A DNA stretch of 64,000 nt, from assembly GCA_964016885.1 (NCBI GenBank), contig OZ024744.1:94426001-94490000 (forward strand), given 5' to 3'. This document shows positions 1 through 64,000 of the stretch, in pieces. Within the stretch, counting starts at the first letter, position 1, and the number at the start of each line of letters is the position of its first letter. The stretch is from Eledone cirrhosa. Its lineage: Eukaryota. The notes beneath the pieces were generated by a model. The model made no database searches. It had not been told where the DNA came from and was given only the letters and a program-made list of their open reading frames with translations. The position numbers were made by a program, and so were the translations under genes.

Positions 1-3000
1 CTTCACAGTGTGGGCTGGGTGCTTTTTGTCATGACACCAACACAACCACTTTACAGTGTGGGCTGGGTGCTTTTTGTCGTGACACCAACACAACCACTTT
101 ACAGTGTGGGCTGGGTGCTTTTTGTCGTGACACAAACACAGCCACTTTACAGTGTGGACTGGGAGCTTTTTGTCGTGACACCAACACAACCACTTTACAG
201 TGTGGGCTGGGTGCTTTTTGTCGTGACACCAACGCAACCACATTACAGTGTGGGCTGGGTGCTTTTTGTCGTGACACGAACACAACCACTTTACAGTGTG
301 GACTGGGTGCTTTTTGTCGTGACACCAACACAACCACTTTACAGTGTGGGCTGGGTGCCTTCTGTCGTGACACCAACACAACCACTTTACTGTGTGGGCT
401 GGGTGCTTTTTGTCGTGACACCAACACAACCACTTTACAGTGTGGACTGGGTGCTTTTTGTCGTGACACCAACACAACCACTTTAGAGTGTGGACTGGGT
501 GCTTCTTGTCGTGACACTTACATGACCACTTTACAGTGTAGGCTGGATGCTTTTTGTCGTGACACCAACACAACCACTTCACAGTGTGGACTGGGTGCTT
601 TTTGTCGTGACACCAACACAACCACTTCACAGTGTGGGCTGGGTGCTTTTTGTCATGACACCAACACAAGCACTTTAGAGTGTGGACTGGGAGCTTTTTG
701 TCGTAACACCAACACAACCACTTCACAGTGTGGGCTGGGTGCTTTTTGTCATGACACCAACACAACCACTTTACAGTGTGGACTGGGTGCTTTTTGTCGT
801 GACACTAACACAACCACTTTACAGTGTGGGCTGGGTGCTTTTTGTTGTGACACCTACACAACCACTTCACAGTGTGGGCTGGGTGCTTTTTGTCATGACA
901 CCAACACAACCACTTTACAGTGTGGACTGGGAGCTTTTTGTCGTGACACCAACACAACCACTTCACAGTGTGGGCTGGGTGCTTTTTGTCATGACACCAA
1001 AACAACCACTTTACAGTGTGGACTGGGTGCTTTTTGTCGTGACACTAACACAACCACTTTACAGTGTGGACTGGGAGCTTTTTGTCGTGACACCAACACA
1101 ACCACTTTACAGTGTGGGCTGGGTGCTTTTTGTCATGACACCAACGCAACCACTTTACAGTGTGGGCTGGGTGCTTTTTTTCGTGACACGAACACAACCA
1201 CTTTACAGTGTGGACTGGGTGCTTTTTGTCGTGACACCAACACAACCACTTTACAGTGTGGACTGGCTGCTTTTTGTCGTGACACTAACACAACCACTTT
1301 ACAGTGTGGGCTGGTCACTTTTTGTTGTGACACCAACACAACCACTTTACAGTGTGGACTGGGTGCTTTTTGTCGTGACACCAACACAACCACTTTACAG
1401 TGTGGGCTGGGTGCTTTTTGTCGTGACACCAACACAACCACTTTACAGTGTGGGCTGGGTGCTTTTTGTCATGACACCAAAACAACCACTTTACAGTGTG
1501 GACTGGGTGCTTTTTGTCGTGACACTAACACAACCACTTTACAGTGTGGACTGGGTGCTTTTTGTCATGACACTAATACAACCACTTTACAGTGTGGGCT
1601 GGGTACTTTTTGTCATGACACTAATACAACCACTTTACAGTGTGGGCTGGGTGCTTTTTGTCATGACACCTACATGACCACCTTACAGTGTGGAATGGGT
1701 GCTTTTTGTCGTGACACCAACACAACCACCTTACAGTGTGGGCTGGGTGCTTTTTGTCGTGACACCAACGCAACCACTTTACAGCGTGGGCTTGGTGCTT
1801 TTTGTCGCGACACCAACACAACCACTTTACAGTGTGGACTGGGTGCTTTTTGTTGTGACACCTACACAACCACTTCACAGTGTGGGCTGGGTGCTTTTTG
1901 TCATGACACCAACACAACCACTTTACAGTGTGGACTGGGAGCTTTTTGTCGTGACACTAACACAACCACTTTACAGTGTGGGCTGGGTGCTTTTTGTTGT
2001 GACACCTACAGAACCACTTCACAGTGTGGGCTGGGTGCTTTTTGTCATGACACCAACACAACCACTTTACAGTGTGGACTGGGAGCTTTTTGTCGTGACA
2101 CCAACACAACCACTTCACAGTGTGGGCTGGGTGCTTTTTGTCATGACACCAACACAACCACTTTACAGTGTGGACTGGGTGCTTTTTGTCGTGACACTAA
2201 CACAACCACTTTACAGTGTGGACTGGGAGCTTTTTGTCGTGACACCAACACAACCACTTTACAGTGTGGGCTGGGTGCTTTTTGTCGTGACACGAACACA
2301 ACCACTTTACAGTGTGGACTGGGTGCTTTTTGTCGTGACACCAACACAACCACTTTACAGTGTGGGCTGGGTGCCTTCTGTCGTGACATCAACACAACCA
2401 CTTTACAGTGTGGACTGGGTGCTTTTTGTCGTGACACTAACACAACCACTTTACAGTGTGGGCTGGGTGCTTTTTGTCGTGACACCAACACAAACACTTT
2501 ACAGTGTGGACTGGGTGCTTTTTGTCGTGACACCAACACAACCACTTTACAGTGTGGGCTGGGTGCTTTTTGTCGTGACACAAACACAACCACTTTACAG
2601 TGTGGGCTGGGTGCTTTTTGTCATGACACCTACATGACCACCTTACAGTGTGGGCTGGGTGCCTTCTGTCGTGACACCAACACAACCACTTTACAGTGTG
2701 GACTGGGTGCTTTTTGTCGTGACACTTACATGACCACTTTACAGTGTGGGCTGGGTGCTTTTTGTCATGACACCAACACAACCACTTTACAGTGTGGACT
2801 GGGTGCTTTTTGTCGTGACACTAACACAACCACTTTACAGTGTGGGCTGGGCGCTTTTTGTTGTGACACCTACACAACCACTTCACAGTGTGGGCTGGGT
2901 GCTTTTTGTCATGACACCAACACAACCACTTTACAGTGTGGACTGGGAGCTTTTTGTCGTGACACCAACACAACCACTTCACAGTGTGGGCTGGGTGCTT

Positions 3001-6000
3001 TTTGTCATGACACCAACACAACCACTTTACAGTGTGGGCTGGGTGCTTTTTGTCGTGACACCAACACAACCACTTTACAGTGTGGGCTGGGTGCTTTTTG
3101 TCGTGACACAAACACAGCCACTTTACAGTGTGGACTGGGAGCTTTTTGTCGTGACACCAACACAACCACTTTACAGTGTGGGCTGGGTGCTTTTTGTCGT
3201 GACACCAACGCAACCACATTACAGTGTGGGCTGGGTGCTTTTTGTCGTGACACGAACACAACCACTTTACAGTGTGGACTGGGTGCTTTTTGTCGTGACA
3301 CCAACACAACCACTTTACAGTGTGGGCTGGGTGCTTTCTGTCGTGACATCAACACAACCACTTTACAGTGTGGACTGGGTGCTTTTTGTCGTGACACTAA
3401 CACAACCACTTTACAGTGTGGGCTGGGTGCTTTTTGTCGTGACACCAACACAAACACTTTACAGTGTGGACTGGGTGCTTTTTGTCGTGACACCAACACA
3501 ACCACTTTACAGTGTGGGCTGGGTGCTTTTTGTCGTGACACAAACACAACCACTTTACAGTGTGGGCTGGGTGCTTTTTGTCATGACACCTACATGACCA
3601 CCTTACAGTGTGGGCTGGGTGCCTTCTGTCGTGACACCAACACAACCACTTTACAGTGTGGGCTGGGTGCTTTTTGTCGTGACACCAACACAACCACTTT
3701 ACAGTGTGGACTGGGTGCTTTTTGTCGTGACACCAACACAACCACTTTAGAGTGTGGACTGGGTGCTTTTTGTCGTGACACTTACATGACCACTTTACAG
3801 TGTAGGCTGGATGCTTTTTGTCGTGACACCAACACAACCACTTCACAGTGTGGACTGGGTGCTTTTTGTCGTGACACCAACACAACCACTTCACAGTGTG
3901 GACTGGGTGCTTTTTGTCGTGACACCAACACATCCACTTCACAGTGTGGGCTGGGTGCTTTTTGTCATGACACCAACACAACCACTTTACAGTGTGGACT
4001 GGGTGCTTTTTGTCGTGACACTAACACAACCACTTTACAGTGTGGGCTGGGTGCTTTTTGTTGTGACACCTACACAACCACTTCACAGTGTGGGCTGGGT
4101 GCTTTTTGTCATGACACCAACACAACCACTTTACAGTGTGGACTGGGAGCTTTTTGTCGTGACACCAACACAACCACTTCACAGTGTGGGCTGGGTGCTT
4201 TTTGTCATGACACCAAAACAACCACTTTACAGTGTGGACTGGGTGCTTTTTGTCGTGACACTAACACAAACACTTTACAGTGTGGACTGGGAGCTTTTTG
4301 TCGTGACACCAACACAACCACTTTACAGTGTGGGCTGGGTGCTTTTTGTCATGACACCAACGCAACCACTTTACAGTGTGGGCTGGGTGCTTTTTTTCGT
4401 GACACGAACACAACCACTTTACAGTGTGGACTGGGTGCTTTTTGTCGTGACACCAACACAACCACTTTACAGTGTGGACTGGCTGCTTTTTGTCGTGACA
4501 CTAACACAACCACTTTACAGTGTGGGCTGGTCACTTTTTGTTGTGACACCAACACAACCACTTTACAGTGTGGGCTGGGTGCTTTTTGTCGTGACACCAA
4601 TGCAACCACATTACAGTGTGGGCTGGGTGCTTTTTGTCGTGACACCAACACAACCACTTTACAGTGTGGGCTGGGTGCTTTTTGTCGTGACACCAACACA
4701 ACCACTTTACAGTGTGGACTGGGTGCTTTTTGTCATGACACTAATACAACCACTTTACAGTGTGGGCTGGGTACTTTTTGTCATGACACTAATTCAACCA
4801 CTTTACAGTGTGGGCTGGGTGCTTTTTGTCATGACACCTACATGACCACCTTACAGTGTGGAATGGGTGCTTTTTGTCGTGACACCTACACAACCACCTT
4901 ACAGTGTGGGCTGGGTGCTTTTTGTCGTGACACCAACGCAACCACTTTACAGCGTGGGCTTGGTGCTTTTTGTCGCGACACCAACACAACCACTTTACAG
5001 TGTGGACTGGGTGCTTTTTGTTGTGACACCTACTCAACCACTTCACAGTGTGGGCTGGGTGCTTTTTGTCATGACACCAACACAACCACTTTACAGTGTG
5101 GACTGGGAGCTTTTTGTCGTGACACTAACACAACCACTTTACAGTGTGGGCTGGGTGCTTTTTGTCATGACACCTACATGACCACCTTACAGTGTGGGCT
5201 GGGTGCTTTCTGTCGTGACACCAACACAACCACTTTACAGTGTGGACTGGGTGCTTTTTGTCGTGACACCAACACAACCACTTTAGAGTGTGGACTGGGT
5301 GCTTTTTGTCGTGACACTTACATGACCACTTTACAGTGTAGGCTGGATGCTTTTTGTCGTGACACCAACACAACCACTTCACAGTGTGGACTGGGTGCTT
5401 TTTGTCGTGACACCAACACAACCACTTCACAGTGTGGGCTGGGTGCTTTTTGTCATGACACCAACACAACCACTTTAGAGTGTGGACTGGGAGCTTTTTG
5501 TCGTGACACCAACACATCCACTTCACAGTGTGGGCTGGGTGCTTTTTGTCATGACACCAACACAACCACTTTACAGTGTGGACTGGGTGCTTTTTGTCGT
5601 GACACTAACACAACCACTTTACAGTGTGGGCTGGGTGCTTTTTGTTGTGACACCTACACAACCACTTCACAGTGTGGGCTGGGTGCTTTTTGTCATGACA
5701 CCAACACAACCACTTTACAGTGTGGACTGGGAGCTTTTTGTCGTGACACCAACACAACCACTTCACAGTGTGGGCTGGGTGCTTTTTGTCATGACACCAA
5801 AACAACCACTTTACAGTGTGGACTGGGTGCTTTTTGTCGTGACACTAACACAAACACTTTACAGTGTGGACTGGGAGCTTTTTGTCGTGACACCAACACA
5901 ACCACTTTACAGTGTGGGCTGGGTGCTTTTTGTCATGACACCAACGCAACCACTTTACAGTGTGGGCTGGGTGCTTTTTTTCGTGACACGAACACAACCA

Positions 6001-9000
6001 CTTTACAGTGTGGACTGGGTGCTTTTTGTCGTGACACCAACACAACCACTTTACAGTGTGGACTGGCTGCTTTTTGTCGTGACACTAACACAACCACTTT
6101 ACAGTGTGGGCTGGTCACTTTTTGTTGTGACACCAACACAACCACTTTACAGTGTGGGCTGGGTGCTTTTTGTCGTGACACCAATGCAACCACATTACAG
6201 TGTGGGCTGGGTGCTTTTTGTCGTGACACCAACACAACCACTTTACAGTGTGGGCTGGGTGCTTTTTGTCGTGACACCAACACAACCACTTTACAGTGTG
6301 GACTGGGTGCTTTTTGTCATGACACTAATACAACCACTTTACAGTGTGGGCTGGGTACTTTTTGTCATGACACTAATTCAACCACTTTACAGTGTGGGCT
6401 GGGTGCTTTTTGTCATGACACCTACATGACCACCTTACAGTGTGGAATGGGTGCTTTTTGTCGTGACACCTACACAACCACCTTACAGTGTGGGCTGGGT
6501 GCTTTTTGTCGTGACACCAACGCAACCACTTTACAGCGTGGGCTTGGTGCTTTTTGTCGCGACACCAACACAACCACTTTACAGTGTGGACTGGGTGCTT
6601 TTTGTTGTGACACCTACTCAACCACTTCACAGTGTGGGCTGGGTGCTTTTTGTCATGACACCAACACAACCACTTTACAGTGTGGACTGGGAGCTTTTTG
6701 TCGTGACACTAACACAACCACTTTACAGTGTGGGCTGGGTGCTTTTTGTCATGACACCTACATGACCACCTTACAGTGTGGGCTGGGTGCTTTCTGTCGT
6801 GACACCAACACAACCACTTTACAGTGTGGACTGGGTGCTTTTTGTCGTGACACCAACACAACCACTTTACAGTGTGGGCTGGGTGCTTTTTGTCGTGACA
6901 CTTACATGACCACTTTACAGTGTGGGCTGGGTGCTTTTTGTCATGACACCAACACAACCACTTTACAGTGTGGACTGGGTGCTTTTTGTCGTGACACTAA
7001 CACAACCACTTTACAGTGTGGGCTGGGCGCTTTTTGTTGTGACACCTACACAACCACTTCACAGTGTGGGCTGGGTGCTTTTTGTCATGACACCAACACA
7101 ACCACTTTACAGTGTGGACTGGGAGCTTTTTGTCGTGACACCAACACAACCACTTCACAGTGTGGGCTGGGTGCTTTTTGTCATGACACCAACACAACCA
7201 CTTTACAGTGTGGGCTGGGTGCTTTTTGTCGTGACACCAACACAACCACTTTACAGTGTGGGCTGGGTGCTTTTTGTCGTGACACAAACACAGCCACTTT
7301 ACAGTGTGGACTGGGAGCTTTTTGTCGTGACACCAACACAACCACTTTACAGTGTGGGCTGGGTGCTTTTTGTCGTGACACCAACGCAACCACATTACAG
7401 TGTGGGCTGGGTGCTTTTTGTCGTGACACGAACACAACCACTTTACAGTGTGGACTGGGTGCTTTTTGTCGTGACACCAACACAACCACTTTACAGTGTG
7501 GGCTGGGTGCTTTCTGTCGTGACATCAACACAACCACTTTACAGTGTGGACTGGGTGCTTTTTGTCGTGACACTAACACAACCACTTTACAGTGTGGGCT
7601 GGGTGCTTTTTGTCGTGACACCAACACAAACACTTTACAGTGTGGACTGGGTGCTTTTTGTCGTGACACCAACACAACCACTTTACAGTGTGGGCTGGGT
7701 GCTTTTTGTCGTGACACAAACACAACCACTTTACAGTGTGGGCTGGGTGCTTTTTGTCATGACACCTACATGACCACCTTACAGTGTGGGCTGGGTGCCT
7801 TCTGTCGTGACACCAACACAACCACTTTACAGTGTGGGCTGGGTGCTTTTTGTCGTGACACCAACACAACCACTTTACAGTGTGGACTGGGTGCTTTTTG
7901 TCGTGACACCAACACAACCACTTTAGAGTGTGGACTGGGTGCTTCTTGTCGTGACACTTACATGACCACTTTACAGTGTAGGCTGGATGCTTTTTGTCGT
8001 GACACCAACACAACCACTTCACAGTGTGGACTGGGTGCTTTTTGTCGTGACACCAACACAACCACTTCACAGTGTGGGCTGGGTGCTTTTTGTCATGACA
8101 CCAACACAACCACTTTAGAGTGTGGACTGGGAGCTTTTTGTCGTGACACCAACACAACCACTTCACAGTGTGGGCTGGGTGCTTTTTGTCATGACACCAA
8201 CACAACCACTTTACAGTGTGGACTGGGTGCTTTTTGTCGTGACACTAACACAACCACTTTACAGTGTGGGCTGGGTGCTTTTTGTAGTGACACCTACACA
8301 ACCACTTCACAGTGTGGGCTGGGTGCTTTTTGTCATGACACCAACACAACCACTTTACAGTGTGGACTGGGAGCTTTTTGTCGTGACACCAACACAACCA
8401 CTTCACAGTGTGGGCTGGGTGCTTTTTGTCATGACACCAAAACAACCACTTTACAGTGTGGACTGGGTGCTTTTTGTCGTGACACTAACACAACCACTTT
8501 ACAGTGTGGACTGGGAGCTTTTTGTCGTGACACCAACACAACCACTTTACAGTGTGGGCTGGGTGCTTTTTGTCATGACACCAACGCAACCACTTTACAG
8601 TGTGGGCTGGGTGCTTTTTTTCGTGACACGAACACAACCACTTTACAGTGTGGACTGGGTGCTTTTTGTCGTGACACCAACACAACCACTTTACAGTGTG
8701 GACTGGCTGCTTTTTGTCGTGACACTAACACAACCACTTTACAGTGTGGGCTGGTCACTTTTTGTTGTGACACCAACACAACCACTTTACAGTGTGGACT
8801 GGGTGTTTTTGTCGTGACACCAACACAACCACTTTACAGTGTGGGCTGGGTGCTTTTTGTCGTGACACCAACACAACCACTTTACAGTGTGGGCTGGGTG
8901 CTTTTTGTCATGACACCAAAACAACCACTTTACAGTGTGGACTGGGTGCTTTTTGTCGTGACACTAACACAACCACTTTACAGTGTGGACTGGGTGCTTT

Positions 9001-12000
9001 TTGTCATGACACTAATACAACCACTTTACAGTGTGGGCTGGGTACTTTTTGTCATGACACTAATACAACCACTTTACAGTGTGGGCTGGGTGCTTTTTGT
9101 CATGACACCTACATGACCACCTTACAGTGTGGAATGGGTGCTTTTTGTCGTGACACTAACACAACCACTTTACAGTGTGGGCTGGGTGCTTTTTGTTGTG
9201 ACACCTACACAACCACTTCACAGTGTGGGCTGGGTGCTTTTTGTCATGACACCAACACAACCACTTTACAGTGTGGACTGGGTGCTTTTTGTTGTGACAC
9301 CAACACAACCACTTCACAGTGTGGGCTGGGTGCTTTTTGTCATGACACCAACACAACCACTTTACAGTGTGGACTGGGAGCTTTTTGTCGTGACACTAAC
9401 ACAACCACTTTACAGTGTGGGCTGGGTGCTTTTTGTTGTGACACCTACAGAACCACTTCACAGTGTGGGCTGGGTGCTTTTTGTCATGACACCAACACAA
9501 CCACTTTACAGTGTGGACTGGGAGCTTTTTGTCGTGACACCAACACAACCACTTCACAGTGTGGGCTGGGTGCTTTTTGTCATGACACCAACACAACCAC
9601 TTTACAGTGTGGACTGGGTGCTTTTTGTCGTGACACTAACACAACCACTTTACAGTGTGGACTGGGAGCTTTTTGTCGTGACACCAACACAACCACTTTA
9701 CAGTGTGGGCTGGGTGCTTTTTGTCGTGACACCAATGCAACCACATTACAGTGTGGGCTGGGTGCTTTTTGTCGTGACACCAACACAACCACTTTACAGT
9801 GTGGGCTGGGTGCTTTTTGTCGTGACACCAACACAACCACTTTACAGTGTGGACTGGGTGCTTTTTGTCGTGACACTAATACAACCACTTTACAGTGTGG
9901 GCTGGGTACTTTTTGTCATGACATCAACACAACCACTTTACAGTGTGGACTGGGTGCTTTTTGTCGTGACACTAACACAACCACTTTACAGTGTGGGCTG
10001 GGTGCTTTTTGTCGTGACACCAACACAAACACTTTACAGTGTGGACTGGGTGCTTTTTGTCGTGACACCAACACAACCACTTTACAGTGTGGGCTGGGTG
10101 CTTTTTGTCGTGACACAAACACAACCACTTTACAGTGTGGGCTGGGTGCTTTTTGTCATGACACCTACATGACCACCTTACAGTGTGGGCTGGGTGCCTT
10201 CTGTCGTGACACCAACACAACCACTTTACAGTGTGGGCTGGGTGCTTTTTGTCGTGACACCAACACAATCACTTTACAGTGTGGACTGGGTGCTTTTTGT
10301 AGTGACACTTACATGACCACTTTACAGTGTGGGCTGGGTGCTTTTTGTCGTGACACCAACACAACCACCTTACAGTGTGGGCTGGGCGCTTTTTGTTGTG
10401 ACACCTACACAACCACTTCACAGTGTGGGCTGGGTGCTTTTTGTCATGACACCAACACAACCACTTTACAGTGTGGACTGGGAGCTTTTTGTCGTGACAC
10501 CAACACAACCACTTCACAGTGTGGGCTGGGTGCTTTCTGTCATGACACCAACACAACCACTTTACAGTGTGGGCTGGGTGCTTTTTGTCGTGACACCAAC
10601 ACAACCACTTTACAGTGTGGGCTGGGTGCCTTCTGTCGTGACACCAACACAACCACTTTACAGTGTGGGCTGGGTGCTTTTTGTCGTGACACCAACACAA
10701 CCACTTTACAGTGTGGACTGGCTGCTTTTTGTCGTGACACTAACACAACCACTTTACAGTGTGGGCTGGTCACTTTTTGTTGTGACACCAACACAACCAC
10801 TTTACAGTGTGGACTGGGTGTTTTTGTCGTGACACCAACACAACCACTTTACAGTGTGGGCTGGGTGCTTTTTGTCGTGACACCAACACAACCACTTTAC
10901 AGTGTGGGCTGGGTGCTTTTTGTCATGACACCAAAACAACCACTTTACAGTGTGGACTGGGTGCTTTTTGTCGTGACACTAACACAACCACTTTACAGTG
11001 TGGACTGGGTGCTTTTTGTCATGACACTAATACAACCACTTTACAGTGTGGGCTGGGTACTTTTTGTCATGACACTAATACAACCACTTTACAGTGTGGG
11101 CTGGGTGCTTTTTGTCATGACACCTACATGACCACCTTACAGTGTGGAATGGGTGCTTTTTGTCGTGACACCAACACAACCACCTTACAGTGTAGGCTGG
11201 GTGCTTTTTGTCGTGACACCAACGCAACCACTTTACAGCGTGGGCTTGGTGCTTTTTGTCGCGACACCAACACAACCACTTTACAGTGTGGACTGGGTGC
11301 TTTTTGTTGTGACACCTACACAACCACTTCAGAGTGTGGGCTGGGTGCTTTTTGTCATGACACCAACACAACCACTTTACAGTGTGGACTGGGAGCTTTT
11401 TGTCGTGACACTAACACAACCACTTTACAGTGTGGGCTGGGTGCTTTTTGTTGTGACACCTACAGAACCACTTCACAGTGTGGGCTGGGTGCTTTTTGTC
11501 ATGACACCAACACAACCACTTTACAGTGTGGACTGGGAGCTTTTTGTCGTGACACCAACACAACCACTTCACACTGTGGGCTGGGTGCCTTCTGTCGTGA
11601 CATCAACACAACCACTTTACAGTGTGGACTGGGTGCTTTTTGTCGTGACACTAACACAACCACTTTACAGTGTGGGCTGGGTGCTTTTTGTCGTGACACC
11701 AACACAAACACTTTACAGTGTGGACTGGGTGCTTTTTGTCGTGACACCAACACAACCACTTTACAGTGTGGGCTGGGTGCTTTTTGTCGTGACACAAACA
11801 CAACCACTTTACAGTGTGGGCTGGGTGCTTTTTGTCATGACACCTACATGACCACCTTACAGTGTGGGCTGGGTGCCTTCTGTCGTGACACCAACACAAC
11901 CACTTTACAGTGTGGGCTGGGTGCTTTTTGTCGTGACACCAACACAACCACTTTACAGTGTGGGCTGGGTGCTTTTTGTCGTGACACCAACACAACCACT

Positions 12001-15000
12001 TTACAGTGTGGGCTGGGTGCTTTTTGTCGTGACACAAACACAACCACTTTACAGTGTGGGCTGGGTGCTTTTTGTCATGACACCTACATGACCACCTTAC
12101 AGTGTGGGCTGGGTGCCTTCTGTCGTGACACCAACACAACCACTTTACAGTGTGGGCTGGGTGCTTTTTGTCGTGACACCAACACAATCACTTTACAGTG
12201 TGGACTGGGTGCTTTTTGTAGTGACACTTACATGACCACTTTACAGTGTGGGCTGGGTGCTTTTTGTCATGACACCAACACAACCACTTTACAGTGTGGA
12301 CTGGGTGCTTTTTGTCGTGACACTAACACAACCACCTTACAGTGTGGGCTGGGCGCTTTTTGTTGTGACACCTACACAACCACTTCACAGTGTGGGCTGG
12401 GTGCTTTTTGTCATGACACCAACACAACCACTTTACAGTGTGGACTGGGAGCTTTTTGTCGTGACACCAACACAACCACTTCACAGTGTGGGCTGGGTGC
12501 TTTTTGTCATGACACCAACACAACCACTTTACAGTGTGGGCTGGGTGCTTTTTGTCGTGACACCAACACAACCACTTTACAGTGTGGGCTGGGTGCTTTT
12601 TGTCATGACACAAACACAGCCACTTTACAGTGTGGACTGGGAGCTTTTTGTCGTGACACCAACACAACCACTTTACAGTGTGGGCTGGGTGCTTTTTGTC
12701 GTGACACCAACGCAACCACATTACAGTGTGGGCTGGGTGCTTTTTGTCGTGACACGAACACAACCACTTTACAGTGTGGACTGGGTGCTTTTTGTCGTGA
12801 CACCAACACAACCACTTTACAGTGTGGGCTGGGTGCTTTCTGTCGTGACATCAACACAACCACTTTACAGTGTGGACTGGGTGCTTTTTGTCGTGACACT
12901 AACACAACCACTTTACAGTGTTGGCTGGGTGCTTTTTGTCGTGACACCAACACAAACACTTTACAGTGTGGACTGGGTGCTTTTTGTCGTGACACCAAAA
13001 CAACCACTTTACAGTGTGGGCTGGGTGCTTTTTGTCGTGACACAAACACAACCACTTTACAGTGTGGGCTGGGTGCTTTTTGTCATGACACCTACATGAC
13101 CACCTTACAGTGTGGGCTGGGTGCCTTCTGTCGTGACACCAACACAACCACTTTACAGTGTGGGCTGGGTGCTTTTTGTCGTGACACCAACACAACCACT
13201 TTACAGTGTGGACTGGGTGCTTTTTGTCGTGACACCAACACAACCACTTTAGAGTGTGGACTGGGTGCTTTTTGTCGTGACACTTACATGACCACTTTAC
13301 AGTGTAGGCTGGATGCTTTTTGTTGTGACACCAACACAACCACTTCACAGTGTGGACTGGGTGCTTTTTGTCGTGACACCAACACAACCACTTCACAGTG
13401 TGGGCTGGGTGCTTTTTGTCATGACACCAACACAACCACTTTAGAGTGTGGACTGGGAGCTTTTTGTCGTGACACCAACACATCCACTTCACAGTGTGGG
13501 CTGGGTGCTTTTTGTCATGACACCAACACAACCACTTTACAGTGTGGACTGGGTGCTTTTTGTCGTGACACTAACACAACCACTTTACAGTGTGGGCTGG
13601 GTGCTTTTTGTTGTGACACCTACACAACCACTTCACAGTGTGGGCTGGGTGCTTTTTGTCATGACACCAACACAACCACTTTACAGTGTGGACTGGGAGC
13701 TTTTTGTCGTGACACCAACACAACCACTTCACAGTGTGGGCTGGGTGCTTTTTGTCATGACACCAAAACAACCACTTTACAGTGTGGACTGGGTGCTTTT
13801 TGTCGTGACACTAACACAAACACTTTACAGTGTGGACTGGGAGCTTTTTGTCGTGACACCAACACAACCACTTTACAGTGTGGGCTGGGTGCTTTTTGTC
13901 ATGACACCAACGCAACCACTTTACAGTGTGGGCTGGGTGCTTTTTTTCGTGACACGAACACAACCACTTTACAGTGTGGACTGGGTGCTTTTTGTCGTGA
14001 CACGAACACAACCACTTTACAGTGTGGACTGGCTGCTTTTTGTCGTGACACTAACACAACCACTTTACAGTGTGGGCTGGTCACTTTTTGTTGTGACACC
14101 AACACAACCACTTTACAGTGTGGACTGGGTGCTTTTTGTCGTGACACCAACACAACCACTTTACAGTGTGGGCTGGGTGCTTTTTGTCGTGACACCAACA
14201 CAACCACTTTACAGTGTGGGCTGGGTGCTTTTTGTCGTGACACCAACACAACCACTTTACAGTGTGGACTGGGTGCTTTTTGTCATGACACTAATACAAC
14301 CACTTTACAGTGTGGGCTGGGTACTTTTTGTCATGACACTAATACAACCACTTTACAGTGTGGGCTGGGTGCTTTTTGTCATGACACCTACATGACCACC
14401 TTACAGTGTGGAATGGGTGCTTTTTGTCGTGACACCAACACAACCACCTTACAGTGTGGGCTGGGTGCTTTTTGTCGTGACACCAACGCAACCACTTTAC
14501 AGCGTGGGCTTGGTGCTTTTTGTCGCGACACCAACACAACCACTTTACAGTGTGGACTGGGTGCTTTTTGTTGTGACACATACACAACCACTTCACAGTG
14601 TGGGCTGGGTGCTTTTTGTCATGACACCAACACAACCACTTTACAGTGTGGACTGGGAGCTTTTTGTCGTGACACTAACACAACCACTTTACAGTGTGGG
14701 CTGGGTGCTTTTTGTTGTGACACCTACAGAACCACTTCACAGTGTGGGCTGGGTGCTTTTTGTCATGACACCAACACAACCACTTTACAGTGTGGACTGG
14801 GAGCTTTTTGTCGTGACACCAACACAACCACTTCACAGTGTGGGCTGGGTGCTTTTTGTCATGACACCAACACAACCACTTTACAGTGTGGACTGGGTGC
14901 TTTTTGTCGTGACACTAACACAACCACTTTACAGTGTGGACTGGGAGCTTTTTGTCGTGACACCAACACAACCACTTCACAGTGTGGGCTGGGTGCTTTT

Positions 15001-18000
15001 TGTCGTGACACCAACGCAACCACATTACAGTGTGGGCTGGGTGCTTTTTGTCGTGACACGAACACAACCACTTTACAGTGTGGACTGGGTGCTTTTTGTC
15101 GTGACACCAACACAACCACTTTACAGTGTGGGCTGGGTGCCTTCTGTCGTGACATCAACACAACCACTTTACAGTGTGGACTGGGTGCTTTTTGTCGTGA
15201 CACTAACACAACCACTTTACAGTGTGGGCTGGGTGCTTTTTGTCGTGACACCAACGCAACCACTTTACAGCGTGGGCTTGGTGCTTTTTGTCGTGACACC
15301 AACACAACCACTTTACAGTGTGGACTGGGTGCTTTTTGTTGTGACACATACACAACCACTTCACAGTGTGGGCTGGGTGCTTTTTGTCATGACACCAACA
15401 CAACCACTTTACAGTGTGGACTGGGAGCTTTTTGTCGTGACACTAACACAACCACTTTACAGTGTGGGCTGGGTGCTTTTTGTTGTGACACCTACAGAAC
15501 CACTTCACAGTGTGGGCTGGGTGCTTTTTGTCATGACACCAACACAACCACTTTACAGTGTGGACTGGGAGCTTTTTGTCGTGACACCAACACAACCACT
15601 TCACAGTGTGGGCTGGGTGCTTTTTGTCATGACACCAACACAACCACTTTACAGTGTGGACTGGGTGCTTTTTGTCGTGACACTAACACAACCACTTTAC
15701 AGTGTGGACTGGGAGCTTTTTGTCGTGACACCAACACAACCACTTCACAGTGTGGGCTGGGTGCTTTTTGTCGTGACACCAACGCAACCACATTACAGTG
15801 TGGGCTGGGTGCTTTTTGTCGTGACACGAACACAACCACTTTACAGTGTGGACTGGGTGCTTTTTGTCGTGACACCAACACAACCACTTTACAGTGTGGG
15901 CTGGGTGCCTTCTGTCGTGACATCAACACAACCACTTTACAGTGTGGACTGGGTGCTTTTTGTCGTGACACTAACACAACCACTTTACAGTGTGGGCTGG
16001 GTGCTTTTTGTCGTGACACCAACACAAACACTTTACAGTGTGGACTGGGTGCTTTTTGTCGTGACACCAACACAACCACTTTACAGTGTGGGCTGGGTGC
16101 TTTTTGTCATGACACCTACATGACCACCTTACAGTGTGGGCTGGGTGCCTTCTGTCGTGACACCAACACAACCACTTTACAGTGTGGGCTGGGTGCTTTT
16201 TGTCGTGACACCAACACAACCACTTTACAGTGTGGACTGGGTGCTTTTTGTCGTGACACTTACATGACCACTTTACAGTGTGGGCTGGGTGCTTTTTGTC
16301 ATGACACCAACACAACCACTTTACAATGTGGACTGGGTGCTTTTTGTCGTGACACTAACACAACCACTTTACAGTGTGGGCTGGGCGCTTTTTGTTGTGA
16401 CACCTACACAACCACTTCACAGTGTGGGCTGGGTGCTTTTTGTCATGACACCAACACAACCACTTTACAGTGTGGACTGGGAGCTTTTTGTCGTGACACC
16501 AACACAACCACTTCACAGTGTGGGCTGGGTGCTTTTTGTCATGACACCAACACAACCACTTTACAGTGTGGGCTGGGTGCTTTTTGTCGTGACACCAACA
16601 CAACCACTTTACAGTGTGGGCTGGGTGCTTTTTGTCGTGACACAAACACAGCCACTTTACAGTGTGGACTGGGAGCTTTTTGTCGTGACACCAACACAAC
16701 CACTTTACAGTGTGGGCTGGGTGCTTTTTGTCGTGACACCAACGCAACCACATTACAGTGTGGGCTGGGTGCTTTTTGTCGTGACACGAACACAACCACT
16801 TTACAGTGTGGACTGGGTGCTTTTTGTCGTGACACCAACACAACCACTTTACAGTGTGGGCTGGGTGCTTTCTGTCGTGACATCAACACAACCACTTTAC
16901 AGTGTGGACTGGGTGCTTTTTGTCGTGACACTAACACAACCACTTTACAGTGTGGGCTGGGTGCTTTTTGTCGTGACACCAACACAAACACTTTACAGTG
17001 TGGACTGGGTGCTTTTTGTCGTGACACCAACACAACCACTTTACAGTGTGGGCTGGGTGCTTTTTGTCGTGACACAAACACAACCACTTTACAGTGTGGG
17101 CTGGGTGCTTTTTGTCATGACACCTACATGACCACCTTACAGTGTGGGCTGGGTGCCTTCTGTCGTGACACCAACACAACCACTTTACAGTGTGGGCTGG
17201 GTGCTTTTTGTCGTGACACCAACACAACCACTTTACAGTGTGGACTGGGTGCTTTTTGTCGTGACACCAACACAACCACTTTAGAGTGTGGACTGGGTGC
17301 TTTTTGTCGTGACACTTACATGACCACTTTACAGTGTAGGCTGGATGCTTTTTGTCGTGACACCAACAAAACCACTTCACAGTGTGGACTGGGTGCTTTT
17401 TGTCGTGACACCAACACAACCACTTCACAGTGTGGGCTGGGTGCTTTTTGTCATGACACCAACACAACCACTTTAGAGTGTGGACTGGGAGCTTTTTGTC
17501 GTGACACCAACACAACCACTTCACAGTGTGGGCTGGGTGCTTTTTGTCATGACACCAACACAACCACTTTACAGTGTGGACTGGGTGCTTTTTGTCGTGA
17601 CACTAACACAACCACTTTACAGTGTGGGCTGGGTGCTTTTTGTTGTGACACCTACACAACCACTTCACAGTGTGGGCTGGGTGCTTTTTGTCATGACACC
17701 AACACAACCACTTTACAGTGTGGACTGGGAGCTTTTTGTCGTGACACCAACACAACCACTTCACAGTGTGGGCTGGGTGCTTTTTGTCATGACACCAAAA
17801 CAACCACTTTACAGTGTGGACTGGGTGCTTTTTGTCGTGACACTAACACAACCACTTTACAGTGTGGACTGGGAGCTTTTTGTCGTGACACCAACACAAC
17901 CACTTTACAGTGTGGGCTGGGTGCTTTTTGTCCTGACACCAACGCAACCACTTTACAGTGTGGGCTGGGTGCTTTTTTTCGTGACACGAACACAACCACT

Positions 18001-21000
18001 TTACAGTGTGGACTGGGTGCTTTTTGTCGTGACACCAACACAACCACTTTACAGTGTGGACTGGCTGCTTTTTGTCGTGACACTAACACAACCACTTTAC
18101 AGTGTGGGCTGGTCACTTTTTGTTGTGACACCAACACAACCACTTTACAGTGTGGACTGGGTGCTTTTTGTCATGACACTAATACAACCACTTTACAGTG
18201 TGGGCTGGGTACTTTTTGTCATGAGACTAATACAACCACTTTACAGTGTGGGCTGGGTGCTTTTTGTCATGACACCTACATGACCACCTTACAGTGTGGA
18301 ATGGGTGCTTTTTGTCGTGACACCAACACAACCACCTTACAGTGTGGGCTGGGTGCTTTTTGTCGTGACACCAACGCAACCACTTTACAGCGTGGGCTTG
18401 GTGCTTTTTGTCGCGACAGCAACACAACCACTTTACAGTGTGGACTGGGTGCTTTTTGTTGTGACACCTACACAACCACTTCACAGTGTAGGCTGGGTGC
18501 TTTTTGTCATGACACCAACACAACCACTTTACAGTGTGGACTGGGAGCTTTTTGTCGTGACACTAACACAACCACTTTACAGTGTGGGCTGGGTGCTTTT
18601 TGTTGTGACACCTACAGAACCACTTCACAGTGTGGGCTGGGTGCTTTTTGTCATGACACCAACACAACCACTTTACAGTGTGGACTGGGAGCTTTTTGTC
18701 GTGACACCAACACAACCACTTCACAGTGTGGGCTGGGTGCTTTTTGTCATGACACCAACACAACCACTTTACAGTGTGGACTGGGTGCTTTTTGTCGTGA
18801 CACTAACACAACCACTTTACAGTGTGGACTGGGAGCTTTTTGTCGTGACACCAACACAACCACTTTACAGTGTGGGCTGGGTGCTTTTTGTCGTGACACC
18901 AACGCAACCACATTACAGTGTGGGCTGGGTGCTTTTTGTCGTGACACGAACACAACCACTTTACAGTGTGGACTGGGTGCTTTTTGTCGTGACACCAACA
19001 CAACCACTTTACAGTGTGGGCTGGGTGCCTTCTGTCGTGACATCAACACAACCACTTTACAGTGTGGACTGGGTGCTTTTTGTCGTGACACTAACACAAC
19101 CACTTTACAGTGTGGGCTGGGTGCTTTTTGTCGTGACACCAACACAAACACTTTACAGTGTGGACTGGGTGCTTTTTGTCGTGACACCAACACAACCACT
19201 TTACAGTGTGGGCTGGGTGCTTTTTGTCGTGACACAAACACAACCACTTTACAGTGTGGGCTGGGTGCTTTTTGTCATGACACCTACATGACCACCTTAC
19301 AGTGTGGGCTGGGTGCCTTCTGTCGTGACACCAACACAACCACTTTACAGTGTGGGCTGGGTGCTTTTTGTCGTGACACCAACACAACCACTTTACAGTG
19401 TGGACTGGGTGCTTTTTGTCGTGACACCAACACAACCACTTTAGAGTGTGGACTGGGTGCTTTTTGTCGTGACACTTACATGACCACTTTACAGTGTAGG
19501 CTGGATGCTTTTTGTCGTGACACCAACACAACCACTTTACAGTGTGGACTGGGTGCTTTTTGTCGTGACACCAACACAACCACTTCACAGTGTGGGCTGG
19601 GTGCTTTTTGTCATGACACCAACACAACCACTTTACAGTGTGGACTGGGTGCTTTTTGTCGTGACACTAACACAACCACTTTACAGTGTGGGCTGGGTGC
19701 TTTTTGTCGTGACACCAACACAAACACTTTACAGTGTGGACTGGGTGCTTTTTGTCGTGACACCAACACAACCACTTTACAGTGTGGGCTGGGTGCTTTT
19801 TGTCGTGACACAAACACAACCACTTTACAGTGTGGGCTGGGTGCTTTTTGTCATGACACCTACATGACCACCTTACAGTGTGGGCTGGGTGCCTTCTGTC
19901 GTGACACCAACACAACCACTTTACAGTGTGGGCTGGGTGCTTTTTGTCGTGACACCAACACAACCACTTTACAGTGTGGACTGGGTGCTTTTTGTCGTGA
20001 CACCAACACAACCACTTTAGAGTGTGGACTGGGTGCTTTTTGTCGTGACACTTACATGACCACTTTACAGTGTAGGCTGGATGCTTTTTGTCGTGACACC
20101 AACACAACCACTTCACTGTGTGGACTGGGTGCTTTTTGTCGTGACACCAACACAACCACTTCACAGTGTGGGCTGGGTGCTTTTTGTCATGACACCAACA
20201 CAACCACTTTAGAGTGTGGACTGGGAGCTTTTTGTCGTGACACCAACACAACCACTTCACAGTGTGGGCTGGGTGCTTTTTGTCGTGACACCAACGCAAC
20301 CACTTTACAGTGTGGGCTGGGTGCTTTTTGTTGTGACACCAACACAACCACTTTACAGTGTGGACTGGGTGCTTTTTGTCGTGACACCAACACAACCACT
20401 TTACAGTGTGGGCTGGGTGCTTTTTGTCGTGACACCAACACAACCACTTTACAGTGTGGGCTGGGTGCTTTTTGTCGTGACACCAACGCAACCACTTTAC
20501 AGTGTGGACTGGGTGCTTTTTGTCATGACACTAATACAACCACTTTACAGTGTGGGCTGGGTACTTTTTGTCATGACACTAATACAACCACTTTACAGTG
20601 TGGGCTGGGTGCTTTTTGTCATGACACCTACATGACCACCTTACAGTGTGGAATGGGTGCTTTTTGTCGTGACACCAACACAACCACCTTACAGTGTGGG
20701 CTGGGTGCTTTTTGTCGTGACACCAACGCAACCACTTTACAGCGTGGGCTTGGTGCTTTTTGTCGCGACAGCAACACAACCACTTTACAGTGTGGACTGG
20801 GTGCTTTTTGTTGTGACACCTACACAACCACTTCACAGTGTAGGCTGGGTGCTTTTTGTCATGACACCAACACAACCACTTTACAGTGTGGACTGGGAGC
20901 TTTTTGTTGTGACACTAACACAACCACTTTACAGTGTGGGCTGGGTGCTTTTTGTTGTGACACCTACAGAACCACTTCACAGTGTGGGCTGGGTGCTTTT

Positions 21001-24000
21001 TGTCATGACACCAACACAACCACTTTACAGTGTGGACTGGGAGCTTTTTGTCGTGACACCAACACAACCACTTCACACTGTGGGCTGGGTGCTTTTTGTC
21101 ATGACACCAACACAACCACTTTACAGTGTGGACTGGGTGCTTTTTGTCGTGACACTAACACAACCACTTTACAGTGTGGACTGGGAGCTTTTTGTCGTGA
21201 CACCAACACAACCACTTTACAGTGTGGGCTGGGTGCTTTTTGTCGTGACACCAACGCAACCACATTACAGTGTGGGCTGGGTGCTTTTTGTCGTGACACG
21301 AACACAACCACTTTACAGTGTGGACTGGGTGCTTTTTGTCGTGACACCAACACAACCACTTTACAGTGTGGGCTGGGTGCCTTCTGTCGTGACATCAACA
21401 CAACCACTTTACAGTGTGGGCTGGGTGCTTTTTGTCGTGACACTAACACAACCACTTTACAGTGTGGGCTGGGTGCTTTTTGTCGTGACACCAACACAAA
21501 CACTTTACAGTGTGGACTGGGTGCTTTTTGTCGTGACACAAACACAACCACTTTACAGTGTGGGCTGGGTGCTTTTTGTCATGACACCTACATGACCACC
21601 TTACAGTGTGGGCTGGGTGCCTTCTGTCGTGACACCAACACAACCACTTTACAGTGTGGGCTGGGTGCTTTTTGTCGTGACACCAACACAACCACTTTAC
21701 AGTGTGGACTGGGTGCTTTTTGTCGTGACACCAACACAACCACTTTAGAGTGTGGACTGGGTGCTTTTTGTCGTGACACTTACATGACCACTTTACAGTG
21801 TAGGCTGGATGCTTTTTGTCGTGACACCAACACAACCACTTTACAGTGTGGACTGGGTGCTTTTTGTCGTGACACCAACACAACCACTTCACAGTGTGGG
21901 CTGGGTGCTTTTTGTCATGACACCAACACAACCACTTTACAGTGTGGACTGGGTGCTTTTTGTCGTGACACTAACACAACCACTTTACAGTGTGGGCTGG
22001 GTGCTTTTTGTCGTGACACCAACACAAACACTTTACAGTGTGGACTGGGTGCTTTTTGTCGTGACACCAACACAACCACTTTACAGTGTGGGCTGGGTGC
22101 TTTTTGTCGTGACACAAACACAACCAATTTACAGTGTGGGCTGGGTGCTTTTTGTCATGACACCTACATGACCACCTTACAGTGTGGGCTGGGTGCCTTC
22201 TGTCGTGACACCAACACAACCATTTTACAGTGTGGGCTGGGTGCTTTTTGTCGTGACACCAACACAACCACTTTACAGTGTGGACTGGGTGCTTTTTGTC
22301 GTGACACCAACACAACCACTTTAGAGTGTGGACTGGGTGCTTTTTGTCGTGACACTTACATGACCACTTTACAGTGTAGGCTGGATGCTTTTTGTCGTGA
22401 CACCAACACAACCACTTCACTGTGTGGACTGGGTGCTTTTTGTCGTGACACCAACACAACCACTTCACAGTGTGGGCTGGGTGCTTTTTGTCATGACACC
22501 AACACAACCACTTTAGAGTGTGGACTGGGAGCTTTTAGTCGTGACACCAACACAACCACTTCACAGTGTGGGCTGGGTGCTTTTTGTCGTGACACCAACG
22601 CAACCACTTTACAGTGTGGGCTGGGTGCTTTTTGTTGTGACACCAACACAACCACTTTACAGTGTGGACTGGGTGCTTTTTGTCGTGACACCAACACAAC
22701 CACTTTACAGTGTGGGCTGGGTGCTTTTTGTCGTGACACCAACACAACCACTTTACAGTGTGGGCTGGGTGCTTTTTGTCGTGACACCAACGCAACCACT
22801 TTACAGTGTGGACTGGGTGCTTTTTGTCATGACACTAATACAACCACTTTACAGTGTGGGCTGGGTACTTTTTGTCATGACACTAATACAACCACTTTAC
22901 AGTGTGGGCTGGGTGCTTTTTGTCATGACACCTACATGACCACCTTACAGTGTGGAATGGGTGCTTTTTGTCGTGACACCAACACAACCACCTTACAGTG
23001 TGGGCTGGGTGCTTTTTGTCGTGACACCAACGCAACCACTTTACAGCGTGGGCTTGGTGCTTTTTGTCGCGACAGCAACACAACCACTTTACAGTGTGGA
23101 CTGGGTGCTTTTTGTTGTGACACCTACACAACCACTTCACAGTGTAGGCTGGGTGCTTTTTGTCATGACACCAACACAACCACTTTACAGTGTGGACTGG
23201 GAGCTTTTTGTTGTGACACTAACACAACCACTTTACAGTGTGGGCTGGGTGCTTTTTGTTGTGACACATACAGAACCACTTCACAGTGTGGGCTGGGTGC
23301 TTTTTGTCATGACACCAACACAACCACTTTACAGTGTGGACTGGGAGCTTTTTGTCGTGACACCAACACAACCACTTCACACTGTGGGCTGGGTGCTTTT
23401 TGTCATGACACCAACACAACCACTTTACAGTGTGGACTGGGTGCTTTTTGTCGTGACACTAACACAACCACTTTACAGTGTGGACTGGGAGCTTTTTGTC
23501 GTGACACCAACACAACCGCTTTACAGTGTGGGCTGGGTGCTTTTTGTCGTGACACCAACGCAACCACATTACAGTGTGGGCTGGGTGCTTTTTGTCGTGA
23601 CACGAACACAACCACTTTACAGTGTGGACTGGGTGCTTTTTGTCGTGACACCAACACAACCACTTTACAGTGTGGGCTGGGTGCCTTCTGTCGTGACATC
23701 AACACAACCACTTTACAGTGTGGGCTGGGTGCTTTTTGTCGTGACACTAACACAACCACTTTACAGTGTGGGCTGGGTGCTTTTTGTCGTGACACCAACA
23801 CAAACACTTTACAGTGTGGACTGGGTGCTTTTTGTCGTGACACAAACACAACCACTTTACAGTGTGGGCTGGGTGCTTTTTGTCATGACACCTACATGAC
23901 CACCTTACAGTGTGGGCTGGGTGCCTTCTGTCGTGACACCAACACAACCACTTTACAGTGTGGGCTGGGTGCTTTTTGTCGTGACACCAACACAACCACT

Positions 24001-27000
24001 TTACAGTGTGGACTGGGTGCTTTTTGTCGTGACACCAACACAACCACTTTAGAGTGTGGACTGGGTGCTTTTTGTCGTGACACTTACATGACCACTTTAC
24101 AGTGTAGGCTGGATGCTTTTTGTCGTGACACCAACACAACCACTTTACAGTGTGGACTGGGTGCTTTTTGTCGTGACACCAACACAACCACTTCACAGTG
24201 TGGGCTGGGTGCTTTTTGTCATGACACCAACACAACCACTTTACAGTGTGGACTGGGTGCTTTTTGTCGTGACACTAACACAACCACTTTACAGTGTGGG
24301 CTGGGTGCTTTTTGTCGTGACACCAACACAAACACTTTACAGTGTGGACTGGGTGCTTTTTGTCGTGACACCAACACAACCACTTTACAGTGTGGGCTGG
24401 GTGCTTTTTGTCGTGACACAAACACAACCACTTTACAGTGTGGGCTGGGTGCTTTTTGTCATGACACCTACATGACCACCTTACAGTGTGGGCTGGGTGC
24501 CTTCTGTCGTGACACCAACACAACCATTTTACAGTGTGGGCTGGGTGCTTTTTGTCGTGACACCAACACAACCACTTTACAGTGTGGACTGGGTGCTTTT
24601 TGTCGTGACACCAACACAACCACTTTAGAGTGTGGACTGGGTGCTTTTTGTCGTGACACTTACATGACCACTTTACAGTGTAGGCTGGATGCTTTTTGTC
24701 GTGACACCAACACAACCACTTCACAGTGTGGACTGGGTGCTTTTTGTCGTGACACCAACACAACCACTTCACAGTGTGGGCTGGGTGCTTTTTGTCATGA
24801 CACCAACACAACCACTTTAGAGTGTGGACTGGGAGCTTTTTGTCGTGACACCAACACAACCACTTCACAGTGTGGGCTGGGTGCTTTTTGTCATGACACC
24901 AACACAACCACTTAACAGTGTGGACTGGGTGCTTTTTGTCGTGACACTAACACAACCACTTTACAGTGTGGGCTGGGTGCTTTTTGTTGTGACACCTACA
25001 CAACCACTTCACAGTGTGGGCTGGGTGCTTTTTGTCATGACACCAACACAATCACTTTACAGTGTGGACTGGGAGCTTTTTGTCGTGACACCAACACAAC
25101 CACTTCACAGTGTGGGCTGGGTGCTTTTTGTCATGACACCAAAACAACCACTTTACAGTGTGGACTGGGTGCTTTTTGTCGTGACACTAACACAACCACT
25201 TTACAGTGTGGACTGGGTGCTTTTTGTCGTGACACTAACACAACCACTTTACAGTGTGGGCTGGGTGCTTTTTGTCATGACACCAACGCAACCACTTTAC
25301 AGTGTGGGCTGGGTGCTTTTTTTCGTGACACGAACACAACCACTTTACAGTGTGGACTGGGTGCTTTTTGTCGTGACACCAACACAACCACTTTCCAGTG
25401 TGGACTGGCTGCTTTTTGTCGTGACACTAACACAACCACTTTACAGTGTGGGCTGGTCACTTTTTGTTGTGACACCAACACAACCACTTTACAGTGTGGA
25501 CTGGGTGCTTTTTGTCGTGACACCAACACAACCACTTTACAGTGTGGGCTGGGTGCTTTTTGTCGTGACACCAACACAACCACTTTACAGTGTGGGCTGG
25601 GTGCTTTTTGTCGTGACACCAACACAACCACTTTACAGTGTGGACTGGGTGCTTTTTGTCATGACACTAATACAACCACTTTACAGTGTGGGCTGGGTAC
25701 TTTTTGTCATGACACTAATACAACCACTTTACAGTGTGGGCTGGGTGCTTTTTGTCATGACACCTACATGACCACCTTACAGTGTGGAATGGTTGCTTTT
25801 TGTCGTGACACCAACACAACCACCTTACAGTGTGGGCTGGGTGCTTTTTGTCGTGACACCAACGCAACCACTTTACAGCGTGGGCTTGGTGCTTTTTGTC
25901 GCGACACCAACACAACCACTTTACAGTGTGGACTGGGTGCTTTTTGTTGTGACACCTACACAACCACTTCACAGTGTAGGCTGGGTGCTTTTTGTCATGA
26001 CACCAACACAACCACTTTACAGTGTGGACTGGGAGCTTTTTGTCGTGACACTAACACAACCACTTTACAGTGTGGGCTGGGTGCTTTTTGTTGTGACACC
26101 TACAGAACCACTTCACAGTGTGGCCTGGGTGCTTTTTGTCATGACACCAACACAACCACTTTACAGTGTGGACTGGGAGCTTTTTGTCGTGACACCAACA
26201 CAACCACTTCACAGTGTGGGCTGGGTGCTTTTTGTCATGACACCAACACAACCACTTTACAGTGTGGACTGGGTGCTTTTTGTCGTGACACTAACACAAC
26301 CACTTTACAGTGTGGACTGGGAGCTTTTTGTCGTGACACCAACACAACCACTTTACAGTGTGGGCTGGGTGCTTTTTGTCGTGACACCAACGCAACCACA
26401 TTACAGTGTGGGCTGGGTGCTTTTTGTCGTGACACGAACACAACCACTTTACAGTGTGGACTGGGTGCTTTTTGTCGTGACACCAACACAACCACTTTAC
26501 AGTGTGGGCTGGGTGCCTTCTGTCGTGACATCAACACAACCACTTTACAGTGTGGACTGGGTGCTTTTTGTCGTGACACTAACACAACCACTTTACAGTG
26601 TGGGCTGGGTGCTTTTTGTCGTGACACCAACACAAACACTTTACAGTGTGGACTGGGTGCTTTTTGTCGTGACACCAACACAACCACTTTACAGTGTGGG
26701 CTGGGTGCTTTTTGTCGTGACACAAACACAACCACTTTACAGTGTGGGCTGGGTGCTTTTTGTCATGACACCTACATGACCACCTTACAGTGTGGGCTGG
26801 GTGCCTTCTGTCGTGACACCAACACAACCACTTTACAGTGTGGGCTGGGTGCTTTTTGTCGTGACACCAACACAACCACTTTACAGTGTGGACTGGGTGC
26901 TTTTTGTCGTGACACCAACACAACCACTTTAGAGTGTGGACTGGGTGCTTTTTGTCGTGACACTTACATGACCACTTTACAGTGTAGGCTGGATGCTTTT

Positions 27001-30000
27001 TGTCGTGACACCAACACAACCACTTTACAGTGTGGACTGGGTGCTTTTTGTCGTGACACCAACACAACCACTTCACAGTGTGGGCTTGGTGCTTTTTGTC
27101 ATGACACCAACACAACCACTTTACAGTGTGGACTGGGTGCTTTTTGTCGTGACACTAACACAACCACTTTACAGTGTGGGCTGGGTGCTTTTTGTCGTGA
27201 CACCAACACAAACACTTTACAGTGTGGACTGGGTGCTTTTTGTCGTGACACCAACACAACCACTTTACAGTGTGGGCTGGGTGCTTTTTGTCGTGACACA
27301 AACACAACCACTTTACAGTGTGGGCTGGGTGCTTTTTGTCATGACACCTACATGACCACCTTACAGTGTGGGCTGGGTGCCTTCTGTCGTGACACCAACA
27401 CAACCACTTTACAGTGTGGGCTGGGTGCTTTTTGTCGTGACACCAACACAACCACTTTACAGTGTGGACTGGGTGCTTTTTGTCGTGACACCAACACAAC
27501 CACTTTAGAGTGTGGACTGGGTGCTTTTTGTCGTGACACTTACATGACCACTTTACAGTGTAGGCTGGATGCTTTTTGTCGTGACACCAACACAACCACT
27601 TCACTGTGTGGACTGGGTGCTTTTTGTCGTGACACCAACACAACCACTTCACAGTGTGGGCTGGGTGCTTTTTGTCATGACACCAACACAACCACTTTAG
27701 AGTGTGGACTGGGAGCTTTTTGTCGTGACACCAACACAACCACTTCACAGTGTGGGCTGGGTGCTTTTTGTCGTGACACCAACGCAACCACTTTACAGTG
27801 TGGGCTGGGTGCTTTTTGTTGTGACACCAACACAACCACTTTACAGTGTGGACTGGGTGCTTTTTGTCGTGACACCAACACAACCACTTTACAGTGTGGG
27901 CTGGGTGCTTTTTGTCGTGACACCAACACAACCACTTTACAGTGTGGGCTGGGTGCTTTTTGTCGTGACACCAACGCAACCACTTTACAGTGTGGACTGG
28001 GTGCTTTTTGTCATGACACTAATACAACCACTTTACAGTGTGGGCTGGGTACTTTTTGTCATGACACTAATACAACCACTTTACAGTGTGGGCTGGGTGC
28101 TTTTTGTCATGACACCTACATGACCACCTTACAGTGTGGAATGGGTGCTTTTTGTCGTGACACCAACACAACCACCTTACAGTGTGGGCTGGGTGCTTTT
28201 TGTCGTGACACCAACGCAACCACTTTACAGCGTGGGCTTGGTGCTTTTTGTCGCGACAGCAACACAACCACTTTACAGTGTGGACTGGGTGCTTTTTGTT
28301 GTGACACCTACACAACCACTTCACAGTGTAGGCTGGGTGCTTTTTGTCATGACACCAACACAACCACTTTACAGTGTGGACTGGGAGCTTTTTGTTGTGA
28401 CACTAACACAACCACTTTACAGTGTGGGCTGGGTGCTTTTTGTTGTGACACCTACAGAACCACTTCACAGTGTGGGCTGGGTGCTTTTTGTCATGACACC
28501 AACACAACCACTTTACAGTGTGGACTGGGAGCTTTTTGTCGTGACACCAACACAACCACTTCACACTGTGGGCTGGGTGCTTTTTGTCATGACACCAACA
28601 CAACCACTTTACAGTGTGGACTGGGTGCTTTTTGTCGTGACACTAACACAACCACTTTACAGTGTGGACTGGGAGCTTTTTGTCGTGACACCAACACAAC
28701 CACTTTACAGTGTGGGCTGGGTGCTTTTTGTCGTGACACCAACGCAACCACATTACAGTGTGGGCTGGGTGCTTTTTGTCGTGACACGAACACAACCACT
28801 TTACAGTGTGGACTGGGTGCTTTTTGTCGTGACACCAACACAACCACTTTACAGTGTGGGCTGGGTGCCTTCTGTCGTGACATCAACACAACCACTTTAC
28901 AGTGTGGGCTGGGTGCTTTTTGTCGTGACACTAACACAACCACTTTACAGTGTGGGCTGGGTGCTTTTTGTCGTGACACCAACACAAACACTTTACAGTG
29001 TGGACTGGGTGCTTTTTGTCGTGACACAAACACAACCACTTTACAGTGTGGGCTGGGTGCTTTTTGTCATGACACCTACATGACCACCTTACAGTGTGGG
29101 CTGGGTGCCTTCTGTCGTGACACCAACACAACCACTTTACAGTGTGGGCTGGGTGCTTTTTGTCGTGACACCAACACAACCACTTTACAGTGTGGACTGG
29201 GTGCTTTTTGTCGTGACACCAACACAACCACTTTAGAGTGTGGACTGGGTGCTTTTTGTCGTGACACTTACATGACCACTTTACAGTGTAGGCTGGATGC
29301 TTTTTGTCGTGACACCAACACAACCACTTTACAGTGTGGACTGGGTGCTTTTTGTCGTGACACCAACACAACCACTTCACAGTGTGGGCTGGGTGCTTTT
29401 TGTCATGACACCAACACAACCACTTTACAGTGTGGACTGGGTGCTTTTTGTCGTGACACTAACACAACCACTTTACAGTGTGGGCTGGGTGCTTTTTGTC
29501 GTGACACCAACACAAACACTTTACAGTGTGGACTGGGTGCTTTTTGTCGTGACACCAACACAACCACTTTACAGTGTGGGCTGGGTGCTTTTTGTCGTGA
29601 CACAAACACAACCACTTTACAGTGTGGGCTGGGTGCTTTTTGTCATGACACCTACATGACCACCTTACAGTGTGGGCTGGGTGCCTTCTGTCGTGACACC
29701 AACACAACCATTTTACAGTGTGGGCTGGGTGCTTTTTGTCGTGACACCAACACAACCACTTTACAGTGTGGACTGGGTGCTTTTTGTCGTGACACCAACA
29801 CAACCACTTTAGAGTGTGGACTGGGTGCTTTTTGTCGTGACACTTACATGACCACTTTACAGTGTAGGCTGGATGCTTTTTGTCGTGACACCAACACAAC
29901 CACTTCACAGTGTGGACTGGGTGCTTTTTGTCGTGACACCAACACAACCACTTCACAGTGTGGGCTGGGTGCTTTTTGTCATGACACCAACACAACCACT

Positions 30001-33000
30001 TTAGAGTGTGGACTGGGAGCTTTTTGTCGTGACACCAACACAACCACTTCACAGTGTGGGCTGGGTGCTTTTTGTCATGACACCAACACAACCACTTAAC
30101 AGTGTGGACTGGGTGCTTTTTGTCGTGACACTAACACAACCACTTTACAGTGTGGGCTGGGTGCTTTTTGTTGTGACACCTACACAACCACTTCACAGTG
30201 TGGGCTGGGTGCTTTTTGTCATGACACCAACACAATCACTTTACAGTGTGGACTGGGAGCTTTTTGTCGTGACACCAACACAACCACTTCACAGTGTGGG
30301 CTGGGTGCTTTTTGTCATGACACCAAAACAACCACTTTACAGTGTGGACTGGGTGCTTTTTGTCGTGACACTAACACAACCACTTTACAGTGTGGACTGG
30401 GTGCTTTTTGTCGTGACACTAACACAACCACTTTACAGTGTGGGCTGGGTGCTTTTTGTCATGACACCAACGCAACCACTTTACAGTGTGGGCTGGGTGC
30501 TTTTTTTCGTGACACGAACACAACCACTTTACAGTGTGGACTGGGTGCTTTTTGTCGTGACACCAACACAACCACTTTACAGTGTGGACTGGCTGCTTTT
30601 TGTCGTGACACTAACACAACCACTTTACAGTGTGGGCTGGTCACTTTTTGTTGTGACACCAACACAACCACTTTACAGTGTGGACTGGGTGCTTTTTGTC
30701 GTGACACCAACACAACCACTTTACAGTGTGGGCTGGGTGCTTGTTGTCGTGACACCAACACAACCACTTTACAGTGTGGGCTGGGTGCTTTTTGTCGTGA
30801 CACCAACACAACCACTTTACAGTGTGGACTGGGTGCTTTTTGTCATGACACTAATACAACCACTTTACAGTGTGGGCTGGGTACTTTTTGTCATGACACT
30901 AATACAACCACTTTACAGTGTGGGCTGGGTGCTTTTTGTCATGACACCTACATGACCACCTTACAGTGTGGAATGGTTGCTTTTTGTCGTGACACCAACA
31001 CAACCACCTTACAGTGTGGGCTGGGTGCTTTTTGTCGTAACACCAACGCAACCACTTTACAGCGTGGGCTTGGTGCTTTTTGTCGCGACACCAACACAAC
31101 CACTTTACAGTGTGGACTGGGTGCTTTTTGTTGTGACACCTACACAACCACTTCACAGTGTAGGCTGGGTGCTTTTTGTCATGACACCAACACAACCACT
31201 TTACAGTGTGGACTGGGAGCTTTTTGTCGTGACACTAACACAAACACTTTACAGTGTGGGCTGGGTGCTTTTTGTTGTGACACCTACAAAACCACTTCAC
31301 AGTGTGGGCTGGGTGCTTTTTGTCATGACACCAACACAACCACTTTACAGTGTGGACTGGGAGCTTTTTGTCGTGACACCAACACAACCACTTCACAGTG
31401 TGGGCTGGGTGCTTTTTGTCATGACACCAACACAACCACTTTACAGTGTGGACTGGGTGCTTTTTGTCGTGACACTAACACAACCACTTTACAGTGTGGA
31501 CTGGGAGCTTTTTGTCGTGACACCAACACAACCACTTTACAGTGTGGGCTGGGTGCTTTTTGTCGTGACACCAACGCAACCACATTACAGTGTGGGCTGG
31601 GTGCTTTTTGTCGTGACACGAACACAACCACTTTACAGTGTGGACTGGGTGCTTTTTGTCGTGACACCAACACAACCACTTTACAGTGTGGGCTGGGTGC
31701 CTTCTGTCGTGACATCAACACAACCACTTTACAGTGTGGACTGGGTGCTTTTTGTCGTGACACTAACACAACCACTTTACAGTGTGGGCTGGGTGCTTTT
31801 TGTCGTGACACCAACACAAACACTTTACAGTGTGGACTGGGTGCTTTTTGTCATGACACCAACACAACCACTTTACAGTGTGGGCTGGGTGCTTTTTGTC
31901 GTGACACAAACACAACCACTTTACAGTGTGGGCTGGGTGCTTTTTGTCATGACACCTACATGACCACCTTACAGTGTGGGCTGGGTGCCTTCTGTCGTGA
32001 CACCAACACAACCACTTTACAGTGTGGGCTGGGTGCTTTTTGTCGTGACACCAACACAACCACTTTACAGTGTGGACTGGGTGCTTTTTGTCGTGACACC
32101 AACACAACCACTTTAGAGTGTGGACTGGGTGCTTTTTGTCGTGACACTTACATGACCACTTTACAGTGTAGGCTGGATGCTTTTTGTCGTGACACCAACA
32201 CAACCACTTTACAGTGTGGACTGGGTGCTTTTTGTCGTGACACCAACACAACCACTTCACAGTGTGGGCTGGGTGCTTTTTGTCATGACACCAACACAAC
32301 CACTTTACAGTGTGGACTGGGTGCTTTTTGTCGTGACACTAACACAACCACTTTACAGTGTGGGCTGGGTGCTTTTTGTTGTGACACCTACACAACCACT
32401 TCACAGTGTTGGCTGGGTGCTTTTTGTCATGACACCAACACAACCACTTTACAGTGTGGACTGGGAGCTTTTTGTCGTGACACCAACACAACCACTTCAC
32501 AGTGTGGGCTGGGTGCTTTTTGTCATGACACCAAAACAACCACTTTACAGTGTGGACTGGGTGCTTTTTGTCGTGACACTAACACAACCACTTTACAGTG
32601 TGGACTGGGAGCTTTTTGTCGTGACACCAACACAACCACTTTACAGTGTGGGCTGGGTGCTTTTTGTCATGACACCAACGCAACCACTTTACAGTGTGGG
32701 CTGGGTGCTTTTTTTCGTGACACGAACACAACCACTTTACAGTGTGGACTGGGTGCTTTTTGTCGTGACACCAACACAACCACTTTACAGTGTGGACTGG
32801 CTGCTTTTTGTCGTGACACTAACACAACCACTTTACAGTGTGGGCTGGTCACTTTTTGTCGTGACACCAACACAACCACTTTACAGTGTGGACTGGGTGC
32901 TTTTTGTCGTGACACCAACACAACCACTTTACAGTGTGGGCTGGGTGCTTTTTGTCGTGACACCAACACAACCACTTTACAGTGTGCGCTGGGTGCTTTT

Positions 33001-36000
33001 TGTCGTGACACCAACACAACCACTTTACAGTGTGGACTGGGTACTTTTTGTCATGACACTAATACAACCACTTTACAGTGTGGGCTGGGTGCTTTTTGTC
33101 ATGACACCTACATGACCACCTTACAGTGTGGAATGGGTGCTTTTTGTCGTGACACCAACACAACCACCTTACAGTGTGGGCTGGGTGCTTTTTGTCGTGA
33201 CACCAACGCAACCACTTTACAGCGTGGGCGTGGTGCTTTTTGTCGCGACACCAACACAACCACTTTACAGTGTGGACTGGGTGCTTTTTGTTGTGACACC
33301 TTCACAACCACTTCACAGTGTGGGCTGGGTGCTTTTTGTCATGACACCAACACAACCACTTTACAGTGTGGACTGGGAGCTTTTTGTCGTGACACCAACA
33401 CAACCACTTCACAGTGTGGGCTGGGTGCTTTTTGTCATGACACCAAAACAACCACTTTACAGTGTGGACTGGGTGCTTTTTGTCGTGACACTAACACAAC
33501 TACTTTACAGTGTGGACTGGGATCTTTTTGTCGTGACACCAACACAAACACTTTACAGTGTGGGCTGGGTGCTTTTTGTCATGACACCAACGCAACCACT
33601 TTACAGTGTGGGCTGGGTGCTTTTTTTCGTGACACGAACACAACCACTTTACAGTGTGGACTGGGTGCTTTTTGTCGTGACACCAACACAATCACTTTAC
33701 AGTGTGGACTGGCTGCTTTTTGTCGTGACACTAACACAACCACTTTACAGTGTGGGCTGGTCACTTTTTGTCGTGACACCAACACAACCACTTTACAGTG
33801 TGGGCTGGGTGCTTTTTGTTGTGACACCTTCACAACCACTTCACAGTGTGGGCTGGGTGCTTTTTGTCATGACACCAACACAACCACTTTACAGTGTGGA
33901 CTGGGAGCTTTTTGTCGTGACACCAACACAACCACTTCACAGTGTGGGCTGGGTACTTTTTGTCATGACACCAACACAACCACTTTACAGTGTGGACTGG
34001 GTGCTTTTTGTCGTGACACTAACACAACCACTTTACAGTGTGGACTGGGAGCTTTTTGTCGTGACACCAACACAACCACTTTACAGTGTGGGCTGGGTGC
34101 TTTTTGTCGTGACACCAACGCAACCACATTACAGTGTGGGCTGGGTGCTTTTTGTCGTGACACGAACACAACCACTTTACAGTGTGGACTGGGTGCTTTT
34201 TGTCGTGACACCAACACAACCACTTTACAGTGTGGGCTGGGTGCTTTCTGTCGTGACATCAACACAACCACTTTACAGTGTGGACTGGGTGCTTTTTGTC
34301 GTGACACTAACACAACCACTTTACAGTGTGGGCTGGGTGCTTTTTGTCGTGACACCAACACAAACACTTTACAGTGTGGGCTGGGTGCTTTTTGTCGTGA
34401 CACCAACACAACCACTTTACAGTGTGGGCTGGGTGTTTTTGTCATGACACCTACATGACCACCTTACAGTGTGGGCTGGGTGCCTTCTGTCGTGACACCA
34501 ACACAACCACTTTACAGTGTGGGCTGGGTGCTTTTTGTCGTGACACCAACACAACCACTTTACAGTGTGGACTGGGTGCTTTTTGTCGTGACACCAACAC
34601 AACCACTTTAGAGTGTGGACTGGGTGCTTTTTGTCGTGACACTTACATGACCACTTTACAGTGTAGGCTGGATGCTTTTTGTCGTGACACCAACACAACC
34701 ACTTTACAGTGTGGACTGGGTGCTTTTTGTCGTGACACCAACACAACCACTTTACAGTGTGGAGTGGGTGCTTTTTGTCATGACACCAACGCAACGACTT
34801 TGCAGTGTGGGCTGGGAGCTTTTTGTCGTGACACCAACACAACCACTTCACAGTGTGGGCTGGGTGCTTTTTGTCATGACACCAACACAACCACTTTACA
34901 GTGTGGACTGGGTGGTTTTTGTCGTGACACTAACACAACCACTTTACAGTGTGGGCTGGGTGATTTTGTTGTGACAGCTACACAACCACTTCACAGTGTG
35001 GGCTGGGTGCTTTTTGTCATGACACCAACACAACCACTTTACAGTGTGGACTGGGAGCTTTTTGTCGTGACACCAACACAACCACTTCACAGTGTGGGCT
35101 GGGTGCTTTTTGTCATGACACCAAAACAACCACTTTACAGTGTGGACTGGGTGCTTTTTGTCGTGACACTAACACAACCACTTTACAGTGTGGACTGGGA
35201 GCTTTTTGTCATGACACCAACACAACCACTTTACAGTGTGGGCTGGGTGCTTTTTGTCATGACACCAACGCAACCACTTTACAGTGTGGGCTGGGTGCTT
35301 TTTGTCGTGACACGAACACAACCACTTTACAGTGTGGACTGGGTGCTTTTTGTCGTGACACCAACACAACCACTTTACAGTGTGGACTGGGTGCTTTTTG
35401 TCATGACACCAACGCAACGACTTTGCAGTGTGGACTGGGAGCTTTTTGTCGTGACACCAACACAACCACTTCACAGTGTGGGCTGGGTGCTTTTTGTCAT
35501 GACACCAACACAACCACTTTACAGTGTGGACTGGGTGCTTTTTGTCGTGACACTAACACAACCACTTTACAGTGTGGGCTGGGTGCTTTTTGTCGTGACA
35601 CCAACACAAACACTTTACAGTGTGGACTGGGTGCTTTTTGTCATGACACCAACACAACCACTTTACAGTGTGGGCTGGGTGCTTTTTGTCGTGACACAAA
35701 CACAACCACTTTACAGTGTGGGCTGGGTGCTTTTTGTCATGACACCTACATGACCACCTTACAGTGTGGGCTGGGTGCCTTCTGTCGTGACACCAACACA
35801 ACCACTTTACAGTGTGGGCTGGGTGCTTTTTGTCGTGACACCAACACAATCACTATACAGTGTGGACTGGGTGCTTTTTGTCATGACACCAACACAACGA
35901 CTTTGCAGTGTGGACTGGGAGCTTTTGGTCGTGACACCAACACAACCACTTCACAGTGTGGGCTGGGTGCTTTTTGTTGTGACACCTACACAACCACTTC

Positions 36001-39000
36001 ACAGTATGGGCTGGGTGCTTTTTGTCATGACACCAAAACAACCACTTTACAGTGTGGACTGGGTGCTTTTTGTCGTGACACTAACACAACCACTTTACAG
36101 TGTGGACTGGGAGCTTTTTGTCGTGACACCAACACAACCACTTTACTGTGTGGGCTGGGTGCTTTTTGTCGTGACACCAACGCAACCACTTTACAGTGTG
36201 GGCTGGGTGCTTTTTGTCGTGACACGAACACAACCACTTTACAGTGTGGACTGGGTGCTTTTTGTCGTGACACCAACACAACCACTTTACAGTGTGGGCT
36301 GGGTGCTTTCTGTCATGACATCAACACAACCACTTTACAGTGTGGACTGGCTGCTTTTTGTCGTGACACTAACACAACCACTTTACAGTGTGGGCTGGGT
36401 GCTTTTTGTCGTGACACCAACACAACCACTTTACAGTGTGGACTGGGTGCTTTTTGTTGTGACACCAACACAACCACTTTACAGTGTGGACTGGGAGCTT
36501 TTTGTCGTGAGACCAACACAACCACTTTACAGTGTGGGCTGGGTGCTTTTTGTTGTGACACCAACACAACCACTTTACAGTGTGGGCTGGGTACTTTTTG
36601 TCATGACACTAATACAACCACTTTACAGTGTGGGCTGGGTGCTTTTTGTCGTGACACCAACACAATCACTTTACAGTGTGGACTGGGTGCTTTTTGTCGT
36701 GACACCAACACAACCACTTTACAGTGTGGGCTGGGTGCTTTTTGTCGTGACACCAACACAACCACTTTACAGTGTGGGCTGGGTGCTTTTTGTCATTACA
36801 CCTACATGACCACCTTACAGTGTGGAATGGGTGCTTTTTGTCGTGACACCAACACAACCACTTTACAGTGTGGGCTGGGTGCTTTTTGTCGTGACACGAA
36901 CACAACCACTTTACAGTGTGGACTGGGTGCTTTTTGTCGTGACACCAACACAACCACTTTACAGTGTGGGCTGGGTGCTTTCTGTCGTGACATCAACACA
37001 ACCACTTTACAGTGTGGACTGGGTGGTTTTTGTCATGACACCTACATGACCACCTTACAGTGTGGGCTGGGTGCTTTCTGTCGTGACACCAACACAACCA
37101 CTTTACAGTGTGGACTGGGTGCTTTTTGTCGTGACACCAACACAACCACTTTACAGTGTGGGCTGGGTGCTTTTTGTCGTGACACTTACATGACCACTTT
37201 ACAGTGTGGGCTGGGTGCTGTTTGTCATGACACCAACACAACCACTTTACAGTGTGGACTGGGTGCTTTTTGTCGTGACACTAACACAACCACTTTACAG
37301 TGTGGGCTGGGCGCTTTTTGTTGTGACACCTACACAACCACTTCACAGTGTGGGCTGGGTGCTTTTTGTCATGACACCAACACAACCACTTTACAGTGTG
37401 GACTGGGAGCTTTTTGTCGTGACACCAACACAACCACTTCACAGTGTGGGCTGGGTGCTTTTTGTCATGACACCAACACAACCACTTTACAGTGTGGGCT
37501 GGGTGCTTTTTGTCGTGACACCAACACAACCACTTTACAGTGTGGGCTGGGTGCTTTTTGTCGTGACACAAACACAGCCACTTTACAGTGTGGACTGGGA
37601 GCTTTTTGTCGTGACACCAACACAACCACTTTACAGTGTGGGCTGGGTGCTTTTTGTCGTGACACCAACGCAACCACATTACAGTGTGGGCTGGGTGCTT
37701 TTTGTCTTGACACGAACACAACCACTTTACAGTGTGGACTGGGTGCTTTTTGTCGTGACACCAACACAACCACTTTACAGTGTGGGCTGGGTGCTTTCTG
37801 TCGTGACATCAACACAACCACTTTACAGTGTGGACTGGGTGCTTTTTGTCGTGACACTAACACAACCACTTTACAGTGTGGGCTGGGTGCTTTTTGTCGT
37901 GACACCAACACAAACACTTTACAGTGTGGACTGGGTGCTTTTTGTCGTGACACCAACACAACCACTTTACAGTGTGGGCTGGGTGCTTTTTGTCGTGACA
38001 CGAACACAACCACTTTACAGTGTGGGCTGGGTGCTTTTTGTCATGACACCTACATGACCACCTTACAGTGTGGGCTGGGTGCCTTCTGTCGTGACACCAA
38101 CACAACCACTTTACAGTGTGGGCTGGGTGCTTTTTGTCGTGACACCAACACAACCACTTTACAGTGTGGACTGGGTGCTTTTTGTCGTGACACCAACACA
38201 ACCACTTTAGAGTGTGGACTGGGTGCTTTTTGTCGTGACACTTACATGACCACTTTACAGTGTAGGCTGGATGCTTTTTGTCGTGACACCAACACAACCA
38301 CTTTACAGTGTGGACTGGGTGCTTTTTGTCGTGACACCAACACAACCACTTCACAGTGTGGGCTGGGTGCTTTTTGTCATGACACCAACACAACCACTTT
38401 AGAGTGTGGACTGGGAGCTTTTTGTCGAGACACCAACACAACCACTTCACAGTGTGGGCTGGGTGCTTTTTGTCATGGCACCAACACAACCACTTTACAG
38501 TGTGGACTGGGTGCTTTTTGTCGTGACACTAACTCAACCACTTTACAGTGTGGGCTGGGTGCTTTTTGTTGTGACACCTACACAACCACTTCACAGTGTG
38601 GGCTGGGTGCTTTTTGTCATGACACCAACACAACCACTTTACAGTGTGGACTGGGAGCTTTTTGTCGTGACACCAACACAACCACTTCACAGTGTGGGCT
38701 GGGTGCTTTTTGTCATGACACCAAAACAACCACTTTACAGTGTGGACTGGGTGCTTTTTGTCGTGACACTAACACAACCACTTTACAGTGTGGACTGGGA
38801 GCTTTTTGTCGTGACACCAACACAACCACTTTACAGTGTGGGCTGGGTGCTTTTTGTCATGACACCAACGCAACCACTTTACAGTGTGGGCTGGGTGCTT
38901 TTTTTCGTGACACGAACACAACCACTTTACAGTGTGGACTGGGTGCTTTTTGTCGTGACACCAACACAACCACTTTACAGTGTGGACTGGCTGCTTTTTG

Positions 39001-42000
39001 TGGTGACACTAACACAACCACTTTACAGTGTGGGCTGGTCACTTTTTGTTGTGACACCAACACAACCACTTTACAGTGTGGACTGGGTGCTTTTTGTCGT
39101 GACACCAACACAACCACTTTACAGTGTGGGCTGGGTGCTTTTTGTTGTGACACCAACACAACCACTTTACAGTGTGGACTGGGTGCTTTTTGTCATGACA
39201 CTAATACAACCACTTTACAGTGTGGGCTGGGTACTTTTTGTCATGACACTAATACAACCACTTTACAGTGTGGGCTGGGTGCTTTTTGTCATGACACCTA
39301 CATGACCACCTTACAGTGTGGAATGGGTGCTTTTTGTCGTGACACCAACACAACCACCTTACAGTGTGGGCTGGGTGCTTTTTGTCGTGACACCAACGCA
39401 ACCACTTTACAGCGTGGGCTTGGTGCTTTTTGTCGCGACACCAACACAACCACTTTACAGTGTGGGCTGGGTGCTTTTTGTTGTGACACCTACACAACCA
39501 CTTCACAGTGTGGGCTGGGTGCTTTTTGTCATGACACCAACACAACCACTTTACAGTGTGGACTGGGAGCTTTTTGTCGTGACACTAACACAACCACTCT
39601 ACAGTGTGGGCTGGGTGCTTTTTGTTGTGACACCTACAGAACCACTTCACAGTGTGGGCTGGGTGCTTTTTGTCATGACACCAACACAACCACTTTACAG
39701 TGTGGACTGGGAGCTTTTTGTCGTGACACCAACACAACCACTTCACAGTGTGGGCTGGGTGCTTTTTGTCATGACACCAACACAACCACTTTACAGTGTG
39801 GACTGGGTGCTTTTTGTCGTGACACTAACACAACCACTTTACAGTGTGGACTGGGAGCTTTTTGTCGTGACACCAACACAACCACTTTACAGTGTGGGCT
39901 GGGTGCTTTTTGTCGTGACACCAACGCAACCACATTACAGTGTGGGCTGGGTGCTTTTTGTCGTGACACGAACACAACCACTTTACAGTGTGGACTGGGT
40001 GCTTTTTGTCGTGACACCAACACAACCACTTTACAGTGTGGGCTGGGTGCCTTCTGTCGTGACATCAACACAACCACTTTACAGTGTGGACTGGGTGCTT
40101 TTTGTCGTGACACTAACACAACCACTTTACAGTGTGGGCTGGGTGCTTTTTGTCGTGACACCAACACAAACACTTTACAGTGTGGACTGGGTGCTTTTTG
40201 TCGTGACACCAACACAACCACTTTACAGTGTGGGCTGGGTGCTTTTTGTCGTGACACAAACACAACCACTTTACAGTGTGGGCTGGGTGCTTTTTGTCAT
40301 GACACCTACATGACCACCTTACAGTGTGGGCTGGGTGCCTTCTGTCGTGACACCAACACAACCACTTTACAGTGTGGGCTGGGTGCTTTTTGTCGTGACA
40401 CCAACACAATCACTATACAGTGTGGACTGGGTGCTTTTTGTCATGACACCAACACAACGACTTTGCAGTGTGGACTGGGAGCTTTTGGTCGTGACACCAA
40501 CACAACCACTTCACAGTGTGGGCTGGGTGCTTTTTGTTGTGACACCTACACAACCACTTCACAGTATGGGCTGGGTGCTTTTTGTCATGACACCAAAACA
40601 ACCACTTTACAGTGTGGACTGGGAGCTTTTTGTCGTGACACCAACACAACCACTTCACAGTGTGGGCTGGGTGCTTTTTGTCATGACACCAACACAACCA
40701 CTTTACAGTGTGGACTGGGTGCTTTTTGTCGTGACACTAACACAACCACTTTACAGTGTGGACTGGGAGCTTTTTGTCGTGACACCAACACAACCACTTT
40801 ACTGTGTGGGCTGGGTGCTTTTTGTCGTGACACCAACGCAACCACTTTACAGTGTGGGCTGGGTGCTTTTTGTCGTGACACGAACACAACCACTTTACAG
40901 TGTGGACTGGGTGCTTTTTGTCGTGACACCAACACAACCACTTTACAGTGTGGGCTGGGTGCTTTCTGTCATGACATCAACACAACCACTTTACAGTGTG
41001 GACTGGCTGCTTTTTGTCGTGACACTAACACAACCACTTTACAGTGTGGGCTGGGTGCTTTTTGTCGTGACACCAACACAACCACTTTACAGTGTGGACT
41101 GGGTGCTTTTTGTTGTGACACCAACACAACCACTTTACAGTGTGGACTGGGAGCTTTTTGTCGTGACACCAACACAACCACTTTACAGTGTGGGCTGGGT
41201 GCTTTTTGTTGTGACACCAACACAACCACTTTACAGTGTGGGCTGGGTACTTTTTGTCATGACACTAATACAACCACTTTACAGTGTGGGCTGGGTGCTT
41301 TTTGTCGTGACACCAACACAATCACTTTACAGTGTGGAATGGGTGCTTTTTGTCGTGACACCAACACAACCACTTTACAGTGTGGGCTGGGTGCTTTTTG
41401 TCGTGACACCAACACAACCACTTTACAGTGTGGGCTGGGTGCTTTTTGTCATTACACCTACATGACCACCTTACAGTGTGGAATGGGTGCTTTTTGTCGT
41501 GACACCAACACAACCACTTTACAGTGTGGGCTGAGTGCTTTTTGTCGTGACACGAACACAACCACTTTACAGTGTGGACTGGGTGCTTTTTGTCGTGACA
41601 CCAACACAACCACTTTACAGTGTGGGCTGGGTGCTTTCTGTCGTGACATCAACACAACCACTTTACAGTGTGGACTGGGTGGTTTTTGTCATGACACCTA
41701 CATGACCACCTTACAGTGTGGGCTGGGTGCTTTCTGTCGTGACACCAACACAACCACTTTACAGTGTGGACTGGGTGCTTTTTGTCGTGACACCAACACA
41801 ACCACTTTACAGTGTGGGCTGGGTGCTTTTTGTCGTGACACTTACATGACCACTTTACAGTGTGGGCTGGGTGCTGTTTGTCATGACACCAACACAACCA
41901 CTTTACAGTGTGGACTGGGTGCTTTTTGTCGTGACACTAACACAACCACTTTACAGTGTGGGCTGGGCGCTTTTTGTTGTGACACCTACACAACCACTTC

Positions 42001-45000
42001 ACAGTGTGGGCTGGGTGCTTTTTGTCATGACACCAACACAACCACTTTACAGTGTGGACTGGGAGCTTTTTGTCGTGACACCAACACAACCACTTCACAG
42101 TGTGGGCTGGGTGCTTTTTGTCATGACACCAACACAACCACTTTACAGTGTGGGCTGGGTGCTTTTTGTCGTGACACCAACACAACCACTTTACAGTGTG
42201 GGCTGGGTGCTTTTTGTCGTGACACAAACACAGCCACTTTACAGTGTGGACTGGGAGCTTTTTGTCGTGACACCAACACAACCACTTTACAGTGTGGGCT
42301 GGGTGCTTTTTGTCGTGACACCAACGCAACCACATTACAGTGTGGGCTGGGTGCTTTTTGTCGTGACACGAACACAACCACTTTACAGTGTGGACTGGGT
42401 GCTTTTTGTCGTGACACCAACACAACCACTTTACAGTGTGGGCTGGGTGCTTTCTGTCGTGACATCAACACAACCACTTTACAGTGTGGACTGGGTGCTT
42501 TTTGTCGTGACACTAACACAACCACTTTACAGTGTGGGCTGGGTGCTTTTTGTCGTGACACCAACACAAACACTTTACAGTGTGGACTGGGTGCTTTTTG
42601 TCGTGACACCAACACAACCACTTTACAGTGTGGGCTGGGTGCTTTTTGTCGTGACACAAACACAACCACTTTACAGTGTGGGCTGGGTGCTTTTTGTCAT
42701 GACACCTACATGACCACCTTACAGTGTGGGCTGGGTGCCTTCTGTCGTGACACCAACACAACCACTTTACAGTGTGGGCTGGGTGCTTTTTGTCGTGACA
42801 CCAACACAACCACTTTACAGTGTGGACTGGGTGCTTTTTGTCGTGACACCAACACAACCACTTTAGAGTGTGGACTGGGTGCTTTTTGTCGTGATACTTA
42901 CATGACCACTTTACAGTGTAGGCTGGATGCTTTTTGTTGTGACACCTACACAACCACTTCACAGTGTGGGCTGGGTGCTTTTTGTCATGACACCAACACA
43001 ACCACTTTACAGTGTGGACTGGGAGCTTTTTGTCGTGACACCAACACAACCACTTCACAGTGTGGGCTGGGTGCTTTTTGTCATGACACCAAAACAACCA
43101 CTTTACAGTGTGGACTGGGTGCTTTTTGTCGTGACACTAACACAACCACTTTACAGTGTGGGCTGGGTGCTTTTTGTTGTGACACCTACACAACCACTTC
43201 ACAGTGTGGGCTGGGTGCTTTTTGTCATGACACCAACACAACCACTTTACAGTGTGGACTGGGAGCTTTTTGTCGTGACACCAACACAACCACTTCACAG
43301 TGTGGGCTGGGTGCTTTTTGTCATGACACCAAAACAACCACTTTACAGTGTGGACTGGGTGCTTTTTGTCGTGACACTAACACAACCACTTTACAGTGTG
43401 GACTGGGAGCTTTTTGTCGTGACACCAACACAACCACTTTACAGTGTGGGCTGGGTGCTTTTTGTCATGACACCAACGCAACCACTTTACAGTGTGGGCT
43501 GGGTGCTTTTTTTCGTGACACGAACACAACCACTTTACAGTGTGGACTGGGTGCTTTTTGTTGTGACACCAACACAACCACTTTACAGTGTGGCCTGGGT
43601 GCTTTTTGTCGTGACACCAACACAACCACTTTACAGTGTGGGCTGGGTGCTTTTTGTCGTGACACCAACACAACCACTTTACAGTGTGGGCTGGGTGCTT
43701 TTTGTTGTGACACCAACACAACCACTTTACAGTGTGGACTGGGTGCTTTTTGTCATGACACTAATACAACCACTTTACAGTGTGGGCTGGGTACTTTTTG
43801 TCATGACACTAATACAACCACTTTACAGTGTGGGCTGGGTGCTTTTTGTCATGACACCTACATGACCACCTTACAGTGTGGAATGGGTGCTTTTTGTCGT
43901 GACACCAACACAACCACCTTACAGTGTGGGCTGGGTGCTTTTTGTCGTGACACCAACGCAACCAATTTACAGCGTGGGCTTGGTGCTTTTTGTCGTGACA
44001 CCAACACAACCACTTTACAGTGTGGACTGGGTGCTTTTTGTTGTGACACCTACACAACCACTTCACAGTGTGGGCTGGGTGCTTTTTGTTATGACACCAA
44101 CACAACCACTTTACAGTGTGGACTGGGAGCTTTTCGTCGTGACACTAACACAACCACTTTACAGTGTGGGCTGGGTGCTTTTTGTTGTGACACCTACAGA
44201 ACCACTTCACAGTGTGGGCTGGGTGCTTTTTGTCATGACACCAACACAACCACTTTACAGTGTGGACTGGGAGCTTTTTGTCGTGACACCAACACAACCA
44301 CTTCACAGTGTGGGCTGGGTGCTTTTTGTCATGACACCAACACAACCACTTTACAGTGTGGACTGGGTGCTTTTTGTCGTGACACTAACACAACCACTTT
44401 ACAGTGTGGACTGGGAGCTTTTTGTCGTGACACCAACACAACCACTTTACAGTGTGGGCTGGGTGCTTTTTGTCGTGACACCAACGCAACCACATTACAG
44501 TGTGGGCTGGGTGCTTTTTGTCGTGACACGAACACAACCACTTTACAGTGTGGACTGGGTGCTTTTTGTCGTGACACCAACACAACCACTTTACAGTGTG
44601 GGCTGGGTGCCTTCTGTCGTGACATCAACACAACCACTTTACAGTGTGGACTGGGTGCTTTTTGTCGTGACACTAACACAACCACTTTACAGTGTGGGCT
44701 GGGTGCTTTTTGTCGTGACACCAACACAAACACTTTACAGTGTGGACTGGGTGCTTTTTGTCGTGACACCAACACAACCACTTTACAGTGTGGGCTGGGT
44801 GCTTTTTGTCGTGACACAAACACAACCACTTTACAGTGTGGGCTGGGTGCTTTTTGTCATGACACCTACATGACCACCTTACAGTGTGGGCTGGGTGCCT
44901 TCTGTCGTGACACCAACACAACCACTTTACAGTGTGGGCTGGGTGCTTTTTGTCGTGACACCAACACAACCACGTTACAGTGTGGACTGGGTGCTTTTTG

Positions 45001-48000
45001 TCGTGACACCAACACAACCACTTTAGAGTGTGGACTGGGTGCTTTTTGTCGTGACACTTACATGACCACTTTACAGTGTAGGCTGGATGCTTTTTGTCGT
45101 GACACCAACACAACCACTTTACAGTGTGGACTGGGAGCTTTTTGTCGTGACACCAACACAACCACTTCACAGTGTGGGCTGGGTGCTTTTTGTCATGACA
45201 CCAAAACAACCACTTTACAGTGTGGACTGGGTGCTTTTTGTCGTGACACTAACACAACCACTTTACAGTGTGGACTGGGAGCTTTTTGTCGTGACACCAA
45301 CACAACCACTTTACAGTGTGGGCTGGGTGCTTTTTGTCATGACACCAACGCAACCACTTTACAGTATGGGCTGGGTGCTTTTTTTCGTGACACGAACACA
45401 ACCACTTTACAGTGTGGACTGGGTGCTTTTTGTCGTGACACCAACACAACCACTTTACAGTGTGGACTGGCTGCTTTTTGTCGTGACACTAACACAACCA
45501 CTTTACAGTGTGGGCTGGTCACTTTTTGTCGTGACACCAACACAACCACTTTACAGTGTGGACTGGGTGCTTTTTGTCGTGACACCAACACAACCACTTT
45601 ACAGTGTGGGCTGGGTGCTTTTTGTCGTGACACCAACACAACCACTTTACAGTGTGCGCTGGGTGCTTTTTGTCGTGACACCAACACAACCACTTTACAG
45701 TGTGGACTGGGTGCTTTTTGTCATGACACTAATACAACCACTTTACAGTGTGGGCTGGGTGCTTTTTGTCATGACACCTACATGACCACCTTACAGTGTG
45801 GAATGGGTGCTTTTTGTCGTGACACCAACACAACCACCTTACAGTGTGGGCTGGGTGCTTTTTGTCGTGACACCAACGCAACCACTTTACAGCGTGGGCT
45901 TGGTGCTTTTTGTCGCGACACCAACACAACCACTTTACAGTGTGGACTGGGTGCTTTTTGTTGTGACACCTACACAACCACTTCACAGTGTGGGCTGGGT
46001 GCTTTTTGTCATGACACCAACACAACCACTTTACAGTGTGGACTGGGAGCTTTTTGTCGTGACACCAACACAACCACTTCACAGTGTGGGCTGGGTGCTT
46101 TTTGTCATGACACCAAAACAACCACTTTACAGTGTGGACTGGGTGCTTTTTGTCGTGACACTAACACAACTACTTTACAGTGTGGACTGGGATCTTTTTG
46201 TCGTGACACCAACACAACCACTTTGCAGTGTGGGCTGGGTGCTTTTTGTCATGACACCAACGCAACCACTTTACAGTGTGGGCTGGGTGCTTTTTTTCGT
46301 GACACGAACACAACCACTTTACAGTGTGGACTGGGTGCTTTTTGTCGTGACACCAACACAACCACTTTACAGTGTGGACTGGCTGCTTTTTGTCGTGACA
46401 CTAACACAACCACTTTACAGTGTGGGCTGGTCACTTTTTGTCGTGACACCAACACAACCACTTTACAGTGTGGACCGGGTGCTTTTTGTCGTGACACCAA
46501 CACAACCACTTTACAGTGTGGGCTGGGTGCTTTTTGTCGTGACACCAACACAACCACTTTACAGTGTGGGCTGGGTGCTTTTTGTCGTGACACCAACACA
46601 ACCACTTTACAGTGTGGACTGGGTGCTTTTTGTCATGACACTAATACAACCACTTTACAGTGTGGGCTGGGTACTTTTTGTCATGACACTAATACAACCA
46701 CTTTACAGTGTGGGCTGGGTGCTTTTTGTCATGACACCTACATGACCACCTTACAGTGTGGAATGGGTGCTTTTTGTCGTGACACCAACACAACCACTTT
46801 ACAGTGTGGGCTGGGTGCTTTTTGTCGTGACACCAACGCAACCACTTTACAGCGTGGGCTTGGTGCTTTTTGTCGCGACACCAACACAACCACTTTACAG
46901 TGTGGACTGGGTGCTTTTTGTTGTGACACCAACACAACCACTTTACAGTGTGGGCTGGGTACTTTTTGTCGTGACACCAACACAACCACTTTACAGTGTG
47001 GACTGGGTGCTTTTTGTCGTGACACTAACACAACCACTTTACAGTGTGGACTGGCTGCTTTTTGTCGTGACACTAACACAACCACTTTACAGTGTGGGCT
47101 GGTCACTCTTTGTCGTGACACCAACACAACCACTTTACAGTGTGGACTGGGTGCTTTTTGTCGTGACACCAACACAACCACTTTACAGTGTGGACTGGGT
47201 GCTTTTTGTCGTGACACCAACACAACCACTTTACAGTGTGGGCTGGGTGCTTTTTGTCGTGACACCAACACAACCACTTTACAGTGTGGGCTGGGTGCTT
47301 TTTGTCGTGACACTAACACAACCACTTTACAGTGTGGACTGGGTGCTTTTTGTCATGACACTAATACAACCACTTTACAGTGTGGGCTGGGTACTTTTTG
47401 TCATGACACTAATACAACCACTTTACAGTGTGGGCTGGGTGCTTTTTGTCATGACACCTACATGACCACCTTACAGTGTGGAATGGGTGCTTTTTGTCGT
47501 GACACCAACACAACCACCTTACAGTGTGGGCTGGGTGCTTTTTGTCGTGACACCAACGCAACCACTTTACAGCGTGGGCTGGGTGCTTTTTGTTGTGACA
47601 CCTACACAACCACTTCACAGTGTGGGCTGGGTGCTTTTTGTCATGACACCAACACAACCACTTTACAGTGTGGACTGGGAGCTTTTTGTCATGACACCAA
47701 CACAACCACTTTACAGTGTGGGCTTGGTGCTTTTTGTCGCGACACCAACACAACCACTTTACAGTGTGGACTGGGTGCTTTTTGTTGTGACACCTACACA
47801 ACCACTTCACAGTGTGGGCTGGGTGCTTTTTGTCATGACACCAACACAACCACTTTACAGTGTGGACTGGGAGCTTTTTGTCGTGACACCAACACAACCA
47901 CTTCACAGTGTGGGCTGGGTGCTTTTTGTCATGACACCAAAACAACCACTTTACAGTGTGGACTGGGTGCTTTTTGTCGTGACACTAACACAACCACTTT

Positions 48001-51000
48001 ACAGTGTGGACTGGGATCTTTTTGTCGTGACACCAACACAACCACTTTACAGTGTGGGCTGGGTGCTTTTTGTCATGACACCAACGCAACCACTTTACAG
48101 TGTGGGCTGGGTGCTTTTTTTCGTGACACGAACACAACCACTTTACAGTGTGGACTGGGTGCTTTTTGTCGTGACACCAACACAACCACTCTACAGTGTG
48201 GACTGGCTGCTTTTTGTCGTGACACTAACACAACCACTTTACAGTGTGGGCTGGTCACTTTTTGTCGTGACACCAACACAACCACTTTACAGTGTGGACT
48301 GGGTGCTTTTTGTCGTGACACCAACACAACCACTTTACAGTGTGGGCTGGGTGCTTTTTGTCGTGACACCAACACAACCACTTTACAGTGTGGGCTGGGT
48401 GCTTTTTGTCGTGACACCAACACAACCACTTTACAGTGTGGACTGGATGCTTTTTGTCATGACACTAATACAACCACTTTACAGTGTGGGCTGGGTACTT
48501 TTTGTCATGACACTAATACAACCACTTTACAGTGTGGGCTGGGTGCTTTTTGTCATGACACCTACATGACCACCTTACAGTGTGGAATGGGTGCTTTTTG
48601 TCATGACACCAACACAACCACTTTACAGTGTGGGCTGGGTGCTTTTTGTCGTGACACCAACGCAACCACTTTACAGCGTGGGCTTGGTGCTTTTTGTCGC
48701 GACACCAACACAACCACTTTACAGTGTGGACTGGGTGCTTTTTGTTGTGACACCAACACAACCACTTTACAGTGTGGGCTGGGTACTTTTTGTCGTGACA
48801 CCAACACAACCACTTTACAGTGTGGACTGGGTGCTTTTTGTCGTGACACTAACACAACCACTTTACAGTGTGGACTGGCTGCTTTTTGTCGTGACACTAA
48901 CACAACCACTTTACAGTGTGGGCTGGTCACTCTTTGTCGTGACACCAACACAACCACTTTACAGTGTGGACTGGGTGCTTTTTCTCGTGACACTAACACA
49001 ACCACTTTACAGTGTGGGCTGGCTGCTTTTTGTTGTGACACCAACACAACCACTTTACAGTGTGGGCTGGGTGCTTTTTGTCATGACACTAATACAACCA
49101 CTTTACAGTGTGGGCTGGGTGCTTTTTGTCATGACACCTACATGACCACCTTAAAGTGTGGAATGGGTGCTTTTTGTCGTGACACCAACACAACCACTTT
49201 ACAGTGTGGACTGGGTGCTTTTTGTCGTGACACCAACACAACCACTTTACAGTGTGGGCTGGGTGCTTTTTGTCGTGACACCAACACAACCACTTTACAG
49301 TGTGGACTGGGTGCTTTTTGTTGTGACACCAACACAACCACTTTACAGTGTGGACTGGGAGCTTTTTGTCGTGACACCAACACAACCACTTTACAGTGTG
49401 GGCTGGGTGCTTTTTGTCATGACACCAACGCAACCACATTACAGTGTGGGCTGGGTGCTTTTTGTCGTGACACGAACACAACCACTTTACAGTGTGGACT
49501 GGGTGCTTTTTGTTGTGACACCAACACAACCACTTTACAGTGTGGGCTGGGTGCTTTCTGTCGTGACATCAACACAACCACTTTACAGTGTGGACTGGGT
49601 GCTTTTTGTTGTGACACCAACACAACCACTTTACAGTGTGGGCTGGGTACTTTTTGTCATGACACTAATACAACCACTTTACAGTGTGGGCTGGGTGCTT
49701 TTTGTCGTGACACCAACACAACCACTTTACAGTGTGGACTGGGTGCTTTTTGTCGTGACACCAACACAACCACTTTACAGTGTGGGCTGGGTGCTTTTTG
49801 TCGTGACACCTACATGACCACCTTACAGTGTGGAATGGGTGCTTTTTGTCGTGACACCAACACAACCACCTTACAGTGTGGGCTGGGTGCTTTTTGTCGT
49901 GACACCAACGCAACCACTTTACAGCGTGGGCTTGGTGCTTTTTGTCGCGACACCAACACAACCACTTTACAGTGTGGACTGGGTGCTTTTTGTCGTGACA
50001 CCAACACAACCACTTTACAGTGTGGGCTGGGTGCTTTTTGTCGTGACACCAACACAACCACTTTACAGTGTGGACTGGGTGCTTTTTGTCATGACACTAA
50101 TACAACCACTTTACAGTGTGGGCTGGGTACTTTTTGTCATGACACTAATACAACCACTTTACAGTGTGGGCTGGGTGCTTTTTGTCATGACACCTACATG
50201 ACCACCTTACAGTGTGGGCTGGGTGCTTTTTGTTGTGACACCAACACAACCACTTTACAGTGTGGGCTGGGTGCTTTTTGTCGTGACATCAACGCAACCA
50301 CTTTACAGCGTGGGCTGGGTGCTTTTTGTCGCGACACCAACACAACCACTTTACAGTGTGGACTGGGTGCTTTTTGTTGTGACACCAACACAACCACTTT
50401 ACAGTGTGGGCTGGGTGCTTTTTGTTGTGACACCAACACAACCACCTTACAGTGTGGACTGGGTGCTTTTTGTCGTGACACTAACACAACCACTTTACAG
50501 TGTGGACTGGGTGCTTTTTGTCGTGGCACTAACACAACCACTTTACAGTGTGGGCTGGCTGCTTTTTGTTGTGACACCAACACAACCACTTTACAGTGTG
50601 GGCTGGGTGCTTTTTGTCATGACACTAATACAACCACTTTACAGTGTGGGCTGGGTGCTTTTTGTCATGACACCTACATGACCACCTTAAAGTGTGGAAT
50701 GGGTGCTTTTTGTCGTGACACCAACTCAACCACTTTAGAGTGTGGGCTGGGTGCTTTTTGTCGTGACACCAACACAACCACTTTACAGTGTGGACTGGGT
50801 GCTTTTTGTCGTGACACCAACACAACCACTTTACAGTGTGGGCTGGGTGCTTTTTGTCGTGACACCAACACAACCACTTTACAGTGTGGATTGGGTGCTT
50901 TTTGTCGCGACACCAACACAACCACTTTACAGTGTGGGCTGGGTGCTTTTTATCATGACATCTACATGACCACCTTACAGTGTGGACTGGGTGCTTTTTG

Positions 51001-51040
51001 CTGTATCTTTGACAGAACCACTTTACAGCGTGGGCTGGGT
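1..51040. repeat. 48-bp satellite array A, about 1060 tandem monomers, consensus ACCACTTTACAGTGTGG(G/A)CTGGGTGCTTTTTGTC(G/A)TGACACCAACACA; continues past the left edge
   Basis: Uninterrupted 48-bp periodicity in the sequence and 16-aa periodicity in the ORF track. Only four 1-bp deletions seen (~8806, ~10821, ~34436, ~34963). Terminal monomers at 50940-51040 are degenerate. Confidence 0.99.
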
Positions 51041-51307
51041 TCTTTCACCTCCAAAGGACGTCATCTGAAACACAGCAATATACCGCATAACATTGCTTCT
51101 GAAGTGTTGCTTCGTTAGTACAGACTGTAAGTAGTATATGGATAAAAGCTGGAGGGTAGATTATTTTCAAATAGTATCACTTTTTCTTTCTTCTGTGGAA
51201 TCAAAGACTAAAATGACTTTATAAAAGCTAACACAATATTGTTAAACCGTCTTATAGATCAAAGGTTCTATAGTTTAAGCCGTTTCTAGATTTTTGTGGG
51301 ACATTAC

Positions 51308-51444
51308 TCTCTCTCTATGAATATCTAACACTTTAATTGTATCTCTCTCTGTATAAAGGCCTCTCTCTTTCTGCCTCTCCCTCTGTGTCTCTCTTTCTTT
51401 AGATGTGTATGTGTGTATGCATGTGTATGTGTGTGTGTGTGTGT
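51308..51444. repeat. Degenerate (CT)n followed by (ATGTGT)/(GT)n microsatellite tract
   Basis: Direct reading: ctctctctct...ctctctctttctgcctctccctctgtgtctctct, then atgtgtatgtgtgtatgcatgtgtatgtgtgtgtgtgt. Confidence 0.85.
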
Positions 51445-51459
51445 AGTTTTCGAGTGATT

Positions 51460-51605
51460 CAACCAACCAACCAACCGACCAACCAGCCAGCCAACCAATC
51501 AACCAACCAACCAACCAACCAACCAACCAACCAACCAACCAACCAACCAACCAGCCAACCAACCAACCAACCAACCAACCAACCAACCAACCAACCAACC
51601 AACCA
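51460..51605. repeat. (CAAC)n tetranucleotide microsatellite, about 36 units
   Basis: Direct reading, with a few CAGC/CGAC/CAAT interruptions. Confidence 0.97.
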
Positions 51606-51800
51606 CTTTCCAAAGTGCATTGAGTACATTTGATCACGTCACCAACCTTAGAGAGGCTGTCACACCATTGGCACAACTGAAAAGGTCTCGCAACCATTTT
51701 TTGGCAAAGTTTGATCCAACAGTTGGATGTCCTTCCTATCGCCAACTACATTGGGTGTATTTTATCATGGCACCGGTTCTAGGGAGGTTGCCTATGATTG
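51601..51800 (-). mobile_element. Two degenerate single-copy fragments of the RTE 3' UTR motif that underlies the satellite
   Basis: 51601 AACCACTTTCCAAAGTGCATTGAGTACATTTGATCACGTCACCAAC resembles one monomer. 51725 GGATGTCCTTCCTATCGCCAAC...TGGGTGTATTTTATCATGGCACC resembles 56571 GCATGTCCTTCTTAACACCAAC...TGGGTGCTTTTTATTGTGGCACC. Confidence 0.6.
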
Positions 51801-52044
51801 ACTCAGCTGAAGAGCTTTCTTTACCTTATAATGGTAGAGGCAGGATAAGAAGTAGGAAGAATTATAGGCATGATACCATGGCTGAGCTATTATAGGTGGG
51901 GTCTGTAATGTTGAAAACTCCAAAAGATTTGGAAATCATTTAAGAGTATTTATCATTTTTTCCCATGTTTATAGGGAGCTATTTGGCATTTTTACATGTT
52001 TAAATCCTTAACCCTTTAGCATTTACATTACTCTATATATACTA

Positions 52045-52951
52045 CTAGCAGTAAAGCCCGGCGTTGCTCGGGGTCGCTCAGTAGCTGTGTTAAAGTTACA
52101 ATGTTAAGTTTCTTTCTTGGCTTAAAAACTGTAGTGTCTACTGTGCAGACTTGCATGTGGTGTTTTTGATTAATATTCCCTCAACCAACAATATGCCTTA
52201 TGAAGTTAAGAAAACATAACGATAACCCGAATGTTATAACAAAAGAGGATGCTGGGGATAGAAACTGCACTGGTTATTTATTAACAAAGATCGAAAATGT
52301 AAACACTGCAACGCAGAGAAAAACATTAGCGTAACCAAATTATCAGTTATGTCTGTCTGCACGCCTATATCACCTCTCTGCACGACTGTCTGTCTGCACG
52401 CCTATATCACCTCTCTGCACGACTGTCTGTCTGCACGCCTATATCACCTCTCTGCACGACTGTCTGTCTGCACGCCTAACGACGAAATATTTGCTTGTTT
52501 TACGTAGTCTTTAAATAGACTTGTTTTCAAGTAAAAATATTGTTTTAAAATGCTTTTAAATGGAAATGAAGCAAAACGGAAGCTTAGTGTTCGAACTGAT
52601 GAATTTTGCAGGTCAATATTTTGCTGGCTCGACAACTGTCTGTTCGTGTATTGTGTTAATGTCATTTTAAACGCTGAGAAAGCCAGCGTAATTTTTTAAT
52701 TTGTGCACGCAGACGCTCAATGTAAACAGAACAAAGGGAAATAACTGATAACTTACGCTCAAAAATCGATACATTATATTCGATTTCGTCACATAGGGTG
52801 GGTCAATTTGAAATTTTTTTTTTCCGATGTCTTCGCTAGGGCTCAATGTACAAGTATAGCAATTTCGGTGCAATTCCGTGAGAGATTCTAAGAGGAGATG
52901 TGTGCCAAAAATCGATAGACAGACAGACAACCACAGTTTTATATATATAGA
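52045..52951 (-). mobile_element. Non-autonomous Helitron, copy 1
   Basis: On the minus strand it starts TCTATATATATAAAACTG at 52951 and ends CCCGAGCAACGCCGGG hairpin + 8 nt + CTAG (52048-52045), followed by T. These are canonical 5'-TC / hairpin / CTRR-3' termini with no TSD. Confidence 0.85.
52350..52478. repeat. 37-bp minisatellite, about 3.5 copies, inside Helitron 1
   Basis: TGTCTGTCTGCACGCCTATATCACCTCTCTGCACGAC starts at 52350, 52387, 52424 and (partial) 52461. Confidence 0.95.
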
Positions 52952-54512
52952 CTAGCATTAAAGCCCGGCGTTGCTCGGGGTCATTAAGTTACCAAAGTTA
53001 GGTTGCAGCACTTTTTTGTCTGCCAGGCACTGGGTGAATGAATTGCAGACCTGGAAGCATGAGCTGCGCCAACAGTGACAATTGTAGTTTCGCCTATGGA
53101 TATTATCTCTGTGCAAAAAAGTGTTGAAATTTATTGTTTCACAGTACTTGCGCAACACGCGAGTAGACGATGCCAGCCGAACAACAGAGCTGCGATGGAG
53201 TTGTTCTGCATGGTTGTCTGTGTGTTTTCTAAATTTAAGACAGTAGGGAGGGTTGTGATATGAGGGAGAGTTAGCTGTTGTTTCTAGCAGGTTTAGTGAC
53301 CTCATAGAGGATATGTGTTTTCTAAATTTAAGACAGTAGGGAGTGGTGTGATATGAGGGAGAGTTAGCTGCTGTTTCTAGCAGGTTTAGTGACCTCATAG
53401 AGGATATGTGTTTTCTAAATTTAAGACAGTAGGGAGTGGTGTGATATGAGGGAGAGTTAGCTGCTGTTTCTAGCAGGTTTAGTGACCTCATAGAAGATAT
53501 GTTTTCTAAATTTAAGACAGTAGAGAGGGGTGTGATATGAGGGAGAGTTAGCTGCTGTTTCTAGCAGGTTTAGTGACCTCATAGAGGATATGTTTTCTAA
53601 ATTTAAGACAGTAGGGAGGGGTGTGATATGAGGGAGAGTTAGCTGCTGTTTCTAGCAGGTTTAGTGACCTCATAGAAGATATGTTTTCTAAATTTAAGAC
53701 AGTAGGGAGGGGTATGATATGGGGGAGAGTTAGCTGCTGTTTCTAGCAGGTTTAGTAACCTCATAGAGGATATGTGTTTTCTAAATTTAAGACAGTAGGG
53801 AGTGGTGTGATATGAGGGAGAGTTAGCTGCTGTTTCTAGCAGGTTTAGTAACCTCATAGAGGATATGTGTTTTCTAAATTTAAGACAGTAGGGAGTGGTG
53901 TGATATGAGGGAGAGTTAGCTGCTGTTTCTAGCAGGTTTAGTAACCTCATAGAGGATATGTGTTTTCTAAATTTAAGACAGTAGGGAGTGGTGTGATATG
54001 AGGGAGAGTTAGCTGCTGTTTCTAGCAGGTTTAGTGACCTCATAGAGGATATTATTGTTTATCATCTATATATATAAAACTGACTGCACGCGTAACGAAA
54101 TTTACAGATACATATATTTTAAATAAACTTATATAATTTTTGCTTTTTTTTACGAAATATTTGCTTGTTTTACGTAGTCTTTAAATAGACTTGTTTTCAA
54201 GTAAAAATTATTGTGTTAATGTCATTTTAAACGCTGAGAAAGCCAGCGTAATTTTTTTAATTTGTGCACGCAGACGCTCAATGTAAACAGAACAAAGGGA
54301 AATAACTGATCACTTACGCTCAAAAATCGATACATTATATTCGATTTCGTCAGATAGGGCGGGTCAATTTGAAATATTTTTTTTCCGATGTCTTCGCTAG
54401 GGCTCAATGTACAAGTATAGCAATTTCGGTGCAATTCCGTGAGAGATTCTAAGAGGAGATGTGTGCCAAAAATCGACAGACAGACAGACAACCACAGTTT
54501 TATATATATAGA
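52952..54512 (-). mobile_element. Non-autonomous Helitron, copy 2 (same family)
   Basis: Minus strand A^TCTATATATATAAAACTG at 54512, and the same hairpin + CTAG at 52955-52952. About 300 bp of the 5' region (54210-54512) is nearly identical to 52650-52951. Confidence 0.85.
53221..54052. repeat. 91-93-bp minisatellite, 9 copies, inside Helitron 2
   Basis: Unit TGTGTTTTCTAAATTTAAGACAGTAGGGAGTGGTGTGATATGAGGGAGAGTTAGCTGCTGTTTCTAGCAGGTTTAGTGACCTCATAGAGGATA at 53221, 53314, 53407 and onward. It explains the 31-aa repeats in ORFs 52958-53491 and 53639-54043. Confidence 0.97.
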
Positions 54513-54990
54513 TTGTATTTTTATGGAAAAACCTTTATCTTACATAATTATCTCACATAATATCAACTCTATGAGATTTTGATATTATTTATTTTGAAAA
54601 CAATACCTTAACATCAGTATGAGCGGCCAGAGGTGAGCAAATTCTGGCTGGATATAGCCGGTTTAAATGCTAAAGGATTAAATCTTAATAGTACGATTAT
54701 AATAGCTACTAGATTCACCTGTACATATTTCCATTTCTACAACAGATACAATCATATAGGTTAGCTCAGAACATTGATTAGAATATAACTCAAAACAAAG
54801 CTCAGAACACATACCATATGAACCATTCACCACATACAGCATTGAGTGAAAAAATACCCCTTCCAGTATTGAGAGGAAAAAAAAAGACTTTGGGATTAAA
54901 AATGCCACCCTGTGAACAGCACAAGATAGTCTGCTCCGAATTAGCTTCCTCAATTCTTTCTTTTGATGAAGGGATTTTATCCTGAAATAT

Positions 54991-55208
54991 TGCTTTCTGG
55001 TTTAGGCACAAGGCCAACAATTCTGGGAAAAGGGAAAGTCAATGAAATCAACCCCAGTGCATTACTGGTACTTTATTTTATCGACCCTGTAAATATGAAA
55101 GGCAAAACTAATCTCGGTAGGATTTGAACACAGATCGTAAAGGACCATAACTCTATGCCATAAATCATGTTGTCCAACACTCCACTGATACTTCCAATCC
55201 ACAACCCT
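54991..55208 (-). mobile_element. tRNA-derived SINE, diverged near-full-length copy
   Basis: The reverse complement matches the + copies: B-box-like GTGTTCAAATCC, core TTTGCCTTTCAT...GGGTCGATAAAATAAAGTACCAGTAATGCACTGGGG, tail TGGCCTTGTGCCTAAA. Confidence 0.8.
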
Positions 55209-55285
55209 ATTTTATCCTAAAATATTAGGGACTAATTAAACGACTCTAAGGTAACATTCCAACAAATTTGTTATCATTATTTTTA

Positions 55286-55476
55286 GGGCGGTGGATTGGC
55301 AGTATCGGTAGAGGGTCGGACGCCATGCTTTCCAGCATAGTTACGTCCCTTTACGATGTGAGTTCAAATCCCGCCGAAGTTGACTTTGCCTTTCATCCTT
55401 ACGGGGTCGATAAAATAAAGTACCAGTAATGCACTGGGTAATTGCTGGCCTTGTGCCTAGAGTAGAAACAATTATT
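55286..55476 (+). mobile_element. tRNA-derived SINE, full-length copy
   Basis: Pol III A-box-like TGGCAGTATCGG (~55297), B box GAGTTCAAATCC (55360-55371), core GCCTTTCATCCTTACGGGGTCGATAAAATAAAGTACCAG, AT-rich tail. Four related copies occur in the window. Confidence 0.85.
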
Positions 55477-55570
55477 TTAAATTTTTAATCTCCTATTTGC
55501 AATGCTCTAACTCCTTAAAAAACTCACATATTAACTTGCTAGAAATCATTCACTCAATTTGAAAATGCTG

Positions 55571-55820
55571 TTATTGTTTAACATCTGTTTTCCCTGCTAG
55601 CAACGGTTGAACATGTCATTGCAGACTAGTTAGTATTCAAGCAGGGCTTCTGACCTCCAGATGGACTATGTTCTACCAAGTGCATTTTATTGTGGCACCA
55701 GTATTAGGGAAATTGTCATGTCTTAGACAAAGATGAAGAATCCTTCGGACACTTCTTTTTTTTTTTCCCTGCAAGTTTTTTTATGGTTCAATGCTCTTCC
55801 TACCACCAACCACTTTACAT
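55571..55820 (-). mobile_element. Degenerate 3'-end remnant(s) of the same RTE family (unamplified)
   Basis: TTTAACATCTGTTTTCCCTGCTAGCAACGG resembles 56451 TTTAACGTCCATTTTTCCATGTTGGCATGG. It also contains TTTTATTGTGGCACC (~55685) and TTATGGTTCAATGCTCTTCCTACCACCAACCACTTTACA (~55781-55819). Confidence 0.6.
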
Positions 55821-56028
55821 ATATATAAATATATATATAAGGGGGGCAGAGCAACTTGTGCTAATTCTATTGTTTACACATAAAAGTAAGGATATCTAAA
55901 ATCTTTATTACAAATGAATCCACTTCTGTTGTTGTTTTCTTCCAGTTTTTGTCCACAGCTTCTCTTTTCTTTTCTCGCTCTGTTGAGTGGATCTATTAGA
56001 AACATAAAAGATATACACTATTATATAT

Positions 56029-56143
56029 GAGTTCAAATCCCACCGAGGTTAACTTTGCCTTTCTTCCTTACGGGGTCAATAAAATAAAGTACCAGTAATG
56101 CACTGGGTAATTGCTGGCCTTGTGCCAAAAGTAGAAACAATTA
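56029..56143 (+). mobile_element. 5'-truncated tRNA-derived SINE with an apparent 11-bp target-site duplication
   Basis: Starts at B box GAGTTCAAATCC and is near-identical to 55360-55474. Flanked by ATTATATATGA at 56020-56030 and 56140-56150. Confidence 0.85.
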
Positions 56144-56232
56144 TATATGAATGTACATATTGTATATTTAATAATATACAGGATGTTTATGATAAACTGT
56201 CACATACTGTATCATGCTTAATCTCCTTGTAA

Positions 56233-56423
56233 TTTGAATTACAGGTACAATTCATGTTGTATTATAGTCTATGTGGCTGAGTATTCCACAGACATGTGTG
56301 TACCTTTAACATAATTCTCAGGGAGATTCAGTATGACACAGTGTGTGACATGGCTACTTCTTTGAATTACAGGTACAGTATATATTATAATGTAAATGGC
56401 TGAATATTCCACAGACACGTGTA
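56233..56423. repeat. ~120-bp repeat family C, left part (GTGGCTGAGTATTCCACAGACA...TTTGAATTACAGGTACA)
   Basis: Partial unit at 56233, full unit 56273-56380, and a unit starting at ~56397 that breaks off at the LINE tail. Matches 63648-63690 and 63871-64000. Confidence 0.75.
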
Positions 56424-56589
56424 TCATCATCATCATCATCATTATCACCATTTAACGTCCATTTTTCCATGTTGGCATGGCTTAGACAAGTTGCTCCATT
56501 GTAAGACAAGCCAGGTCAGGAGACCATGTCTGGCTCATACAGAACTGATTTGGGCTTGGTTTCTATGGCTGCATGTCCTTCTTAACACC

Positions 56590-59500
56590 AACCTCATTTA
56601 CAGTGTGGACTGGGTGCTTTTTATTGTGGCACCTACATGACCACTTTACAATGTGGACTGGGTGCTTTTTATTGTGGCACCTACATGACCACTTTACAGT
56701 GTGGACTGGGTGCTTTTTGTCGTGACACCTACATGACCACTTTACAGTGTGGACTGGGTGCTTTTTGTCGTAACACCTACATGACCACTTTACAGTGTGG
56801 ACTGGGTGCTTTTTGTCGTGACACCTACATGACCTCTTTACAGTGTGGACTGGGTGCTTTTTGTCGTGACACCTACATGACCACTTTACAGTGTGGACTG
56901 GGTGCTGTTTATTGTGGCACCTACATGACCACTTTACAGTGAGTATTGGGTGCTTTTTGTCGTGACACCTACACGAACACTTTACAGTGTGGACTGGGTG
57001 CTGTTTATTGTGGCACCTACATGACCACTTTACAGTGTGGACTGGGTGCTGTTTATTGTGGCACCTACATGACCACTTTACAGTGTGGACTGGATGCTGT
57101 TTATTGTGGCACCTACATGACCACTTTACAGTGTGGACTGGGTGCTGTTTATTGTGGCACCTACATGACCACTTTACAGTGAGTATTGGGTGCTTTTTGT
57201 CGTGACACCTACACGAACACTTTACAGTGTGGACTGGGTGCTTTTTGTCGTGACATATACATGACCACTTTACAGTGAGTATTGAGTGCTTTTTGTCGTG
57301 ACACCTACATGACCATTTTACAGTGTGGACTGGGTGCTTTTTGTCGTGACACCTACATGACCACTTTACCAGTGAGTATTGGGTGCTGTTTATTGTGGCA
57401 CCTACATGACCACTTTACAGTGTGGACTGGGTGCTGTTTATTGTGGCACCTACATGACCACTTTACAGTGTGGACTGGGTGCTGTTTATTGTGGCACCTA
57501 CATGACCACTTTACAGTATGGGCTGGGTGCTTTTTGTCGTGACACCAACATGACCACTTTACAGTGTGGACTGGGTGCTTTTTGTCATGACATCTACATG
57601 ACCACTTTACAGTGTGGACTGGGTGCTTTTTGTCGTGACACCAACATGACCACTTTACAGTGTGGACTGGGTGCTTTTTGTCATGACACCTACATGACCA
57701 CTTTACAGTGTGGGCTGGGTGCTTTTTGTCATGACAACTACATGACCACTTTACAGTGTGGACTGGGTGCTTTTTGTCATGACACCTACATGACCACTTT
57801 ACAGTGTGGACTGGGTGCTGTTTATTGTGGCACCTACATGACCACTTTACAGTGTGGACTGGGTGCTGTTTATTGTGGCACCTACATGACCACTTTACAG
57901 TGAGTATTGGGTGCTTTTTGTCATGACATCTACATGACCACTTTACAGTGTGGACTGGGTGCTGTTTATTGTGGCACCTACATGACCACTTTACAGTGTG
58001 GACTGGGTGCTTTTTGTCGTGACACCTACATGACCACTTGACAGTGAGTATTGGGTGCTTGTTGTCATGACATCTACATGACCACTTTACAGTGTGGACT
58101 GGGTGCTGTTTATTGTGGCACCCACATGACCACTTTACAGTGTGTAGTGGGTGCTTTTTGTCATGACATCTACATGACTACTTTACAGTGTGGGCTGGGT
58201 GCTTTTTGTCATGACATCTACATGACCACTTTACAGTGTGGACTGGGTGCTTTTTGTTGTGACACCTACATGACCACTTTACAGAGAGTATCGGCAGCTT
58301 TTTGTCATGACATCTACACGACCACTTTACAGTGTGGACTGGGTACTTTTTGTCGTGACACCTACATGACCACTTTACAGTGTGGACTGGGTGCTTTTTG
58401 TCATGACATCTACATGACCACTTTACAGTGTGGACTGGGTGCTTTTTGTCATGACATCTACATGACCACTTTACAGTGTGGGCTGGGTGCTTTTTGTCAT
58501 GACATCTACGTGACCACTTTACAGTGTGGACTGGGTGCTTTTTGTCATGACACCTACATGACCACTTTACAGTGTGGACTGGGTGCAGTTTATTGTGGCA
58601 CCTACATGACCACTTTACAGTGTGGACTGGGTGCTGTTTATTGTGGCACCTACATGACCACTTTACAGTGTGGACTGGGTGCTTTTTGTCATGACACCTA
58701 CATGACCACTTTACAGTGAGTATTGGGTGCTTTTTGTCATGACATCTACATGACCACTTTACAGTGTGGACTGGGTGCTGTTTATTGTGGCACCTACATG
58801 ACCACTTTACAGTGTGTAGTGGGTGCTTTTTGTCATGACATCTACATGACCACTTTACAGTGTGGACTGGGTGCTTTTTGTTGTGACACCTACATGACCA
58901 CTTTACAGTGAGTATCGGCAGCTTTTTGTCATGACATCTACACGACCACTTTACAGTGTGGACTGGGTGCTGTTTATTGTGGCACCTACATGACCACTTT
59001 ACAGTGTGGACTGGGTGCTTTTTGTCGTGACACCTACATGACCACTTTACAGTGTGGACTGGGTGCTGTTTATTGTGGCACCTACATGACCACTTTACAG
59101 TGTGGACTGGGTGCTGTTTATTGTGGCACCTACATGACCACTTTACAGTGTGGACTGGGTGCTTTTTGTCATGACACCTACATGACCACTTTACAGTGAG
59201 TATTGGGTGCTTTTTGTCATGACATCTACATGACCACTTTACAGTGTGGACTGGGTGCTGTTTATTGTGGCACCTACATGACCACTTTACAGTGTGGACT
59301 GGGTGCTGTTTATTGTGGCACCTACATGACCACTTTACAGTGAGTATTGGGTGCTTTTTGTCATGACATCTACATGACCACTTTACAGTGTGGACTGGGT
59401 GCTGTTTATTGTGGCACCTACATGACCACTTTACAGTGTGTAGTGGGTGCTTTCTGTCATGACATCTACATGACTACTTTACAGTGTGGGCTGGGTGCTT

Positions 59501-62500
59501 TTTGTCATGACATCTACATGACCACTTTACAGTGTGGACTGGGTGCTTTTTGTTGTGACACCTACATGACCACTTTACAGTGAGTATCGGCAGCTTTTTG
59601 TCATGACATCTACACGACCACTTTACAGTGTGGACTGGGTGCTGTTTATTGTGGCACCTACATGACCACTTTACAGTGTGGACTGGGTGCTTTTTGTCGT
59701 GACACCTACATGACCACTTTACAGTGAGTATTGGGTGCTTTTTGTCATGACATCTACATGACCACTTTACAGTGTGGACTGGGTGCTGTTTATTGTGGCA
59801 CCTACATGACCACTTTACAGTGTGGACTGGGTGCTGTTTATTGTGGCACCTACATGACCACTTTACAGTGTGGACTGGGTGCTTTTTGTCATGACACCTA
59901 CATGACCACTTTACAGTGAGTATTGGGTGCTTTTTGTCATGACATCTACATGACCACTTTACAGTGTGGACTGGGTGCTGTTTATTGTGGCACCTACATG
60001 ACCACTTTACAGTGTGGACTGGGTGCTTTTTGTCATGACACCTACATGACCACTTTACAGTGAGTATTGGGTGCTTTTTGTCATGACATCTACATGACCA
60101 CTTTACAGTGTGGACTGGGTGCTGTTTATTGTGGCACCTACATGACCACTTTACAGTGTGTAGTGGGTGCTTTTTGTCATGACATCTACATGACTACTTT
60201 ACAGTGTGGGCTGGGTGCTTTTTGTCATGACATCTACATGACCACTTTACAGTGTGGACTGGGTGCTTTTTGTTGTGACACCTACATGACCACTTTACAG
60301 TGAGTATCGGCAGCTTTTTGTCATGACATCTACACGACCACTTTACAGTGTGGACTGGGTGCTGTTTATTGTGGCACCTACATGACCACTTTACAGTGTG
60401 GACTGGGTGCTTTTTGTCGTGACACCTACATGACCACTTTACAGTGTGGACTGGGTGCTGTTTATTGTGGCACCTACATGACCACTTTACAGTGTGGACT
60501 GGGTGCTGTTTATTGTGGCACCTACATGACCACTTTACAGTGTGGACTGGGTGCTTTTTGTCATGACACCTACATGACCACTTTACAGTGAGTATTGGGT
60601 GCTTTTTGTCATGACATCTACATGACCACTTTACAGTGTGGACTGGGTGCTGTTTATTGTGGCACCTACATGACCACTTTACAGTGTGGACTGGGTGCTT
60701 TTTGTCATGACACCTACATGACCACTTTACAGTGAGTATTGGGTGCTTTTTGTCATGACATCTACATGACCACTTTACAGTGTGGACTGGGTGCTGTTTA
60801 TTGTGGCACCTACATGACCACTTTACAGTGTGTAGTGGGTGCTTTTTGTCATGACATCTACATGACTACTTTACAGTGTGGGCTGGGTGCTTTTTGTCAT
60901 GACATCTACATGACCACTTTACAGTGTGGACTGGGTGCTTTTTGTTGTGACACCTTCATGACCACTTTACAGTGAGTATCGGCAGCTTTTTGTCATGACA
61001 TCTACACGACCACTTTACAGTGTGGACTGGGTGCTGTTTATTGTGGCACCTACATGACCACTTTACAGTGTGGACTGGGTGCTTTTTGTCGTGACACCTA
61101 CATGACCACTTTACAGTGTGGACTGGGTGCTGTTTATTGTGGCACCTACATGACCACTTTACAGTGTGGACTGGGTGCTGTTTATTGTGGCACCTACATG
61201 ACCACTTTACAGTGTGGACTGGGTGCTTTTTGTCATGACACCTACATGACCACTTTACAGTGAGTATTGGGTGCTTTTTGTCATGACATCTACATGACCA
61301 CTTTACAGTGTGGACTGGGTGCTGTTTATTGTGGCACCTACATGACCACTTTACAGTGTGGACTGGGTGCTGTTTATTGTGGCACCTACATGACCACTTT
61401 ACAGTGTGGACTGGGTGCTTTTTGTCATGACACCTACATGACCACTTTACAGTGAGTATTGGGTGCTTTTTGTCATGACATCTACATGATCACTTTACAG
61501 TGTGGACTGGGTGCTGTTTATTGTGGCACCTACATGACCACTTTACAGTGTGTAGTGGGTGCTTTTTGTCATGACATCTACATGACTACTTTACAGTGTG
61601 GGCTGGGTGCTTTTTGTCATGACATCTACATGACCACTTTACAGTGTGGACTGGGTGCTTTTTGTTGTGACACCTACATGACCACTTTACAGTGAGTATC
61701 GGCAGCTTTTTGTCATGACATCTACACGACCACTTTACAGTGTGGACTGGGTGCTGTTTATTGTGGCACCTACATGACCACTTTACAGTGTGGACTGGGT
61801 GCTTTTTGTCGTGACACCTACATGACCACTTTACAGTGTGGACTGGGTGCTTTTTGTTGTGACACCTACATGACCACTTTACAGTGTGTACTGGGTACTT
61901 TTTGTCGTGACACCTACATGACCACTTTACAGTGTGTACTGGGTGCTTTTTGTCATGACACCAACATGACCACTTTACAGTGTGGACTGGGTGCTTTTTG
62001 TCATGACACCAACATGACCACTTTACAGTGTGGACTGGGTACTTTTTGTCGTGACACCAACATGACCACTTTACAGTGTGGACTGGGTACTTTTTGTCGT
62101 GACACCTACATGACCACTTTACAGTGTGGACTGGGTGCTTTTTGTCATCACACCAACATGACCACTTTACAGTGTGGACTGGGTGCTTTTTGTCATGACA
62201 CCAACATGACCACTTTACAGTGTGTACTGGGTACTTTTTGTCGTGACACCTACATGACCACTTTACAGTGTGTACTGGGTGCTTTTTGTCATGACACCAA
62301 CATGACCACTTTACAGTGTGGACTGGGTGCTTTTTGTCATGACACCAACATGACCACTTTACAGTGTGGACTGGGTACTTTTTGTCGTGACACCAACATG
62401 ACCACTTTACAGTGTGGACTGGGTACTTTTTGTCGTGACACCTACATGACCACTTTACAGTGTGGACTGGGTGCTTTTTGTTGTGACACCAATATGACCA

Positions 62501-63140
62501 CTTTACAGTGTGGACTGGGTACTTTTTGTCGTGACACCTACATGACCACTTTACAGTGTGGACTGGGTGTTTTTGTTGTAACACCTACATGACCACTTTA
62601 CAGTGTGGACTGGGTGCTTTTTGTCATCACACCAACATGACCACTTTACAGTGAGTATTGGGTACTTTTTGTCGTGACACCAACATGACCACTTTACAGT
62701 GTGGACTGGGTGTTTTTGTTGTAACACCTACATGACCACTTTACAGTGTGGACTGGGTGCTTTTTGTCATCACACCAACATGACCACTTTACAGTGAGTA
62801 TTGGGTACTTTTTGTCGTGACACCTACATGACCACTTTACAGTGTGGACTGGGTACTTTTTGTCGTGACACCAACATGACCACTTTACAGTGTGGACTGG
62901 GTACTTTTTGTCGTGACACCTACATGACCACTTTACAGTGTGGACTGGGTGCTTTTTGTCATCACACCAATATGACCACTTTACAGTGTGGACTGGGTAC
63001 TTTTTGTCGTGACACCTACATGACCACTTTACAGTGTGGACTGGGTGCTTTTTGTCGTGACACCAACATGACCACTTTACAGTGTGGACTGGGTACTTTT
63101 TGTCGTGACACCAACATGACCACTTTACAGTATGGGCTGG
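56590..63140. repeat. 48-bp satellite array B, about 136 monomers, subfamily consensus ACCACTTTACAGTGTGGACTGGGTGCTTTTTGTC(A/G)TGACACCTACATG
   Basis: Same period and orientation as array A, but TACATG is dominant and there are private variants GTTTATTGTGGCACC, TGAGTATTGG and TGAGTATCGGCAGC. Confidence 0.98.
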
Positions 63141-63237
63141 AGGCTTCAGTGGATGTATACTCCAGCTTGTCCTCGTGGGAGATGTATGGGAGGGTAAGGT
63201 GAAGTGAGGTGGTGCATACTGTATATATGCTTCAGTT

Positions 63238-63648
63238 TCAGCCTGTGCCCATGGGAAGTCGGGTTTTCTGTATTACTGCGTAACACCAGAGGTCTCAGTC
63301 CTGTGTCTACATCTTTGAGAGGTGCGATTGGGCAAGGTCAGCTTTTATCACCTTGTCCAAAGTCTTCCTAGGTCTCCCCACTCCACGCCTTCCATCAACT
63401 TTAAGCACTCTGCACCTTTTTTCTGCAGTTGTCATCCTTCATACATATCACATGTCCATACCAACACAATCTCCTTTCCTGCTCACTGCATCTGATTCCT
63501 CTGATGCCTAGTTTCTCTCTCTCAGTTTATGCTTTGCTGTTCACGTAAGTTACTATTACACATCTATCGGAGCATACAAGCTTCATTTCTTTCCAATATT
63601 TGCAGGTTCTCTGCACGCAGCACCCAGGAACCACTACATTATAAAATA
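63238..63648 (-). pseudogene. Decayed C-terminal part of an RTE-like LINE ORF (downstream of the RT domain)
   Basis: Manual translation: SGSWVLRAENLQILERNEACMLR*MCN ... ERRLCWYGHVICMKDD ... KVDGRRGVGRPRKTLDKVIKADL ... D*DLWCYAVIQKTR. This matches the RTE-clade motifs GSETW, MLRW, RLRWxGHVxR, GRPRKTW and DRxxWR, with stops and probable frameshifts. Confidence 0.85.
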
Positions 63649-64000
63649 CAGTCTGTGACAAGGTTGGCTCTTTGAATTACAGCTACAGTCTAATTGGCAG
63701 TATTAGTAGAGCGTCAGACACCATGCTTTACAGCATAGAGTTACTGCCCTTTACGTTCTGACTTCAAATCCTGCCGAGGCTAACTTTGCCTTTCTTCCTT
63801 ACGGGGTCGATAAAATAAAGTACCAGTAATGTACTGGGGTAATGCTGGCCTTGTGCCAAAAATAGAAACGATTATAATGTCAGTGGCTGAGTATTCCACA
63901 GACACTTAATGTAATTGTCAGGGAGATTCAGCATGACACAGTGTGTGACAAGGTTGGCTCTTTGAATTACAGATACAGTCCATGTTGTATTATTGTGCAA
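63648..64000. repeat. ~120-bp repeat family C, right part (interrupted by a SINE)
   Basis: ACAGTCTGTGACAAGGTTGGCTCTTTGAATTACAG at 63648, and ATTATAATGTCAGTGGCTGAGTATTCCACAGACAC...TTTGAATTACAGATACAGTCCATGTTGTATTAT at 63871-64000, both matching 56233-56423. Confidence 0.75.
63693..63875 (+). mobile_element. tRNA-derived SINE copy
   Basis: TTGGCAGTATTAGTAG (A-box-like), GACTTCAAATCC (mutated B box), and the same core and tail as 55286-55476. Confidence 0.85.

What the first reader, a model, noticed from the sequence alone, without database searches (positions are those of the whole stretch)
56423..63648. Satellite origin visible in place: a 6.5-kb 48-bp array expanded inside an RTE LINE 3' UTR
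Seen: array B is bracketed, in the right order and strand, by an RTE ORF end on one side and the LINE terminal stem-loop plus (GAT)n tail on the other. The first monomers (56590-56690, TTTTTATTGTGGCACC) blend into the UTR sequence and match unamplified copies at ~51760 and ~55685. Established: satellites can derive from TE segments. Inference: this family's 3' UTR carries a ~48-bp module that is prone to tandem amplification, so retrotransposition could seed arrays genome-wide, including the >51-kb array A next door.
Basis: partly seen in the sequence, partly recalled or inferred. Interest (0 to 1): 0.75.

Follow-up and report, generated by a model that had tools for sequence, protein, structure and literature searches.

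The report
Jumping-gene tail swollen into satellite
A 48-base repeat that occurs two or three times in the tail of a common jumping gene occurs 136 times in this one copy, which keeps both of its original ends, and the 67,000-base block next door ends in its own copy of that tail, so both blocks likely grew on the spot after insertion, a known route to satellite DNA that is unusually easy to follow here.

Summary
Observation confirmed. Array B (56597-63140, 136 x 48 bp) lies between the end of a broken LINE ORF and the family's 3' tail with (GAT)n. 25 of 29 other copies run body, monomers (about 1-9), same tail. Young intact elements (single APE+RT+PHD ORF) carry a fixed 2 or 3 units. Both flanks of B belong to one host repeat, so this is one insertion. 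Array A (67 kb, 1,400 units, partly outside the window) ends in its own tail (72% like B's) and shares almost no variants with B: a separate copy. Of 32 arrays with a resolved 3' end, 29 end in the tail (control 3 of 60). Near-identical internal blocks inside old, diverged copies point to growth after insertion by DNA-level unequal exchange (inferred); I found no sign that expanded arrays retrotranspose. RTE clade fits structurally but was not tested on a tree. Same process as Ogre 3'-UTR satellites and reptile SINE satellites; this scan already reported the same family at five other places in this genome.

The parts
63238..63637 (-). Last ~130 codons of a decayed LINE ORF (5'-truncated copy), stop codon at 63240-63238
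   Evidence: 80-84% to 29 genomic copies; 78-80% to intact APE+RT+PHD elements L165/L169; stops and frameshifts; stop position
63141..63237 (-). C-rich 5' part of the LINE 3' UTR leading into the first repeat unit
   Evidence: same sequence precedes the module in other copies
56597..63140 (-). Array B: 136 copies of the 48-bp UTR module; 41 distinct variants, irregular 14-15-unit higher-order blocks
   Evidence: block 61349-60437 repeats at 60677-59765 with 1 mismatch in 912 bp
56451..56596 (-). LINE 3' tail with terminal 5-bp hairpin (56467-56480)
   Evidence: scores best to the same old subfamily as the body
56423..56450 (-). (GAT)n 3' end of the element
   Evidence: sequence; same end in young elements
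56270..56422 (+). Left half of the host repeat into which the LINE inserted
   Evidence: one uninterrupted host copy elsewhere matches both flanks in order
63644..63695 (+). Right half of the same host repeat; about 30 bp of host missing at the site, no target-site duplication
   Evidence: one empty host copy only
1..51045 (-). Array A, right three quarters: separate tail-bearing copy, 67.2 kb and about 1,400 units in all (G000:C28:94409828-94477031); tail and (GAT)n lie about 16.2 kb left of the window; no LINE body at its 5' end
51043..51605 (-). Dispersed repeat (Helitron-like by its ends, label recalled) cut off exactly where array A begins; its last ~250 bp are absent from 264 kb around

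Best explanation
Array B is the 48-bp repeat module of a LINE 3' UTR, present 136 times inside one 5'-truncated copy that keeps its ORF end and its tail, and it likely grew there after insertion by repeated unequal exchange between misaligned units. Shown: the module is native to the family (2-3 units in intact young elements), B is one insertion, A is a second tail-bearing copy, and most sampled kb-scale arrays end in the tail. Inferred: retrotransposition, which starts at the 3' end, scatters tail plus 1-3 units (often without the body); in a minority of copies slippage first adds units, then unequal crossover or break repair duplicates ever larger blocks (14-15 units in B, 48-156 in A), each locus fixing its own variants. 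Deletions or duplications that break inside an array remove the body in some cases (A, C28:126.65 Mb).
For: Body-module-tail order in 25 of 29 copies. Module length fixed in young copies (130-133 bp in 18 of 18, 92 bp in 2 of 2) but 0.7-9 units in 25 measurable of 29 old copies, then 23 to 1,400 units in 33 arrays. B's flanks are 16-20% diverged from other copies, yet internal blocks differ by 1 of 912 bp; in A by 2 of 3072 and 15 of 5664 bp. Flanks of B fit one host repeat. A and B share 1 exact monomer type out of 205 and 41; their commonest private variants occur 0 times in the other array; tails 72% alike. Monomer type follows tail subfamily: 8 of 8 arrays (query locus left out) with the L165-type monomer and a scorable tail score best to the L165 tail, 3 of 3 with the ordinary monomer do not. 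Array tails are no more alike (mean 79%, 19 tails) than tails of short copies (mean 84%, 24 tails). Body present at 12 of 32 arrays against 22 of 47 short copies, p 0.49.
Against: No unexpanded allele of this locus was seen (uninformative), so growth in place is read from states, not observed. The exchange mechanism itself is untested. 20 of 32 arrays, A among them, lack the body, so both ends are shown for only a minority; 3 of the 12 body hits are just 28-32 bp and the body control is high (7 of 60). 3 of 32 arrays lack the tail. Arrays were the top hits of similarity searches, not a full census. One pair (C20:10.03 Mb, C28:126.65 Mb) shows that arrays also spread by DNA duplication. The terminal-unit mark of short copies (12 of 19 last units) survives in only 4 of 23 arrays and not in A or B. 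Near-identical blocks could in part be assembly error; reads were not checked.
Confidence: 0.85

Rival explanations
1. Expanded arrays are themselves transcribed with the tail and retrotransposed by the LINE machinery, so arrays move as long SINE-like units.
For: Strong polarity: tail at 29 of 32 arrays, body at 12 of 32. Many intact young ORFs exist to supply the enzyme. Several bodyless arrays start straight after (TA)n, as fresh insertions do.
Against: No cluster of near-identical tails with different flanks: the only 100% pair also shares 1.9 kb of downstream flank at 95-97%, next best 94% against 93% among short copies. Body loss is no more frequent than in short copies (p 0.49). Young elements have fixed unit numbers.
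Confidence: 0.07
2. The satellite came first; the LINE captured two or three units, and long arrays acquired tails by recombining with LINE copies.
For: Array consensus sequences at many loci are close to each other, as for one old satellite family; the C20/C28 pair shows breakpoints inside arrays.
Against: Units in subfamilies 75% identical over the ORF are diverged from each other in a subfamily-specific way, arrays follow their tail's subfamily, tail-less arrays are rare (3 of 32), B's flanks fit a single insertion, lengths form a continuum from 1 unit up. The similar consensus is partly due to how the arrays were found.
Confidence: 0.04
3. The array was made in one step by reverse-transcriptase slippage during insertion.
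For: The module sits close to the 3' end where reverse transcription begins; some young-type copies hold 6-36 units.
Against: 20 of 20 young intact copies keep the fixed number; nested near-identical blocks inside a copy whose flanks are old need events long after insertion. Slippage may still give the first extra units.
Confidence: 0.03
4. Two unrelated LINE fragments merely flank a satellite block, or the assembly joined them.
For: No target-site duplication; the family is very abundant (11,467 first-look candidates).
Against: Both junctions are in exact register with the family's layout, body and tail fit the same subfamily, and both outer flanks belong to one host repeat.
Confidence: 0.01

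Closest known systems
Ogre LTR-retrotransposon 3'-region satellites (nine FabTR families of Lathyrus sativus, PMC7004042: abstract and section 7 read; PisTR-A of pea as cited in PMC9659126: passages)
   Same: Short tandem arrays at a fixed place downstream of the coding region, dispersed with the element, occasionally expanded into long arrays; continuum of lengths.
   Different: Here the carrier is a non-LTR element, so arrays are polar (tail kept, 5' side often lost). Expansion there is mainly pericentromeric; position relative to centromeres was not tested here.
SINE-derived satellites (sSats) of squamate reptiles (PMC10702118: abstract and Discussion read)
   Same: Tandem repeats of part of a non-LTR retroposon, with a longer terminal unit that runs to the element's end; up to 1000 units; a spectrum from internal duplications to satellites.
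   Different: There the duplication arises in genomic copies of a SINE; here the 2-3-unit seed is already part of the intact autonomous LINE, and arrays at different loci keep private variants.
LINE 3'-end-derived satellites: cetacean common satellite (L1), chicken HinfI (CR1), Drosophila 18HT (HeT-A/TART) (listed in PMC9659126: passages and table; PMC12628747: passages)
   Same: Monomer comes from the 3' non-coding part of a LINE.
   Different: As listed, those are inferred from monomer similarity; here the parent element's ends are still attached at many independent loci.
RTE-clade LINEs of octopus, e.g. RTE-2_OV (PMC9115989: passages); RTE-BovB expansion in cephalopods (PMC10294476: passages)
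   Same: Single ORF of about 1,050-1,100 codons with endonuclease, RT and a zinc-binding domain; microsatellite 3' end.

Membership tests
RTE-clade non-LTR retrotransposon | Single ORF with AP endonuclease and reverse transcriptase | tested here: met
   Intact relatives L165 and L160: Exo_endo_phos + RVT_1 + PHD in one frame of 1017 and 1013 aa from the match start; window body 78-80% to L165/L169; old-subfamily copy L017 has RVT_1. A separate ORF1 was not searched for systematically.
RTE-clade non-LTR retrotransposon | Short element ending in a microsatellite repeat instead of poly(A) | tested here: met
   3' UTR 289-381 nt ending in (GAT)n in young elements; feature as described in PMC9115989 and PMC13295347 (passages)
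RTE-clade non-LTR retrotransposon | RT groups with reference RTE/BovB sequences on a tree | not testable with these tools
   No clade-labelled references among 120 listed homologues; solved-structure hits are L1 and R2 only
RTE-clade non-LTR retrotransposon | Target-site duplication | tested here: not met
   For copy B about 30 bp of the host repeat are missing instead (one empty host copy). This concerns this copy; the family's copies were not surveyed for duplications.
Retrotransposon-derived satellite (Ogre type) | Short array at a fixed position inside the element | tested here: met
   25 of 29 old copies and 20 of 20 young copies
Retrotransposon-derived satellite (Ogre type) | Occasional expansion into long arrays still flanked by element sequence | tested here: met
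   33 arrays of 1.1 to 67 kb; tail at 29 of 32, body at 12 of 32
Retrotransposon-derived satellite (Ogre type) | Related species have the element but not the long arrays | not testable with these tools
   No relatives held for this genome; contigs of other organisms were too fragmented
Classical satellite DNA | Heterochromatic or centromeric location and concerted evolution across loci | not tested
   No chromatin data; A and B show homogenisation within each array but not between them

The most novel reading that the evidence does not exclude
The 48-bp module is kept by selection in the active LINE (and a partner SINE) as an RNA element, so every insertion plants a ready-made satellite seed; the genome then holds hundreds of independent, datable satellite births from one seed, with growth biased to the small chromosomes where exchange per base is likely highest. 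That would be a replicated natural experiment on how and where satellites are born.
Probability: 0.3. Interest if true: 0.65.

Novelty: new member of a known kind. Interest (0 to 1): 0.42.

Why it matters
How a two-copy repeat becomes a satellite is usually inferred from end products. Here the seed (2-3 units in intact young elements), the intermediates (4-60 units) and the products (up to 67 kb) are all present with the parent's ends attached, and two independent expansions sit 5.5 kb apart without having exchanged variants. That makes rates, block sizes and positional bias measurable. The principle is already in print for LTR elements and SINEs, so the value is in the clean, replicated LINE case. 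It also warns that these arrays give spurious giant reading frames.

Tried and rejected
Sequencing runs: no RNA holder listed; contigs of four runs laid on 55460-56596 were swamped by repeats and gave no unexpanded allele; neither is evidence. Ribozyme or known RNA family in the UTR: Rfam on three loci gave 19 sub-threshold hits, none at gathering score and none in the module or tail. Unusual DNA folding of the monomer as the cause of expansion: z-scores -1.29 to +1.19 for four dimers, not supported. Covariation of the terminal hairpin: none on both sides. A as offshoot of B, or exchange between them: rejected on private variants and 72% tails. A as a simple insertion into the Helitron-like repeat: rejected, the rest of that repeat is not beyond A's tail. 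Coding role for the 5,384-aa frame in A: stop-making substitutions seen 2 of 5, against 98 of 144 substitutions overall, no clear depletion. Rows dropped before counts: two chains that were other repeats (C22:21.878 Mb minus strand, C20:10.023 Mb), two chains at C4:222.16 Mb merged, one end unresolved at C3:226 Mb and at C10:54.4 Mb, L055/L067 counted once; one of the 47 short tails (L120) is really a long array miscounted by the walk; the unit counts for short copies failed at indels and were replaced. In one search, 19 of 30 loci were examined (one or two per array). Literature searches listed no paper on this satellite; PMC13282606 has no occurrence of 'satellite' in its main text. No supplements were read; repeat libraries in them could already hold this family.

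Full report
What is there. Tandem Repeats Finder gives a 48-bp array at 56597-63140 (136.4 copies, array B) and a larger one from the window start to 51045 (array A). Read on the minus strand, B is preceded by the decayed end of a reverse-transcriptase-type ORF and about 100 bp of C-rich UTR, and followed by a 174-bp tail with a 5-bp hairpin and (GAT)n. The sequence style suggests an octopus-like cephalopod; this is recalled, not tested.

The module belongs to the element. A search of the own genome with the body returned 29 other copies at 80-84%. In 25 of 29 the same tail follows downstream in the same orientation, with monomers between; three are cut or rearranged and one keeps only the start of the tail. 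The module measures 0.7 to 9 units, median 2.4, in the 25 of 29 copies where both anchors were found (one value includes a rearranged piece). A search with a full-length homologue found 43 matches, 42 without stops; of the 20 fetched, 18 form a family about 99% identical and 2 another, the two families 75% alike. Both encode one frame with AP endonuclease, RT and PHD domains. All 20 carry the module and a related tail: three diverged units (130-133 bp) in 18 of 18 and two units (92 bp) in 2 of 2.

B is one insertion. The sequence left of the (GAT)n end and right of the truncation point (about 63637) match the two halves of one host repeat, in order, as seen in an uninterrupted copy nearby; about 30 bp of host are missing and there is no target-site duplication (one empty copy). 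Body and tail both fit the older subfamily best.

B grew after it inserted (inferred). Its flanks are 16-20% diverged from other copies and the ORF is broken, but 111 of 134 parsed monomers have an identical twin and a 19-unit block recurs 14 units away with 1 mismatch in 912 bp. Array A shows the same on a larger scale: runs at lags of 48, 64, 108 and 156 units, e.g. 2 mismatches in 3072 bp. Nested block duplication of this kind is what unequal exchange produces (established knowledge of satellite evolution, recalled); the mechanism was not tested, and assembly error was not excluded.

Array A. It extends 16.2 kb left of the window, 67.2 kb and about 1,400 units in all, and ends in its own full tail and (GAT)n. 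Its 5' end has no LINE body; it abuts a dispersed Helitron-like repeat (label recalled from its ends) cut at the junction, whose remainder is not found in 264 kb around, which suggests a deletion. A and B share one exact monomer type; B's commonest variant is in 37 of 134 B units and 0 of 1,399 A units, A's in 685 of 1,399 and 0 of 134; their tails are 72% alike. They are independent expansions.

Genome-wide. Searching with 20 units of A gave 31 other arrays. With A and B, 33 arrays of 1.1-67 kb were examined: 29 of 32 resolved 3' ends carry the tail (random control 3 of 60) and 12 of 32 resolved 5' ends carry body (control 7 of 60; three hits are only 28-32 bp). Among short copies met in the same fetched DNA, 22 of 47 have body, not different (p 0.49; the two tests differ slightly). 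So loss of the body is the ordinary 5' truncation of LINE copies, plus later breaks. Tails of arrays are on average 79% alike, those of short copies 84%. The single identical pair, C20:10.03 Mb (2.6 kb, with body) and C28:126.65 Mb (32 kb, no body), shares downstream flank at 95-97%: a DNA duplication after which unit numbers diverged twelvefold. Arrays found with a monomer of the young L165 type carry L165-type tails in 8 of 8 scorable cases besides the query, while 3 of 3 with the ordinary monomer do not. These results favour many local expansions over movement of finished arrays. Against a tidy picture: 3 arrays lack tails, and the mark of the last unit in short copies is kept at the end of only 4 of 23 arrays (expected 0.2 from their interiors), not in A or B.

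The hairpin is real but shows no two-sided covariation. The sites at ~51760 and ~55685 match only at motif level. RTE membership is met for ORF layout and 3' microsatellite and untested on a tree.

Comparison. Reviews list LINE 3'-end satellites (PMC9659126, PMC12628747, passages). Five searches listed no paper on this family; supplements were not read. Earlier unreviewed notes of this scan describe the same family at other loci of this genome; they agree but are not independent support.

Verdict. Real and well supported; a new, clean member of a known kind. Interest 0.42.

Noticed in passing
L179, L180, L181, L192, L193, L194, L195, L203: In 8 of 19 loci examined, arrays of the L165-type monomer follow a SINE-like leader (pol III box-like motifs by eye) instead of a LINE body: a partner SINE appears to share the LINE's 3' end and expand the same module.
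   Followed up: partly
hits: About 24 of 33 other loci hit by array B lie on contigs C25-C27 (about 2.5% of the genome), 11 of them on C25 with a cluster at 18.4-19.1 Mb that may be duplicated. Only top candidates are scored, so this may be a search bias; counted by hand.
   Followed up: no
window 34964-51118 (+): Stop-free frame of 5,384 aa made of a 16-residue repeat; a by-product of a 48-bp unit with few indels, no clear depletion of stop-making changes.
   Followed up: yes
unit junctions of the module; L165:4580-4600: The junction CACT-GTAA-AGTG can form a 4-bp hairpin with a GNRA-type loop (265 of 284 junctions outside long arrays); a C-G compensated form occurs in 5 of 284, all with a GCAA loop and probably one event, and folds with probability 0.99 in L165, while the second junction there folds at 0.06. 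A weak lead for an RNA function.
   Followed up: partly
window 52030-54510: Two neighbouring Helitron-like elements (label recalled) with internal tandem repeats of 37 bp (3.5 copies) and 93 bp (9 copies); a copy of the 93-bp part with fewer units lies at C28:95.80 Mb.
   Followed up: no
G000:C3:226.016-226.082 Mb; C1:399.54-399.58 Mb; C1:2.39-2.44 Mb: Further very long arrays of the same module: over 65 kb at C3 with its 3' end not reached; the two C1 sites are seen only as scattered hits.
   Followed up: partly
array A, first and last units: Both terminal units of A carry a similar GTCA(A/G)AGA variant that the interior has lost, as expected if the edges escape homogenisation.
   Followed up: partly
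L158-L177: The genome holds many intact, about 99% identical copies of a related LINE family, often ending in (TA)n tracts: a recent burst.
   Followed up: no
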